Assembly: GCA_021513695.1 (NCBI GenBank)
Contig: CP084166.1
Location: 192,001 to 256,000 of the forward strand
From: Candidatus Heimdallarchaeum aukensis
Lineage (GTDB): Archaea > Asgardarchaeota > Heimdallarchaeia > Heimdallarchaeales > Heimdallarchaeaceae
Direction: 5' to 3'
Length of the DNA stretch: 64,000 nt
The notes beneath the pieces are model-generated. The model was not told the DNA's origin and did not search any database. It was given only the letters and a program-made list of their open reading frames with translations. The position numbers and the translations under genes were made by a program. How positions within the stretch are numbered: the first letter of the stretch is position 1; the number at the start of each line of letters is the position of its first letter. Positions 1 to 64,000 of this stretch are shown one piece after another.

Positions 1-996
1 ATATTTTTTATTGTCAATTATTAAATAATCTACTGGAAAGAAAAAGTGATTATCTTCAAATTTAACAGGGTTAATGGATATATGAGCCATTCCTTGTATT
101 TTATCTGCAACAATAAGTGAGAGGGGATTTTTAGCATTTGGATTTGTTCCTATTCCAAATTGATCAACATATAGATTGGTTTTTTTCATAAGTTCTTTCA
201 TCATTTTACCTTTTTTTCCTCCTCCTTCTACTTCTGTAATTAGATTATTTTTTATCCACAAAGTTATTTGCTCTGAAAGATCTTCAGTCCAACCAGGAAA
301 AATGTTTAATCTCCCATTAACAAGTATATTGTCATTGTTAGGACCTATAATATCTATACCTACTTCTCCAGATGGAATATTCATTATTAACCCTTTTTCT
401 TCGAAAATTCCTGTGTCACAGTACATACCAACTTGTTTATTTATATTAATTTCAAGAGAACTCCCGGATGGGTCAAATATCCTAAAATTGTTTGTCTTTT
501 TAATTATATTATATAATTTGGTAGTTAGTTTCTTTAAATAAGGAACATTAACGTCTATTGGCCCGTTTGGCAGAAAATCTTCAATAGAAATTTGTGGAGA
601 AGAACATTGATTTATTGCTTTTCTTTTGAGTAAATCATTGAAAACTGTCACTCTGGTAAGAGAAAAATGAGTGATTGTGAATACAAAATCTGATTCGCTA
701 ACTTTCTTGTTTAGTATTGGGTCATCAGGATCAACATAATGCTGATATGTAGGTTTAATAAAATAGATTTTAGTAGGGTTAGGAAAATTTGACTCAATAA
801 CTTTTTTTATGCTTCTAGCAAGTAAATTTCGTTCAATCATATCTGAAAGTAAAGAAATTTGTTTATCTACAAAATCAGTTGATGTGGGATAATCGCTTAC
901 AATTAAAATTTTATCACTTTTATCTAATAACCAGTATTCTTCCACTAATTTTTTAACTGTAGGAGTAATTTTTCTCTCAAGTGTTTTTATTGACAT
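1..996 (-). CDS. M29/AmpS-like aminopeptidase, 3' end runs off the left window edge
   Basis: Absent from the ORF track because no stop lies in the window. My manual reverse-strand translation from ATG 996..994 is open for all 332 codons (MSIKTLERKITPTVKKLVEEYW ... NIPSGEV ... VDQFGIGTNPNAK ... ADKIQGMAHISINPVKFEDNHFFFPVDYLIIDNKKY). The PSGEV, FGIGTNP and G-x-AHI-x-I blocks resemble the M29 thermophilic metalloprotease family. The + ORF 176..541 is its antisense shadow. Confidence 0.55.
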   Translation of the reverse strand, partial: MSIKTLERKITPTVKKLVEEYWLLDKSDKILIVSDYPTSTDFVDKQISLLSDMIERNLLARSIKKVIESNFPNPTKIYFIKPTYQHYVDPDDPILNKKVSESDFVFTITHFSLTRVTVFNDLLKRKAINQCSSPQISIEDFLPNGPIDVNVPYLKKLTTKLYNIIKKTNNFRIFDPSGSSLEININKQVGMYCDTGIFEEKGLIMNIPSGEVGIDIIGPNNDNILVNGRLNIFPGWTEDLSEQITLWIKNNLITEVEGGGKKGKMMKELMKKTNLYVDQFGIGTNPNAKNPLSLIVADKIQGMAHISINPVKFEDNHFFFPVDYLIIDNKKY

Positions 997-1111
997 TCTT
1001 TATGAAATAATAAATTTAACACTTAAAAATTCATTGATAAGATGTGTTTTGAATAAACAGTAAAATTATAAAAAATAGAAGAAGGTAAGGAACAATTATT
1101 ATCGACTAAAA

Positions 1112-1690
1112 TTATTTACTTGGTAAAAATGATTCAAGAGAATGGTTCTTTATATGTTGAATTATAGAATTCTTTGTATCAAAAGTTTCTTTACAAATTT
1201 TACATACGAAAATCTTCTTTTCTTGAATATAATCCCCAAAATTTATAACTATAAATTCTGATTTGAAACTTGATTCTTTTTCTAGATTATTCACAACATT
1301 ACTACAGATTTCATTTTTTGTATTTAATAGGTCAGGTGGGAAATCTAAAGTATCTTCATTTTCTTTAAGATAATCTTCGACTTTTTTTGAGAAATCTCTG
1401 GGAAAATACCATTTATTACCCTTTCTCTCAACAAATTTTTTTAGAAAGTAGTTTATTCTGTTATATAAATTAACCCATGAAGGATGCTGTGAAGCCCCCA
1501 GAAATGATTCAAATTGGCCATATGCTATATATCGAGCAATCGTAGATGTGTCTATTGCTACTGGTTGCCAATCTGCTTTATTCTCAAAATGCTTGAATGA
1601 TTCCACTGCGTCAACTATAGATTTTAGCAAATTTACCTTATCGATATCAAAATTCGCTTCTGTATGTGATGACCCTTTTTCACTAATCAT
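1112..1690 (-). CDS. Hypothetical protein with a C-terminal canonical C2H2 zinc finger
   Basis: 192-aa ORF. FVCKICKETFDTKNSIIQHIKNH (DNA 1142..1210, checked by hand) fits C-x2-C-x3-F-x5-hydrophobic-x2-H-x3-H exactly. I do not recognise the N-terminal 160 aa. Confidence 0.6.
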   Translation of the reverse strand: MISEKGSSHTEANFDIDKVNLLKSIVDAVESFKHFENKADWQPVAIDTSTIARYIAYGQFESFLGASQHPSWVNLYNRINYFLKKFVERKGNKWYFPRDFSKKVEDYLKENEDTLDFPPDLLNTKNEICSNVVNNLEKESSFKSEFIVINFGDYIQEKKIFVCKICKETFDTKNSIIQHIKNHSLESFLPSK

Positions 1691-2034
1691 AATTATAGAA
1701 GCTATAAACCTACTACTTTTAAGTATTATTCTTTTTTCAGAAAGTTGTAAAAAATTGACAAATTTTTATAACTTTTTACTTTTTTAAAATAGTTTGCTAA
1801 ATAATTCCTTATTTAGTGATAAGAAGAGCAATTTCACCAAAATATCTTGGTATTTTAACTAAAAGGTATATTAAGAAAAAAGGTCAATGTTATTGTGAAA
1901 TTATTAGTGATTTTGAGAAATTAATACTTTTTCATATCTTTTTTTAAATAACTAGAAAAAATTATGCTAGAGCAAACACAATCTTTTTATTTTTTAATAC
2001 TATCTATAAATTAAAGAATTCTTGAGTGGTTAAA

Positions 2035-2175
2035 ATGTCAGAAGAAGAAGAAAGAAAAATTGATCCAGACTTGAAGAAAGAATTACTCGAAAAAACTGGG
2101 GAATCAAGTTCCGATGTTGATGAAATAGCAAAAAAATTGGAAGGTAAAATACCAACAAAACCTAAAGAAGAATAA
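2035..2175 (+). CDS. Possible small acidic protein (46 aa)
   Basis: Hand-found ORF, ATG 2035 to TAA 2173..2175: MSEEEERKIDPDLKKELLEKTGESSSDVDEIAKKLEGKIPTKPKEE. No Cys and no recognisable family. It lies in a long AT-rich spacer upstream of the OFOR alpha gene. Confidence 0.25.
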   Translation: MSEEEERKIDPDLKKELLEKTGESSSDVDEIAKKLEGKIPTKPKEE

Positions 2176-2383
2176 TAACTTTTTTTAACATTTTTTTAAA
2201 AAATTATTCTTTCTATTTTGTTTCTATTTTTGTTTAAGTTTTTGATAGAATTTCTTTTCTGGGAGATTCAAGATTTTTAGATTTTAATTAAATTTTGTAA
2301 TTCTTTTTTTATTTAGAATTACTTCTTTATTATTAGAGTTACATAGTGAACTTTAAGAAATAAATATCTTTTTTTTGTTTAGC

Positions 2384-3571
2384 ATGCTTAAGAAAGAGAC
2401 TTATAAAGATATGATTACTGCAAATCAAGCTGTTGCATTAGCTGTTGTTCGTGCAAAACCCAAAGTTATTGCTGCTTATCCTATATCTCCTCAAACTACA
2501 ATTGTTGAATATCTCGCTGATTATTGTGCTTCAGGTGATCTTGATGCAGAATATGTTAGAGTAGAGTCTGAGCATAGTGCAATGACTGTTGTAGCTGCTG
2601 CACAAGGAACAGGTGTTAGAACTTTTACAACCACTGCATCTCAAGGTTTAGCTTATATGCATGAAGTAGTGGCTGCTACTGGAGGAATGCGATTACCTGT
2701 TGTAATGTTTGTAGCTAATCGCACACTCATGAGTCCTGGGGGTATTTGGCCTGAATATTCAGATACCATGCCTGAAAGAGACACAGCTTGGCTTCAAGTT
2801 TATGTTGAAGATAATCAAGAAGTTTTTGATATGATTATTCAAGCTTATAAAATAGCTGAACATAAAGATGTGTTATTACCAATAATGGTCTGTGGAGATG
2901 GATATATTCTTACTCATACATCAGACACTGTTGAAATTTTAGGAGAGAAAGAAGTAGATGAATTTCTTCCACAATATAAATCAGAGCATGCATATTTGGA
3001 TATTGAAAGACCTTTGGCACAAGGAATAATTGTTCCACCTGCATACCATATGGAAGCAAAATATCAAATGCATATGGCTATGAGAAAAGCAAAAAAAGTA
3101 ATCCAAGAAGTTAATGAGGAATTTTCAAAGAAATTCGGTCGAGATTACGGGGGGTTAATAGATACTTATAAGCTAGAAGACGCAGAAATAGCATTAACAG
3201 TTGTAGGTTCAACTACAGGAACAGCAAGAACAGTAGTTGACGAATTAAGAAAAAAAGGGGTAAAAATAGGTCTTCTTAAAATTAGATTCTTTAGACCTTT
3301 TCCATTTGAAGAAATAAGAAAAGCTTTGGAAAATATGAAAGCTATAGGTGTTTTTGATAGAAGCTTATCTTATGGTTCTACAGGACAATTTTTTGGTGAA
3401 GTTAGAAACGCGTTATATGGGTTAAATATTCCTATAGTTAATTTTATTGCAGGATTAGGTGGGAGAGACATTAGAGAAGAAGATATTCGAACAATGATTA
3501 ACAAAATCGATGAACTAAAGGACAAAGAACAACCAGAAGATCCTATAATATTCGTTAATACTCGATTTTGA
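2384..3571 (+). CDS. 2-oxoacid:ferredoxin oxidoreductase, alpha subunit (POR/KOR/VOR class, substrate not assignable)
   Basis: AYPISPQTTIVEYL, ESEHSAMTVVAAAQGTGVRTFTTTASQGLAYMHEV and about 395 aa length are typical of the alpha subunit of four-subunit OFORs. The track starts at TTG 2375; in-frame ATG 2384 (MLKKETYK) seems the likelier start. Confidence 0.9.
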   Translation: MLKKETYKDMITANQAVALAVVRAKPKVIAAYPISPQTTIVEYLADYCASGDLDAEYVRVESEHSAMTVVAAAQGTGVRTFTTTASQGLAYMHEVVAATGGMRLPVVMFVANRTLMSPGGIWPEYSDTMPERDTAWLQVYVEDNQEVFDMIIQAYKIAEHKDVLLPIMVCGDGYILTHTSDTVEILGEKEVDEFLPQYKSEHAYLDIERPLAQGIIVPPAYHMEAKYQMHMAMRKAKKVIQEVNEEFSKKFGRDYGGLIDTYKLEDAEIALTVVGSTTGTARTVVDELRKKGVKIGLLKIRFFRPFPFEEIRKALENMKAIGVFDRSLSYGSTGQFFGEVRNALYGLNIPIVNFIAGLGGRDIREEDIRTMINKIDELKDKEQPEDPIIFVNTRF

Positions 3572-3764
3572 GTATACAATTTTTTTATTTCTCTTTTTTT
3601 TAAGAAAACTAGAAAAAGTGAAGCTAAAAACTTTAAGTTTAATTATTTTTTATCTAGAGACGCTATTACCTTCTATATCATTTACAAGCAGTTAGATTAG
3701 CATTTAGATTCACACTGTTTATAGGATTAACTTAGAGGTTTTTTTCCTTGATTTTAGACTAAAG

Positions 3765-3772
3765 TTTAAATA
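3765..3772 (+). promoter_or_regulatory. Archaeal TATA box (TTTAAATA) for the histone-fold gene
   Basis: Exact TTTAAATA 48 nt upstream of ATG 3820, followed by the Shine-Dalgarno-like AGGAGGT at 3806..3812, 7 nt before the ATG. Confidence 0.55.
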
Positions 3773-3793
3773 CTAGTTCTTTTATAACTAGTA
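3771..3793. promoter_or_regulatory. Perfect 8-bp inverted repeat TACTAGTT-N7-AACTAGTA between TATA box and expected transcription start
   Basis: Read directly: tactagtt cttttat aactagta. It overlaps the 3' end of the TATA box, the usual position of archaeal repressor operators. It could alternatively form a hairpin at the 5' end of the mRNA. Confidence 0.4.
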
Positions 3794-3819
3794 CTTGAAC
3801 CTTTTAGGAGGTTAGAACT

Positions 3820-4026
3820 ATGGCGAAAAAGAAGAAAGCTGCACCAAAAGCTGATATCCTTATCGTCAAATCAAAAGTTCGAGAATATGTTAAGAGCCTT
3901 GGAGAATTCCAAATGAGTTCAGACTTTATTGAAGCTCTAAATACTGAAGTAGCTGGATTAATCAAATCAGCTGCTGAGAGAACAAAGGCTAACAACAGAA
4001 AGACACTCTCTGCAAGAGACGTATAA
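3820..4026 (+). CDS. Small histone-fold (DUF1931-like) protein with Lys-rich N-terminal tail
   Basis: 68 aa: MAKKKKAAPKAD tail, then KSKVREYVKSL / DFIEALNTEVAGLIKSAAERTKANN / RKTLSARDV, i.e. helix1-loop-long helix2-RKT(L)xxxD loop as in archaeal histones. It ends without helix 3, as I recall for DUF1931 proteins. Strong SD and TATA upstream. Confidence 0.6.
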   Translation: MAKKKKAAPKADILIVKSKVREYVKSLGEFQMSSDFIEALNTEVAGLIKSAAERTKANNRKTLSARDV

Positions 4027-4055
4027 AATTCTCGACGTGATTTGATAGGGAAAAA

Positions 4056-4080
4056 GAAGACTCAACTAGGTTGAATCTTC
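4056..4080 (+). terminator. Hairpin followed by T-runs downstream of the histone-fold gene
   Basis: gaagactcaac-tag-gttgaatcttc (11-bp stem with one mismatch), with tttttatttctttctattttttt about 30 nt further on. Archaeal termination mainly uses oligo-T, so the role of the hairpin is uncertain. Confidence 0.3.
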
Positions 4081-4199
4081 CTTAAGTATAAAAATAATTA
4101 TATCTTTTTATTTCTTTCTATTTTTTTGTCGGATGAATATTTAACTTTTAGGCTTTTTTACCAAAAAGTTAATAGTTTTTAGATAATTCTTCCTTAATA

Positions 4200-4910
4200 A
4201 TGCAGATAGAAGGAGAATATACATATGCCAAATTTATAGAAAGGCCAAACAGGTTTTTAGCAAAAGTAAAACTTTATTCTACAGAAAAAGTAGAGTATTG
4301 TCATGTTCCAGATCCAGGAAGATTAAAGGAATTACTTTTACCTAACGTTGAAGTTTTTTTAAGAAAAGAAAAGAGTCAAATTAGAAAAACAAAATATTCT
4401 CTAATAGGTGTTAAAGCGGAAAATGGTACTTGGGTCAACATTGACTCACAGATTAGTAATAAGCTCTTTTATTTAGAGATGAAAAAAATTGAAAATTTTA
4501 GTAACTATAAGATCCTAAAGAAAGAATTTAGTTTAGGAAAAAGTAGAATAGACTTCTTGTTAAGAAATGTTGAAAACAGTAAGCAAGCTTTGGTTGAAGT
4601 GAAAAGTGTTACTTTGGTTGAAGAAAACACAGCTTTATTTCCTGATGCTCCGACGAAGAGAGGAGTAAAGCATCTGAAAGAACTTGAAGAAGCGGTTAAA
4701 GAAAACAAATATAATGCTTTTATTGTTTTTATTGTAAAGAGATCTGATGCTAAAAGTTTTAGTCCTAATTGGGAAAGAGATAAAAATTTTGCTAGCGCAC
4801 TAGTTGAAAGTTCTAAAAAAGGAGTTAAAATAATAGCTGTTGTATGCTCTTTTTCTCCTGAAAGAAAGGAATTGAGTATAATAAATAAAATCCCTATATT
4901 TCTGAATTAA
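4200..4910 (+). CDS. sfsA: SfsA family protein (sugar fermentation stimulation protein A homologue, nuclease-like)
   Basis: FIERPNRFLAKV ... HVPDPGRLKELL ... SRIDFLL ... VEVKSVTL ... FPDAPTKRGVKHLKEL is the conserved SfsA pattern over the full 236 aa. Confidence 0.85.
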   Translation: MQIEGEYTYAKFIERPNRFLAKVKLYSTEKVEYCHVPDPGRLKELLLPNVEVFLRKEKSQIRKTKYSLIGVKAENGTWVNIDSQISNKLFYLEMKKIENFSNYKILKKEFSLGKSRIDFLLRNVENSKQALVEVKSVTLVEENTALFPDAPTKRGVKHLKELEEAVKENKYNAFIVFIVKRSDAKSFSPNWERDKNFASALVESSKKGVKIIAVVCSFSPERKELSIINKIPIFLN

Positions 4911-4928
4911 TATCGCGTCATTTGTTCT

Positions 4929-6404
4929 TTAACTTAACGATTTTTTTCTCATTTTCTCTATATATTCTTGACTATAACCAAACAAAATAAACTTTCTAGA
5001 ATTTTCAAAAGTGATTTTCACTGAAATTTCTTGTTCATTATCTAAAAATATTTCAGGTAGTAGCATGTTTGATTTTATATTTTCAATTTTTATTATAGGT
5101 ATAGATTTTAGAACTCTGTCTTTTGTTGTTAATACAAATAAATGTTCATCAACAATTGTCCATTTTGCTACATATTCTTTTTTTACGACCTCATTTATTG
5201 AATTTATATAGATATCATCGAAGAAAACTTGTTCTGTTTTTATTATTGCTTCTATTATGAAACTGGTCAGTAGGTAGAGAACTATAAACCAATAAACATA
5301 ATTTTCATCCCAAAAATGAATAACAAATAAAACCATTGAAACAATTAAGAACGCAAAATTACCCAGAAATTGAAGAAAATATTTGTGTGCCTTTTTTAAT
5401 CCCTCTTTTACCTTCGTTTTCTGTTTATAAGCAGTAAAATGCTTAAAATTTAGATATTTTTCATAATCGTTTTCATAATCTTTAAAGAAAAAAGGTTGAA
5501 AGATTTTTTTCCATTTAACTACTCTTGCAGGAATTTTGTAAAACATTTCTTCTTCATTACCAAATGATATTTTAGATGAAATCCAATTTTTAGGTAGATC
5601 TTCTTTTTCTTTTACTCTTAAGAAAACATTTTTTATTTCTCTTTTCATTTTTACTTTTTCTCTTAATTTTACTATTTTAAAATATGAAAAAATTAGTATA
5701 ATTGAGAAAAAAGTACTAAGTACAGTAAGTGTGAAAGTTGTATAATATGCAGTTTTCAGACTTATATTATTGTTAAAAGCAATATAGAGCGAGGGTAATG
5801 TTAGGGCCAACATAAACAAAATCCCTATTGCTTGAATATTGTTTTCTAATCTAAAATTCTGATTTCTAGTTCTCCTAATAGATTTCTTTAACAAATAAGA
5901 TAGTAATTTAAAGGCTTTGTAGTATGCTAAAAAGAAGAAAGTAGGAAAAAGTACAAACATACATATATACAACCATATTGAAAATATAGAAGGTTGTGTG
6001 TAATCTTCTGTTCTAAGAAATGAGCTGAAAATAAGAAAGCTAAGTAAAGTTGAGAAACCTAAAACAAATATGTTAGGAAAAATAAAAGTCCAAATCGCAA
6101 ATGATTCCATTATTAACTTCCTTGAATCAACGATTTGATTCAAAGGATATAAATCAGAAAGAGGATCTTGAATGCTTTTATCATCTGTTTCATTCTTGAA
6201 ATAGTAGCCCTCAAATATTATTTCTTTCTGATTCTTTGATTTCCAATTAACAAAATCTATTATTAGTTCTCTTTGGTTATTGGAAATATCTTTGGTATGG
6301 ATGTTGTAATCTTCAATTTCTCCTTTTTTTCTAAAATAATCAGTTTTAATCCTGACAGATTTTTTATTTCTTGAAATATATTTTTCTTTATTTGTTACCT
6401 TCAT
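4929..6404 (-). CDS. Polytopic membrane protein, unknown function (soluble N-terminus, about 6 TM segments in two groups, beta-rich C-terminal domain)
   Basis: 491-aa ORF starting 4 nt after the stop of the helicase gene. Hydrophobic stretches include IWTFIFPNIFVLGFSTLLSFLIF, IWLYICMFVLFPTFFFLAYY, IGILFMLALTLPSLYIAF, FTLTVLSTFFSIILIFSYF, FLGNFAFLIVSMVLFVIHF and WFIVLYLLTSFIIEAII. No family recognised. Confidence 0.6.
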   Translation of the reverse strand: MKVTNKEKYISRNKKSVRIKTDYFRKKGEIEDYNIHTKDISNNQRELIIDFVNWKSKNQKEIIFEGYYFKNETDDKSIQDPLSDLYPLNQIVDSRKLIMESFAIWTFIFPNIFVLGFSTLLSFLIFSSFLRTEDYTQPSIFSIWLYICMFVLFPTFFFLAYYKAFKLLSYLLKKSIRRTRNQNFRLENNIQAIGILFMLALTLPSLYIAFNNNISLKTAYYTTFTLTVLSTFFSIILIFSYFKIVKLREKVKMKREIKNVFLRVKEKEDLPKNWISSKISFGNEEEMFYKIPARVVKWKKIFQPFFFKDYENDYEKYLNFKHFTAYKQKTKVKEGLKKAHKYFLQFLGNFAFLIVSMVLFVIHFWDENYVYWFIVLYLLTSFIIEAIIKTEQVFFDDIYINSINEVVKKEYVAKWTIVDEHLFVLTTKDRVLKSIPIIKIENIKSNMLLPEIFLDNEQEISVKITFENSRKFILFGYSQEYIEKMRKKSLS

Positions 6405-6408
6405 CTTT

Positions 6409-9393
6409 CTACTTCCATATTATTTTTTTATTGACTTTGAAGATTTTATTCTGTTTTTCTCTTTCCTGAGTTATATTTTCTTTTACAATTTCTCCAAGAG
6501 CAACTATCCTGTTCCAAATAACAACTAATTGACTAATTTCATCTGTTTTTAAAAATGAAAGACCTATAACTATTAATTGTTTTAATGCTTTTTCGTTTAT
6601 TTTTTGATTGTTTTTAATTATTGTTTCATCTTCTTTTAATTCTTTAATCGAGATTCCAATATTAGCATTTTGAAGCATGAGCATGGAATCTAATACCGTT
6701 TCTACTTTTGGATTGATTCTTGGTAACAATAGTCGAAAATAATTACCTATTCTTTGGCTAAATGTAACATATTTTATTTCTTCACTGATTAAGTTCAATG
6801 CGTCATTTTTCTTCTTCAGGGCTATTTTATACTCATTTAATAAAATTAAACTTTGAAATACATCAGATAGTAATTCTGTGAAAAGTTTCTTTTCAAAATC
6901 AATGTATCCCTTACGGAAAAACCTTTTTTCATTATTCTTATATTTTATAACTCCATAACTATCGTTCACTACAGGAATGATAAAAGTTCTATCTTCAAAT
7001 TTTAAGTCATAAGATAATAATTCAACGTTGTCATATTTTTCTCCAATTTTCCACTGCTCATAAGTTTTTTCTCTTTGCAACGCCTTATTTATCATGATTT
7101 GGTTAAATTTACTGATATCTTTTGCTATCTCACTTATATCTTCAGAGATTGAAGGAAAAATATGTCCTATTCCTTTTTCTATTATTCCATCTTCTGACAA
7201 TCCATAAAAGTGTTCATGTTTTCGTTGTATATTAAAAAAGGTGCTAAGACCGAAAGGTAAACTAGGCTCAATTACAGCTATATCCCATATGTTGCTTATT
7301 TTTTTGTCATCTGTTTCATCTACTCTATATGCTCTTCCTTTAGTTTGAATAACAGTTTGATAAGCAGATACTGAAGTTAAATCAATAAGTGTATTTAGTT
7401 TAACAGAGTCCCACCCTTCTCCTAATATGTTTCTTGGCCCAATCAGACATTTAGTTATCCCCTTCTCAAGTAAATAAGTAAAAAGAAGAGTGTATATTCC
7501 TGTTCTCCAATCAAATCCCTCTCCTATAATTTGGACAATTTTCTCGTTTTCTGTTCTTTTTATTGACAATTTAAAATCAAATTTGAAATTCTCTTTCCAT
7601 TTTTCACTTTCTTTTAGTATTTGATTAGCTATGTCTCTATCTGTAAGTATTGATGAAGAAGAAATGGAAACTGGATCTAACTGGTTGGTTTTAGTATTTG
7701 AAATAAGCTTTTCTAAGATACTTAACGACAGATTTTCTGTAGTAAAATCATAAATTATTGCTGAACGTAATTTATCCTTTAAATATGAGAATTCATACTC
7801 TAGAATCTCAACAATAGCATTTATTTTTGATTTACTTGAATTAAGAAAACTAAAAGTTACTTCTCTCTCTTTCATTAAATTATCTACATTCTCTAGTTTC
7901 TCAAAAAATCGACCTAATTCGTTATAATAATTTAAAGCTTTTTTAGAATTGAATTTCTGTTTTCTAAGATAATTCCAATAATAGGCGTGAAGAATAATAA
8001 ATAATTCATTTAATGTAAATTTTTCTTGATCAATTGCTTCTTGATTTTCAAAAATCAGATAAATTTTGTTTACTAAATCATCATTCTTGTATCGTTTTAT
8101 TATGTTTAGATGATTATTTTCATATTCTTCTTTAAGAAATTCAATAGGGTCTTTTAGATTTTTAGATTTTAATGAAGAAAAGAGCTTTCTCAAAGGTTTG
8201 AATTTTTTTTCTATTTCCTTTCTTTCTTCCTCTTGAGGATAGACAAAGTATAACAAATCTTGATAAGGGGCTATGTTTTTTTGTTTTACCGCTGCTGGAG
8301 TAGGTATTTCGATATCAACAGAACCAAAAAGTAATTCGTATATTCCTACTTCTTCATCCTCGACATTCACATCAGTTGGAGGAGTTGCAGTTAAACCCAA
8401 AATGAATGGGATGTTAAATTCTTCAATAAGATAGTTTACAATATATGCCCAAATTGATGTAAGATGATGACACTCATCTAAGATTATTAGACCTATTCCT
8501 TTGTTTTTTAGGGTGTCAATTATCTCTAATGTGTTTTTGTGTAGAATGTCTTTAATCTTTATATCTGAAAAATTAAACTCTCCTTTTATTATCTTATGCC
8601 TTATTTTGTTGATATATTCATTTATTTTTGCTTTATACTCTTCATAATTACTTTTTTTTAAAGATTCAATAAATTCTTTATTTTCATTTTTTTCTTTTAA
8701 CCACATTTTTTCAGCAAAATGCTGTAACATCTCTTCTTCTTGAGAATAAACAGAAAAACGTTGGTAGGTCATTACTGTAATTGGAGCTCTTGATTTAGGG
8801 TCTGTATTTCCAATCATCGTGTTAATGATATTGTTTTCTTTGTCAAGAAACAATTTAATTTTATCTATCCATTGGTCCTGAGTAGAAAAATTTGGTGTTA
8901 GCACTAGAGTATTTTTTGCTATTTGTTTTGCTATTTCAAGACCTACAATAGTTTTTCCTGAACCAGGAGGAGAAACAACATAAAACTTCCTTTCTACTGT
9001 GCTAATTTTTTGTTCAAATTTTTCTAAAATAAGTTTTTGAGATTGCCAAAATTCTCCTCGAAAATACATGTTTGTTAATAAAGAAGGATCAATTTGTCCA
9101 TCTCTGTCTAAATCAAATCTGTATTCACGGAAAGAATTTATTGAAATTTTGATAAAATTATTTATTTTCTCTACTTTTTTACAGTGGGGACAATATTCAT
9201 TTATTTTATACCATTGCTCTAAATGTTCAGAATGAAAAAGACTTCTACAATAAGGGCATAGATAGACTATATCTTCTTTATCAAAAGGTGTAAAGCATAT
9301 CTCACATTTAACAATTTCAGCTCTGCAATTTTCACAGAAATTCCAATCTAACTCAATTTTTGAGTTACAGTTTGTACAACTGTAATGATTCAT
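6409..9393 (-). CDS. Zn-ribbon + RING-like finger + SF2 (ResIII/XPB-like DECH) helicase with a large insertion and C-terminal extension
   Basis: N-terminus: CTNC-x10-CENC, then CEIC-x12-CPYC-x4-H-x2-H-x10-CPHC. Helicase motifs: VVSPPGSGKT (I), ILDECHH (II), LGLTATPP (III), LGEGWDS and QTKGRAYR (V/VI). About 300 aa separate motifs III and V. Confidence 0.8.
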   Translation of the reverse strand: MNHYSCTNCNSKIELDWNFCENCRAEIVKCEICFTPFDKEDIVYLCPYCRSLFHSEHLEQWYKINEYCPHCKKVEKINNFIKISINSFREYRFDLDRDGQIDPSLLTNMYFRGEFWQSQKLILEKFEQKISTVERKFYVVSPPGSGKTIVGLEIAKQIAKNTLVLTPNFSTQDQWIDKIKLFLDKENNIINTMIGNTDPKSRAPITVMTYQRFSVYSQEEEMLQHFAEKMWLKEKNENKEFIESLKKSNYEEYKAKINEYINKIRHKIIKGEFNFSDIKIKDILHKNTLEIIDTLKNKGIGLIILDECHHLTSIWAYIVNYLIEEFNIPFILGLTATPPTDVNVEDEEVGIYELLFGSVDIEIPTPAAVKQKNIAPYQDLLYFVYPQEEERKEIEKKFKPLRKLFSSLKSKNLKDPIEFLKEEYENNHLNIIKRYKNDDLVNKIYLIFENQEAIDQEKFTLNELFIILHAYYWNYLRKQKFNSKKALNYYNELGRFFEKLENVDNLMKEREVTFSFLNSSKSKINAIVEILEYEFSYLKDKLRSAIIYDFTTENLSLSILEKLISNTKTNQLDPVSISSSSILTDRDIANQILKESEKWKENFKFDFKLSIKRTENEKIVQIIGEGFDWRTGIYTLLFTYLLEKGITKCLIGPRNILGEGWDSVKLNTLIDLTSVSAYQTVIQTKGRAYRVDETDDKKISNIWDIAVIEPSLPFGLSTFFNIQRKHEHFYGLSEDGIIEKGIGHIFPSISEDISEIAKDISKFNQIMINKALQREKTYEQWKIGEKYDNVELLSYDLKFEDRTFIIPVVNDSYGVIKYKNNEKRFFRKGYIDFEKKLFTELLSDVFQSLILLNEYKIALKKKNDALNLISEEIKYVTFSQRIGNYFRLLLPRINPKVETVLDSMLMLQNANIGISIKELKEDETIIKNNQKINEKALKQLIVIGLSFLKTDEISQLVVIWNRIVALGEIVKENITQEREKQNKIFKVNKKIIWK

Positions 9394-9609
9394 CAGATTC
9401 TATTTCCTAAACATCTATATAATATCTTTCTTTCAAAAAGTGTAAAAATAGAAAGAGTTGAGAATCATAATATGCAATTATCATCATAATTCAGACAGGG
9501 GTAACTTAATCATTTTCTCAACAAAAAAAAGATTTCTTCTTGTTTTTTTAATTTTCCCTTTTGTAAAACTTCTTGAACAGTAAATTTTTGATAAAATATT
9601 GAAAATTTA

Positions 9610-9972
9610 TTATCCGTGCCCTAGCAAGTCATTGGCTACCATGTTAATTACTTCTTGTGCTTCTTTTGATAGTAGGTGTCTTTTAGGAGTAATAGCTGCT
9701 TTATAGATATCATTTAGAATTTTAGCTCTATTCTTATTCACTACATCGAGCAAAGTCATATCATCAATATTATCTGCTTGCTCTTTATATAAAGCAATAA
9801 TGTCGTCTTCAAGTTCTTTTGTTGCTTCTTTTATTGCTTTAATAATTCTTTTTTCTGAAGCTGTAATCTTGCCTGATTTTGAACAGAAGTCAATTACTGA
9901 TTGAACCATATTCTTCAAAATCAATTTAACTTCTTCAATTTCTTTTTCAGTGTCTACTGATTCTGCCAACAA
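9610..9972 (-). CDS. Hypothetical small helical acidic protein
   Basis: 120-aa ORF on the same strand, upstream of the helicase. No motif recognised. Confidence 0.45.
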   Translation of the reverse strand: MLAESVDTEKEIEEVKLILKNMVQSVIDFCSKSGKITASEKRIIKAIKEATKELEDDIIALYKEQADNIDDMTLLDVVNKNRAKILNDIYKAAITPKRHLLSKEAQEVINMVANDLLGHG

Positions 9973-10045
9973 TAAGCACCTATATTTTTGTATATAGTCT
10001 CATATTTATTCTTTTCCGATATCATAAAAATTAATAGAAAAAAAC

Positions 10046-10969
10046 CTAATCATTTTTTATGCTTTCGTCTAGGTTGGTAGCTTTTTCTAATCCTCTATAT
10101 ATCTTCCATCTTCTATCGATATATTCTTTAAGTTTTTCAACTTGTTCAGGGGTTATATTTTTGAATCGTCCTTGTTTTGACAAAAATTCTTCTAATCCTG
10201 TAAATTTAGGTTTTCTGTTAATTTTCACTCTTCCATTTTCATATTCAATTAGTAGCCAATAACCTGATTCAACAGCTTCTTTTGCTAATTGGGGACCTAA
10301 ATGAGTTGGTACTTTCCATCCTGGAGTGCAGATAGACAAAACTTCTATATATCTAAATCCCTTCATCTTCTTTGCTTTTTCTATTTTATTGATAAAATCT
10401 TGAATGTAAGCTGTTGAAGCAGTAGCTACATAGGTAGCTTCATGTGCAATAAGTATCCTTGGAATATCTTTTGGAAACCATTCATTTCCTTTCGATTTTC
10501 CTTTAACAGGAGTTGTTGTAGACCACGAACCATAAGGAGTCAATCCTGAAGCTTGAATTCCTGTATTCTCATATGCTTGATTGTTGTAACAAATATACAA
10601 TATATTTTCATCTCTTTGAGCTGCTCCAGATAGAGCTTGTAGACCTATATCTGCCGTACCTCCATCTCCAGCCATCCCCAAGACTACTATATCTTCCTTG
10701 TTTTGAGCTTTTAAAGCTCTTGAGATCCCAGTAACAGTTGAAGCGGTATTCGCAAACTGTAGATGGAAATAAGGAACATCCCAGTTAAGATTAGGAAAAG
10801 TTCCTCCAAAAACACTTAGACAACAAGGGGGAACACTCACAATTGTTTTTTTCCCTAAAATACGCATTACGTTAATAGCGATATTTGACGCCATACAACC
10901 TGCACAAGCACTGTCTCCGCTTACAAACTCTGCTCTATCTGGAAGATCTTTTAATCTCATAGCTTTCAC
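10046..10969 (-). CDS. 2-oxoacid:ferredoxin oxidoreductase, beta (TPP-binding) subunit
   Basis: GDSACAGCMAS near the N-terminus and GMAGDGGTADIGLQALSGAAQR ... YNNQAYENTG (TPP-binding GDG...N motif); 307 aa. A candidate TATA (atttaaaa on the minus strand, 11003..11010) lies about 35 nt upstream. Confidence 0.9.
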   Translation of the reverse strand: MKAMRLKDLPDRAEFVSGDSACAGCMASNIAINVMRILGKKTIVSVPPCCLSVFGGTFPNLNWDVPYFHLQFANTASTVTGISRALKAQNKEDIVVLGMAGDGGTADIGLQALSGAAQRDENILYICYNNQAYENTGIQASGLTPYGSWSTTTPVKGKSKGNEWFPKDIPRILIAHEATYVATASTAYIQDFINKIEKAKKMKGFRYIEVLSICTPGWKVPTHLGPQLAKEAVESGYWLLIEYENGRVKINRKPKFTGLEEFLSKQGRFKNITPEQVEKLKEYIDRRWKIYRGLEKATNLDESIKND

Positions 10970-11201
10970 TCTAATGGTTATTTTCTCAAATTATTGTTTG
11001 ACTTTTAAATGATTAGGTATATTCGCTTTATCGCTGTCTTGTCCTTCTGCTTTCTGAATTAGTTTTCTAGATTTTTAAATGTTGCATTTTAGACTTTAAT
11101 TTTCAAATATTTTATACTGTTTTATCAAATTATTTATAAGTAAGTATTTTTTTGCTCTTCTGAATAGTTACGTTGTTTACGTAGATTATAGGTGATAGTA
11201 A

Positions 11202-12944
11202 ATGAGTGACAATAGAAGTATAGAGAAAAATCTTGAAAAGCTTGTCCCCCCACATGGAGGAAAACTTGTAGACAAACACATAATAAGTGAAGAAGAAAGG
11301 TACAATTATGTTGAAAAAGCAAAAACTTTGCCTGTTTTAGAATTAAATGAAAGAACATTAGCTGATCTTGAATGTATAGCTACTGGAGTTTACTCTCCTC
11401 TAACAGGATTTATGACAGAAGAAGATTACAATAGTGTTGTCGAAACAATGCGATTGAAAAATGGTATAATTTGGCCTATTCCAGTAACTCTTCCAGTTGA
11501 TGATAACTTTGCTGAAAGTTTAAGTAAAGGAGATGAAATTGCATTAAAGTGGAATGGCATATATATGGGTTTAATGACTGTTTCTGATATTTACAAACCT
11601 GATAAAAAGAAAGAAGCTCTTAATGTTTATAAAACAGAAGATAGCGCTCATCCTGGAGTAGCTGCTCTATACCAAACTGGAAGCTATTATTTGGGAGGAG
11701 AAGTTTTATTAATTGATGATCTTCCTCACAAAGATTTTGTAGAATATAGATTTACTCCAAAACAAACAAGAACTGAATTTGCAAAAAGAGGGTGGAAAAC
11801 AGTCGTAGCTTTCCAAACAAGGAACCCAATACACAGAGCACATGAATATTTACAGAAAGTTGCTTTAGAATCTGTTGATGGATTATTCATAAATCCTCTT
11901 GTGGGTTCAACAAAAAGTGATGATGTTCCAGTTCAAACTAGAATGGAAACTTACAAAGTAATATTAAATGCTTACTATCCAAAAGATAGATTCTTCCTAG
12001 GAGTATTCCCTGCAAACATGAGGTATGCTGGCCCTAGAGAAGCAATTATGCATGCAATTGCTAGACAAAATTATGGTTGTTCTCACATTATTATTGGAAG
12101 AGACCATGCTGGAGTTGGAAACTACTATGGAACTTATGAAGCTCAAGAGATTTTTGAACAATTTAGTGATAATGAGTTAAAGATTAAACCTTTCAAATTT
12201 GAGCACGCTTTTTATTGTAAAATTTGTGAGCAAATGGCTACTCAAAAGACTTGTCCTCATGGTAAAGAGAGTCATGTTTATCTCTCTGGAACAAAAGTTA
12301 GGCAGATGTTAAGAGAAGGACAAATGCTTCCTAGAGAGTTTACTCGACCAGAAGTAGCTATGATTTTAACTGATGCTTATAATGGAAAGGCAAAAATAGA
12401 ACAAAAGGGTGTAACTTTACTATTTACTGGTCTTAGCGGATCAGGAAAAACAACAATAACTAAAGCTCTTGCTCAGGAATTAAAGAAAAGAGGATATCAA
12501 GTAGAACGTCTTGATGGAGATGTTGTAAGACAGTATCTAACCAAAGATTTGGGCTTCAGTAAACATGACAGAGATGAAAACATTAGAAGAGTAGGCTTCG
12601 TTGCTCATATGTTAACTCGTAACAATGTTATAGTTTTAATGGCTAATATTGCTCCTTATCAAGCAGTAAGAGACGAAATCAGACAACTAATTGGAGACTT
12701 TATGGAAGTATATGTAAAAGCTCCTCTAGAGGTTTGTGAATCTAGAGATGTAAAAGGATTATATAAGAAAGCAAAAGCAGGTGAAATATTAAATTTCACA
12801 GGAGTCAATGATCCATATGAACCTCCAACTAACCCTGAAATTGTTTGTGAAACTGATAAAGAAACTGTAGAAGAATCAGTCCATAAAGTATTAGCAAAGT
12901 TAGTCGAATATGGATATGTTGATTCTAGTGTTTTAGAGAAATAA
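11202..12944 (+). CDS. sat: Bifunctional sulfate adenylyltransferase (ATP sulfurylase) / adenylylsulfate kinase
   Basis: [14 protein letters not shown] and [10 protein letters not shown] (Sat) in the N-terminal 390 aa. [10 protein letters not shown]-loop, DGDVVR and the FVAHML region (APS kinase, CysC-like) in the C-terminal 190 aa. AGGTGA lies 8 nt before the ATG. Confidence 0.9.
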
Positions 12945-13019
12945 CTAACTTCTATTTTCTTCTTTTTTTTAAAAATTCTCCCAAAAACATTATTAAATAT
13001 TGAGAAAATAAAATAAAAT

Positions 13020-13658
13020 ATGGAAAAAAATATTGAATCTGTTCCTTTATGGAAGAAAATCGGAGAGAAACTAACACCATATTTAACGAGAGATGATTTC
13101 ATTTCTATGGATAAAGAACGATATATCAGCCTTATTAAAAGATTGAAAGCAATAAATGAATTATCTGAAAAACAATATACTTACGCAAACATTAATCGAG
13201 ATTTAATTTTAATCCGAATGGGGCTTATTCACAATCTTCCAGAAATAACAGATGATTCATTAGAAACAATATTGAAGCAACTAGCTGTTCACTTAGCAAT
13301 ATTATATTACAATGATAATGATGTTAGTAGTTGGACTGAAGCAGAAAATAAGGTTTTAGAAGTTATTTCTTCTGGATTTGAATCAAGAGTAACTATGGGT
13401 TTAAGTCCTACAGAGCATTTAGAAACTTTAAGCTCGAAAATAAAAGAAATAGGACAGATAAATAAAGAAACAATTGCACAAATTATAAATGAAATTGAAG
13501 AAACAAAAGATAAACTCATGCAGTCAGGTATCTCTGGTGTCACTTTGCATAAATTCACTCAATACGCACAAAAACTTAAAAGAGCTGATGATGAATTACC
13601 AACAAAATATGATATATTAGAAGAAATTGCGAGTTGGCAAGAACTTATCTCAAAATAA
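13020..13658 (+). CDS. Hypothetical protein
   Basis: 212-aa ORF, helical and acidic. No family recognised. Confidence 0.45.
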   Translation: MEKNIESVPLWKKIGEKLTPYLTRDDFISMDKERYISLIKRLKAINELSEKQYTYANINRDLILIRMGLIHNLPEITDDSLETILKQLAVHLAILYYNDNDVSSWTEAENKVLEVISSGFESRVTMGLSPTEHLETLSSKIKEIGQINKETIAQIINEIEETKDKLMQSGISGVTLHKFTQYAQKLKRADDELPTKYDILEEIASWQELISK

Positions 13659-14520
13659 AAAGACTAGGGGAGTAAAATTGAGTAAGAACAAGAAAGAAGA
13701 CAAAAAGAAAAGTGAAGACATAGTCAACAATGTTAAAGAAACAATTCCAGATCTACCAGAAATTTTCAGACACGAAAAGAAAGAAGAAACAGAAGAAATA
13801 GCTAGTATTCCAAAAGTAAAAATTGAGAAAAAAGAAAAAGAGCAAGTTGAAGAAACAAAGTCTAGTAATCTTTTTGGTCAGAAAATTCAAGGTCTAAAAG
13901 AAAAAGTTGAACAAATTGTAAATGTTAACAAATTACGTCCCCGAATTGAAAAAGATATTGAAAATCTACTTAAAGATGGAAACACATTACTTATCGGTAA
14001 AAATGTAGGTGTCTTTGCAGAGAGATTAACAGAAAAAGGAATGAATATAATAGCTCGAGACACATCAATTACCTTTATCAGTCCCAAAACTGAAGTGAAT
14101 AATGTAAAAATATTAGAAAAAATGGAATTAAAACCCTTTTCTCTGGAAAAGATGAATAATCTTAAAGGTCCTTTCATAAATATTATTTTATTTTTTGCTT
14201 TAAAAGGAAGAAAAAAGGAAGAAATTTACTCAATAGTAAATAAGTGTAAACAACTATTGTACTCCTCTGGTCTTCTCTTTATTGTAGAAGAATCTACTTC
14301 AGGGTTAAATATTTTTTTAAATTTCTTTAAGTATTTAACCTATGTAAATAAATTCATTAAAAGTAAGATTAAGAAAGAAGAATATACTTGGCCAGTAGTT
14401 AAAATAAAAAAAGTAATTAAACAACTCGAACTAAGAAAATTCAAGACATTCGTTTATGGGGGAAGAAATGTTCAAACTTATGTTCTAGCAAAAAGACTAA
14501 GTGCCTTTCTTTCTAGATAG
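13627..14520 (+). CDS. Hypothetical Lys/Glu-rich protein with a degenerate Rossmann/methyltransferase-like C-terminal half
   Basis: 297-aa ORF; the track start is TTG 13627, overlapping the previous gene, so the true start is uncertain. LLIGKNVGVFAERLTEKGMNIIARDTS resembles SAM-MTase motif I with the glycines degraded. Confidence 0.4.
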   Translation: MRVGKNLSQNKKTRGVKLSKNKKEDKKKSEDIVNNVKETIPDLPEIFRHEKKEETEEIASIPKVKIEKKEKEQVEETKSSNLFGQKIQGLKEKVEQIVNVNKLRPRIEKDIENLLKDGNTLLIGKNVGVFAERLTEKGMNIIARDTSITFISPKTEVNNVKILEKMELKPFSLEKMNNLKGPFINIILFFALKGRKKEEIYSIVNKCKQLLYSSGLLFIVEESTSGLNIFLNFFKYLTYVNKFIKSKIKKEEYTWPVVKIKKVIKQLELRKFKTFVYGGRNVQTYVLAKRLSAFLSR

Positions 14521-14830
14521 CCTTTTTTTTCAAAGAACAATCTGAAAGAAATGAAGAATTAAAGAAGATGTAAGAGTTGCTACAGTTGTTATAAGCGACA
14601 AACTATAGTACAATAGAATATATAAATTAATAATTCTAGTTATGTAAGTTTTAAAAGTAATTTTTGTTCCAGTTTATTTTTAATTTTTAATATAAATTAT
14701 GTAATACTCAAAACTATGTTTTTGTCTTATCTAAATAATATATCAAACACTTTCTAACTACAGATAAAGAATTTGGCCGACATAATTTGTTTAACAGTAA
14801 TATTCACTTTCAATGCACCCTCTCTGTCGC

Positions 14831-14838
14831 TTTAAATA
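14831..14838 (+). promoter_or_regulatory. Archaeal TATA box (TTTAAATA) upstream of the TFB gene
   Basis: Exact TTTAAATA ending 29 nt before ATG 14868, implying a leaderless or nearly leaderless mRNA. Confidence 0.5.
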
Positions 14839-14867
14839 GTACCATTCGAGAAGTTACATGAAAAGAT

Positions 14868-15833
14868 ATGATAAGAACAGAGCAAGAGAATAAAGCTAGA
14901 ATTGTGTGTTCAGAGTGTGGAGAAAGTAATTTTGTTGAAACTGTTTCAGATGTTGTTTGTAGAAATTGTGGTCTTGTAATTGATCAAAGATACAGTTCAG
15001 ATCATTTTGTTGAAAATGATTCCACAGATTGGAGAAAAAAACGTTTTGGTAGTCCTGAAAGTAGAAGAAGTAAAAATACATATTTTTCATCTTTTGAAGT
15101 TTCTCCAGGAGAAAGCAGAGCACAATTTCAGAGAATGTGGTTTGCTGAAAAAAAGTTGGAATATGATGCAATAGAAGAGAACAAGTCAAGATTATTAAAT
15201 ATTCTAACAAAATTAGGCTTTTCTTCTAATCAAAAAAACCAAATAATGTATGAATTAAGAAAGCGATATGAAGCTGAAAAAAGAGCAGGTAACAAAGTAT
15301 CAAACATTTTCCTATTAGCTTCAGCGTTAGCAATTATTTTTTCAAAAAACCTTAATATTCCAGTGAGTATTCGTACTGTAGTTGATGTTTTTAAAAGCTA
15401 TGGCTGTAAAATTAGCTCAAAAGCAGTTAGAGATTATATCATTTCAAACAATTTGGCTTATACCAATTCATCTACAAGTGTTTGGGTAACAAAACATATG
15501 GCAACCTTGAGGTCTGATTTGTCGATTAGAGAGCAAATAAGGCAAGAATTACAAAATGTTGGAGACTCGTTAGAAATAACTGAACTAGATATAGACAAAA
15601 TCTTGACTTCAATTGAACTATTTGCAGTTAAACTTTCCAAAATTGAAGCCAAAAGCAGACGTCCTAGTGTTCTAAGTGTAGCATGTATATTCCTTGCTTC
15701 AGAGATGATAGCTGAAAAGATTAATATTACATTATTTAACCAAGCTTTTTTGGCAAGAACTTGCAAAGTTAGTCCTGCGACATTACGAAGTCACTTAATC
15801 TATCTGAGAAGTAACATAAAAACAAAGATTTAG
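14868..15833 (+). CDS. tfb: Transcription initiation factor B (TFIIB) homologue
   Basis: N-terminal Zn ribbon CSECG-x14-CRNCG; B-reader-like DWRKKRFGSPESRRS; then two cyclin-like repeats (LLASALAIIFSKNLNIPVSIRTVVDVF; LSVACIFLASEMIAEKINITL). 321 aa. Confidence 0.8.
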   Translation: MIRTEQENKARIVCSECGESNFVETVSDVVCRNCGLVIDQRYSSDHFVENDSTDWRKKRFGSPESRRSKNTYFSSFEVSPGESRAQFQRMWFAEKKLEYDAIEENKSRLLNILTKLGFSSNQKNQIMYELRKRYEAEKRAGNKVSNIFLLASALAIIFSKNLNIPVSIRTVVDVFKSYGCKISSKAVRDYIISNNLAYTNSSTSVWVTKHMATLRSDLSIREQIRQELQNVGDSLEITELDIDKILTSIELFAVKLSKIEAKSRRPSVLSVACIFLASEMIAEKINITLFNQAFLARTCKVSPATLRSHLIYLRSNIKTKI

Positions 15834-15863
15834 TTTTTTTCCATTCTAAAAAGTTTTATAAAT

Positions 15864-16793
15864 ATGTTCACAACTTCAAGAGTTATGGTATTATCTCCCA
15901 CAACATTATTTTTGATTTCTATAATTGCTCTAGTCGTTGGTATTTTAAGTGTGATTGCAGGATTAGGTGGTGGGGTATTTATAGTTCCTATCTTAACTGT
16001 TTTATTTAAATATGAGATGCCTATTGTTGTTGGAACAACTTTAGCTTCAACTACATTTATTTCTCTAGTTGGGGTAATAGGTGCAAGAAAAAGAAAAGAA
16101 ATTGATTTTAAATTTGCTTTCGCATTTTTGATTCCTGCCACGATATCAACTTTTTTTGGAGCTCTAATTACAGATATGATTCCTGAAATTATTTTACTCT
16201 CAATATTGTTTTCTTTAGCTCTGTTATTAAGTATTAGGATGCTACTTGAGTCAAGAAAAAAGAAAAAACTTGGAATAAAGACTTATAGACGAGATAAAAT
16301 ACAAGAATTAAAAAAAGAAAAGAAAGAACAAGAAGAACATAGTCATAAAATAGCTTTTTTCGCAAGGTTTCATTATCCTTGGTTAAGACCTTTTATAACT
16401 ATCAAAAGAGATGAATACGAGTTCAAAATAAGTATACCAGTAATAATTGTATTTGGTTTATTAATTGGTTTTATCACTGGGCTTTTAGGATCATCTGGAG
16501 GATGGCTTATATCTCCGTTAATGATCTTAGGATTTGGTTATACTCCTATTGTAGCTTCTGGTACTTCTCTTTTTATCATTCTAATTAAAGCAATTGTAGG
16601 AGGTACAACTCATGTTATACAAGGTCATTTTGATATGATTCTGTTTTTTGTATTATCTGTATTTTTACCGATTGGGGGTTTTATTGGAGATTTAATAAAA
16701 AGACGTATGAAAAATAGAATAGTTGGTTTAATATTAGGATTTTGTCTGTTGGGTGTTTCTGCTGTAATACTTGTGTTCTATTTCATTCTTTAA
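15864..16793 (+). CDS. TauE/SafE (DUF81) family sulfite/organosulfonate exporter-like membrane protein
   Basis: Two homologous halves carrying GLGGGVFIVPIL and LLGSSGGWLISPLMIL, separated by a charged KKKK/E-rich loop. 309 aa. Confidence 0.75.
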   Translation: MFTTSRVMVLSPTTLFLISIIALVVGILSVIAGLGGGVFIVPILTVLFKYEMPIVVGTTLASTTFISLVGVIGARKRKEIDFKFAFAFLIPATISTFFGALITDMIPEIILLSILFSLALLLSIRMLLESRKKKKLGIKTYRRDKIQELKKEKKEQEEHSHKIAFFARFHYPWLRPFITIKRDEYEFKISIPVIIVFGLLIGFITGLLGSSGGWLISPLMILGFGYTPIVASGTSLFIILIKAIVGGTTHVIQGHFDMILFFVLSVFLPIGGFIGDLIKRRMKNRIVGLILGFCLLGVSAVILVFYFIL

Positions 16794-16899
16794 CAAATTT
16801 TTTTAAGTTTAGAAACTTTTATGGTGAAAGCTTTTTTTGAATAATTGAATTTTTTTTTATTAAGATACCTTTATATTTTTCCATATAACTCGGTGCATA

Positions 16900-17634
16900 A
16901 TGAGTGAGAATAGTGCAGAAGATATAATATTAACTAAAGATCTAGTTAAGAACTTTAAACTTGATAGAGATACTATAGTAAAAGTTCTTACTGGAGTAAA
17001 CATGAGAATAAAAAAAGGCGAATTTGTTGCTATAATGGGGCCCAGTGGTTCAGGAAAGAGTACGCTAGTAAATATATTATCAACTTTAGAGACAATTACA
17101 GATGGTGACGTATATATTGTTGGAACTAATTTAAAAGAGTTAACAAACAAAGAATATTTAGAAATTAGGAGAAAAACTTCCTCAATCGTTTTTCAAAATT
17201 TCAGTTTGATCTCTTATCTCACAGCTTTAGAAAATGTAAAACTTCCTATGATTTTAAGAGGAGAAGATGATGAAACAGCTACAAGAAAAGCTATAGCATA
17301 TCTAGAAAATGTAGGTCTTTACGGAAGAATGCATCATTTACCAGAACAACTCTCAGGGGGAGAACAGCAAAGAGTTGCAATAGCACGTGCATTAGCTCAT
17401 GAACCAGATATTATATACTGTGATGAACCTAGTGGCAATTTAGATACTGTTACAGGAAGAGAAATAATAAGTTTGTTTAAACAGTTGAGCAAAGAGAAGA
17501 ATATTACTGTAGTTATGGTTACTCATGATCATGAAGCAGCAAAACAGACAGATCGATTATACATTTTGCGTAATGGAAAACTTGCAGAAGAGCAGATTTC
17601 AATTTTAAACAAGCGTAGAGGTGAAAGAAAATGA
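16900..17634 (+). CDS. ABC transporter ATP-binding protein (MacB/LolD-like)
   Basis: GPSGSGKST (Walker A), LSGGEQQRVAIARAL (signature), IIYCDEPSGNLD (Walker B), VTHD (H-loop). Overlaps the permease gene by 4 nt. Confidence 0.9.
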   Translation: MSENSAEDIILTKDLVKNFKLDRDTIVKVLTGVNMRIKKGEFVAIMGPSGSGKSTLVNILSTLETITDGDVYIVGTNLKELTNKEYLEIRRKTSSIVFQNFSLISYLTALENVKLPMILRGEDDETATRKAIAYLENVGLYGRMHHLPEQLSGGEQQRVAIARALAHEPDIIYCDEPSGNLDTVTGREIISLFKQLSKEKNITVVMVTHDHEAAKQTDRLYILRNGKLAEEQISILNKRRGERK

Positions 17635-20444
17635 GTATTTCAGGTAAAATTATTGCAATGATTAATTATATTCAACTTGCATTTAAGTCTATTATCTCAT
17701 ATAAGAGAAGATCTCTATCGATTGTTGCTGGGTTAATTCTAGGAGCAGCAATCTTCTCGAGTATTTTCTTTTATGGTTCTATTGTAAAAACAATAGCTGT
17801 AATGGATATAGTAAATAACATTGAAGCTGAAGTTATCTTTTATCCAAATGATTTAGGATTTAATAACCCATGGGAGCTTTCTAATGAGATAGCAAATGAA
17901 CCAGAAGCGAAAGAGGCAACGATTATTTACACAAAAAGTTATGGTTATATAAGTGGAGAAGATTTTTTTGAGTTTAGTTTTGAACTTACAGAAAATGTAA
18001 GTGATACGAAATATCAACCTGAATATCTGAATCCAATTGTTATCGATGAAGAGGATGTAAATAATGAGTTCGTTAATTCAATAGATTTAGTTGATGGAAA
18101 TCTATCTCTTAACGAGGGCGAATGTATAGTATCTGAAACTTTGTCTCTAATATATGGTTTGGAGATTGGTGATAATTTACCTGTAAATATAACAGCATCC
18201 ACTCTTGTATTTGATGATCTTACTCGAAACTTTACTGTTACTGAATCAGTAAATCTTGTAACTAATCTTACAATTTCAGGATTCTTTAACATTGAACGAG
18301 TAAGAACAGGAATAAGTTTCTTCAGTTCTGAAGATGTTATTTTTTCTTCTTCTAATCTAATAGATGAAATGATTGATTCACTTGTAAAACATGGGTATTA
18401 CATAATTGGAGTGAAATTAGATTATAGTAACTTATCAGTCGACGATATAAATAAAATGAGTGAAGAAATTGACATTTTCATTGATAGAATAATTAGAAGG
18501 CATCCAAATCAACTAGAAGGAATTAACCTTGTTGGTTTAGTGTTGCAAGCAAACTCAATATTAACTTTGATAATGCAAATAATAGATTTTGTTCTTTATA
18601 TTCCTGCGTTAATACTTTCTATAATTTTAATTAACTTTGGTGCTGATCTTGCATTACAAGAAAGGAAATACGAGGTAGGAGTACTAAAAGCTCAAGGAGC
18701 AAGTCCAAAGCAAATAAAAAGGATGATTTTTACAGAAATCATTATTATTGGAATTATAGGTGAAACTATAGGCATCAGTCTTGGAACAATTGGAGCAGCA
18801 GTCGTGGTATCTTCTTATAGCTTTATGAATGTGAATATATCACAGTTCAGTGAAGCTTTTACTTTTTTAAGTATTAAAGCTGGAGGAATTATCACTACAA
18901 TAATTGTTACACTAGGCATTTTACTAATTACAACTAACAAGAAAACAAAAACATTCTTAAAACAAGAAATAGCAGTAGTGAAAACAATAGATAAACCAAA
19001 GATTGGTTTCTTTAAACGTATTTATGCAGATGTCTTCGCTTTTTCATTTGGAATGATAGGCGTATTTCTATCATTTTTAAGAGAAATAAATGAAAATGTT
19101 AAATTCCAAGGTTGGGCAATCTTTCTCCAGATTACTTCACCTATTTTACTATGGTACGCTTCAGGATTGGTTGCTTCTAGAATCGCTCCTAAGATCCCAC
19201 AAGTTTTGGATAAGTATATAGTTAGAGTATTTAAAAGGATTGGACTCTTAATAAAAGGAAGTTTAAGTAGAAGACACCAATATTTCCCAAGAATAACTTT
19301 GCTTCTCTGCTTATCAGTTTCTCTTTCAGTTTTTACTGCCATTCAAGGAGCGACAGGGAACGAATTTCTTATCCAACAAGTAGAGACCAATGTAGGCGGA
19401 GATATGAGAATAGAATTAGTTGGTAATATCAACTCTCTTAGTATATCAAACTTCACAGGATTTGAAGACAAAATAGAGAGTGTAGTCCCTATATATTATA
19501 AATCTGCAGAACTGTTTTGGGGAGGTAAGATATTTATCTTTGGAGTAGACATTGAATTATACTCCGAAGAATGCTTCTGGCATAAAAATGCGATAGAAGA
19601 TTATAAAAATCCAAAAGATGGGTTAGATGTTCTACTTGCAGATCCTCTTAATAACATGGCTGTAGACAAGATGACTGCCAACTATCTTGAAATTGATACA
19701 AATTCCACTATCTCATTAACTGAAGTCAACAAAACAATTACTGCAGAAGCTAAAATTGTTTATGATCATGCTCCAGCATTGTTGGATGTAGAAAATGAAT
19801 GGGGTTTCCATGCTTTGGTCGATAAAAGATTCCTAATTGCTCATTTTCCAGATACGACAAAGATTGTAAGAGCAGTCATAAACTTTAAACTAGGAGTAAA
19901 TGTGGAAAAAGAAAGGTTAGCTTTTGAATTCAAGAAGAATTTTGAGTGGATAAGCGATATTTATACTTATGATGAGGTGCTAGAAGATTTACAAAAAGCT
20001 GAAGGACGAAGCTTTGGAATACCAGGACTTCTTTCGATTAACTATATCGTTGCTATTACTATTTCAATCATCGGAGTATTTATCTTTATGATGTTAATAA
20101 TTAATAAACGAAGAAAAGAATTTGCGATTTTAATTGCTGAAGGTGCTTCGAAAAAGCAACTAATTCTACTAGTAATAAGTGAAATACTTTCTATTGCTAT
20201 ATTTGCGACATTATTTGGTTCAATCATAGGTTATTTATTTGCTTATCAATTCAATATCTTCATCTCGTTCTTTGATTCGGTATTAGGCTTTTCTCAAGTA
20301 ACCTTTAAACGGAATTTATACATACCAATAGTGTCATTATCAATTACAATAGTAATATCTTTTGTGTCGATAATAATAGCTACGTTAATACCTGCAATTA
20401 GCGCATCAGAAGTAAACGTAGTCGAAGAAATGAGAGTAGTTTAG
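17631..20444 (+). CDS. ABC transporter permease with two FtsX-type domains and large extracytoplasmic domains
   Basis: 937 aa. Two modules, each ending in the FtsX-like pattern (ERKYEVGVLKAQGASPKQI...; RRKEFAILIAEGASKKQL...) followed by TM helices. Confidence 0.8.
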   Translation: MSISGKIIAMINYIQLAFKSIISYKRRSLSIVAGLILGAAIFSSIFFYGSIVKTIAVMDIVNNIEAEVIFYPNDLGFNNPWELSNEIANEPEAKEATIIYTKSYGYISGEDFFEFSFELTENVSDTKYQPEYLNPIVIDEEDVNNEFVNSIDLVDGNLSLNEGECIVSETLSLIYGLEIGDNLPVNITASTLVFDDLTRNFTVTESVNLVTNLTISGFFNIERVRTGISFFSSEDVIFSSSNLIDEMIDSLVKHGYYIIGVKLDYSNLSVDDINKMSEEIDIFIDRIIRRHPNQLEGINLVGLVLQANSILTLIMQIIDFVLYIPALILSIILINFGADLALQERKYEVGVLKAQGASPKQIKRMIFTEIIIIGIIGETIGISLGTIGAAVVVSSYSFMNVNISQFSEAFTFLSIKAGGIITTIIVTLGILLITTNKKTKTFLKQEIAVVKTIDKPKIGFFKRIYADVFAFSFGMIGVFLSFLREINENVKFQGWAIFLQITSPILLWYASGLVASRIAPKIPQVLDKYIVRVFKRIGLLIKGSLSRRHQYFPRITLLLCLSVSLSVFTAIQGATGNEFLIQQVETNVGGDMRIELVGNINSLSISNFTGFEDKIESVVPIYYKSAELFWGGKIFIFGVDIELYSEECFWHKNAIEDYKNPKDGLDVLLADPLNNMAVDKMTANYLEIDTNSTISLTEVNKTITAEAKIVYDHAPALLDVENEWGFHALVDKRFLIAHFPDTTKIVRAVINFKLGVNVEKERLAFEFKKNFEWISDIYTYDEVLEDLQKAEGRSFGIPGLLSINYIVAITISIIGVFIFMMLIINKRRKEFAILIAEGASKKQLILLVISEILSIAIFATLFGSIIGYLFAYQFNIFISFFDSVLGFSQVTFKRNLYIPIVSLSITIVISFVSIIIATLIPAISASEVNVVEEMRVV

Positions 20445-20455
20445 GTGATAAAAAA

Positions 20456-21457
20456 ATGTATACAGGAATAATGAAAAAAGCAGAACTCCCGGAAGATTTA
20501 GCTTTGCAGTGTTTAGACCTTTATCATGTATATGGGACTGAACTAGAAAATAAAGTAGTAGCTCTTAGAGGGGTAAGTTTTGATATTAAAAAAGGAGAAA
20601 TACTTTCAATAATTGGCCCATCTGGAGCAGGAAAATCAACATTGCTTTTGAGTTTAGGTGGAATGTTAAAACCTTCAGCAGGTCAGATAATATTCAGTGA
20701 TGGAACAGATATTACTAAATTACCGGAGAAGTTCCTTTTTGAGTTTAGAAGAAAGAAGGTAGGGTATGTTTTCCAAGAACAGAACCTATTACCTCATTTA
20801 AGTGCAGAAAAGAACATAGAAATGCCCATGAAACTTTTAAATACTCCTTACTTAGAAATGAAAAGAAAATCAAAAGAACTTATGCAAAGATTAGGAATTT
20901 TCCATAGAAGACATCATATTCCCACTAAACTATCAGGTGGAGAAAGGCAAAGAGTAGCTATAGCAAGAGCTTTAGCAAATAATCCTGAAATAATACTCGC
21001 AGATGAACCTACAGGAGCTGTAGATGCTGAAACATCAGTACAAATTTTGGAGTTATTTACAGAACTTTCTGATGAATTTGGAACAAGTTATCTTATATGC
21101 TCTCATGACCCTATTGTTGCAGATTTCTCCAATCGTTCTTTGGAAATTCGAGATGGAATAATCATAGGAGAACATGGAATGGGTTTTGACCTCGAGAATC
21201 TTGATCAAACTCGATTGCTTGTTCCAGATAATCAAGGTAGATTGAGTATTCCAGAAGAAGCTATGCGACAATTAGGAGGAGCTTTTCTTTTCTCTTGGGA
21301 GGTTACAGAACAAGGTCTTTTGTTGAAACCTATCAAATCTCCAGAAAAAAGAGAAGGGCCAAAAATAAAGTTTTGCCCAAGTTGTGGGCTGGAAATACCA
21401 CCTAATACCTATTCTTGTCCTCGCTGTGGAACTAAACTAACAAGAGTAATTCATTAA
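20456..21457 (+). CDS. Second ABC ATPase with C-terminal AbrB/SpoVT-like segment and Zn ribbon
   Basis: GPSGAGKST, LSGGERQRVAIARAL, ILADEPTGAVD, CSHD. The tail (about 21212..21454) has GRLSIPEEAMRQLGGAFLFSWEVTEQGLLLKP (AbrB-like swapped-hairpin pattern), then CPSCG-x10-CPRCG. Confidence 0.85.
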   Translation: MYTGIMKKAELPEDLALQCLDLYHVYGTELENKVVALRGVSFDIKKGEILSIIGPSGAGKSTLLLSLGGMLKPSAGQIIFSDGTDITKLPEKFLFEFRRKKVGYVFQEQNLLPHLSAEKNIEMPMKLLNTPYLEMKRKSKELMQRLGIFHRRHHIPTKLSGGERQRVAIARALANNPEIILADEPTGAVDAETSVQILELFTELSDEFGTSYLICSHDPIVADFSNRSLEIRDGIIIGEHGMGFDLENLDQTRLLVPDNQGRLSIPEEAMRQLGGAFLFSWEVTEQGLLLKPIKSPEKREGPKIKFCPSCGLEIPPNTYSCPRCGTKLTRVIH

Positions 21458-21531
21458 TTTCTTTTATCTTTTTTAAACTAGTTTTTTAATTAGTAATATT
21501 TTTAACTAATGAATGTTCTATAAGGCTGAAA

Positions 21532-23337
21532 ATGGTTAAACAAGAAATCATTCCTCCAGAAGATAAAATTGACTCATGGGTTTATCGCCGAAAAATAGGT
21601 GAATATTCCAGTTTAAAAGAATTAGCAAGAAGAATTACTCAAGAAGAAAATATTCCTTTATTAGACTTAACACTTTTTCCAGATGTTTCTTATAATGAGA
21701 TAGAAGGAAAGCCAATAAGCGAAAAAAGCATACCTTATTTGTTAAACAAAGTTATGATTCAGAAGCCTACTGATAATCCAAATGATCATTTATTTGTTCT
21801 AGCTATGGATTATGGATATTTAGGAAAGAATATTACAAAAAAAATAGTTTCCATAAATAAAAAATATCCTTCACAAAGTAAACCTAAAGGAAAAGTAATT
21901 TTTTCTCTTTACAACGAAAATAAAATAAAAATTGCAGAAGTACCTTTTTTGCACTCTTCAAGTTTTCAAGGTCATCCTGTCTCTTCAGCTCCTCAAATAT
22001 TCTTGTGTTTCCTACCAAATTTAGAGGAGAATCAGAAATTTTATTATCAGATAATAGGTTATTCTAATGGAAATACAATAATTTGTGGATCTAAATTATT
22101 ATCGTTTAAGAATTATAGAAATAGCTCTTCTGAACCTTTTTTCTTTGTTGCAGCTTCAGATTTACATGCAGGCGCAGGAGCAAGATTCAAAAGAGGAAGA
22201 GTATGGGGGCTCTTTCCTCGAAATAATAAACATTTAATGAAGTTAATGAATAACATCGCAGAAAATGAAAGTACATACAGTTTTGATCATGGATATAATG
22301 CTTTTATGACTTCAGGAGATAATATAGATAATGGTTCTTATCACGAATATTGGGAAGATTTTTTAGACTGTAGTTCAATAGTATTATCTAAAATTCCTAT
22401 TTATCCTACAATAGGGAATCATGATTATTTGTTTGGAGGAATTTTTAGAGGAACATATCTCTCTTCTTGGAAAAAAACCCAAAAAAGTTTTCACGCTCTT
22501 TTCCATGTTCCACGAACTAGTCCTAAAGGTGCATTCTACGCTCATTCAAATGGAAACGTGAAATTCATCCACCTAGACTCAATGGGGTTGAATTGGGGAA
22601 ATGAGTCAATATATTGTGGAAGTAGACAATATGAATGGGTAAAATATCAGCTTAAAGAATGGAGGAGAAATCAGAAAAAGAATGAAGAAGAACCCGATTT
22701 CTGTGTAGTTTTTCTACATTCTGCTATTCTCACAATAGGTTTCTTTGGAAGAACGCAAGGAAAATCATCTGATGCTCTAGCAAATAAAAGCTTAATACCC
22801 TTGTTCAACACCTACGACGTTAATCTAGCAGTTTTTGGACATGATCATATGTACCAAAGATCAGAAGTAGACAAAACTTCATATTGCTGTATAGGATTGT
22901 CAGGGAAGACTCCCATAAATTATTTTGATTTCTTAAGGAATGTAGTAGGATATAAAATTCACAGAGATGAAGAAGGAGAAATAGCAAGGGGTTATGCAGT
23001 AATTTATGTGCCACCAAAAGTAAAAAATCAAACTGAAGAACAAAAAAGAGAGTTTGACAATTTTCTAGAGAGTGTTAGAAAAAAAGCAATGGAAAATATA
23101 GAACTTTATTATTACTTTAGTAAAAAAGAAAAAAGAAAAAACAAAGAACTATTTACTGATAAAGATAAATTAAGTGAGTTTGTTAAGAATAAAATAATAG
23201 CTAAACTAAAAGATCATCTGTGGTGGAGATTCTATAACTTAAAAGGAGAACTAGTGGATAGCTGCTTTATTCAAAAAACAACTGGAAATTATGATGACAT
23301 TGAAAAAATACAATGTCCGGGAGAGCACATAAGATAG
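21532..23337 (+). CDS. Calcineurin-like metallophosphoesterase (purple-acid-phosphatase-like) with N-terminal extension
   Basis: ASDLHAG (DxH), SGDNIDNG (GDxxDxG), GNHDY, FLHSA and FGHDHMYQR (GHxH), in the canonical order. Confidence 0.75.
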   Translation: MVKQEIIPPEDKIDSWVYRRKIGEYSSLKELARRITQEENIPLLDLTLFPDVSYNEIEGKPISEKSIPYLLNKVMIQKPTDNPNDHLFVLAMDYGYLGKNITKKIVSINKKYPSQSKPKGKVIFSLYNENKIKIAEVPFLHSSSFQGHPVSSAPQIFLCFLPNLEENQKFYYQIIGYSNGNTIICGSKLLSFKNYRNSSSEPFFFVAASDLHAGAGARFKRGRVWGLFPRNNKHLMKLMNNIAENESTYSFDHGYNAFMTSGDNIDNGSYHEYWEDFLDCSSIVLSKIPIYPTIGNHDYLFGGIFRGTYLSSWKKTQKSFHALFHVPRTSPKGAFYAHSNGNVKFIHLDSMGLNWGNESIYCGSRQYEWVKYQLKEWRRNQKKNEEEPDFCVVFLHSAILTIGFFGRTQGKSSDALANKSLIPLFNTYDVNLAVFGHDHMYQRSEVDKTSYCCIGLSGKTPINYFDFLRNVVGYKIHRDEEGEIARGYAVIYVPPKVKNQTEEQKREFDNFLESVRKKAMENIELYYYFSKKEKRKNKELFTDKDKLSEFVKNKIIAKLKDHLWWRFYNLKGELVDSCFIQKTTGNYDDIEKIQCPGEHIR

Positions 23338-23393
23338 CATTAAGTCTTCTATAAAAAAAGAAAAAAGGAAAAAAGAAAAAGGTTGCTTAGAAA

Positions 23394-24818
23394 TTATTTA
23401 GCAGGTTTTAGTGAAGCACCACATTTTATGCAAAATGAACTGTCTCCTGGGTTCTTAGCCTCACAGAAAGGACAGATAATTTCTTTATCTTTTGCTGGAG
23501 AACTTACAGAAAGAATCTCGTCAAACTCTGATGAACTTTTATTAACCGATAGAGGTTGATGGGTTGGAAAAGTCGCTTTTCTCGTAGAATATTCATGTTT
23601 AACCTTTTTAGCTTGTTCTGATTTTTGTATTCCAGGAATGAAAACAATGTCATTTTTCACATCATAAGCTATATTTGCAAGTCCTAAATTAATTATCTTC
23701 CAGATGTCTTGATGCACAACTTTGTATGGGGAGTTAAGTATTTTTGTTAGATCTCGAATATATATTGCTCCGTAACCTTGAACTATCTGGATAAGTTTTT
23801 CTCTCCTGTTCCTTGAATTATACATTACAATTGCAGTAATGATAGCTAGTATAATTGGCATTGCAAAAATGTTCCAAAAAGTAGCTGTAAAGCAACCAAT
23901 CAAGAAGAAGAATACTGACAGTAATATAAGAACTCTTTCGGTAATATCTGTTTGGTCATATTGATAATGTAATTTATTTATGAATTTGTTTTTGCTAACG
24001 TAAGTTTTTGGTGATTTAGCAACAATAAAGTTCTCAGAGATATTTGCTAATGCAGGTATGTACCTTGTTTTTCTATCAACTGCTTCAGTTATAGTAGATG
24101 GAGTTACTCTTGCTGAAGGCTTTGTTTTGTCGTTTGAACTAGATATATCTTTTTCTGCTCTAGAAACTGGTGCGCTAGAGGGTTTACTAGTCTCTTTTTC
24201 ACTGTGTTTACTGGGCCTTGAATAATAGTAACTTTCTCGTCTAGCACTTCTATCATAGCCCTTTCGTTCATCATATTTCGAAGCTCCTCCTGTAATTGGT
24301 ACTATAAATATATTCTTGATTAGGTATCCAATTGTGTGTAGAAACAACAATAACAAGAAGAAACCATCTATTACCCCGAAAATGAATGCTGAAATAACAA
24401 AAGCTCTTGGTATACTTACCATAATATAATATATAGAAATTGTAAAGTCATTTTCATTGACTAAGTATATTGCAGCATCATTATTATCATTTCCGAATAT
24501 TATTTCGCTATGTTTCTTATTTTTTACAGCATCATATTGATCAATATTTGAATATATGTCTTCAATATAATTCTCTATATGATATGTTGTTACTTTTACA
24601 TCTTCACCTGCATTTACATAATATTGAATGAAGTGGTAATATGAACTGTCTAATTCTAGAATTGTGTAATTGCCAGGATCAAGTGTAATTGTAGTCTCAT
24701 TATAATTTGTGTTTAATCCTCCAATCGTTACTACAATTCCAAGAGGTATTGTAGCGATTGCAATGAATACGATGGATGTTACTGCTAATCCGTTCAAATA
24801 TTTTGCGTGATTACCCAT
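23394..24818 (-). CDS. Membrane protein with disordered Ser/Lys-rich linker, wHTH-like segment and C-terminal Zn ribbon
   Basis: 474 aa. TM segments (VTSIVFIAIATIPLGIVVTIGGL; AFVISAFIFGVIDGFFLLLLFLH; VLILLSVFFFLIGCFTATFW/AMPIILAIITAIVMY). YGAIYIRDLTKILNSPYKVVHQDIWKIINLGLANIAY looks winged-helix-like. The C-terminus is CPFC-x11-CIKCG. Confidence 0.6.
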   Translation of the reverse strand: MGNHAKYLNGLAVTSIVFIAIATIPLGIVVTIGGLNTNYNETTITLDPGNYTILELDSSYYHFIQYYVNAGEDVKVTTYHIENYIEDIYSNIDQYDAVKNKKHSEIIFGNDNNDAAIYLVNENDFTISIYYIMVSIPRAFVISAFIFGVIDGFFLLLLFLHTIGYLIKNIFIVPITGGASKYDERKGYDRSARRESYYYSRPSKHSEKETSKPSSAPVSRAEKDISSSNDKTKPSARVTPSTITEAVDRKTRYIPALANISENFIVAKSPKTYVSKNKFINKLHYQYDQTDITERVLILLSVFFFLIGCFTATFWNIFAMPIILAIITAIVMYNSRNRREKLIQIVQGYGAIYIRDLTKILNSPYKVVHQDIWKIINLGLANIAYDVKNDIVFIPGIQKSEQAKKVKHEYSTRKATFPTHQPLSVNKSSSEFDEILSVSSPAKDKEIICPFCEAKNPGDSSFCIKCGASLKPAK

Positions 24819-24839
24819 TTTTCATCACTTTCTACTTTT

Positions 24840-24855
24840 TACTACTGTGGTAGTA
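24840..24855. promoter_or_regulatory. Palindrome TACTAC-N4-GTAGTA (site 1) in the divergent promoter region
   Basis: tactac tgtg gtagta read directly. It lies between the self-complementary TATA element (24867..24874) and the start of the minus-strand gene at 24818. Confidence 0.45.
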
Positions 24856-24866
24856 GTTTCTACCTA

Positions 24867-24874
24867 TTTATAAA
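24867..24874. promoter_or_regulatory. TATA-like TTTATAAA (self-complementary), candidate promoter for the minus-strand gene 23394..24818
   Basis: The sequence is its own reverse complement and sits 49 nt upstream of ATG 24818. Confidence 0.35.
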
Positions 24875-24897
24875 TGTATCTATTTATTTCTAAATTT

Positions 24898-24915
24898 TTA
24901 CTACTCAAGTAGTAA
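24898..24915. promoter_or_regulatory. Palindrome TTACTAC-N4-GTAGTAA (site 2) abutting the TrmB-family gene promoter
   Basis: ttactac tcaa gtagtaa, perfect 7-bp arms. It ends 2 nt before the TATA-like TTTATATA at 24918..24925 (BRE position). Confidence 0.5.
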
Positions 24916-24917
24916 TA

Positions 24918-24925
24918 TTTATATA
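24918..24925 (+). promoter_or_regulatory. TATA-like box (TTTATATA) for the TrmB-family regulator
   Basis: Ends 25 nt before GTG 24951, consistent with a leaderless transcript. Confidence 0.45.
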
Positions 24926-24950
24926 CAATCAAGTGTGAAAAAACATGTAA

Positions 24951-25895
24951 GTGAGAAAATTGTCAAAGAGAGAGCAGTTGGAAAAGAATATAAGAAGATT
25001 ACAACAACTGGGATTTTCACAATACAGTGCTAAAGCTTACTTAGCTTTGGTTAGATTAGGAAAAGGAACTGCCTCTGAAATTGCTAAGAAGGCAGAGATT
25101 CCTCAAGCAAAAATATATGGTGTACTAGATGATTTATATGAGCGAGGATTTATAAGCAAAATAGAAGATGTTACCCCTGCATCGTTCATAGTAGAAAAAC
25201 CAAAAGAGCAATTCTTAAAGTTCTTAGAGAATTTTACAGAGCTAGCAGACTACCTGAATGAGATATACAACAGCGCTGGAGCAGAAAGTAAGTATGGTTT
25301 TGTGACTAAAGGTAACTTTACAGGAAAGCTACAAGCAACAGACTTTTTTTATATTTTTGATATGAGCGATAATTTATTCAAAAAATTCTTTGAGAGAAAA
25401 ATTCACAATTATTTCAAAGTTGGAGGGCCTTCAAACTCATTGATTGCAATTGGAGAAAAATACACAATTCTGCTAATTGAAAAAGATCATGGAATACAAT
25501 ATATTAAAATTGAAGATCAGATTTTTTCAAGGATGATAGATACATTATTAGCTTTATCGCCGTCTAATAGGCATATTACAGAAGAGATGTACGAAATAAG
25601 TATGGGAGAACCTATCTTATACATTGATTCAGTTTTAACTTCTTCAGGATATGTTTTTGGTCAATATGGCACAATATGGCTCTCTCCTGAAAGATTTTTT
25701 ATAAAAATTCCTGGAAAGGATGTTTACGCTCGTCCTCTCTCTTCTCTAGCAAGCTATGTTCTTACTGAAGATGACTCAATAGAACTTAATGTAGCAAGAT
25801 TAGATGGTGAGAGGGAGTTAAGTGAGATATTTACATTATCAGATCCTACAATTATTTTGAATTTGATAGATTTCATAAAAAATAAAAGAAAATAG
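24951..25895 (+). CDS. TrmB-family transcriptional regulator
   Basis: N-terminal LQQLGFSQYSAKAYLALVRLGKGTASEIAKKAEIPQAKIYGVLDDLYERGFISK is the TrmB wHTH pattern. GTG start; the 314-aa length allows a C-terminal effector domain. Confidence 0.8.
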   Translation: MRKLSKREQLEKNIRRLQQLGFSQYSAKAYLALVRLGKGTASEIAKKAEIPQAKIYGVLDDLYERGFISKIEDVTPASFIVEKPKEQFLKFLENFTELADYLNEIYNSAGAESKYGFVTKGNFTGKLQATDFFYIFDMSDNLFKKFFERKIHNYFKVGGPSNSLIAIGEKYTILLIEKDHGIQYIKIEDQIFSRMIDTLLALSPSNRHITEEMYEISMGEPILYIDSVLTSSGYVFGQYGTIWLSPERFFIKIPGKDVYARPLSSLASYVLTEDDSIELNVARLDGERELSEIFTLSDPTIILNLIDFIKNKRK

Positions 25896-25930
25896 TTAAA
25901 TTTCGTATTCGAAGCTACTTTATAAAAAAA

Positions 25931-26926
25931 TCACTTTTTTCTTTTTTCTTTATTATTATTAATGTAGTCCCGTTCTGAATCTTTAATCATATCTTCTAAT
26001 GACATCATTGGCTTATATCCAATTTTCATTATCTTTTCATTTGAAAGTGTCCAACATTTACCTATCATCTGTGCATATTCACGATTAAATAGTGGTTCTC
26101 TATGTGGTTTGATTATTCGAGACATAAACTCAAAAATCATTGCACCAAACAACAATAAAGGATATGGTAACATGAATTTAAATCGCTGTTTATTAAAAGC
26201 AATTAATTCTATCTTTTTTATAAGTTCTTCAAATTCAGCGTCATAGCTTGAAACATTATATACTTCTATTTTGTTATTACTATGTTCTGTAATTGTAAGG
26301 ATAGCTCTAGCGACATCATAGGCATGAATAGTACCGATTTTGTGATTTCTTTTCCCCATAATAGGAAAAAGATTTCTTTTTATTAGCTTTCTTGCAAAAA
26401 CATAAAAATGTCTGCTTCCTTTGCCAAGAACCAAAGGTATTCTGATAATAGCTCCTTTAATACCTGCTTCCTCACATAATTGTTGAACATATTTTTCTGC
26501 CTTTACTTTCGATTTAGCATAATAACCAATAGGATTAAGGGGACTGTCTTCTGTAATTGGACATTCTTTAAAAATCCCATAAACTGCCGCACTACTGGAA
26601 AAGAAAAACCTCTTTACTTGATTCCTTTTGGCAGCTTCAATCAGATTAATAGTCCCTTGAACATTTACTTTTTCATAAAGATCTTTGTGTTCATTGTTTA
26701 CAGCGGCAGCAAAATGGTAAATGTCTGTGATTCCCGTCTTTTTAATTAAGACATCTAAACTTTCATAATCTGTTAAATCACATATTAGATATGTAACTCC
26801 TTTGATCAAGTTTTCTATTGGTCTTCTGACTAACCCAAATAACTCGTAGTCTGTATTTTTACTAAGATATTCTAACACTCCTTGGCCTATACATCCGGAA
26901 GCTCCAGTAACTAATACCTTTATCAT
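25931..26926 (-). CDS. NAD-dependent epimerase/dehydratase (extended SDR, 3-beta-HSD-like)
   Basis: VLVTGASGCIGQGV (Rossmann), FFSSSAAVYG, YAKSKVKAE (YxxxK), and a hydrophobic segment MLPYPLLLFGAMIFEFM near the C-terminus. Confidence 0.8.
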   Translation of the reverse strand: MIKVLVTGASGCIGQGVLEYLSKNTDYELFGLVRRPIENLIKGVTYLICDLTDYESLDVLIKKTGITDIYHFAAAVNNEHKDLYEKVNVQGTINLIEAAKRNQVKRFFFSSSAAVYGIFKECPITEDSPLNPIGYYAKSKVKAEKYVQQLCEEAGIKGAIIRIPLVLGKGSRHFYVFARKLIKRNLFPIMGKRNHKIGTIHAYDVARAILTITEHSNNKIEVYNVSSYDAEFEELIKKIELIAFNKQRFKFMLPYPLLLFGAMIFEFMSRIIKPHREPLFNREYAQMIGKCWTLSNEKIMKIGYKPMMSLEDMIKDSERDYINNNKEKRKK

Positions 26927-27152
26927 TCAGTCCTTTCTTTTTTCACCTATTTTTATAACTATTGCTAGTGGAAAATTAACTTTTTTTATATCGCTTTTAA
27001 TTATACTTAAGTAAGGATTCTAAATACTTCCAAAAAACTTCTTTTTCAATTACATTTAGTTAAAATTTTTCATACAAATTTTCATTTCAAATTTAATGGA
27101 ATTCAAAACTAGATGTGTAAAAAACTCGCACTACAAAAGGTAAGGCGAAAGT

Positions 27153-27160
27153 TTTTATAT
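27153..27160 (+). promoter_or_regulatory. TATA-like box (TTTTATAT) with purine-rich upstream BRE-like GGCGAAAG for the hydrogenase operon
   Basis: Ends 22 nt before ATG 27183 (MKTYKL...). This argues that 27183, not the track start 27159, is the real leaderless start. Confidence 0.4.
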
Positions 27161-27182
27161 GTGTTGTGTCTCACACATTAAA

Positions 27183-28229
27183 ATGAAGACCTATAAATTA
27201 ATGAAAGAAGATTTTCCACAATTTCTAAGTCTTCTGCAAGAAAAAGGGAATCTTTATGGTCCAGTAAAGTCAAAAAATCATTATTCTTTCGAAAAGATTG
27301 ATGATTTGTCTAAGTTGACTTTTGACTACACAAGGACGCTAATGGGATTAAAAAAATTTGTAACTCCTCCCAAGTATAAAGTAAAACATTTTGATAAATC
27401 AGGCTCAGAGGATGTAATTCCTGAAGATGAAACAAATATAGTAATTGGTGCTCATCCTTGTGATATCCATGCGATGAAAATTCTTGATAAGCTATTTCTA
27501 GGACAGATCAAAGACCCATATTATAAAAAAAGGAGAGAAAATTTGGTGATTGTTGGACACTCATGTTTGCCAGATGAGAACTGCCTTTGCACTTCGACAG
27601 GTACAGATATGGTGTCGGATGGATTTGATTTGTTCTTAACGGAACTACAAGATTTCTATTTAGTGTGGGTAGGTTCTAGTAAAGGTTTATTTATTATCAT
27701 GTCTTCAGAAGATTTGTTTAATGATAAAATAGAAATGTGTGACATTGCAGAATATACAAGTTGGCAAGAAAACAGACAAAATTCATTCAAGACGACTATT
27801 CCATTTCATTTAATGCCTGATATAGTCCATCTAATATATGAAGAAGATGAATTATGGGATCAATTTGGAGAAAAATGTTTAAGCTGTGGTACTTGCAGTC
27901 TTGTATGTCCAACATGTAATTGTTTCAATGTTGAAGATAAGATACTTATTCATGCCGATGAAGTAGTTAGAGAAAGAATGCTAGACAGTTGTACCCTACC
28001 CTACTACTCTGTAGTAGCAGGAGATCATGATTTTAGGCCTGACAGAACTAAGAGGTTGAAACTCTATTACACTCATAAATTAAAAGAATATATAGGAAAA
28101 TGGGGTCAACCAGCTTGTGTTGGTTGTGGACGATGTGTCACTTATTGTCCTGTTGGTATAAATGTTAAAACAGTTTCAAATGCTTTTTACGAAGCGATTC
28201 AATGTGTTCGGGAGGTAAAGAAAATATGA
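27183..28229 (+). CDS. hydB: Group 3b [NiFe]-hydrogenase (sulfhydrogenase-type) beta subunit, 4Fe-4S protein (AsrA-like)
   Basis: CLSCGTCSLVCPTCNC and CVGCGRCVTYCPVGI ferredoxin-type motifs. First gene of a beta-gamma-delta-alpha cluster with the same order as Pyrococcus hydBGDA. Confidence 0.75.
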   Translation: MKTYKLMKEDFPQFLSLLQEKGNLYGPVKSKNHYSFEKIDDLSKLTFDYTRTLMGLKKFVTPPKYKVKHFDKSGSEDVIPEDETNIVIGAHPCDIHAMKILDKLFLGQIKDPYYKKRRENLVIVGHSCLPDENCLCTSTGTDMVSDGFDLFLTELQDFYLVWVGSSKGLFIIMSSEDLFNDKIEMCDIAEYTSWQENRQNSFKTTIPFHLMPDIVHLIYEEDELWDQFGEKCLSCGTCSLVCPTCNCFNVEDKILIHADEVVRERMLDSCTLPYYSVVAGDHDFRPDRTKRLKLYYTHKLKEYIGKWGQPACVGCGRCVTYCPVGINVKTVSNAFYEAIQCVREVKKI

Positions 28230-29086
28230 TATCAGATAGAACTAAATTAGAAAATCCATATGAAGACCATTTGGCTACAATCATTGATTATCGCGATTTA
28301 ACAAGCGATACAAGATATTATAAGTTGAAATTTGTAGAACCAGAAGTACAAGAACACACTGGTGATTACAAACCAGGTCAGTTTGCGATGTTCTCCATTC
28401 CTGGTGTTGGAGAAGCTCCATTCTCTATATCTTCAACTCCGACAAGACCAGCTTTTCTAGAGTTTGGAATTAGAAAAGTGGGTTCATTTACTGATGCTTT
28501 ATTCAAGAAAAAAGAAGGAGATACTGTTTATATCCGTGGTCCTTATGGAAATGGATTTGACATGAAAAGCATGGAGGGAAAAGATATAGTTATAGTAAGT
28601 GGAGGATTAGGTGCAGTTCCATTAAGATCTGTTTTACTTTATCTAGAAGATAAAAGAGAATTATATAATAATGTATTCTTCCTAAATGGAGCTAGAACAC
28701 CTGAAGATATGCTTTTTAAAGAAGACTTCTTAGCTATGCATGCAAGAGAAATAATTGAAACACATTTAACAGTAGATAAAGATCCTACTGGAGAATGGAA
28801 ACACAATGTAGGTGTTGTAACTACACTATTCGAAAAAATTAACGGTCGAGTGGATAAAGATAATGCATATGCCTTAATCTGTGGGCCCCCAGTAATGTAT
28901 AAATTCGTTATAAAAGAATTGCTAAAAATGGAATTTTCAAAGAAAAATATACTAATGACACTAGAAAGAAGAATGAAGTGTGGTCAAGGACACTGTGGAC
29001 ATTGTGCTATTCACGGTGTTTATACTTGCTTAGATGGACCAGTGTTTAACTACTGGGATTATGAACGTATGGTGGAGTTGATTTAA
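28226..29086 (+). CDS. hydG: Hydrogenase gamma subunit, FAD/NAD(P)-binding oxidoreductase with C-terminal 2Fe-2S site
   Basis: FNR-like GQFAMFSIPGVGEAPFSIS, GGLGAVPL, and C-terminal MKCGQGHCGHCAIHGVYTCLDGPVF. GGAGGT at 28211..28216, with ATG 28226 overlapping the upstream TGA (ATGA). The track start 28202 is probably too early. Confidence 0.8.
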   Translation: MISDRTKLENPYEDHLATIIDYRDLTSDTRYYKLKFVEPEVQEHTGDYKPGQFAMFSIPGVGEAPFSISSTPTRPAFLEFGIRKVGSFTDALFKKKEGDTVYIRGPYGNGFDMKSMEGKDIVIVSGGLGAVPLRSVLLYLEDKRELYNNVFFLNGARTPEDMLFKEDFLAMHAREIIETHLTVDKDPTGEWKHNVGVVTTLFEKINGRVDKDNAYALICGPPVMYKFVIKELLKMEFSKKNILMTLERRMKCGQGHCGHCAIHGVYTCLDGPVFNYWDYERMVELI

Positions 29087-29087
29087 G

Positions 29088-29879
29088 ATGTGGACAAGTG
29101 AGCATAAACCTATTGTTGGTGTTTTTGGTTTCAGTGGTTGTGCTGGAGATCAGTTGCGATTAATTCATATGGAGGATGAACTTGTTAGTTTATTTACCAC
29201 AGCAGAGATTAAATTCTTTCATATGGCTCAATCTCATCAAGAAGTTGAGCATGTTGACATTGCTCTAGTTGAAGGTAGTATAAATACCAAAAAGCAACTT
29301 GAAGAACTGAAAGAGATACGTGAAAAATCTACTTTTCTAGTTGCATTAGGTACTTGTGCTTGTTTTGGCGGTATTCAATATTTGAACGAGAAAGATGAAG
29401 CTTTTGAAGAGCGATTTAGACATGTATACGGTTCAAATATCAAGAAAAAAGAATTTATAGTCGGAGAAGCTATCCCTCCTCAACCTTTATGCAACTTTGT
29501 AAAAGTCGATGCCATGGTTCCAGGATGTCCAATAGAAAAAGATAATCTTTTACCTATATACACTAAATTGATAAAAGGTATTAGACCTCAAAAATATCCT
29601 GCTCCCGTTTGCGTTGAATGTAAATTGGAAGGTAATGATTGTCTTCTTCTTCACGGTATTCCTTGTATAGGACCTGTGGTCTCTGCAGGTTGTGGAGCTA
29701 TATGCCCTAGTCATAATCTCCCATGTGTAGGTTGTTGGGGTCCTTATGAAGCAGCGAACTATAAATCAATGATTGACAAGCTCGAAGAGATAGGTGTAGA
29801 TAAAGAAACAGCGTTACGCAAGATCAAGTTATTTGGCGGAAGTAAGGCAGAAGAAGAATTGGAAAAGGTGATAAAATGA
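29088..29879 (+). CDS. hydD: [NiFe]-hydrogenase small (delta) subunit
   Basis: GFSGCAGDQL, GTCACFGG, PGCP and further Cys clusters (CVECK, CGAICPSHNLPCVGCWGP). 263 aa. Confidence 0.8.
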   Translation: MWTSEHKPIVGVFGFSGCAGDQLRLIHMEDELVSLFTTAEIKFFHMAQSHQEVEHVDIALVEGSINTKKQLEELKEIREKSTFLVALGTCACFGGIQYLNEKDEAFEERFRHVYGSNIKKKEFIVGEAIPPQPLCNFVKVDAMVPGCPIEKDNLLPIYTKLIKGIRPQKYPAPVCVECKLEGNDCLLLHGIPCIGPVVSAGCGAICPSHNLPCVGCWGPYEAANYKSMIDKLEEIGVDKETALRKIKLFGGSKAEEELEKVIK

Positions 29880-31159
29880 GTAAGGATATTAATGTAAAAG
29901 TTCTCTCTCGTGTTGAGGGCGATGGAGGAATAAAAGTATATGTGAAGAACAATAAAGTGGAACAAGTGCTAGTTGATATTTTTGAAGGACCACGAATGAT
30001 CGAAGCTTTAGTAAGAGGAAAAACTTTTCAGGAAAACGTTTCTCTCGTATCAAGGATTTGTGCAATTTGTACAGTTTCACATCGTTATGCTTCAATCAAA
30101 GCAATAGAGAAAGCTCTGAAGGTTGAAGTTCCTGAGAAGATACAATTGTTAAGAAAACTTCTACATTTAGCTGAATATATAGAATCTCATATTTTACATG
30201 TTTACTTCTTAGCCCTTCCTGATTTCTTTAGGAAACCTAGTGCTATCGCTTTACTTCCTACACATAAAGAAACTGTTGTAGAAGCAATAACATTGAAGAA
30301 GTACGGAACAGAATTAATGAAATTGTTAATGGGGAGAAAGATTCATGGAGAAAATCCACAAGTAGGCGGTTTTGGAAGAATACCAACTAATAAAGAACTA
30401 GATGAATTTGCTGAAAAAGCAAAAGAATATATTCCTCAACTTGCTGCATTTATCGATGTGTTAGCTTCACTTGAAATACCAGATTATTGCGAGAGAGAAA
30501 CAACATTTATGTGTTGTAATCCTCCAAACAATGAATTTGGATTTGAAGGAGACACTATTCTTATTTCTACTGGAGAGGAATATCCTGTTGAAGAATACAA
30601 GAAACTAACAAATGAGCGAGTTGTTCCTCATTCATATGCTAAAAGATCAAGATACAAAGATAAACCATTCACCGTTGGAGCACTAGCAAGACTTATTTTA
30701 ATTGGTGATAGACTAACAGGATTAGCTAAAGAAAAATTTGAGAATTACTATAATGAAAAATGGAAAGTTAATCCATTATACAATAACTTAGCTCAAGCAA
30801 TAGAAGCTCTCTGGTCATTTGAACAGATTCCAGAACTAGTAGAAAAAATAAAGTCTCTTCCTGACTCAGAAATCGTTGAAGTGAAAAACCTTAACGGAAA
30901 AGCAACTGCAGCTGTTGAAGCTCCTAGAGGTATACTCTATCACACCTATGAAATTAAGGATGGAAAGATGGTCAGCGCTGACATTATTACACCAACTGCT
31001 CAATTCCTTGATGATGTTGAAGAGTACATTAGAGTTGCAGCAGAGAAGCTAATTGCCGAGAAAAACGAAGAAACCGAGTTACATTTAGAAATGATTGCTA
31101 GAGCTTATGATCCTTGTATCTCTTGCAGTTGCCACATGGTAAAACTAATTGAAGAATAA
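29876..31159 (+). CDS. hydA: [NiFe]-hydrogenase large (alpha) subunit
   Basis: N-terminal SRICAICTVSH (RxCxxCxxxH) and C-terminal DPCISCSCH (DPCxxCxxH) Ni-Fe ligand motifs. 427 aa, the size of group 3 enzymes. ATGA overlap with hydD. Confidence 0.9.
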   Translation: MSKDINVKVLSRVEGDGGIKVYVKNNKVEQVLVDIFEGPRMIEALVRGKTFQENVSLVSRICAICTVSHRYASIKAIEKALKVEVPEKIQLLRKLLHLAEYIESHILHVYFLALPDFFRKPSAIALLPTHKETVVEAITLKKYGTELMKLLMGRKIHGENPQVGGFGRIPTNKELDEFAEKAKEYIPQLAAFIDVLASLEIPDYCERETTFMCCNPPNNEFGFEGDTILISTGEEYPVEEYKKLTNERVVPHSYAKRSRYKDKPFTVGALARLILIGDRLTGLAKEKFENYYNEKWKVNPLYNNLAQAIEALWSFEQIPELVEKIKSLPDSEIVEVKNLNGKATAAVEAPRGILYHTYEIKDGKMVSADIITPTAQFLDDVEEYIRVAAEKLIAEKNEETELHLEMIARAYDPCISCSCHMVKLIEE

Positions 31160-31170
31160 AAGTGTGGTAA

Positions 31171-31650
31171 TTGACAGAAGAAAATTCAAACCCTTTTTCT
31201 TTTTCTTGTTTTACAAAACCAGAACACACTGCTTTTCTTTGTTTTGGAAATTTAGATAGAAGTGATGACGCTATAGGTCTTCTTATAGCTCGAGATTTAA
31301 AAAACCTTTTTCCACACGTTTTTAGTGAAGAATTCGACGACCCCATTGGCGAACTACTAATGATTCTTGAAGATGAAAGTATAGAGTGCATAACTGTAAT
31401 TGATGCATGTGATCTAAAAGCTGAAAATGGAAGTGTAATTGTATCTTCTAATATTAAAGTTGCAGAAAGTCGTTTGAGTACACATACTATACCTATAAAG
31501 CAATTGATAGAACTGATCCACAACGAAGGAAAAGAATTTGTTTTTATTGGTGTTCAAGTTTATAATGTAGAATTTATGGGAGAAATGAGTGAAGAAGTAT
31601 TAAAAGCTAAAGAAAAAATCCTTTCTTGGTTTGTTAAAGAAAATCAATGA
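31171..31650 (+). CDS. Hydrogenase maturation endopeptidase (HycI/HoxW family)
   Basis: LCFGNLDRSDDAIGLLIA matches the GNxxxxDDGxG motif. Lies immediately downstream of the large subunit. TTG start. Confidence 0.7.
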   Translation: MTEENSNPFSFSCFTKPEHTAFLCFGNLDRSDDAIGLLIARDLKNLFPHVFSEEFDDPIGELLMILEDESIECITVIDACDLKAENGSVIVSSNIKVAESRLSTHTIPIKQLIELIHNEGKEFVFIGVQVYNVEFMGEMSEEVLKAKEKILSWFVKENQ

Positions 31651-32980
31651 GTTCTCTCATTTTTGAATAAGCATCTATTCCTTTTCTTGTAATTGAATAA
31701 TATTTTTTGTTTTTCCCTTTTATTTTTGAAGAAATCAGATTCTTTTCTTCAAGCTCATTGAGATGTTGGTATATTGATTGAAGCGATTTTCTTTTTCCTA
31801 GAGCTTTCCAGATAGCGTAACCGTGATTTGCTTTCTTTCTGGAAATCAGATCCAATATTTCAAACTTTGTTGTAGATTTTTCAGAAAGACCCCATACTGC
31901 TTTTTTAATTCCTCTTAATTTAGAAGCAAATATGTTTAACGCATTCAAGCCTGACCCAGAAAGAAGAGCAACTGTAGAATCGACGTTGATTCCTTCATTT
32001 TCTAATAATTGATTAGCAGCAACAACAACAGAAGCTGAAGCAGGTTCAATAAATAAGCCTTCTTTTTTTGCTAAAAGAAGGGCTTGATCTATCATTTTTT
32101 CTCCCTCTATTTCAATTTCTTTTCCTTTAGTTTTTAGAAGAATATCGCCGATTTTTTGAGAAAGTGTCTGAGGTGTAGGAATCTTTAGAGATTCTGCATA
32201 AAAGTCTAAATCTTCTTGTTTCAAAGACACAGCATAAAATGAGGGGATTTTTTCTATCCAACCAGATGCTAAAGCATCTTCAAAACCCCTATATATAGAA
32301 TAGAAAAGAGAGCCAGAACCTTTTGGAATAATAATATTTTCAATTGTTTCAGATAAGTGAGCGATTTCTAAACCTATAGTTTTCTGACCTTCAACAGTCA
32401 AAATATTGTCAGATGAAGCGAAAAAAACTCCACCCTTTTGTAGTTCTCTCCCCTTCTCAATTGCTTCTTCAGTAGTAGAACCATGTTCGACTACTTTACT
32501 TCCATAAACTTTCATCTGTTCAATTTTTGATAATTCTAAATTCGAAGGTACAATGTTAGTGAGTTCTAAACCTGCTAATGCAGAGTAAGCTGATAAACTT
32601 ATGCCTAAAGAACCAGAACTAGAGCACACCAGTTTAGAAATAGAGGAAGAAGAAAGATAAGAAGCAATAAGTGAAGATGCACGGTCTCTGAATGATCCAG
32701 TTGGATTTCTAAATTCAAGTTTTAGTTTTAATCCTTTTAGTGATGAAATGTTGTTAATTAATAAAATAGGTGTATTTCCTTCAGACAATGTATAAACCTT
32801 CTCTAGTGAAGGTAAAAAAGGACTGAATGACCATATATTTGATATTTTTATCTTACTTTTTTCAGGTCCTTGAATAGGGTCTATGTTTTGGATAGAACCA
32901 CAAAAAGGGCAAAGAAGATCAAAATTAATAGATAATGTATCTTTCTTACATTTGATACAATACGGTTTTTTCTTCCACAT
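31634..32980 (-). CDS. Zn-ribbon + threonine-synthase-like fold-type II PLP domain (PLP lysine replaced) + C-terminal PadR-type wHTH
   Basis: CIKC-x14-CPFC; EGNTPIL; FRNPTGSFRDRAS, where family members have NPTGSFKDRG (codon AGA at 32687..32689, verified on DNA); SSSGSLG in place of SSGNxG; C-terminal GYAIWKALGKRKSLQSIYQHLNELEEKNLISSKIKGKNKKYYSITRKGIDAY. Confidence 0.75.
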   Translation of the reverse strand: MWKKKPYCIKCKKDTLSINFDLLCPFCGSIQNIDPIQGPEKSKIKISNIWSFSPFLPSLEKVYTLSEGNTPILLINNISSLKGLKLKLEFRNPTGSFRDRASSLIASYLSSSSISKLVCSSSGSLGISLSAYSALAGLELTNIVPSNLELSKIEQMKVYGSKVVEHGSTTEEAIEKGRELQKGGVFFASSDNILTVEGQKTIGLEIAHLSETIENIIIPKGSGSLFYSIYRGFEDALASGWIEKIPSFYAVSLKQEDLDFYAESLKIPTPQTLSQKIGDILLKTKGKEIEIEGEKMIDQALLLAKKEGLFIEPASASVVVAANQLLENEGINVDSTVALLSGSGLNALNIFASKLRGIKKAVWGLSEKSTTKFEILDLISRKKANHGYAIWKALGKRKSLQSIYQHLNELEEKNLISSKIKGKNKKYYSITRKGIDAYSKMRELIDFL

Positions 32981-32991
32981 TTTTTAGCTCC

Positions 32992-33186
32992 TTATTCTGT
33001 TAAAACAGGCTCTTCTTTTGGATCGATTCTAATATCGCTATTACAGAGTGCATCAAAAATTTCTTCGATCTTAAAAGAATCAGGGTCTTTAAAGTAGAGA
33101 TAAAGTTCCAAATCTCTCTTGATTAAGAAATCAAGAAGTTTTATAAGCAATTCTTTTTCTGTTTTTGAGTTAACAATAATTTGCAT
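32992..33186 (-). CDS. Hypothetical small protein (64 aa)
   Basis: ORF 11 nt upstream of, and co-directional with, the ThrC-like gene. No family recognised. Confidence 0.35.
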   Translation of the reverse strand: MQIIVNSKTEKELLIKLLDFLIKRDLELYLYFKDPDSFKIEEIFDALCNSDIRIDPKEEPVLTE

Positions 33187-33371
33187 TATATAAACATAGA
33201 TTTTCTATTCTTATATTTTTTGAATAAATATTACATTATTTTTGAATAAACAAAGTTGTCCTAAACATTCTTTAAATCAATATCTTTCATATTTTTTTGA
33301 TTTGAAAAATAATTGTTTTTAAGATAATTTTATAAATAACCTCTATCTTTTGATAAAATAAGGAGTTAAAA

Positions 33372-35081
33372 ATGCCACAGAAATTATGGAAATATATACC
33401 TTCAATACCTGATGAAATTGAAATACCAGATAAGAGTATTATTGAATTATTTAGAGAAACAGCTAGCAATTTTCAAGATTTACCACTAACTTATTTTGAA
33501 GGAAAATACAAAACCTACAAAGAAGTAGTTGATGACATTAATCGTTTAGCAAATGGTTTAAGAGATTTGGGTATAAAGAAAGGTGATAGGGTTGCAGCCT
33601 TTTTACCCAATAGCCCTCAATTTGTAGTAACTTTCTTAGCTGTACATTCATTAGGAGCTATTTTTACAGGTATTAGTGCACTCAGTTCCCAAAAAGAACT
33701 TCAATATCAACTAGAAGATAGTGGAGCAAAAGCTATAGTCACTTTTGATGTATTTTTAGACAAAGTCAGAGAAGTTAAAGGTGAAACATCACTAGAGCAT
33801 ATCATTGTCACATCTGCAGCTGATGAGTTGCCTTCAATTAAAGCATTTTTATATAGATTAATAATAGGTAGAAAGAATCCTAAAGTAAAAAATGAAATAA
33901 AATACAAGGATTTATTAAAGAAAAGTTCAAATGAACCAATTATTACAAAAGTAGATCCAAAGGAAGATATAGCAATTCTGCAATATACTGGTGGTACAAC
34001 TGGTGTAATGAAGGGTGCAATGCTTACTCACAGAAACTTAGTTGCCCAAGCGATTACTCTAGATTATTGGAAAAATTGGTTAGATAACGTGCCAGAAAAG
34101 CCATATAGAATAGTTGGAGCTTTACCGTTTTCTCATATTTTTGGACTTTCAACTTCGTTATTATGGCCTGCGATTGCTGGAGCAACAATATATCTGTTCC
34201 CTGACCCAAGAAAATTAGAAGCAATAATGAAGTCAATAGACAAATTCAAAATTCAATTTTTCATGGGTATTCCTGTAATGTTCTTGAAAATATCAGAACA
34301 TCCTAATGTGGATAAATATGATCTATCCTCTTTACTAATGTGCATTTCTGGAGGAGAATCCTTACCGCAAGTAACAGTTGAAAAATTTGAATCAAAAACA
34401 GGTAATGTTCTAGTTGAGGGATATGGTTTAACTGAATCTTCACCTGTTACACATGTCAACCCTGCAAATCGAAAATATAGGAAAATAGGAACAATCGGTA
34501 TACCAATACCTAATGTAAAAGCAATGATAGTCGATACAGATACATTAGAAGAAATAACAGAGTTTGGAAAACCAGGAGAATTATGGATTCGAGGACCTTC
34601 AGTGATGAAAGGATACTGGAACAATAAAGAAGCAACAGAAAACTCTCTAGTGAAAGGTTGGTTAAGAACAGGAGATATAGCTGTCATGGATGAAGAAGGG
34701 TTCTTTGCAATAGTAGATAGAATAAAAGATATGATTATCGTTTCAGGCTATAAAGTGTGGCCTAATGAAGTTGAGGATGTGCTATATAGTCACCCTGCAA
34801 TAAATATGGCAGCAGTAATTGGTGAAAAAGCTGAAACAAAAGAAATAGTAAAAGCATATCTAGTAAAAGAACCAGGACATGAAGAGTTGTCGCTAGAAGA
34901 AGTAAGAGAATATTGTAAGAAACACTTGGCTCCTTATAAAGTTCCAAGAAAAATAGAATACTTAGAAGAATTACCACGCACAGCTCTTGGAAAAGTTCTA
35001 AGAAAAGAACTAAGAGCATTATCAGCGGTAACATCTGCTCAATCATTACCAAAAGAAACTATTGAAAAACTAGCTAAATAG
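33372..35081 (+). CDS. AMP-dependent synthetase/ligase (long-chain-fatty-acid-CoA ligase-like)
   Basis: LQYTGGTTGVMKGAMLTHRN (AMP-binding motif), EGYGLTES, WLRTGDIA, SGYKVWPNEVE, PRTALGKVLRKEL. AAGGAG lies 7 nt before the ATG. Confidence 0.9.
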   Translation: MPQKLWKYIPSIPDEIEIPDKSIIELFRETASNFQDLPLTYFEGKYKTYKEVVDDINRLANGLRDLGIKKGDRVAAFLPNSPQFVVTFLAVHSLGAIFTGISALSSQKELQYQLEDSGAKAIVTFDVFLDKVREVKGETSLEHIIVTSAADELPSIKAFLYRLIIGRKNPKVKNEIKYKDLLKKSSNEPIITKVDPKEDIAILQYTGGTTGVMKGAMLTHRNLVAQAITLDYWKNWLDNVPEKPYRIVGALPFSHIFGLSTSLLWPAIAGATIYLFPDPRKLEAIMKSIDKFKIQFFMGIPVMFLKISEHPNVDKYDLSSLLMCISGGESLPQVTVEKFESKTGNVLVEGYGLTESSPVTHVNPANRKYRKIGTIGIPIPNVKAMIVDTDTLEEITEFGKPGELWIRGPSVMKGYWNNKEATENSLVKGWLRTGDIAVMDEEGFFAIVDRIKDMIIVSGYKVWPNEVEDVLYSHPAINMAAVIGEKAETKEIVKAYLVKEPGHEELSLEEVREYCKKHLAPYKVPRKIEYLEELPRTALGKVLRKELRALSAVTSAQSLPKETIEKLAK

Positions 35082-35161
35082 ACTTTTTTATTTTTATTTT
35101 TGTTTTTATTTTTCTAAATTTTGGTCTTATTTTATTGGAAAATGAAGGTGATGTTAGTTTA

Positions 35162-36112
35162 TTACTTTGTTAGAAACTCAAGTTTCTCGATATTAATAAA
35201 ACCAAAACTCACTAGATTTGAAAATAAAGAGAGAAAATAGGGGAAAGAAATAATTAATTCTTCATTCTTAAAAATCTCATAAATATCGTAAATCGTATGA
35301 TTAATATTTCCACAGCATTCTTTTAGCATTTTTATGAAAAGTTTGTAAACTTTAACTGGTGTCATCGGGAAAATCTCATCAAAATTTTTTTCGAATATAT
35401 CAATATTTGTTTTGTAACTGTGTGGAATAGCGATTCTAGATTGTAATAACAAATCCAACTCTAGCAATGAAATATCATCAGGGGGATTTTCAATAATTCT
35501 ATCAATGTAAGCAGGGATAAAAGCTAGTGAAAAATTGTCTAAATAAACAAGCTGTTCTATTAAATCGTTAATTTTCTTAATCCACAGTTGAGCTATTTTA
35601 GTATTTAGTGATGAATTGATGCAGATCTTAGTTTCTATGAAGTTGAGAATAGAGTATTCAACAATTTCATTGCACTGTTTATCAGTATTATTGGAATTCT
35701 CTTCAAGATAGTATATTTCTTCTCTTAATTTGTCTATTATCTTAAGAGAGTATAGGTTTACTCCTCCGTAATCAATCGTTGGGGTTAATATTTGCTGATT
35801 ATATTTTGAAATTGATGGTATTGGAATCCCGAATTCTACATCTTGTTCTCCTATTATTGAAGGTGTTTTATCAATATCCGTACGCAAAAGAACATGAGAT
35901 CTAACTGAATTGTTAGTGTCTATAAAGAGTTTTGTAGCTCTTAATGAGCTATCTCCACACTCATGTACATCTACAAGTTCAAAGATATCTTTACCTTCGT
36001 TCAAAAAAGGTAAAATCGTCTTTGGAATGAAAATTATTCTTTGTTTTTGACATGCTGTACATAAATACTCTATTGAAACTCGAGATTCAGCTCTTATTGT
36101 CAATTTCTTCAA
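35162..36112 (-). CDS. Unknown-function protein, CxxC...HxC N-terminal module; paralogue of 48127..48990
   Basis: IEYLCTACQKQRIIFIPK...DIFELVDVHECG...LFIDTNNSVRS...GIPIPS aligns by eye with IEYQCNICLKQRIMGLPE...LMDIIDVHKCK...LHVDSDLNVRT...GLPLPS of the other gene. Both have helical C-terminal halves ending in a wHTH-like LxxLVxxGxINI. Confidence 0.6.
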   Translation of the reverse strand: MKKLTIRAESRVSIEYLCTACQKQRIIFIPKTILPFLNEGKDIFELVDVHECGDSSLRATKLFIDTNNSVRSHVLLRTDIDKTPSIIGEQDVEFGIPIPSISKYNQQILTPTIDYGGVNLYSLKIIDKLREEIYYLEENSNNTDKQCNEIVEYSILNFIETKICINSSLNTKIAQLWIKKINDLIEQLVYLDNFSLAFIPAYIDRIIENPPDDISLLELDLLLQSRIAIPHSYKTNIDIFEKNFDEIFPMTPVKVYKLFIKMLKECCGNINHTIYDIYEIFKNEELIISFPYFLSLFSNLVSFGFINIEKLEFLTK

Positions 36113-36507
36113 TAAAAAGTATACTTAATTATTTATATATTTATACATACGGTTTTTCTTTCTACTCGATGTGAAGAGAAATACTTGTTGTATGTAATTT
36201 ACAGAAAATGAGAACTTAAGTTTCAATGAACATATGACCATTTTCTAGCCAAAAAAGACCTGAAAGAAAGTCAGTGTTTTGAAAATAAAAAGATAAAAAT
36301 TTATTTGAAAACAATTTTATTAAATAGAACCTTTGTCAAACAGTTTCAAAGTAAATAGAAGAATGTTTAGTATAGTTTTCTTTTTTAGTTTAAAAGATTT
36401 AAAAAGGGAGTTTATAGTTTAAGAAAAAAACATTTATTCTTTTAATTGAATATTGTTAGAGTAGATAAGTTTTAATAGAATAAAGGTGAATTATATTAAG
36501 TAAACCA

Positions 36508-37092
36508 GTGGTACAAATGAACTCATTGAATCAAAACATCTTTAAAATCGTACTCCTTGGAGAAGGAGCTGTAGGAAAAACCTCTTTAAAACGAACTTAT
36601 ATGGGTGAAGAATTCGTAGAAGGATATAAAATGACAGTAGGTGCTGATTTCGCAGTCAAGAAACTGGAGGTAGATTTCTACAAAATAACTTTGCAGATAT
36701 GGGATCTAGCAGGGCAACCTAGGTTTGATGCGGTAAGAGAGGCATACTATAGAGGAGCTAAAGGAGCTTTACTAGTTTTTGATATCTCTAGACCAGAAAC
36801 ATACGAAATACTACCTAAATGGCTAAATGAGTTAATAAAAAACAGTGGTGGACGAAAGGTACCAATAATTCTAATTGGAAATAAATCTGACTTGCGCGAA
36901 AAACATGATCAAACTGTTCCAATTAACTATGCTGAAGATTATGCTGAAAAGCTAACAATGTGGTCTGGATATCACGTGTCTTACGTTGAAACAAGTGCAA
37001 AAACGGGAGAAAATGTAGAAAAAGCCTTTAGTGAATTAGCTCTTCAACTTGTACGTAATTTAGAAAAATTAAAAGTTGAACTAGGGATATAA
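36508..37092 (+). CDS. Rab/Ras-like small GTPase
   Basis: G1 GEGAVGKTS, switch I TVGADF, G3 WDLAGQPRF, YYRGAKGALLVFD, G4 GNKSDL, G5 ETSAKTGENV; collinear with Rab proteins. No C-terminal Cys. Start is GTG 36508 or ATG 36517. A TATA-like TTTAATAG sits at 36471..36478. Confidence 0.9.
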   Translation: MVQMNSLNQNIFKIVLLGEGAVGKTSLKRTYMGEEFVEGYKMTVGADFAVKKLEVDFYKITLQIWDLAGQPRFDAVREAYYRGAKGALLVFDISRPETYEILPKWLNELIKNSGGRKVPIILIGNKSDLREKHDQTVPINYAEDYAEKLTMWSGYHVSYVETSAKTGENVEKAFSELALQLVRNLEKLKVELGI

Positions 37093-37096
37093 AAAA

Positions 37097-37867
37097 TTAC
37101 TTTCTAAAATATGGTATTTTTACATAAGGTAATTTAATAATAAATTTGTCTTTTGAATAAACAATTATTCCACCAAGTCCTTTAACACAATGTTCGATAA
37201 AATCTTGTTCTATTGACTTTACTTTTTCTCTTTTACCTAAAGTTTCAACCAATTTAAACTTATCATAAAGATTAATTTTAAATACAAAATCCAGCATGTT
37301 CTGCTCATTACTGTATATAATTATAATCTCTGAATTTTTTTGTTGTTGCAATAAGGATTGAAACATAAGATATTCAAATAGGATATCGAGATTTTCATCT
37401 TTAACTATACATAAATCAGCAGAACCTTCAGGAAAAATAATGTCTGGAGATTGTTTAGTATAATGAGTGAGAAGATAGTGAGAAGTTAATTCTTTTATGA
37501 ACTCATGCAAGTTAACAAATGTCTTTTTGTACAATCTTCTAGATAATAACGTTATCAACTGTCTAGTAAATTTAATTTTAAAAATACTCTCTTCTAAAAG
37601 TAGAAGTGATTCATTATTCTCAAAACTTCCTTCTTTCATTGCTGATAAAATACTTAAATTATATACTGTATGGAGAAGATTTCCCATGTCATGGGTTAAA
37701 ATTTCAACTATTTTTGTTGTTCTTTGGTTTTCAGTCTCTATTTCTCGAGTCTTAATTTTTAGATTTTTACTTAACTGATAATTCCAAAGAAATAGAGATA
37801 TGATTAATATAAGTACTAAAGCGAATATAGAGACTACAGCGATTAGAAAAATTGCATAGCTATTCAA
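37097..37867 (-). CDS. Membrane-anchored histidine-kinase-like protein with degenerate ATP-binding boxes
   Basis: One N-terminal TM (FLIAVVSIFALVLILIISLFLW). H-box-like ILTHDMGNLLHTV. The C-terminal alpha/beta region has GLGG (G2-like), but I see no clear N-box Asn or DxGxG. Its stop lies 4 nt from the GTPase stop (convergent). Confidence 0.5.
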   Translation of the reverse strand: MNSYAIFLIAVVSIFALVLILIISLFLWNYQLSKNLKIKTREIETENQRTTKIVEILTHDMGNLLHTVYNLSILSAMKEGSFENNESLLLLEESIFKIKFTRQLITLLSRRLYKKTFVNLHEFIKELTSHYLLTHYTKQSPDIIFPEGSADLCIVKDENLDILFEYLMFQSLLQQQKNSEIIIIYSNEQNMLDFVFKINLYDKFKLVETLGKREKVKSIEQDFIEHCVKGLGGIIVYSKDKFIIKLPYVKIPYFRK

Positions 37868-37953
37868 GAATCTTCATTAATGTCTACATTTTATTACTTA
37901 TATTTTTTTTTAATTAGATAATGTGATGAAAAATAAAGAAAATAAAAAACGCT

Positions 37954-39330
37954 TTACCCTGAAACTGTAATATTGGCTATTGAAACAGCAGGAGCATCTA
38001 AAGGCCAAGGTGATTGTAGTACATCATCACCAATTGAAATAAAGTTTTCAAAGACTTGGTAATAGTTTCCTGCAATGCTTACAGATCTTAAAGGTAATGT
38101 ACGTTCTCCTTTTTCAATTAGAAAAGCGTTGTTTGAAGTTATACTGAAATCTCCTGTAATTACATTTGCTGTGAATAGTCCTATTGGTGTCTCTTCAATA
38201 TAGATTCCTTTATCTATTTCTGCTATCTGTTCTTCGAGGTTTTTCTTTACTGGTTCAACTACGAGTTTTCTAGGAGAAACACTTGGGATATTTTCGAAAG
38301 CAATTCCTCCCATCATACCTCCTCTGCTTGCATTAGCTGTTGTTTCTGTATTTGCAGCTTTAGCATACATTCTATCAAAGAGGAAAGTTTTCAAAATTCC
38401 TTTTTCGATGATTGAAGTTTTACCTACTGGGCTTCCTTCTCCGTCAATTGCTACTGTACTTTGACTTTCAGGTATTTGTCCGTCGTCAATTAAGTTGAAC
38501 CTTTCATCAGCAATCTTTTTACCTAGCTTGTCTCCTAAAGGATTCCTTTTTTCCACATATGCAGCTCCAGAGAGTGATTGCATAAATGGAACAGTAAGAA
38601 ATGCTGAAGAAGTATAAGGATGAAGTACAATAGGAAGTTTTTCACTCACATTAAAGGGTTTTGAACCTAAATGCTGAAAACCTTTTTCTACTGCTTTTTG
38701 ACCTAGTTCACTAATATCTTCATTCTTTCTACTAAGGACAAATTCAGATGCAGTTTTCCTATCTCCTTCTTTCATTACAACTGCATACGCTGATCCTCCA
38801 AAGACAGTAGATAAAGTAGAAACTAAACATCCTTCAGTAGTTCCAATAGCGTATCCTCTTACTACTTTTTCGACGTTTACAGATACACCTATGATTCTTT
38901 GATCATTTTTATCAACATTGTAAAGTAGTTCTGAAATTTTGTCTGCTAATTTCTCAGGAGTTAAATGTAAAACTTCATGGTCGAGAATACCATCTTTAGA
39001 TTGTTTACTTTCACTTACAAAACTTTCAAAAAGAGGATTTTTTGGGCTAGCTTTAGCAATAGCATAAGCTTTTCTTAAAGCTTCCTTGATTGATTTTTCA
39101 GAAAAACCAGTACAAGAGGAGAAACCTAGTTGTTTTCCTATTGCAACTCGAATTCCTACCCCCTGAACTACACCATCTCTACTGTCTACTTTACCTTTGT
39201 TTTCGCTTAAACTGGTCTCTAACGAATTATAAACAAAAGCTTCAGCAGACGGAATGTTAAGATCTCTAGCATATTTAATCGTAGTATCGGCAATATTCAA
39301 TATTTTTTCTCGTATTTCATTCAGTTCCAT
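37954..39330 (-). CDS. pmbA: PmbA/TldE-family protein (partner of the TldD metalloprotease)
   Basis: TldD/PmbA-family architecture, 458 aa, no HExxxH. Its ATG overlaps the tldD stop (TAATG). Confidence 0.8.
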   Translation of the reverse strand: MELNEIREKILNIADTTIKYARDLNIPSAEAFVYNSLETSLSENKGKVDSRDGVVQGVGIRVAIGKQLGFSSCTGFSEKSIKEALRKAYAIAKASPKNPLFESFVSESKQSKDGILDHEVLHLTPEKLADKISELLYNVDKNDQRIIGVSVNVEKVVRGYAIGTTEGCLVSTLSTVFGGSAYAVVMKEGDRKTASEFVLSRKNEDISELGQKAVEKGFQHLGSKPFNVSEKLPIVLHPYTSSAFLTVPFMQSLSGAAYVEKRNPLGDKLGKKIADERFNLIDDGQIPESQSTVAIDGEGSPVGKTSIIEKGILKTFLFDRMYAKAANTETTANASRGGMMGGIAFENIPSVSPRKLVVEPVKKNLEEQIAEIDKGIYIEETPIGLFTANVITGDFSITSNNAFLIEKGERTLPLRSVSIAGNYYQVFENFISIGDDVLQSPWPLDAPAVSIANITVSG

Positions 39331-40781
39331 TATTTTGCACCTCCAACTAAAACTTCATCTACAAGTAACTCTGCACCCCCAAGTCCAACAGGTAATGGAA
39401 ATTGTCCACCTTTACCACATCCACCAAAATAACCAGTCATAATGTTGAAATCTTTGGTTACTCCTTGAACTTGTTTGATTAATTCTAAGATATTTCCTGA
39501 AAGTGATGCATCTCTTACAGCATACTTTATCTCTCCATTTTCAACCCAATAACCTCTATTGCAATTGAATAGAAAGTTTCCATCTAAACCCACTTGACCA
39601 CCTGATGAAGAAACTGCATAAAAACCATCTTTAAGCTGTTCTAGAGCTTCCTCTAGACTTAAGTCTCCAGGAGCAAAGTAAGTATTTTTCATTCGTGGGA
39701 TAGGTGGATACATAAAGGTGATAGCTCTTGAATTTCCTGTTGGTTCAGCATTCATCTTTTTAGCTGTTCCTCTGTTATGTAAGTATCCTTTCAATACTCC
39801 TTTCTCTAAAAGAACAGTTTTGTCAGTTTTAATTCCTTGGTCATCATAAGGAAGCCACAGACCATTTGTTTCTCTTGGGATTGTTCCTTCATCGATAATT
39901 GTTGCCATTTCAGTACCTAAAACTTCGCCTATTTTATCAGATAATGGAGACATTCCAGTTACAACAAAATCACTTTCAGATAAATGTCCAAAGGATTCGT
40001 GAGCCAATACTCCTCCTAATCTCCATCCAATAAGGGCTTTCTGTTTTCCCGCTTTAATTGGCTTTGCTTCAGTTTGCTCTTTGCAATATTTTCCAGCATT
40101 GGTTCCAATTGTTTCAGGAAGATATTTCTCTTTTTCAAAAACTTCTAAACCAAGTGAAGAACCAATTCCATCAATACCCATAGCTCTTTTTCCTTCAATC
40201 ATGGATATAGCTTGTATTCGAAGGTCAACTATCAAAGGTTGCCAGAAGATTTCACTTTCTTCAGAATTCACAAAATATTTGTCTCCATATAGTTCTCCGT
40301 ATAACCCTGTTGTACTACTCGGTTGAATGTGATTTTCAATAGCTTTTACTCCCCGTTTTAACATGGATAATTTTTCATCAAACTCTACATTCTTAGGGTG
40401 CTTCTTTACCTCTGTAAATTGTTTATCAACAATAGGATTCTGTGTTTCAAATTCCATTTTGACTTTATTTCTAGGAGCTGTTGCTTTAGCTATCTTGACT
40501 GCATTTTCAACTGTCTGAAGAATACTTTCCCAGTTTCTCTCTGGAGTGAAAGAAAAACCAGGAGAACCATCGAAATAAGCCATTATTCCAAAACCTTTTC
40601 TTAATTTAGTAGAAGCCTCTCTAATTCTTTCGTTGAGCAGATTAACTGTCATTAAGCTCATATCATCGTATCTAGCCTCAACAAAATCTGCTCCTAAATC
40701 TAATCCTTTATTTACTGCTTTATGTAGTAAATCAAAAATATATTCGTCTATAGCCTTCATCTCGAAAACAACATTGCTCAA
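39330..40781 (-). CDS. tldD: TldD-family metalloprotease
   Basis: AHESFGHLSE (HExxxH), the Gly-rich C-terminus GGCGKGGQFPLPVGLGG, and 483 aa. Confidence 0.85.
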   Translation of the reverse strand: MSNVVFEMKAIDEYIFDLLHKAVNKGLDLGADFVEARYDDMSLMTVNLLNERIREASTKLRKGFGIMAYFDGSPGFSFTPERNWESILQTVENAVKIAKATAPRNKVKMEFETQNPIVDKQFTEVKKHPKNVEFDEKLSMLKRGVKAIENHIQPSSTTGLYGELYGDKYFVNSEESEIFWQPLIVDLRIQAISMIEGKRAMGIDGIGSSLGLEVFEKEKYLPETIGTNAGKYCKEQTEAKPIKAGKQKALIGWRLGGVLAHESFGHLSESDFVVTGMSPLSDKIGEVLGTEMATIIDEGTIPRETNGLWLPYDDQGIKTDKTVLLEKGVLKGYLHNRGTAKKMNAEPTGNSRAITFMYPPIPRMKNTYFAPGDLSLEEALEQLKDGFYAVSSSGGQVGLDGNFLFNCNRGYWVENGEIKYAVRDASLSGNILELIKQVQGVTKDFNIMTGYFGGCGKGGQFPLPVGLGGAELLVDEVLVGGAK

Positions 40782-40885
40782 GTATTAATAAATCTATACT
40801 TTCACTTTGAGCTAAATCATTTCACCCTTTGGTTAAAAATCTTTTTTTAACCGTTTTTCTTGATCTGATAAAGGTAAAGATAATT

Positions 40886-42922
40886 TTACTCAAAATAAAC
40901 TTCTTTGATCTTTGTATCAATATATTCTTTTATTTCTTCATATTCCAATATATCTTCATGAGGATACTCTAATAGCTTTTTTTCAATCAAGACGGCTATT
41001 TCTTCAGTCTTTTTCTTTAGTGCATACGAAAAACGGTCTACGAATAAAGCAATTGTAAATTCACTTTTTCCTAATAAAAGCATTATATATTCAGAGTGTT
41101 CCAAAATTCTTAGCTCTCCTTTCTTTAGTTTTAGAGTTTTGCTTATATTTTTTATAGCATTAATCATTCCAACAATAAGCAACTCATCAGAATGGAAAAT
41201 ATCTCCATAAGAGTAACTATAGAAAGGAACATTTTCAACAATTAATAAGAAATGAAAAAGATGGAAGTTATTTCTACTGCTTCTAATCTCTGAAGTGAGT
41301 AATCCCTTTGTAGTGTATTGTTTTATTAGATTATCTATTTCTAAAGAAAAATCCATAGAAAAGGGAGTTTGTTCGAATTCTGAGTTTGCTTTTGCCTTCT
41401 TTAGTAGTTGATAGATTTGTCTAATATTCTCTTCTTTATAATTTAAATTATGCTTTTTACATATTATTTCCACTCTTTTTAGCAAATCTTCTGAAAGGTG
41501 AAGTTTGTTTGTATATATGTAAACTGTTGCTAATAGCAACATATAATTTACTAATTGATAAAAGGCATTAAGTTCTTTCAATAGAATAATTATTTCTTGA
41601 GAATATAACTCGATTTCCTCTAATATTTTTTGCTTATTAATTTTATTAGTCTCGATTTTAAACATTACAAGATATAATTCAATCAAGTAAAGAAGAGCAT
41701 TTAATGCTTGGGGAAAAAGGTTCAATTCTCTGGCATAATTTATTCCTTTTAGTAAATAATCTCTGGATGAATAGTAATTCATTTTATAAAATTCAAAAAT
41801 GCCTTTAGTTGTAATATAGGTAGTATAATAAGCGTTAAGTTTAGGCTCATCTAATTTAAATGTCTTTGAATATTTTTCTAAATACAATCCTGCTTTATCA
41901 AAATTGTTAGATATAGCGTATGTCTCTGCTGCTAAAGGATAAATATAATCAAGAGCAATATTGTATTGTTCACTAATTTTAATAGCCTGTTCTAGAAATT
42001 TAAGGGATTCAGGAATGTTATTTAACAGTCTGTAAGCATAGATTATTTCTGCATTTATCATGGCTATATTTCTTAATTCTTTCTTTTTTTCCATAAAAAT
42101 AAGAATGTTAAATAAGTGTTTTAAACCCTCTTTGAAAAATCCTTGTTTGAGCAAAACTACTGCATAATTTGCTTTAGCAACTATTTTTCCTCTTTCAATT
42201 TTTTCAGAACTGAATAATTTAATTGCCTCTGCATAGGCAACCTTACTTTCTATTATTGATCCAGAATAAAGAAGGCAATTTCCTTGCATATTTAGTAAAT
42301 ATGCGTGCAAGTAAACATCTGAAATATCATGTTTTAGGATTTTTTGTAATGCTTTCTCTGAAATGTAAATTCCTTTAATATATTGATGTTTCATGTAGTT
42401 GAACAAGGTTTCTGTATAAAGATACATTATTTCGTAAAATCTACAAAGTTTTTTATCTTTTTCAAATTCACTAACTTGGTCCAATATCTCTAATGCTTTA
42501 TTCAAATATTCTTCTGCTTGCTCAAGTTCGTTTATAACAGAATAGTATTCTACTACATGAAGAAAAAAATCAAAAAGATAGATAATTTGAGTATTGATTT
42601 TACCTTTATCCAGTTTTTCTATTATTTCTTCGATTTTTGGATAATCTCCTTGTATTGCTACAATACGCGAAAAAGAAGCAAAAATTTCAAAAGATTTAAA
42701 CTTCAGATAAAACTCTGATAATTTTTCTCTATCATCATAAATTAATAGAATTTTAGCAATTAAAGCTTGATAATCTGAAGGAACTGAAGAAGATAGAATT
42801 TCATCCCAATACTTTAGGATTGTATTGTAGAAATCAAAATAAGTGTTAAACAACTTTGGATGCATTTTTCCATGTAAGAAATCTTCTTCTAAAAACCTCT
42901 CATATCGCTTTATTTGCATCAT
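40886..42922 (-). CDS. TPR-repeat protein with C-terminal longin/roadblock-like domain (paralogue 1)
   Basis: 678 aa. LGN-like TPRs (LLNMQGNCLLYSGSIIESKVAYAEAIKLF ...). C-terminal about 128 aa (40889..41272): HLFHFLLIVENVPFYSYSY / DELLIVGMINAIKNISKTL / GELRILEHSEYIMLLLGKSEFTIALFVD / FSYALKKKTEEIAVLIEKKL, a beta-beta-alpha-beta-beta-beta-alpha pattern. Confidence 0.65.
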   Translation of the reverse strand: MMQIKRYERFLEEDFLHGKMHPKLFNTYFDFYNTILKYWDEILSSSVPSDYQALIAKILLIYDDREKLSEFYLKFKSFEIFASFSRIVAIQGDYPKIEEIIEKLDKGKINTQIIYLFDFFLHVVEYYSVINELEQAEEYLNKALEILDQVSEFEKDKKLCRFYEIMYLYTETLFNYMKHQYIKGIYISEKALQKILKHDISDVYLHAYLLNMQGNCLLYSGSIIESKVAYAEAIKLFSSEKIERGKIVAKANYAVVLLKQGFFKEGLKHLFNILIFMEKKKELRNIAMINAEIIYAYRLLNNIPESLKFLEQAIKISEQYNIALDYIYPLAAETYAISNNFDKAGLYLEKYSKTFKLDEPKLNAYYTTYITTKGIFEFYKMNYYSSRDYLLKGINYARELNLFPQALNALLYLIELYLVMFKIETNKINKQKILEEIELYSQEIIILLKELNAFYQLVNYMLLLATVYIYTNKLHLSEDLLKRVEIICKKHNLNYKEENIRQIYQLLKKAKANSEFEQTPFSMDFSLEIDNLIKQYTTKGLLTSEIRSSRNNFHLFHFLLIVENVPFYSYSYGDIFHSDELLIVGMINAIKNISKTLKLKKGELRILEHSEYIMLLLGKSEFTIALFVDRFSYALKKKTEEIAVLIEKKLLEYPHEDILEYEEIKEYIDTKIKEVYFE

Positions 42923-43046
42923 TTTATTTCATTATTACTTTATCATAGTATATCTCAAGAGTCGTTAAAAGTTTATCTGATTTTCAAAAATTGATTGATT
43001 CTCGGCGACTCAAAAATAATAAAATAGCTAGAGTTCAAAAGAATAA

Positions 43047-45095
43047 CTACTTTTCAAATATTTCAATTCTTAAATTATCTATTTCTTGTTTTATAGGAGT
43101 TAAAATCTTATTGGTAAAATAGTCAATCTGCAAAACTTCTGTTTGTTGCAATAAACTCTCAATTTTGTTAGCAAATTGAATCAAACGTTCTTTTACAGAA
43201 TAATAGAACTCATCAATGAAGAGAACAACTGAATATTTCTTTCGTTTTTCAATCATTACTATAAAATCAGTAAACTCGATAAGCTTAAAGATTCCATGTT
43301 TTTTTGTCAGAGAGTCACTGAACGATTCAATAGCTTTGAATAATCCAGATAGAAGAAGTTGTTTTTCTTCAATTTTTTCTCCTTTAAATTGATGTGAATA
43401 TAATGGTAAACCGTTAAAGTGAATAATTATTAGATTTATTAGGTGATCTTTGTTATATAAATTGAGGTTTACTTCTATGTTCCTAATTTCTGTAGAAGGT
43501 TTCTGTAATGTTTTTGTTATACTATTCAAACTGAATATTTGAAGAGCTTTATCATCTAACTTTTCAGGATTCTGTTCCATTTTTTTCAGTGTTTGCATTT
43601 CACGTAAAATTTCTTTAAGTTGAGTATTCATATTGTAGTTTTTACATAACTCTACAGTTAAAGAGTAAATATGGTTCGCAAGATCGAATTTCTCCTGAAG
43701 TGCATAAATCCTAGCTAAAAGTAATTGAAAATCTATTTTTAAGTAAATGTTGCTGTGTTTTCGTAATATTAGGGATATCTCTTCGCAAATTTCCTCTAAT
43801 TCACTTATAATTTCTTCAGAATACTGTATTTGTAATTTCTTAATCAAGTAAATTGAATGATATTTCAGTCCAGTTAGATAAAGGGGAAAATTTTTGATAC
43901 TTTTAGCTATTTCTATTCCTTTTTCCAGGAAAATAGATGCATTGTATAAATTTCCTCTTATTAATTCGTAATATCCCTTTAAAGAATAAAATGCACCATT
44001 ATGGAAACTGATGTTTTCTTTATCTTTTAAGATAATATTTTCAAATGTTTTCAAAAGTTTTTCAACAATATCAAATTTTTGAATTTGTATTGCGAACTCG
44101 ATTGATGATATTAATACTTCGTCGTCATAGACTAATCTTGTTTCTAAGAGTTTTATATTTTCTTTAAGATATTCTACTGCTTTTTCTGTTTTACCAATTT
44201 CTATTAGGCATTGCATAATCTCTCTATTTATTAAAGCTACATTTCTCAACTCATTGTTTTCAGAGAAAAATTCTTTGATTTTTATTAACTTAGGTAGAGC
44301 TTCTTTATGTTTTCCGAGTTTGATATCTAAAGAAGCTATATTTCCTTCTGTTACAATTTTTCCTCGATTATTATTCATTTCATTAAACAAATTAAATGAT
44401 TTATAGTAATTTGACTTCGATTGTTTAAGCAACCCTTTAAACATGTAAGCGTTACCTAGAGTGTTGTAAGTAACTGCTAAAAGAAATTCATCTGTTTTTT
44501 CAATATTTTCTAATATTTTTTTGGCTTCACTAAAGTAAAAAATAGCTTTATCTGACTCTCGATATCTAAAAACAGTGAAACCCAGAGTATAGAATAAATT
44601 TGCTTGAAGAAAAAGAAACAATTGACCTTCACTCTTATTTAAGAGAAGTTTGCATTGTGAAATTAGCTGAGAAGCTAATTCATTATTGAAAGTTGTAGCA
44701 AATATTTTTATTTCAGAGTTGTAGAAGTAAAATCTAGGAAAAATTGAAGATTTAGAAATAGATGCTAGATCAGTTTCTGCAATATATGTTTGTGCTTTAA
44801 TTAATCCTCTTTTTAATCGTAATATGTTGAGTAAAGGGCCTAAAGTTTCGATTGAATTATATTTTTTATAAAGAAATTCTAATTTATCATATTCTCCATA
44901 CATATTAAACAAATAACTAATTAAAAATTGAACATCAGGGGGTATGAAAATGTCTCTTATCTTTTTCCAATAATTTTGAACATTTCTGTAAAGATTAAAC
45001 TCTTTCACTTCTGTTATAGTTTTTAACTTTAGATATTTTTTTATCCAATTTTGATCATCAGAGTTTAATAACTGTAAATACCAATCCAAAACCAT
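43047..45095 (-). CDS. TPR-repeat protein with C-terminal longin/roadblock-like domain (paralogue 2)
   Basis: 682 aa. TYNTLGNAYMFKGLLKQSKSNYYKSFNLF-type TPRs. C-terminal (43050..43448): LINLIIIHFNGLPLYSHQF / KQLLLSGLFKAIESFSDSL / GIFKLIEFTDFIVMIEKRKKYSVVLFID / FYYSVKERLIQFANKIESLL. Starts 9 nt after the Grx-FTR gene stop. Confidence 0.65.
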   Translation of the reverse strand: MVLDWYLQLLNSDDQNWIKKYLKLKTITEVKEFNLYRNVQNYWKKIRDIFIPPDVQFLISYLFNMYGEYDKLEFLYKKYNSIETLGPLLNILRLKRGLIKAQTYIAETDLASISKSSIFPRFYFYNSEIKIFATTFNNELASQLISQCKLLLNKSEGQLFLFLQANLFYTLGFTVFRYRESDKAIFYFSEAKKILENIEKTDEFLLAVTYNTLGNAYMFKGLLKQSKSNYYKSFNLFNEMNNNRGKIVTEGNIASLDIKLGKHKEALPKLIKIKEFFSENNELRNVALINREIMQCLIEIGKTEKAVEYLKENIKLLETRLVYDDEVLISSIEFAIQIQKFDIVEKLLKTFENIILKDKENISFHNGAFYSLKGYYELIRGNLYNASIFLEKGIEIAKSIKNFPLYLTGLKYHSIYLIKKLQIQYSEEIISELEEICEEISLILRKHSNIYLKIDFQLLLARIYALQEKFDLANHIYSLTVELCKNYNMNTQLKEILREMQTLKKMEQNPEKLDDKALQIFSLNSITKTLQKPSTEIRNIEVNLNLYNKDHLINLIIIHFNGLPLYSHQFKGEKIEEKQLLLSGLFKAIESFSDSLTKKHGIFKLIEFTDFIVMIEKRKKYSVVLFIDEFYYSVKERLIQFANKIESLLQQTEVLQIDYFTNKILTPIKQEIDNLRIEIFEK

Positions 45096-45104
45096 ATTTT
45101 TCCC

Positions 45105-45800
45105 CTAAGTATATCTATCTTTAGGTCTCCTTTCTGGTATCATTTCAATTTCTTGATTTTTTGTGAAATCATAATCTTTCTTAAAGAATAGAGCACAATA
45201 GCATCTTCCATATTCATTGATATCTTCTTCTGCATAATCACAAGGACAACAAATATCTCTATCAAGCTGAATATTTTCGTTTGTATCTCGACAAGGACAA
45301 TTAAAATAACCTATTCTATTATAATTATCTTTTAGTCCTTGTATTAACATGTCTAAAGTTCCATCGTTATTTGGATGTAACTTCCAATTCTTCTTTTTAG
45401 CTATATTCTGAACATATTTCTTTACTTCTTCAAAAGTTTTTGACTTTTTACTTCTTCCAATACCATGAAAGAGTTTCTCCCATTTCTTTTTGTTAAATCC
45501 CATTTCATATTTTTCTCCGTCAATAACTACGAATGGAAAAGCTATAAACTCCAAATTAAAAGCATGTCTTATTTCTTTTTTGATCTCTTTTTTTTCATTA
45601 TAGTTTATTAGATCTATATCGATAAAATAGTAAGAAATTTTATTATCTTTTAGCCAATTTTTACTTTTTTTACACCATTGACATGTAGAGATAGCAAAGA
45701 GAAAAACTTCAAAATCAGTTGTTGAATCTTCAAATAGCTCTAAATTATAGTTTGGCAAACTCTTAATTTTTTTTGCTATCTTTAAGTTTAGTTTCTCCAT
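45105..45800 (-). CDS. Glutaredoxin/NrdH-like domain fused to a ferredoxin:thioredoxin reductase catalytic-subunit-like domain
   Basis: N-terminal VFLFAISTCQWCKKSKNWL (CxxC in a thioredoxin-fold context). C-terminal CPCR ... CCPC ... GRCYCALF corresponds to the FTR-c CPC / CPC / CHC cysteine pattern, with Tyr in place of His. Confidence 0.65.
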   Translation of the reverse strand: MEKLNLKIAKKIKSLPNYNLELFEDSTTDFEVFLFAISTCQWCKKSKNWLKDNKISYYFIDIDLINYNEKKEIKKEIRHAFNLEFIAFPFVVIDGEKYEMGFNKKKWEKLFHGIGRSKKSKTFEEVKKYVQNIAKKKNWKLHPNNDGTLDMLIQGLKDNYNRIGYFNCPCRDTNENIQLDRDICCPCDYAEEDINEYGRCYCALFFKKDYDFTKNQEIEMIPERRPKDRYT

Positions 45801-45875
45801 AGTATCACTTATTCGTCAATATTATACTAACTGTGTTGATTAATAATAAATGTTCTTCTACTATCAATCCAATAA

Positions 45876-46427
45876 TTATAAAGTATTTAAAAAGGCTATT
45901 TCATTGAAATTCTTTCTTGGAGGTCTATTTTTTTCAGAGTTTGCATCCTTTTCTGATAATACTTCAGTATAATTCTCATTATGTCTTCCCACTATAATTA
46001 ATGTAATAATTCTGTATTCTTGGGGAATATTCAATACATTTTTAGCTTCTTCTTCGTTAAACCCAGCTATTGGATGGGCAACAAGTCCCATTTCTGTTAA
46101 ACGTAGGATAATATTTGCTGTTGCCATTCCTGTATCAAAAAGATAGTATTCTCTTCCTTTAACTATACAATCTAAATCTGGTTTAGAGAAAACAGCAATT
46201 ACCATTGAAGCTTTTTTCGCCCAAGCATTTGCTTCAGATAAAGTAGAAAAGATTTTTTCCAGATTTTCTTTCCCGTAAACAAAGACAAATCTCCAAGGTT
46301 GTTTGTTAAAACAAGAAGGAGCTAAACTTGCTAATTCAACCAATTCCTTTATCATTTCTTCTTTTACTTCAAAGGGAAGTAATGATCTGTATGCTCTCCT
46401 TTTATTAACTATTTCATAAAAATTCAT
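45876..46427 (-). CDS. Nitroreductase-family flavoprotein
   Basis: FYEIVNKRRAYRS, PSCFNKQPWRF, and 183 aa. Its ATG directly abuts the bcp stop. Confidence 0.75.
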   Translation of the reverse strand: MNFYEIVNKRRAYRSLLPFEVKEEMIKELVELASLAPSCFNKQPWRFVFVYGKENLEKIFSTLSEANAWAKKASMVIAVFSKPDLDCIVKGREYYLFDTGMATANIILRLTEMGLVAHPIAGFNEEEAKNVLNIPQEYRIITLIIVGRHNENYTEVLSEKDANSEKNRPPRKNFNEIAFLNTL

Positions 46428-46904
46428 TTAATCACCTTTTATATTTAAAATTGTAGACAAAACATCCATAGAATGCTCTTTAACTTTTACTTTTTCCCAT
46501 ATCTTAGCAACTTTTCCTTCAGGAGAAATAAGGAAGGTCTTTCTAGCTGTACCAAAAAACTTCTTCGGTCCCATTTTCTTCTTAACCCAACAACCATAAG
46601 CTTCAATTATTTCATGGTTTTCATCGCTTAGTAAAATTACTTTTAGATCCTTTTTCTCTTCAAATTTCTTAAGTTTACTAATTGGGTCATTACTTATCCC
46701 AAAAATTATGGCATCTCTTTTCTTGAATTCTTCAATTTGTTCAGAGAATGTTTTTGCTTCAATTGTACATCCTGGAGTATTTGCTCTGGGGTAAAAATAA
46801 ACTACAACCCATTTTCCTAAATAGTCTTTTAGACAATGTTCTTTCCCATTTTGGTCCTTTAGACAAAAATCAATGGCTTTATCACCAACTTTTAAATTTG
46901 ACAT
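46428..46904 (-). CDS. bcp: Peroxiredoxin, Bcp type
   Basis: WVVVYFYPRANTPGCTIEAKTF (peroxidatic Cys motif PxxxTxxC), and 158 aa. Confidence 0.85.
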   Translation of the reverse strand: MSNLKVGDKAIDFCLKDQNGKEHCLKDYLGKWVVVYFYPRANTPGCTIEAKTFSEQIEEFKKRDAIIFGISNDPISKLKKFEEKKDLKVILLSDENHEIIEAYGCWVKKKMGPKKFFGTARKTFLISPEGKVAKIWEKVKVKEHSMDVLSTILNIKGD

Positions 46905-47006
46905 AATATCAAAGACTAGTTGTTTTTCAAATTATTTAAAAATGATGTTCTAACAAAAAAAATTTAGAAAGTTAGTTAAGAGAAAATTGAGAAAATTAAG
47001 AATTTT

Positions 47007-48023
47007 TTATCTGTGATATCCAACACCAATATCTTCTTTTACATCTAGATCAACAAAAATACATTCTTTCTTCTGTGGTACTGGATTAAGAGAATCTGCC
47101 ATCCAAAATTGATAATTTTTGAAGTTTGCAGCAGAAGCAACGTTTCCATCTTTATCCATTACCAAAATAGACAGAGTTCCTACATTAGGTTCCAAATTTT
47201 CAATCATTTTTATGGCATAAACAGCAGCTTCTTCTACATTTTTTCCTTTAGATAATTCATATACAGCTATTCTAGCGAGAGATAATCTGATGGCTATTTC
47301 TCCTACGCCTACACAAGCAGCTGCTCCATATCTGCTATCAGCATAATTCCCAGCACCAATTAAAGGAGAATCACCCGCTCTACCAGGAAACTTGAAAGAT
47401 AAACCACTAGTTGAAACTCCTGAGCAAATATTTCCATTAATATCTCGTGCAATAACATTGACTGTTCCATGTTTCTCTTTGGCATATTTTTCATACCAGG
47501 ACATTAAATCATTATTTTCGACCATTTTCTTGAAAGATTTAAAATATCTCTCTTTAAGTTTCATAGTTTTCTCGTTGTCGTAAGGATAAGTCTCGATCTT
47601 TTTCTTTTTTAAGAAATCATTGTATATAGCTTTGGCATTTTCTGTAAGTAATTCTGATTGAGGGAATCCAATAACATCTGCGAACAAATCAGCAAATTCC
47701 CCAACTAAAAGAACATGTGGGGTTAATTCTAATACTTTTCTTGCAATTGAAATGGGATTTTTGTGTTTTCTAACTCCTGCAACCGCTCCAGCTTTTAAGG
47801 TAGTTCCATCCATTATAGAGGCATCTAGTTCCACTTCACCTAGTAAATTGGCTAATCCTCCAATACCAACTGTCCAGTCATCCAAATTGTCTTCAACAAT
47901 CTTTATTGTCTCTTCTACAGCATCTATTGCCTTATTTCCTTGTAACAAAAGCTCAATCCCTTTAGGTAAACCAACATCAGAACGAATCGTTCCTGCAATA
48001 ACAGCTCTTTCCAATTTAATCAA
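47007..48023 (-). CDS. Ntn-hydrolase of the (glycosyl)asparaginase / isoaspartyl peptidase family
   Basis: AIDAVEE ... VGIGGLANLLGEVELDASIMDG ... HGTVNVIARDINGNICSGVSTSGLSFKFPGRAGDSPLIGAGNYAD (autoprocessing Thr in HGT|V, GDSP-x-GAG). TTG start in the track, so the N-terminus is uncertain. Confidence 0.8.
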   Translation of the reverse strand: MIKLERAVIAGTIRSDVGLPKGIELLLQGNKAIDAVEETIKIVEDNLDDWTVGIGGLANLLGEVELDASIMDGTTLKAGAVAGVRKHKNPISIARKVLELTPHVLLVGEFADLFADVIGFPQSELLTENAKAIYNDFLKKKKIETYPYDNEKTMKLKERYFKSFKKMVENNDLMSWYEKYAKEKHGTVNVIARDINGNICSGVSTSGLSFKFPGRAGDSPLIGAGNYADSRYGAAACVGVGEIAIRLSLARIAVYELSKGKNVEEAAVYAIKMIENLEPNVGTLSILVMDKDGNVASAANFKNYQFWMADSLNPVPQKKECIFVDLDVKEDIGVGYHR

Positions 48024-48126
48024 TTGAGAGTTCAGCTGGAATTAAAAAGATTTACTATTTGGAATCAGAAGATGAAGTCTTAAGCTATTTAATAGTAGAA
48101 AAACATGTGGATAAAGAAAAGAAAAA

Positions 48127-48990
48127 TTATTTTTTATCTACAAAATTTATGGTTAAGATATTAATTATACCTTTTTCAACTAAATTAGCTAAGATTGCGA
48201 TATATTCACTAAAAGAAAAATTATACTTTAGTTCATTGTATATTAGTAATATGTTGTTTTTATCATTGTTTTTACACTTTTCAATAATAGAAGCTAGATT
48301 TCGACTTTCAACAGTATCAAGGTCATTAAAAATCTCTCCAAATTCAGTGTCTTCTTTTATAGTTTGAGGAATTGAGCAAATACTATTTATTATTAATTCA
48401 AGAGCAAGTTTATCGCTCAAGTTCATCTCGTTCGTTACCTTATCATCTAAAAATTTTAGTACAAGTTCTAAAGCTTTGACATCAATATAGGTTGCTTTAG
48501 AGTAAGCTTCTTCAATTCCAGTTAACCATTTTTTAACTTGTTTTTTCTGAACTTCTTTTTCTGTTAATATTTGAATTTCAAGGAATTGGTCATCAATAAT
48601 TATTTTATCTAAGTCGTTTTTTTTAGTTTGATCAAAAACAAATATCTTATTTCTAATTTTATCGTTTATTTGGAAATAATCAATGTTTCTGATTCTAATA
48701 AGATGATCAGTAATGATTTCAATTTTCGATCTCTCTACTTTTTGAGGAGAAGGAAGAGGAAGTCCAGGAATACTAGATTCATCATTTTCCTTTTTTACTG
48801 GAATCTGTGTCCTTACATTTAAATCAGAATCCACATGAAGTAGAATAGCATTTTCCTTATTACCTTTGCATTTGTGAACATCAATAATATCCATTAAACC
48901 TCTCGTATCTACATTAAAATTTATATTTTCAGGAAGACCCATTATTCTTTGTTTTAAGCAGATGTTACATTGATATTCTATCTTCTTCAT
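48127..48990 (-). CDS. Unknown-function protein, CxxC...HxC N-terminal module; paralogue of 35162..36112
   Basis: See 35162..36112. 287 aa: MKKIEYQCNICLKQRIMGLPENINFNVDTRGLMDIIDVHKCKGN..., with C-terminal EYIAILANLVEKGIINILTINF. Confidence 0.6.
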   Translation of the reverse strand: MKKIEYQCNICLKQRIMGLPENINFNVDTRGLMDIIDVHKCKGNKENAILLHVDSDLNVRTQIPVKKENDESSIPGLPLPSPQKVERSKIEIITDHLIRIRNIDYFQINDKIRNKIFVFDQTKKNDLDKIIIDDQFLEIQILTEKEVQKKQVKKWLTGIEEAYSKATYIDVKALELVLKFLDDKVTNEMNLSDKLALELIINSICSIPQTIKEDTEFGEIFNDLDTVESRNLASIIEKCKNNDKNNILLIYNELKYNFSFSEYIAILANLVEKGIINILTINFVDKK

Positions 48991-49153
48991 TCAAACTCTA
49001 CCATTAAATTATATATTTATTTTATTCATGAAGGAATTAATTAATATTTTGGTTTTTTCTTTTAAAATTTCTTAGAGATAAAATTATATTTTAAAAAGTA
49101 ATCTTAAATTATGGCTTAAAACCTTTCTAGTTTAAACTTTTTTGTAATTTAAA

Positions 49154-50062
49154 TTAAGTTGGAATTTTATCAATTATTTTTTTCATTGTTTGTGTAAATT
49201 CGTATACACCAGGTTTGATATGAAAGTAATCATATGTTGGAACAGTTAATGTTTTACAGTTTGGAATAATCTCTTCTAATTTCTTTGACTCTTGATAATT
49301 GTGATATTTATCATGTTCTGTTAATATTAAGAAAACAGGGCTTTTAATACCTTTAAAGTCGTTTGTAGCATCCCACTTCCTAACTTGATTACAGTTTTTC
49401 CACTTTTCGATATTGATTTTTTCAACTCTCTGGTAATAAACTTCTTTCTGAAAACCTTCAGACACTTTGTTCCTTAAATACATTCTACCTATTTTTTTGC
49501 CTAACCAATTTACAATATTTTTAGGAAGAATTAGTGCTAATGTGATCAAAAAACCAGGCGCTCTAGGTTTTCTAGCAGGACTTGCAAAAAAGCAACACTT
49601 TGGCTCAATTTTTTCTTGAGTTATACAATGAGCAATGTATGTTGCTCCTACACTCGAACCGAAAAATACTATGTTCTTTTCTTCAATTTGGTAATGTTTA
49701 ATGATCTCTGCTATATCTTTTGCCATTCTCTGAACAGAACATTCTGAATCTTTTTGTAAATTGATAGTGTCTTTATCTCTAGGATCAATAACAAGTAAGT
49801 TGTATACTTCAGCTATAGCATCCCAAAGATCTGTCCATGTTTCTTTTTCAGAACCAAAACCTTGAATAAAGACAAAAGTGGTTCTATTAGTATTCTTATT
49901 TTTATTAGAATAAATGCAATAAATATCTAGGTTGTCAGAAACAGTAACATATTCTTTTTTTGCTTCATTAATGAATTTCCAATCGAACTTGTATTTTGAT
50001 TCAAAGTCGTTTTTAGGCATAAAAATGATTGTGAAAAACTTGTATAAAAAGTAATCCATCAT
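49154..50062 (-). CDS. Alpha/beta-hydrolase fold protein
   Basis: FVFIQGFGS, nucleophile elbow FFGSSVGATY (GxSxG), LTEHDKYH, YDYFH. A hydrophobic lid segment PGFLITLALILP. Paralogous in layout to 53917..54798. Confidence 0.65.
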   Translation of the reverse strand: MMDYFLYKFFTIIFMPKNDFESKYKFDWKFINEAKKEYVTVSDNLDIYCIYSNKNKNTNRTTFVFIQGFGSEKETWTDLWDAIAEVYNLLVIDPRDKDTINLQKDSECSVQRMAKDIAEIIKHYQIEEKNIVFFGSSVGATYIAHCITQEKIEPKCCFFASPARKPRAPGFLITLALILPKNIVNWLGKKIGRMYLRNKVSEGFQKEVYYQRVEKINIEKWKNCNQVRKWDATNDFKGIKSPVFLILTEHDKYHNYQESKKLEEIIPNCKTLTVPTYDYFHIKPGVYEFTQTMKKIIDKIPT

Positions 50063-50259
50063 AAATGGAATTTATAGGCCTTTAAACAAATAAATATACA
50101 AATTCGTGAAAATAAATTTATGTTGTTTCATAGGTTAATTTCAGTTTTATTCATTGTTAATCACATACCCTCGTAACCCACTTTCTATATTTTTGTTACC
50201 TATTTTTCTTGAGTAAACAAGATAGAACAGAGCCTTAAATGTTAAAAAAAAGAGAAGGC

Positions 50260-50730
50260 TTACTCTCCAAGAATTTTTGTTTTAAGATTAGCCATTTCAA
50301 TTGCTGAAAGAGCAGCATCTACTCCTTTATTTCCCATTTTTGTTCCTGCTCGCTCTATTGCTTGTTCTAGTGTATCAGTTGTTAATATTCCGTAACTTAT
50401 TGGTACATCTAGGTTCAATGATGCTTTAGCAACTCCTTTTGATACTTCACTGGCTACGTAATCAAAATGTGGCGTTGCACCTCTAATAACTGCCCCCAGA
50501 GCTATTATTGCATCATATTTTTTCTTTTCGCCCATTATTTTGAGAGTATAAGGTATTTCAAAAGCTCCTGGAGTCCATACTACATCTATATCTTCATTCT
50601 CGACTTCATGTCGTATTAATGTATCTATGGCTCCTTTTAGCAATTTACTTGTAATTAGTTCATTAAACCTACTTACAACTATTCCGATCTTTAAATTTTT
50701 TCCTGTTTGTTTTCCTTCAAAAATTTTCAT
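50260..50730 (-). CDS. ribH: 6,7-dimethyl-8-ribityllumazine synthase
   Basis: [22 protein letters not shown] ... [10 protein letters not shown] ... [16 protein letters not shown]; 156 aa. Confidence 0.95.
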
Positions 50731-50741
50731 TTATACTCCTC

Positions 50742-51944
50742 TCAATTATCGATAATATTCAACAAATGACCCAATTTCTCTTGTTTCGCTTTTAAGTAAG
50801 CATAATTTTGTATATTAGGATCCATTCTCAAAGGTATTCTCTGTGCTATTTTTATGTTGTATTTCTCAAGTTTTTTTATTTTATCAGGATTGTTTGTTAA
50901 TATTCTGATCTCGTTTATTCCTAAATCTTTCAAAATATCCGCAGCTATCTTATAATCTCGCAAATCTGCAGGAAAACCTAATTTTAGATTTGCATCGAAA
51001 GTATCATATCCACACTCTTGAAGTTTGTAAGCTTTCAATTTATTTAATAAACCAATTCCTCTTCCTTCTTGTCTTAAATAGAGTAGTACTCCCGTTCCTT
51101 CCTCTGCTATCATTTCCATAGATTTCTCAAGTTGCGAACCACAATCACATTTTAATGATTTTAAAACATCACCTGTAAGACATTCAGAATGTAATCGGAT
51201 CAATATTGACTGATTTTCTTTTATTTCTCCTTTAATTAAAGCAATATGTTCTAATCCATTATACTTGTCGCTATAACCTATAATCTTGAATGTTCCAAAT
51301 TTTGTAGGTATATTTGTTTCTACTACACGTTCAACAAAGCTCTCATTTTTTAATCTATATTCAATCAATGAAGATATTGTTATAATTTTCAATCCATATC
51401 TTTGAGCAAAAGAGAGTAACTCTGGAACTCTTGCCATGTGTCCATCATCTTTTATTATTTCGCAAATAACAGCTGCGGGAAAAGCATTACAGATTTTTGC
51501 TAAATCAACAGATGCTTCTGTATGTCCCTCTCTTTTTAGAACTCCTCCTTCTACAGCAATTAAAGGAAAAATGTGTCCGGGTCGTCTGAAATCTTCTGCT
51601 TTTTTAGTACGGTCTGTAATGTCACGAACAGTTTTTGCACGTTCATAAGCAGAAATTCCTGTAGTACAATCAATACTGTCAATCGATACCGTAAAAGCAG
51701 TTTGGTTGGGATCATTATTCTTTGTAACCATAAGAGACAAGTTTAACTCTCTTGCTCTTTCAGAAGTAATGGGCACACAGACCAACCCTCGAGCAAAACG
51801 GATCATAAAATTAATTGTATCTGGTGTGATTCTATCGGCTAAAGCTACAAGATCTCCCTCATTCTCTCTCTCTTCATTATCAATTACAATGATACATTTT
51901 CCTTCTTTTAAATCTTTTATGGCTTCTTCTATTGAATTAAACAT
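50742..51944 (-). CDS. ribBA: Bifunctional 3,4-dihydroxy-2-butanone-4-phosphate synthase / GTP cyclohydrolase II
   Basis: [20 protein letters not shown] and [10 protein letters not shown] (DHBP synthase). [23 protein letters not shown] and [14 protein letters not shown] (GCH II). Confidence 0.95.
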
Positions 51945-51954
51945 TTAACCACTC

Positions 51955-52611
51955 CTAAAAACTATGTTCAAACAAAAATTCTTTTGAAAGAATGATTGAT
52001 TGCCTTTTCTCCTCATTGAACTTTTGCAGCAAATGTTCAACATATTTTGATAATATGTCGCACTCGATATTAACTACAGAACCTATCGAATATTTTCTCA
52101 TGATAGTATTTTCCAAAGTATGAGGAATAATAGAGACAGTAAAGCTACTAGAATTTTTATAGACACCGACAACAGTCAAACTTACACCATCAATAGCAAT
52201 CGAACCCTTTGGAACAATATAATTTAGAAGAAATGAACGAGTTTTTATTCTAAAAATTATTGAATTTTGTTTTGTTTCTTTCTTAACTATTTCTCCCATG
52301 GCATCAACATGCCCTTGTACAAAGTGGCCGTTTAATCGATCTTGTAACTTCAAAGCTCTCTCAAGATTAACAAATGAACCTCTCTGAAGAAATTTTAGAT
52401 TTGTTCGTTCTAATGTTTCTGGCATCATATCAGCTGTAAAGGCTGTACTAGTAAAACCAGTAACTGTTAAACATACTCCATTAACAGAAATACTTTCTCC
52501 AATACGTATATCTTGTAAAACTGTTCTAGCCTTTATCTCAATTTTACACTGGCTTCTTGACCTATTTAGATGATTAACTAAACCTATTTCTTCAATAATT
52601 CCTGTAAACAT
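51955..52611 (-). CDS. ribE: Riboflavin synthase, bacterial/eukaryotic alpha-chain type
   Basis: MFTGIIEEIG, GESISVNGVCLTV, repeated GSIAIDGVSLTV, NGHFVQGHVD; 218 aa. Confidence 0.95.
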   Translation of the reverse strand: MFTGIIEEIGLVNHLNRSRSQCKIEIKARTVLQDIRIGESISVNGVCLTVTGFTSTAFTADMMPETLERTNLKFLQRGSFVNLERALKLQDRLNGHFVQGHVDAMGEIVKKETKQNSIIFRIKTRSFLLNYIVPKGSIAIDGVSLTVVGVYKNSSSFTVSIIPHTLENTIMRKYSIGSVVNIECDILSKYVEHLLQKFNEEKRQSIILSKEFLFEHSF

Positions 52612-52993
52612 TGGTTCGACCTACATTGTTCCATTTGTGTGAAATTACGGTAATTTGAATTTAGGAACTCTAATTGAATTAAAAACCTACTCATATATTA
52701 ACATTGTTACTCATATACTGGTAATTGCTCTATAGAGAAAACAAAGAAAAGAGTATTTTAAACGTAATTCTTTGTTATTATTCAAAAATAGGAGTACAAA
52801 ACTGTCAAAATATATAAAATACTAAACAAATTATTTTGATAAATCTGTTTTAAAATTAATTAAAAAACTTTCAAATAAAGAATAAGACCCTCAACAACCT
52901 TCTATGGCTTTACTTTTTAGTTTTGTTTTTTTATATCTGTTCTAAAAAGATGCCTTTTTGTAACAACCTCTTTCTTATTTATTACCCCCTTTA

Positions 52994-53027
52994 TTTCGAG
53001 TGGAAAGACCTTTTTTTCGAGTGGAAA
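52994..53027. repeat. 13-bp direct repeat TTTCGAGTGGAAA x2 with 21-bp periodicity in the 552-bp spacer upstream of ribE
   Basis: Exact copies at 52994..53006 and 53015..53027, read directly. It falls inside a dubious 45-aa minus-strand ORF (52917..53054), where it would encode FPLEK/FPLEI. Confidence 0.5.
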
Positions 53028-53163
53028 AAATGATAGATAAAAGATTGGAATCATTAAAGTAGGACGTTGTAATAGGTCTGAAAATTTATTTAAAATGTAA
53101 TAATTTGAAAACTTAATTTCATTACTTTCTGGTAATAAGTATTAAATGAGGAAAAAGTAGAAA

Positions 53164-53802
53164 TTAAATTCCACTAGATATTAAGATATAGTGCAAAGCT
53201 GCTCCTATTATTATGAAGATATGGAAAAATTCATGTCCTTCAATTACTCCAGGAATGAGAATAGGCTTTTTGTAATAGCTCATTATCGCACCGACAGTGT
53301 AAGCAATTCCCCCTAAAAATAAAAACATAATCTTAACAAATCCTAGATTATTTAACATGTAAGGTAGAGCAAGGACTGCTAACCAACCCATTATTATGTA
53401 CATAGTTGTATCCCATATATTTTTTTTCTTTATTTTTTTAGACAACTTGAGATAAACGCCTGCTATAGCTACAATCCACTCTATAATAATCATGGGGATA
53501 TAGTATAATTTGGGAAGGAAAAGATAAGAAATAATGGTATAAGAGCCTGCAATCATTAGGTAAATAGCTGCATGATCTATTTTTCTTGCCAACAATTTCT
53601 CGTAATTATCACCCTTTTGGGAGTGATATATGGCACTAGCACTAAACATTGCTAACATACAGATTGAATAAAGAAGAGCAATAAAGAATACTCTTAAATC
53701 ACTAAAACTGTTAATAAGAAGAAAAACTGAACCAATTAAAGCTAAAACAGCTCCTAATGCATGACTAATAGTGTTAAAGGTTTCTTGTTTATTGTAGAAC
53801 AT
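53164..53802 (-). CDS. Hemolysin III / PAQR family membrane protein
   Basis: Seven TM segments with SHALGAVLALIG, YHSQ, KIDHAAIYLMIAGSYT and HEFFHIFIIIGAALHY (conserved His/Asp positions of the family). Confidence 0.85.
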   Translation of the reverse strand: MFYNKQETFNTISHALGAVLALIGSVFLLINSFSDLRVFFIALLYSICMLAMFSASAIYHSQKGDNYEKLLARKIDHAAIYLMIAGSYTIISYLFLPKLYYIPMIIIEWIVAIAGVYLKLSKKIKKKNIWDTTMYIIMGWLAVLALPYMLNNLGFVKIMFLFLGGIAYTVGAIMSYYKKPILIPGVIEGHEFFHIFIIIGAALHYILISSGI

Positions 53803-53916
53803 AAGTAATGGTTTTCTAACTTGTATTTATTTATTTTCAAACAAAATTTTGTTAACCTAATTTTTGGAAAAAAGAAAGACTAATTAAGACAATGAATCTT
53901 TCGAAGTTAGACAAAG

Positions 53917-54798
53917 ATGGTTAGACGACCAAAAAAAGAATACTGGCTTGAAGAAGAAGCAGAAAAAATGATTTTAGAACTAGAAAATGGAGCAAAGTTA
54001 AGAATACTTTATTTTAAAGCAAAAAATAAAAGCAAAGAGACTTTAAATTTAGTGTTCTATTCTGGTTTTATTTCTTATGTTTATATCTGGGAAAAAGCTA
54101 TAGAAAAACTCCGAGAAAAGCATGATATTTACTTTATAGAAACAAGAGAAAAAGAATTTTCACGCTTTCCTAAAGATGAAGTAGTATATAACACAGAAAC
54201 TTTAGCTGAAGATTTCGTTTTGGTTCTTAAAGAATGTAAAATAATAGGGCATGATTTAGAAAATACTGTATTTATAGGTTCTTCAATAGCTTCTGTAGCT
54301 ATGCTTGAAGCAATGGGAAAATATGACATTAATCCTCTGATATCTTTCCACTCTTCTCCTCAAATGAAATATACAGCAGCTGACAGAAGAAAAAATATGC
54401 ATATAGTAGGAAGAATACCCTATTTTATTGTTCTTCTCATTAAACCACTGATTTTCTTCTTTTATGGTTTGAAATTTAGAAAGGATAGAGATTCTGCAAG
54501 AAGAAGAAAACATACATTAGCCAGATTGCTGCAACCTTCTCAACAAAAATGGATGAGAAAAGCTAAAACATTTGCAGCACCATATGAAGTAGATAAAGAA
54601 GCTCTAAAAAAGATTAAGTCCCCAGTAATAATAATTGGTGCAAAAGAAGATCCAGAACACGATGAAGAAGAAGTACAAAAACTAATAAATCTTATTCCTA
54701 GGAGCAAGTTCAGAAAAGTTAAAGAAAAAGCAGATACTCACAACGAAGTCTTAGCTGAGATAGTTTTTGAAGAATTAAGCAAATTAAGGAAAAAGTGA
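53917..54798 (+). CDS. Alpha/beta-hydrolase fold protein (GSSIA nucleophile elbow variant)
   Basis: VFIGSSIASVA, IKSPVIIIGAKEDPEH, ADTHNE. Hydrophobic lid IPYFIVLLIKPLIFFFYGL. Same layout as 49154..50062. Confidence 0.6.
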   Translation: MVRRPKKEYWLEEEAEKMILELENGAKLRILYFKAKNKSKETLNLVFYSGFISYVYIWEKAIEKLREKHDIYFIETREKEFSRFPKDEVVYNTETLAEDFVLVLKECKIIGHDLENTVFIGSSIASVAMLEAMGKYDINPLISFHSSPQMKYTAADRRKNMHIVGRIPYFIVLLIKPLIFFFYGLKFRKDRDSARRRKHTLARLLQPSQQKWMRKAKTFAAPYEVDKEALKKIKSPVIIIGAKEDPEHDEEEVQKLINLIPRSKFRKVKEKADTHNEVLAEIVFEELSKLRKK

Positions 54799-54931
54799 AA
54801 AAAAGAACTTTGCCCTAAATAATCAGAATAGTGTTTAGGAAATGATTCACTTTATTTTTAGACAAATCTCGCAAATATTTTTATAATAGTCAATTTTTTT
54901 TTAAGATATAACTCTTAAAGGCGAATTTTGT

Positions 54932-55565
54932 TTGAATATGCGAGAAAATGAAGAAATAGAAATTAAAGGAAAAAGTAAAATTAGAAGAATAGCATCTCTT
55001 GATTTTCAAAGAGGATTGGCAATTTGGATGATGGTTTTTTTACACGTCTGGAATCATATTTACGACTTTAGTTGGATAGATTTAGGAACAATATTTCAAG
55101 AAGCAAACTTTCTTTTTGGAATTTGGGTAATTTTCTGTGGATTTTTCGGCGGGTGGGCTGGATATTTCCTTTAATTTCTTCAACAGTTAACGCTTTAGCT
55201 TCTGTGAAAAAAGTAAGAAAAAGTGGAAGTGCTGAAAGAGTTTTAGCAAAGCAAATTCTTACAGGAATAGGGGTTCTTATAGCTGGAAGATTGACAGAAG
55301 CTTTTGGATACTACGGTTATTTTGAAGAGTCTTTAGGTCAGGAAAATCACTTTTTTCGATAGAAACTTGGACCGATACACACTACTACTCTTTTATTTGG
55401 AGAAGAATCTTTATGGTTGAAGCTCTTCAGATTATTGGCTGGGCTATGATAATTAACGCTGTTATTCAATTTTTCTTGATCAAGAATGGAGGAGCAGAAA
55501 AAACGGTAAGAAACTTGATGATTTATGCTTCTTTAGTTGTTCTTGTTGCTACTCCTTTCATATGA
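54932..55565 (+). pseudogene. Frameshifted and probably truncated DUF1624/HGSNAT-like acyltransferase-type membrane protein gene
   Basis: Three consecutive frames carry one continuous membrane-protein sequence. Frame 2 runs 54932..55174 (DFQRGLAIWMMVFLHVWNH...GGWAGYFL*). Frame 1 runs to 55362 (...PLISSTVNALASVKK...GVLIAGRLTEAFGYYGYF...). Frame 0 runs to TGA 55563..55565 (...WTDTHYYSFIWRRIFMVEALQIIGWAMIINAVIQFF...). The shifts lie near 55165-55175 and the T6 run at about 55351. Assembly errors are not excluded. Confidence 0.6.
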
Positions 55566-55632
55566 GTTGAAATTTTACTTAATTTCTTCAGGACTCTACC
55601 CAACCAGTCAACAAACATATCGAAAGTTGTGA

Positions 55633-55758
55633 GGACTGGGTTAAGAGAACATGAAAGACACAGTCTTAAGTGAGTTCTCTAAAGGGTTCATCTCCTGATC
55701 CCGGGCACTCATCACTCCCACATGGAAGACCGGGTGTCGTAGGAATGAAACCTACGTC
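55633..55758. ncRNA. GC-rich, non-coding, hairpin-rich island (candidate structured RNA or element remnant)
   Basis: Hand count gives 62 G+C in 126 nt (35 of 60 in 55683..55742), well above the AT-rich flanks. All six frames are closed. Nested stem AGAGAAC(55644-50)/GTTCTCT(55674-80) encloses AAGAC-ACA-GTCTT (55655-67). Hairpin CGTAGG-aatgaaa-CCTACG at 55738..55756. CCCGG/CCGGG pairing at 55699-55735. Identity and strand are unknown. Confidence 0.25.
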
Positions 55759-56043
55759 TTTAAGCATATAGATCAAAACACTAGATAAATGAGAATTGAA
55801 TATATAAAGACTGCAGAAAAGTTGTGACACTTCCCAATATCGTGTATTCTTTATTAATCCAAATGTGCTTCTGGTTGTTCTTGGTCTAATAACTCCACAA
55901 ACTAAAAATTTAGTTCTTTACGTAAAAAAGTATTTCATCAAAACTAAACTTCAGAGAGATGCTAAAATAATGTGGAATGGTTAAATTATAAAGAACTTTC
56001 CAGATCCTAACTCTTTTTTTCTTTTAAAAAAATGAGAAAAAGA

Positions 56044-56856
56044 TTACTCTTTAACTGCTTTTAAGGCAAATAAAAGAGGAAAATCAATTTTTTCATCTTT
56101 GAAGTACCAATATCTGTCTTCATGTTGTACTAAAAAAGGAAATTGCTTAAATTCACTAAACGGATATTCGTTAAACAATTCAATTTTTAGTCCTTCTTTT
56201 ATCAAAGAATTGAGGATTTCACTTATAGTATGCATCCACTCGTAAGTCTTTAAATGTTCGATTTTTTTATCAGAATCAGTGTAAGTGTATTCAGAATCAA
56301 ATTCCATTGCTTCTTTTGAGAAATAACTGTATCTAATTTTTAGTTCTTTTTCATTTTCATCATCAAAGACATGTGAGAGAGGGTGCGATTCTACAATTAG
56401 AAAATTTCCACCTTTTCTTAAAAATTTGGAAATTATTTCTGCCCATTTTCTTATGTCAGGTAACCAAGGTAGAACACCATAAGTAGTGAAAACAATATCA
56501 AACTTTTCTTTTAGAAGCTTATCAAGATCATAAATGTTTGCACAAATAAATTTAGCACGAACATTAATTTGTTCACTTAATTTTTTGGCAAAGGTAATAG
56601 CTTTTTCAGAAAAGTCTACTCCAGTCACTTGAGCTCCCATTCTAGCTAAAGAAAGGGTATCCATTCCAAAGTGACATTGTAAATGGAGTATTTTTTTTCC
56701 TTTTATATTTCCAAGCAGTTCAAGCTCAACTGAGTGTAAAGAGTTTTTTCCTTTTAGAAAACCCTCTAAATCATAGCTTTTTGATTTTGAATGAATCTCA
56801 ACAAGTTCATCCCATCGCTTTTTATTTGTTTCCATAAATTCTTTGTTGCTATCCAT
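56044..56856 (-). CDS. Class I SAM-dependent methyltransferase
   Basis: KILHLQCHFGMDTLSLARMGAQVTGVDFS (motif I and the acidic post-I residue), FDIVFTTYGVLPWL, GGNFLIVESHP. Confidence 0.75.
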   Translation of the reverse strand: MDSNKEFMETNKKRWDELVEIHSKSKSYDLEGFLKGKNSLHSVELELLGNIKGKKILHLQCHFGMDTLSLARMGAQVTGVDFSEKAITFAKKLSEQINVRAKFICANIYDLDKLLKEKFDIVFTTYGVLPWLPDIRKWAEIISKFLRKGGNFLIVESHPLSHVFDDENEKELKIRYSYFSKEAMEFDSEYTYTDSDKKIEHLKTYEWMHTISEILNSLIKEGLKIELFNEYPFSEFKQFPFLVQHEDRYWYFKDEKIDFPLLFALKAVKE

Positions 56857-56967
56857 TATGGAAAACTGAAAAGTTAGCTAATAAGAATTTCTATATATTA
56901 TCTTTTACAATATTTTAAATAGAAGTTTTTTCTAAATAGGCAAAAAGCAAATACCTACGAAGAGTAG

Positions 56968-58365
56968 ATGATCTTGAATTTTAGAAAAATATCTATCAAA
57001 GAAAATTTATTGAAAATGGTTATTCCTTTAGTACTATTCATCATTTCAATTACTGTTCGTTTACTCCTCAGAAAATGGTTTTATGCAAATTATGATGTAA
57101 CACATTATATTTCTGAAGAAGGATACTATTGGGAAACATATTTAGACGCAGATACTTACTATCAGTACTACCTTTACGCTTTTAAGCATGAAAATTGGTT
57201 AATTTACGATCCTTCCAGTCCATATCCTCTCTCAGGATATGTTTATGGCCCTTTATTCGTATACTTTTTGACTATACTATCTTATTTTGTAGGTATATTT
57301 TTTCCTAACTCCACAAAACTTGAAATAGCTTGGAAAACAGTGATTTTTGCCCCTCAATTGTTTGACTCTCTATCAACAGTTGTTATTTATTATATTATTA
57401 AAGCAATGGCAAAAGAGATATCAGAAGAAAAAGTAAAAAGCAAAGTAAGAACAGAAATAATAGCTATTTCTACTTCCATCATTTTCATTTTTATGCCTGT
57501 AGTTTTATTCTACAATAATTTTCTTTATCTTAATTCTTATATGTATACCTTCTATGCGTTACTAGCTTTCTTATTTCTGATAAAAGAAAAGTTTGATCTT
57601 TCTGCATTTTGGTTAGCTATCTCGATAATGACAAAGCAATTATCTCTTTTTCTTCTCCCACTGTGGTTTTTGTATATTTTTAGAATAGATAAGAAAAAAG
57701 CGCTGAGATATGGGATTTTAACTTTCTTACTAGGTTCACTTCTTTCTCTTCCTTGGATAGTTCTTTTTCCTGAAAGCTTTTTGGTAAGAATGTTTTTTCA
57801 AGGTACTCCTAAACTCACTTCTTTCTCTATTGAATATAGATGGATTTTATGGTCAACAACTCCTTTCCATGCTTTCCTGTATTGGGGCTGGGATAAAGCT
57901 GCTTTGTTTTACTTTAAACTGAATCAGAAATATATTCCTTTTATAATATTCAATGTTTTGAGCTATTTCTGGATTATTTTAACAGGAAAAAAACTCAACG
58001 AAAATAAAAGTAATTTATTAACATCTCAAGCTCTTTTTGCTCTAGGGATGCACATTTTTCTGTCTAGAGGATGTTACAAATATTATGACGCATTTTTTAT
58101 TCCTTTTGTAATTCTTGCTTTAGGAGGAAAAACATTATCAATAAAGAGAGATTGGTTAAAAATCCTATATCTAAGTTCCTTTAGCATATGGATTTTCTTC
58201 TTAAATTTGTGGATAGTAATTAAAATTAAGTGGTTACATCAATTTTATGTTTTCTTGATATTTCTGACGGTATTATTGTTAATTGATGAAGATCTATTTC
58301 TTTACTTATTTAAGAAAGAAGCTTACTCCTCAATTATCAAAGAAATAGATTTTAGAAGAAAATAG
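56968..58365 (+). CDS. GT-C-type glycosyl/mannosyltransferase-like polytopic membrane protein (PIG-M/PimE/DUF2029-like)
   Basis: 465 aa, at least 10 TM segments. The first loop, YLDADTYYQYYLYAFKHENWLIYDPSSPYPLSGYVYGPLFVYFL, resembles the Dx(D)Y...SPY...Y-x-Y-x-PL pattern of GT-C mannosyltransferases. The family assignment is tentative. Confidence 0.45.
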   Translation: MILNFRKISIKENLLKMVIPLVLFIISITVRLLLRKWFYANYDVTHYISEEGYYWETYLDADTYYQYYLYAFKHENWLIYDPSSPYPLSGYVYGPLFVYFLTILSYFVGIFFPNSTKLEIAWKTVIFAPQLFDSLSTVVIYYIIKAMAKEISEEKVKSKVRTEIIAISTSIIFIFMPVVLFYNNFLYLNSYMYTFYALLAFLFLIKEKFDLSAFWLAISIMTKQLSLFLLPLWFLYIFRIDKKKALRYGILTFLLGSLLSLPWIVLFPESFLVRMFFQGTPKLTSFSIEYRWILWSTTPFHAFLYWGWDKAALFYFKLNQKYIPFIIFNVLSYFWIILTGKKLNENKSNLLTSQALFALGMHIFLSRGCYKYYDAFFIPFVILALGGKTLSIKRDWLKILYLSSFSIWIFFLNLWIVIKIKWLHQFYVFLIFLTVLLLIDEDLFLYLFKKEAYSSIIKEIDFRRK

Positions 58366-58482
58366 ACTTATCACTTATATTTCTATTATTATGTATGTTC
58401 TTGGAAATTTTTAAGATTAATTATTGATTTGTTGTTAGTGTTAAAACAAAAAAGAAATAAAAAGATAGTTTGTGCTCTTACA

Positions 58483-59424
58483 ATGACCTCTCTACGCGAA
58501 ATTATCAAACCAAACAAAAAGTTCAATCTAATCAATTTAGATGAAAAAAAAACTGTAGAATTTTGGATTATTTGCTTAGTTGTTGTTATAGATTTGATTT
58601 TTTCAGTTATCATAAATTTGGTTATTTATCGCTTTGGAATATTTAATTGGATTTACGATATAACAGGTTTTGTAACGCCAACAATGCTTGCTTATACAAT
58701 ATTATATTTAGTTATTATAGGTTTATTAATAATTTATTTAGGAAAGCTAAAACCTAAAGATTTAGGATTTTCAACTAGCAAACTTTGGCAAGGTGTTTTA
58801 ATTGTGTTTGTTGGTTGGTTCATTATTCAAATTGCAGGTGTAATTTATTCACTAATTATAAGTGGGACATTAACAATTGATAGTTATATGGTTCAATCTT
58901 CTGCAAAGTTAATAATTATAAAAAACGTTGTTCAATGGTTTTTTAATGCACCATTTGAAGAATTTTTATTTAGAGAATTTTTACTTACACAACTATATTT
59001 ACAGTTCAAAAATAGATTAATTGATGATCCTAAATCGGTTAAGAAGTCTCTAACTCGTTCTTTGATAATATCACAACTAATATTCTCGTTTATGCATATT
59101 CCAAATCGTATTCTATGGGTAGTGAGTTCAGAAAGTTATACTGTAAAAGAAATAATCTGGGCAGCGGTTAATCCTCTTCAATACGGAGTTTTGTTCCTAA
59201 TAGGATTAACATTTGCCATGTTGTATCACAGGACTGATAATATTTTCATTGTTATAGGAATACATGCACTTTTTAATGAACCTAACTCTTTGTTCTTTCC
59301 TAAATGGATAGGTTCAATCTTAATTTATGTTCTTGCAATAATTATAATCCTTTTCTATCCGTTTTTCTTGAGTAAATACTCTAAAGAAAAAGAAATAATT
59401 ATTGAAAAAGATAAAATCCCTTAA
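58483..59424 (+). CDS. CPBP-family intramembrane glutamic endopeptidase (CAAX protease/Abi-like)
   Basis: NAPFEEFLFREFL (EExxxR), FSFMHIPN (FxxxH), IGIHALFN (HxxxN). The track starts at TTG 58429; ATG 58483 (MTSLREII) is preferred. Confidence 0.75.
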   Translation: MTSLREIIKPNKKFNLINLDEKKTVEFWIICLVVVIDLIFSVIINLVIYRFGIFNWIYDITGFVTPTMLAYTILYLVIIGLLIIYLGKLKPKDLGFSTSKLWQGVLIVFVGWFIIQIAGVIYSLIISGTLTIDSYMVQSSAKLIIIKNVVQWFFNAPFEEFLFREFLLTQLYLQFKNRLIDDPKSVKKSLTRSLIISQLIFSFMHIPNRILWVVSSESYTVKEIIWAAVNPLQYGVLFLIGLTFAMLYHRTDNIFIVIGIHALFNEPNSLFFPKWIGSILIYVLAIIIILFYPFFLSKYSKEKEIIIEKDKIP

Positions 59425-59509
59425 GCTTTTTCATTTTTCATCATATATTTTAGTCGTTTGCTAAACAATTGCTTCGTTTCGCTTTATATTTAAACGTAAA
59501 AGTTTTTTA

Positions 59510-60337
59510 ATGCAAAATAAAAAGCAATTTATGAAAAATCTTTCTTCAATTGAAGACATTGAAGATGAGTATGTAAGAATCCGTCTTCAAGAATTAGCTA
59601 AAGAAGATTATGTACTAGGAATTCAGATAAATGGTAGCAGAGCAACAGGTTTTGCTCGACCAAACGCTGATTGGGATGGTTTTTTGTATGTCACAGAGGA
59701 ATATTACAGTTCATTGTCTCTTAGAGAAATTCATATTTTAGAATTTGATGAAACAGTTGAACCAAAAAGATTACTTTTTGATTTTCTCCTAATTACAGAC
59801 AAATGGATGGGAGAAAGGTTAAACTCTCCTCAAGATGTAGAGCACTATGCATTTGTTGAAGGTAAAATAATTTATGATCCTACTGGAAAACTCAAAGCAT
59901 GGACAAAAAAAATAGCTCAATATCCTGAAGAAGAGCATGAAATTAGACTAAAAGCAAAATATATGCTGTGGAGAGAATCATTAGGTTTTGGACTAATAAA
60001 TGATAAACGGGGATTTGAAACAAATAAGAATGTTAATTTGCATAGAGCAGTTCTTGCTGCTGTTCATTTATGGTTTACAATTCGAAAAAGTTGGACTCCT
60101 CCTTTGAAGTGGTGGAGTTTTCATGCAAAGAAAATGGGTATGGATAATAATACTTACAAACTTTTTGAAAAAATAATTAATAATCCTGACTTAGAAGATA
60201 TGAAAAAGATAGATGCAAAGTTCAAGGAAATGATTAAGGAAAGTGGATTTGATTTTGTAGATAATATGTATGACGTTTATATGGAATATTATAGAGCAAA
60301 TCGCGATGAAGCTTTCCATAGACACATGTTCTTGTAA
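59510..60337 (+). CDS. Pol-beta-superfamily nucleotidyltransferase with helical C-terminal domain (KNTase/DUF4037-like)
   Basis: INGSRATGFARPNADWDGFLYV fits hG[GS]-x10-DxD. The helical C-terminal half ends in NRDEAFHRH (an R-x4-H string). Confidence 0.6.
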   Translation: MQNKKQFMKNLSSIEDIEDEYVRIRLQELAKEDYVLGIQINGSRATGFARPNADWDGFLYVTEEYYSSLSLREIHILEFDETVEPKRLLFDFLLITDKWMGERLNSPQDVEHYAFVEGKIIYDPTGKLKAWTKKIAQYPEEEHEIRLKAKYMLWRESLGFGLINDKRGFETNKNVNLHRAVLAAVHLWFTIRKSWTPPLKWWSFHAKKMGMDNNTYKLFEKIINNPDLEDMKKIDAKFKEMIKESGFDFVDNMYDVYMEYYRANRDEAFHRHMFL

Positions 60338-60415
60338 TTTTTTTGTAAAAAAATTAAAAAGCGAATAGAGTATCTTCTATCTAGAATGTTTTTTTCCTTT
60401 GTTCTAAACTGAATA

Positions 60416-61279
60416 ATGATTTTTCTGATCTCTCTTAAAAAAATTCAAAAAAAAAATAAATATCAAGAAGAAGAAAAAAGAACCATGAGCGAAGAAAAAT
60501 CAAAAGTTAAGTCATTCTTTAATCCAATTTCTTTTGTAGTTATTTTGCTAATTTGGAATTGGTTAGGTGGTTATCTACTTGATCTTTTTTCAGTTCCGTC
60601 TCAATGGATAGGGACTTATTATCTAGCAGGAACACTTATTTGGAGTTTAGTTTTTGCTAGAGTAGTCAATAAGAAACTAGAAAATATTGGTGTTACAGTT
60701 AAAGTCAAATTTGATTTAAAGTCTTTATTACTAATTATTTTAGCTGCTTTAATAGGTTCAGTATATTTGCTTTTGTCTGCGATCTACAAGTATTCTTTAC
60801 CTTTGGTTGAAATAAACACAGAAATCATAGTCACACTTATTGTTTTACCTATCTCAATTCTAATACAAGCTTTTTTTGAAGAGATAGCTTGGGCAGGATG
60901 GCTTTATTCAAACTTGAAAATGAGAGAAGAAGTAAAGAACTTGATTATAGGTTTGGTATGGGCTGTCTGGCATGTTCCTTTCTATCTATGGGGAATCAAA
61001 TATTTCACATATACACCCTTGTTATACTCTCTTAATGTCATAGGGATAATCTTATCACGTTTTGTTATTAACTGGTTCAGAAAAGAAATGGACAATGTAT
61101 GGTGGCCAACTTTCTATCATGGAGGAATAAATTTAGGTGGATTTATAATCATAGTATTGTATCCTGGTATCGAAAAAATAGCTGAAGTTATAGTATATTC
61201 AGGGTTAATACGAACAGTTATAATCTTGATTTTACAGATTGTAATAACTTTTATTGGAAAGAAAAGAGAAAAAGTTTAA
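60416..61279 (+). CDS. CPBP-family intramembrane protease-like protein (second copy, divergent)
   Basis: QAFFEEIAWAGWLY (EE motif with the Arg position changed), VWAVWHVPFY, TFYHGGINL. An alternative start is ATG 60485 (MSEEKSK). Confidence 0.6.
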   Translation: MIFLISLKKIQKKNKYQEEEKRTMSEEKSKVKSFFNPISFVVILLIWNWLGGYLLDLFSVPSQWIGTYYLAGTLIWSLVFARVVNKKLENIGVTVKVKFDLKSLLLIILAALIGSVYLLLSAIYKYSLPLVEINTEIIVTLIVLPISILIQAFFEEIAWAGWLYSNLKMREEVKNLIIGLVWAVWHVPFYLWGIKYFTYTPLLYSLNVIGIILSRFVINWFRKEMDNVWWPTFYHGGINLGGFIIIVLYPGIEKIAEVIVYSGLIRTVIILILQIVITFIGKKREKV

Positions 61280-61291
61280 TTTTTCTCCTTT

Positions 61292-64000
61292 TCAATCCAA
61301 TTTTAGCATTTTTATTTCTATTGGATCAAAGCCAACTTTTAATTTGTTTTCTACTTTTTCTAATTCCTTTACAACTGTTCCATCAATCATAATTTGATTT
61401 ACTTTAGAAACAGTAGCAGGTACTTGAATCGTAGTTTCTTGTTTCTTTTCAGATAGATTGTATAATGTAACTAAAATTGCTCCATCTTTCTTTCTTAATG
61501 AAGATATTCTGATAAAAGGGTTAGAATTGGTTATTATTGGTTCAATCTTTTTATTTTCACTGTTATTACTTACAACAATAGAAATAGGTTGTAAACAAGC
61601 ATTTTCAGAAAGATTATCTGAATAAACAATGTTCTTATTTTTGGAGTGAGCTACAATTGAATACTCAAACTCGAAAGACTTGTTTTCTTCTTGTGCTCCT
61701 GGAGTGTATAAAAAGGGGCCAGCATGCATAGGTCTTTCTGGAAAATCAGAACGAGATAACCAACCTACAGATCTGAGGAGTGTAAGACATAATTTTGAAC
61801 CTTCTACAAGCTCAACTTCAGGTAAACCTTTGTTTATTAAAGTAAAAGCTTCTTCACCTTTCTCATTTCCTACTCTGATCCACCTTTTCTGTGCTTGTAT
61901 TCCAGAAGGTTTTTCTACATAATTTTCTGCTTCTTTCGGATAAGAATTTCTTTCAATATAACCAAAATGAGTAGAAGTGTAAGTTTTTTTACTTGAGAAA
62001 GGTAATGAGAAAGTAATTCTTAAACGATGGTCTTTTGCAGTATTGAATATTTTTGTTTTTATATCAATTCGTGGAGAATCTCTGAAAAAAGTAAAATGAG
62101 TAACTACATCAATTTTTGTTTTTCCTATTCTCTTTTCTCTTTTCTCATCTAATTGCCTAAATGTTTTAAAAGTGGCTTTTTCTTCGACTACTGTGAAAAC
62201 TTCACCTTTTGTTATAATTCTTCTTTTAGTTTTTGACAATTTAGTCTTTACAGGACCTACAAAACTGTAAGTGTATTCATCTCCTCTATCTCCAGTGTCT
62301 TCAAATTGATGAAGTAGAGAATATTCAGTTTTTGTTTTCTTATCATAAAGAGAAAAGGAACCATTTCTCTTAAATTTGACAATATAATAATTGTTAGAAA
62401 TAGTATTCTTTGTTACATTAAATTCTTTTTGAGTTATTGTGTTATCATTTGCTTTTATTGATGAATTAACAGTAAAGCGAGTAAAAGACCAAGGTTTAAG
62501 AGGAGCAAATGAAGCGTATTTTTGCTTAACTCCTCTAGTAGCAACAACATGAAAAAGCTTAAACTTACCACTATTGATCATCTCTTTCAATTCTTTCTTC
62601 ATTTTATCGATATTTAGTTCACCAATAGGTTTCTTTCCACATATAATTTTAATCTCACAAATAGAGTTTTCCTCATCTTTGTTAATAATTACCTCATTGA
62701 TGTAATCATCAATTATTTTTCTACCAGGAAGAAGTTTTAATCCTGATTTTAACATCAATGGTTTCATCTTTTCGTCTAAAATTTTTTCTTGCGAACTATA
62801 AAGTGGTTGAATAGTGTATCTTTGACCGTCTTCACTTATTATCGTCTTTATAGGGAAGTCTAATGGAAAATCAAATTCAAAATAAGTAGGTTCACTACTA
62901 TTTGTCGGGTTGAAAATCATAATCTCTTTAGGCTTTTCAGATTCGTCTAAAGACATTTTAGCTAAAATATTTTCTAAAATGATGTTAGCAATACTTTCAG
63001 ACCAATAAAACCTTGATTTCATTTCTTCATGAGTTTGATCAATTGAACACCCACAAATCGAGTCATGAGGGTGGTTTTTTAGTAACCATTTCCAAGCTAA
63101 ATCTAAATAGGTTTTAGGATATTCAAACGTATAATAATAAGATAAATAAGTTGAAAGTGGTTCTGCATAATGTACAAGGAGATCCTCTATTTTTTGGTTC
63201 CACTGTTTAATCCAAACCCTACTGGAATATGTGTCTTGCAAAAGAGGAGCTCTTTCTGAAGAACGAAATTCTCCTGCATAATGAGCAGGTCCATAATTTT
63301 CCTTTTTCATTTTTTCATTCAATTTTTCTATGAATTCACTAAGAGAACCTAATTTTACTTCAAGATTTTCATATTTTATTTCTTTTAACATTCTGGGGAT
63401 TTTTTCCTTTGGAAATTGGTGGTCCGTTCCATTCATAAGTAAATATAAAGGAAAAGGAGAAAAACTTTCTAGATCTTTTACACAAGTTTCTATTTGAGAT
63501 TTAAGTTCTTCTTTATTTTCGTCTGTTAAATGAGCTGCATTTCCATATCCATAAGGCATGTAAATTCCTAAAATTGATTTAGTAGAGTTTTCATTTCCTT
63601 TCCAAATGAAGGGTACTGTATTTATTTCCTCTCCTACTCCTCTCCAGATAATAGAACCAGAAAAATCAGTTAAATCTGAAACTAATTGAGGAATAGCTCT
63701 TGTATGACCAAACTGGTCAGGAAGATAAGCGAGTTTCATTAATGGAATGTTGTATTTTTTTGAAAGATTATAACTAACTTCAAGATTTCTTATCAAACTT
63801 TCTTGTCCAACTAACCATTCGTCTGGAAGAACATACCAGGGTCCTACTTCAATTTTTCCTTTTTTAATCAAATCCAGTAATTCTTCTTTATTTTCTTTTC
63901 TAATCTCAAAATAATCTTCCAAAACTATAGTTTGTCCATCTAGCATAAAGTAATAATCTTGTTTTCTATTTATCTCAATTAGCTTGTCGATTAATTTTAC
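61292..64000 (-). CDS. GH38 alpha-mannosidase, 5' end beyond the right window edge
   Basis: LDGQT, YLPDQFGHTRAIPQL, NHPHDSICGCSIDQTHEEM and a long beta-rich C-terminal region. The frame stays open upstream of the track Met (63946) to position 64000 (VKLIDKLIEINRKQDYYFMLDGQT), so the N-terminus is outside the window. Confidence 0.85.
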   Translation of the reverse strand, partial: VKLIDKLIEINRKQDYYFMLDGQTIVLEDYFEIRKENKEELLDLIKKGKIEVGPWYVLPDEWLVGQESLIRNLEVSYNLSKKYNIPLMKLAYLPDQFGHTRAIPQLVSDLTDFSGSIIWRGVGEEINTVPFIWKGNENSTKSILGIYMPYGYGNAAHLTDENKEELKSQIETCVKDLESFSPFPLYLLMNGTDHQFPKEKIPRMLKEIKYENLEVKLGSLSEFIEKLNEKMKKENYGPAHYAGEFRSSERAPLLQDTYSSRVWIKQWNQKIEDLLVHYAEPLSTYLSYYYTFEYPKTYLDLAWKWLLKNHPHDSICGCSIDQTHEEMKSRFYWSESIANIILENILAKMSLDESEKPKEIMIFNPTNSSEPTYFEFDFPLDFPIKTIISEDGQRYTIQPLYSSQEKILDEKMKPLMLKSGLKLLPGRKIIDDYINEVIINKDEENSICEIKIICGKKPIGELNIDKMKKELKEMINSGKFKLFHVVATRGVKQKYASFAPLKPWSFTRFTVNSSIKANDNTITQKEFNVTKNTISNNYYIVKFKRNGSFSLYDKKTKTEYSLLHQFEDTGDRGDEYTYSFVGPVKTKLSKTKRRIITKGEVFTVVEEKATFKTFRQLDEKREKRIGKTKIDVVTHFTFFRDSPRIDIKTKIFNTAKDHRLRITFSLPFSSKKTYTSTHFGYIERNSYPKEAENYVEKPSGIQAQKRWIRVGNEKGEEAFTLINKGLPEVELVEGSKLCLTLLRSVGWLSRSDFPERPMHAGPFLYTPGAQEENKSFEFEYSIVAHSKNKNIVYSDNLSENACLQPISIVVSNNSENKKIEPIITNSNPFIRISSLRKKDGAILVTLYNLSEKKQETTIQVPATVSKVNQIMIDGTVVKELEKVENKLKVGFDPIEIKMLKLD

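Follow-up and report, generated by a model that had tools for sequence, protein, structure and literature searches.

A probable small non-coding MITE-like element with a GC-rich, foldable core at the tail of a DUF1624/HGSNAT-like pseudogene in Heimdallarchaeum

Small non-autonomous elements of the MITE kind are exemplified by the SM1-SM4 elements of Sulfolobus and the Correia elements of Neisseria. Elements of the IS607 family are moved by the serine recombinase TnpA through a circular intermediate with a 2-bp crossover core, and to our knowledge none of them has been described with inverted termini. DDE elements of the IS5 family (IS427/ISL2-type) and of the IS630 type make duplications of 2-4 bp, which are typically TA or TNA and not AT. 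In Heimdallarchaeum, repeats were found to be abundant and tied to transposases, and MITEs were not described (Wu et al., 2022; PMC8813620). A full-text literature search on MITEs in Asgard archaea returned nothing relevant, and the searchable literature holds no earlier report of small non-autonomous elements for Heimdallarchaeum.

In this work, a 64-kb stretch of DNA, hereafter the window, was compared with a set of 18 loci (~208 kb), and all element coordinates are given as window positions. BLAST and nhmmer searches against related loci identified 55562..55938 as a member of a non-coding repeat family of ~375 bp, the copies of which have identical boundaries and 85-96% identity over 55560/62..55938. 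Based on these and the following findings, we propose, with a probability of about 0.85, that this stretch is a copy of a small non-coding, non-autonomous MITE-like element, ~375 bp long and in circulation among Heimdallarchaeum-type genomes. On the plus strand, the element spans 377 nt between its inverted termini, with 375 nt net inserted, and its boundaries match those at L004, L005, L006, L008, L009, L010/L011 and L012. The copies lie in unrelated surroundings, in both orientations to the neighbouring genes, within genes or at gene ends, and some of them are intergenic. An exact 20-mer from the GC-rich island inside the element has three separate matches in the complete Ca. Heimdallarchaeum endolithica PR6 genome, where the copy number is two or three, as L004 and L006 may form one head-to-head pair, and the same 20-mer was also matched in 4 metagenome/MAG contigs. 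The first-pass annotation had offered a small non-autonomous insertion as one of its readings and named further genomic copies as the sign of a MITE-like element, and this is the reading that the repeat copies, the inverted termini, the empty site in PR6 and the contig breaks in three assemblies bear out. BLAST of the island found no second copy within the 64-kb window, and nhmmer with the family profile found no diverged copies across ~208 kb of the window and related loci; viral contigs gave chance GC-rich matches at most, and phage and plasmid collections did not match the element.

The orthologous locus of PR6 (L016), the single empty site on which the filled/empty polymorphism rests, aligns with the window to either side of the insertion point, lacks exactly the element and keeps one AT: PR6 reads ...TTTCATAT/CAAGAC... 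(empty-site sequence TTTCATATCAAAAC) and the window reads ...TTTCATAT(GAG...TTTCAT)CAAAAC.... This one site fits both an insertion in the window's lineage and a precise excision in PR6, and neither is proven. In the alignment of the two loci, the left AT dinucleotide of the window (55562..55563) corresponds to the single AT of the empty site. AT borders every element copy on both sides; the left flanks have only (T)AT in common, and the right flanks begin with G in 7/8 copies. Integration would thus take place at an AT dinucleotide, in a preferred context of ~T-AT-G, after which AT would border the element on either side.

Both ends carry the terminal motif ATGAG-N7-TTTACGTAA as imperfect inverted repeats. 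The left repeat, ATGAGTTGAAATTTTACTTAA, lies at 55562..55582 on the plus strand with the motif ATGAG-N7-TTTAC(G/T)TAA, and the right repeat, TTACGTAAAAAAGTATTTCAT, at 55918..55938, also given on the plus strand, ends in the right copy of AT at 55937-55938. In the window, the left end matches the reverse complement of the right end at 14/21 positions, and up to 16/21 matches were counted by eye in copies with the right end CTCAT and the left end ACGTAA, while random pairs of window 21-mers average 6.1 matches (probability of at least 15 matches, 7e-5). A palindromic TTTACGTAAA is located a few nucleotides inward of each element end. Additionally, an internal CTCAT on the plus strand at 55708..55712, the reverse complement of the terminal ATGAG, forms a pseudo-end that is the breakpoint of an inverted left segment in L010/L011. 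L011 reads flank-TATGAG-TGCCCGGG..., with the left 150 nt as reverse complement, followed by ...CAACTCATAACTCCC, and L010, which comes from a second metagenome, has the same inversion junction. This inversion between the terminal ATGAG and the internal CTCAT suggests that an enzyme may act at these motifs, and such an enzyme would probably recognise the bipartite inverted termini.

The element has no ORF that is conserved between copies, and indels disrupt its frames; when its longest frame was compared with 5.8 billion proteins, the single match, of 47 aa, was a spurious ORF inside another copy. Because the element encodes no protein, its enzyme must act in trans. In its size of a few hundred bp (< ~600 bp), its lack of coding capacity, its terminal inverted repeats, its short flanking duplication with an empty site and its several dispersed copies, the element resembles MITEs, as it also does in its presence/absence polymorphism between close relatives and in its insertion in or beside genes, where it supplies stop or start codons. 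It differs from typical MITEs in that it is flanked by a repeat of just 2 bp, invariably AT, in that the termini are imperfect and bipartite, in that an unusually GC-rich, conserved and foldable module lies inside it in a 30% GC genome, and in that no parent IS with matching ends was found in the window and the 18 loci. In the same set (~208 kb), an autonomous element with the same termini was not found, and a search for a longer element with the terminal motif at up to 3 mismatches gave chance matches only. The element is of an ordinary kind, and its family seems undescribed so far.

Two kinds of enzyme could account for the junctions, namely a DDE-type transposase that makes a 2-bp target duplication, or a site-specific (e.g. 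serine) recombinase with a 2-bp crossover core and a circular junction of the form ...CTC-AT-GAG.... The number of ATs, one in PR6 and one on either side of the element in the window, is equally compatible with a 2-bp crossover core and with a DDE duplication. As in IS607, the dinucleotide occurs once when the site is empty and on both sides when it is filled, the empty site is precise and target specificity is weak; one copy has an inversion that runs from a terminal to an internal ATGAG motif, and the joined ends would read ...GTATTTC-AT-GAGTTGAAA..., containing the palindrome CTCATGAG, which would suit a dimeric recombinase. IS607-like elements also occur in related Heimdallarchaeia (L003). 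However, the core of the present element is AT and not GG/CC, its ends are unlike those of the L003 element, and a recombinase gene is linked to no copy. The likeness to IS5-family (IS427/ISL2-type) or IS630-type elements lies in the 2-bp flanking duplication, with termini that begin with GAG if AT is counted as the duplication; an IS5- or IS630-type transposase was not found near any element copy, and a TA duplication as in IS630/Tc1 does not fit the junctions. With the IS200/IS605 PATE and TnpB omega-RNA-like elements, the present one shares its non-autonomous state, the palindromes near its ends, the absence of a long target duplication and a structured interior, but a PATE assignment was rejected, as the conserved one-sided 4-5-nt target is absent and a weak preference is seen on both flanks (T before, G after). 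An IS481-like IS near three of the copies was also dismissed as a partner, its ends (TGTxTACTCAA) and 16-17-bp duplication being unrelated, and a Helitron/IS91-type insertion between A and T was discarded as well, since the termini are incompatible with TC...CTRR.

The element sits in the tail of a gene that was already dead. The 5′ part of a DUF1624/HGSNAT-like pseudogene, ~210 codons long, occupies 54932..55561 on the plus strand, as indicated by a Pfam match of the frame-repaired translation to PF07786 (23.2 bits, cut-off 22), by homologues P0001-P0013, the heimdallarchaeal ones being 53-56% identical, and by a three-way alignment with L001 and PR6. As the first-pass annotation had read it, the frame changes twice and stops at 55565; the second change does not lie at the T6 run at 55351, where it had been placed, but is a G absent at ~55325 (TATTTT-GAAGAG), after a T4 run and in the window only. 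The other change, a 1-nt deletion at ~55170, recurs in L001, a 98%-identical relative from an independent assembly, and the PR6 pseudogene has its own, different 1-nt deletion, so that the three lineages show three different 1-nt deletions. Programmed -1 frameshifting at 55170 was considered and rejected, CCUUUAA not being a slippery heptamer and PR6 reading through with an extra base. Furthermore, ~250 codons, including most transmembrane segments, have been lost in-frame both in the window and in element-free PR6, and the C-terminal 266 aa of the gene are absent from the entire 64-kb window; the full-length gene of relatives is estimated at ~480 aa by joining both halves of the L003 gene. 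The window thus lacks an intact PF07786 ORF: what survives is ~210 codons of the N-terminal part, in which two single nucleotides are deleted, and 10 codons of the C-terminal end.

Of the three bases of the TGA stop at 55563-55565, one, the T of the AT core, belongs to the target and two belong to the inserted element. On entering the tail of a gene already minus its ~250 internal codons, the element would have provided this TGA at 55563 and severed the last 10 codons. A hydrophobic frame at 55811..55984 had been taken for the displaced 3′ end of the gene, but it is mostly element sequence that is found at unrelated loci, and therefore not the gene's 3′ end; the true remnant, (S)KLNFREMLK and a stop, lies in another frame at 55939..55970 on the plus strand and in PR6 is contiguous with ...ATPFI. 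Without the element, PR6 reads ATPFISRLNFKEMLK and a stop at the pseudogene end, and its SRLNF aligns to the far C-terminal end of the full-length L003 homologue (...NRNSRLNFDRILNN...). The alignments indicate that the gene was crippled before the insertion, which took at most the last 10 codons, and the suggestion that the insertion killed the gene is not supported in view of PR6, which is element-free yet has the same ~250-codon loss and a frameshift of its own. The older internal deletion has its junction within ~2 nt of the insertion point, a coincidence that the simple history of a deletion followed by a random insertion does not explain.

Inside the element, a GC-rich conserved core extends over 55630..55762 on the plus strand, with a closing stem and hairpins at 55644-55680, 55684-55702, 55704-55738 and 55738-55756. 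The hand count made at first sight, 62 G+C in 126 nt at 55633..55758, was exact and is the maximum for any 126 nt of the window (mean 38, sd 6.5; window 30% GC), and the core is the sole GC peak in the 64 kb outside ORFs of at least 200 codons; each of its six frames contains a stop codon, as had also been noted. Variable columns number 15/126 in the core vs 60/251 elsewhere in the element (Fisher p = 0.006, the shared ancestry of the copies being ignored). The family consensus of the core folds at -44.6 kcal/mol, with z = -3.3 on the plus strand and -1.7 on the minus strand, and the consensus-like L005 copy gives z = -3.15; RNAalifold yields the same structure of a closing stem and four hairpins, with several G-U pairs. 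The window copy folds no better than shuffled sequences (z -1.4/-0.9 for 191 nt, -1.5/-0.7 for 133 nt), and the two hairpins first seen in it, AGAGAAC/GTTCTCT enclosing AAGAC-ACA-GTCTT and CGTAGG-N7-CCTACG, are indeed present. The individual copies are decaying through deletions of 33-37 nt and stem-breaking substitutions, with ~10 stem-breaking and almost no compensatory changes, and therefore structural constraint would act at most on source copies. The covariation that the first-pass annotation had looked to was not found by RNAalifold (covariation term +0.76; two pairs with double changes vs ~10 broken cells), at the very low power of seven copies that are 89-96% alike. UGA does stand on both strands of the internal loop of the window copy, as had been pointed out with a kink-turn in mind, but the 3′ UGA (AAGTGAG) is confined to this copy: the other copies with the hairpin read AATTAAG, which extends the helix, and L012 has lost it. 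A kink-turn or C/D-box motif was rejected on this ground, as tandem sheared G-A pairs are not conserved and AATTAAG pairs canonically. A TATA-like TTTATATA (plus strand TATATAAA) at 55801..55808 on the minus strand, which fits the archaeal TATA-box consensus, lies inside the element and is kept in most copies; judged from its sequence, it might act as a promoter.

One rival to the MITE-like reading holds that the island is a structural or regulatory non-coding RNA gene of the host that was duplicated by chance in the genome. It could draw on the GC-richest stretch and sole non-coding GC peak of a 30% GC window, on the hairpins and on the well-folding consensus, and it corresponds to the stand-alone structural RNA gene of the first-pass annotation. 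But the island lies inside a sharply bounded, multi-copy, insertion-polymorphic unit with inverted termini, flanking AT and an exact empty site in PR6, its copies, which are decaying, have unrelated neighbourhoods, face either way relative to the adjacent genes and fall within genes or at gene ends. The proposed search of Rfam also came back without a family: Rfam 15 at gathering thresholds gave zero matches across the whole 64 kb, permissive thresholds on the region and on the consensus-like L005 copy gave chance-level matches only (snoRNA matches at E ~6-10), and ARAGORN found no tRNA or tmRNA. 5S rRNA, which had eluded Wu et al., was considered and set aside, as RF00001 is unmatched even at E <= 10, the architecture has four hairpins and the sequence is mobile. 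A host RNA gene is accordingly very unlikely. An even fainter prospect, hardly credible at all, is that the frameshifts are sequencing errors, so that one intact ORF spans the region and the island is either coding sequence or, in a gene that is still live, an intron-like insert. The second frame change, which is window-only and follows a T4 run, would suit it; the first deletion recurs, however, in the independent assembly L001, PR6, sequenced with Nanopore and Illumina (PMC8813620), has a different deletion, and the island is closed in six frames and intergenic in some other contexts. The ~250 codons are missing in both species, and an intact ORF is therefore refuted. It is also improbable, if somewhat less so than a host RNA gene, that an IS607/IS605-type IS (TnpA and TnpB) once split the gene and has decayed, the stretch being what is left of its end and the island an omega-RNA remnant. 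In L003, a CC-flanked IS607-like element with genes for a serine-recombinase TnpA and a 740-aa Cas12f1-like_TNB protein splits the orthologous gene 6-7 nt upstream of the window's junction, and the window gene is missing from that point up to its last 10 codons. Nevertheless, the two elements share no DNA or protein similarity and their ends are unrelated, neither the window nor any copy has a TnpA/TnpB remnant, the core dinucleotide is AT vs CC/GG in L003, and the present element is mobile as a 375-bp unit with defined ends of its own.

A rival of another kind, which refines rather than excludes the MITE-like explanation, is that the element carries a functional structured RNA on the plus strand of the GC core, either a guide or scaffold (TnpB omega-RNA-like, IS110 bridge-RNA-like) or an sRNA; we consider this possible but doubtful. 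The significant fold of the consensus core, with the plus strand favoured and several G-U pairs, argues for it, as do the conservation of the core above the AT-rich arms despite AT mutational pressure, the TATA-like sequences inside the element and the presence of TnpB-type genes in the related genomes L003 and L016. On the other hand, even the consensus-like copy is unmatched in Rfam, covariation was not found and the L012 copy has entirely lost hairpin 1. Within the element, 70 nt separate the core from the left end and 180 nt from the right, so that it abuts no flank, unlike an omega-RNA scaffold plus guide, and a TnpB omega-RNA module was rejected on this position together with the absence of tnpA/tnpB remnants and of tnpB similarity, the 3′ part of the L003 tnpB included; the insertion sites share only ~T-AT-G, where a bridge RNA would demand an 11-14-nt target. 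A bolder version, to which we give little weight, is that the core is a transposon-borne structured RNA, analogous to omega-RNA or bridge RNA, that a trans-acting Heimdallarchaeia enzyme uses to mobilise or retain the element, and that element activity, through an adjacent deletion and then precise excision, also caused the ~250-codon loss of the DUF1624 gene. If this were true, the element would be a parasite that carries RNA but no protein gene and exploits a transposition system guided by or dependent on RNA. Within the MITE-like reading itself, we infer that the GC core serves the element rather than the host, as a structured transcript or as structured or protein-bound DNA for mobilisation.

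The appropriate annotation for the locus is a MITE-like repeat in a pseudogene, in place of an RNA gene or a live gene with frameshifts. A family with a clean empty site offers a handle on an active transposase or recombinase in the closest archaeal relatives of eukaryotes, and its conserved, foldable GC module is a candidate cis-acting structure or element-borne RNA. The family is small in copy number, with 8 loci. Contigs from three assemblies of the window's lineage terminate within the element, L001 at 55674, L017 at 55724 and L018, which is 100% identical, at 55910; short-read assemblies of this lineage break here because a mobile repeat is present.

The GC-rich stretch downstream of the DUF1624/HGSNAT-like pseudogene lies within a MITE-like element carrying a conserved, foldable GC module, a non-coding repeat of about 375 bp at window positions 55562..55938. 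While the window has an overall G+C content of 30.2%, 55633..55758 holds 62 G+C in 126 nt, the top 126-nt count of the 64 kb (mean 38.1, sd 6.5), and since the six other GC peaks all fall within open frames of 200-404 codons, this island is the sole non-coding GC peak of the window. The count, together with stop codons in 6/6 frames within the stretch, bears out the first-pass annotation, which had described a GC-rich island closed in all six frames; the hairpins named there are present as well, and with the frame-changed gene upstream that description holds in its main points. The suggestion that the island is an RNA gene is not supported, because the island is part of a repeat, Rfam at gathering thresholds returned zero families across all 64 kb (1-64000), with only chance-level matches (E 0.07-10) at the island region, and ARAGORN found zero tRNA or tmRNA in the window. 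According to Wu et al. (2022, PMC8813620), no 5S rRNA gene was predictable in the circular Heimdallarchaeum genomes.

An island 20-mer has three matches in the complete chromosome of Candidatus Heimdallarchaeum endolithica PR6 (CP084167.1) and one chance match in a Leifsonia genome, a second 20-mer, overlapping the first, is found in four metagenome contigs, and an additional MAG contig with a copy was reached through one predicted peptide. The aligned copies share constant boundaries, corresponding to window 55560/55562..55938, and are 85-96% identical; the further copies that had been proposed as the mark of a MITE-like element are therefore at hand. Complete copies occur at loci L005 and L009, while that of L008 has an internal 33-nt deletion, that of L012 is without hairpin 1, and the copies of L004 and L006 run off the ends of the examined 8-kb PR6 stretches. 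The latter two (L006 7670-8000 and L004 1-328) are both broken at element position ~47-49 on opposite strands and may be neighbouring stretches, namely a head-to-head pair of truncated copies, so that the PR6 loci number two or three. L010 and L011, which agree at 99.8% over 1.9 kb, represent one locus in two metagenomes, where an inversion running from the terminal TATGAG to an internal CTCATA has turned round the left ~150 nt (L010 3835-3974 and L011 1778-2154); the inversion is probably real and not an assembly artefact, as the identical junction occurs in contigs of two different metagenomes. As would be expected of a repeat, three window-lineage assemblies break within the element, at 55674 (L001), 55724 (L017) and 55910 (L018, a Logan contig with 100% identity to the window). 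No ORF is common to the copies compared. At the margins, the upstream genes of L005 and the window run into the left end and terminate at the element's TGA, in L006 a 178-aa gene takes the AT of its ATG from the element's right end, and in L012 (6216-6330) the element adjoins the ATG that opens an ORF with a signal peptide (MRKQIAKICGLLLILVF...), whose frame differs from that of the SBP_bac_5 gene downstream.

The empty site was found in PR6, where 20.8 kb of chromosome (L016) was reached via P0015, the 93% identical orthologue of the downstream methyltransferase. PR6 is alignable to both flanks (window 53835-55563 and 55937-56905) and reads ...GCTACTCCTTTCATAT|CAAGACTAAACTTCAAAGAGATGCTAAAATAA..., whereas the filled site in the window reads ...CCTTTCATAT[GAGTTG ... 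GTATTTCAT]CAAAACTAAACTTCAGAGAG..., a net insertion of 375 nt. PR6 has a single AT at the site, whereas in the window this dinucleotide stands on both sides of the element; AT flanks every copy, preceded by T in 5/6 copies and followed by G in 7/8, the window being the exception with C. The two ends of the element are inverted repeats of each other, imperfect and bipartite (ATGAG-N7-TTTAC(G/T)TAA), matching at 14/21 positions in the window and the consensus and at up to 16/21 by eye in some copies, while random 21-mer pairs give a mean of 6.1 matches (P(>=15) = 7e-5).

The element sits in the tail of a gene that was already dead. The frame-repaired translation of 54932..55565 barely passes Pfam HGSNAT_cat (PF07786; 23.2 bits vs a cut-off of 22), and its homologues comprise 13 proteins at 43-57% identity plus the fragment P0001 at 91%. 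Wherever the organism is named, the source is a Heimdallarchaeota or Heimdallarchaeaceae MAG, which makes the organism of the window a Heimdallarchaeum-type Asgard archaeon; contig L001 (10.5 kb, from a related MAG) is 98% identical and the orthologous PR6 region about 89-91%. A three-way alignment places one 1-nt deletion at ~55170, common to the window and L001 (TTCCT-TTAATT vs PR6 TTCCTCTTAGTT), a second at ~55325 in the window only (TATTTT-GAAGAG vs TATTTTGGAAGAG), and a separate one at ~55084 in PR6 only. Thus, of the two frame changes annotated earlier, that near 55170 holds, but the other lies at ~55325 and not at the T6 run at 55351. Full-length relatives continue for ~270 residues past ...ATPF(M)WNWIDNL..., and tblastn found these C-terminal residues absent from the entire window. 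PR6, which is element-free, reads ...LVVLVATPFISRLNFKEMLK*, and its SRLNF aligns with the very C-terminal end of the full-length homologue at L003, a locus of a related genome (...APNRNSRLNFDRILNN...); therefore the common ancestor already had an in-frame loss of ~250 codons, after which, as the alignment indicates, separate 1-nt deletions gathered in each lineage. The element contributes a TGA at 55563 and splits off the last 10 codons (55939..55970). The idea that a small non-autonomous insertion killed the gene was correct as to the insertion but not as to the killing, since PR6 has the same loss without the element, and the hydrophobic frame at 55811..55984 is not the displaced 3′ end, being element sequence to 55938 in a frame different from that of the true remnant.

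At most ~2 nt separate the insertion point (CAT-AT-CA) from the junction left by the deletion (TTCAT[A]|TCAAGA; window 55560-55563; L016 ~10919-10920). Insertion at T-AT-G into an intact gene, followed by an element-adjacent 750-bp downstream deletion and then precise excision in PR6, would fit, accounting both for this proximity and for the unusual C that follows the element in the window; the alternative is that the deletion came first and the insertion at its scar afterwards. In L003 (5730-8895; GCA_030613185.1, JAUWMK010000151.1), an IS607-like element with CC on both flanks sits within the DUF1624 orthologue, only 6-7 nt upstream of the window junction, encoding a MerR/Resolvase TnpA (204 aa) and an unusually long Cas12f1-like_TNB (TnpB-type) protein (740 aa); both halves of the split gene are still readable. 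PR6 also has a 153-aa Cas12f1-like_TNB (TnpB-type) fragment (L016 998-1459), unrelated in sequence to the element.

With regard to mobilisation, the junction pattern is compatible both with a DDE transposase that duplicates 2 bp of the target and with a recombinase acting on a 2-bp AT core through a circular intermediate. We lean slightly towards the recombinase, as two inverted ATGAG motifs bound the L010/L011 inversion and the joined ends would give an 8-bp palindrome, CTC-AT-GAG. No partner with resembling ends was found in the window or any locus examined, and viral, phage and plasmid collections contained no element copies. An IS481-like IS near three copies was rejected as partner because its ends (TGTxTACTCAA) are unrelated and its target duplications 16-17 bp long. 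This IS spans ~1 kb, encodes a 312-aa rve-type transposase and is 97.5% identical between two PR6 loci in which the small element occurs too (L005 6122-7138 and L006 6059-7070), and a decayed piece of a similar transposase adjoins the element in L008 (128-421).

Across eight copies, the core has 15/126 variable columns vs 60/251 elsewhere (Fisher p = 0.006, with the shared ancestry of copies ignored), and the left 39 nt of the element are likewise conserved (4 variable columns). On the + strand, the core majority consensus folds into a closing stem GAAGAC/GUCUUU around four hairpins (-44.6 kcal/mol, z = -3.3, 1 of 200 shuffles; - strand z = -1.7), for the consensus-like copy in L005 z is -3.15 and MFE and centroid coincide, and RNAalifold on the copies returns the same architecture. 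The window copy folds no better than dinucleotide shuffles, either over 191 nt (z -1.42 and -0.88 on the + and - strands) or over the 133-nt core (-1.46 and -0.67). In the shallow alignment, the covariation term is +0.76 and double changes at two pairs stand against ~10 broken cells, so that individual copies look like they decay neutrally. The K-turn-type motif proposed earlier does not hold, as the 3′ UGA occurs in the window copy only and the others have AAUUAAG with canonical pairing. A perfect TTTATATA is read on the minus strand at 55808..55801.

The circular Heimdallarchaeum genomes contain 3% non-tandem repeat (95% identity cut-off), tied to 11 transposase/integrase families, and MITEs go unmentioned in that study (Wu et al., 2022, PMC8813620); the repeat burden of H. 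endolithica is unusually high (2026 survey, PMC13343696). A full-text literature search returned nothing relevant on miniature inverted-repeat elements in Asgard archaea. The window and PR6 also differ elsewhere: between the HlyIII and alpha/beta-hydrolase-like genes, which are neighbours in the window, PR6 has ~1.8 kb more (L016 12644-14447 vs window 53803-53916), carrying a nucleotidyltransferase/HepT-like pair (toxin-antitoxin-type module), and between the methyltransferase and a 465-aa membrane-protein gene ~3.7 kb more (L016 6185-9952 vs window ~56896-56905), where several small ORFs accompany a leucine-rich-repeat protein of 369 aa.
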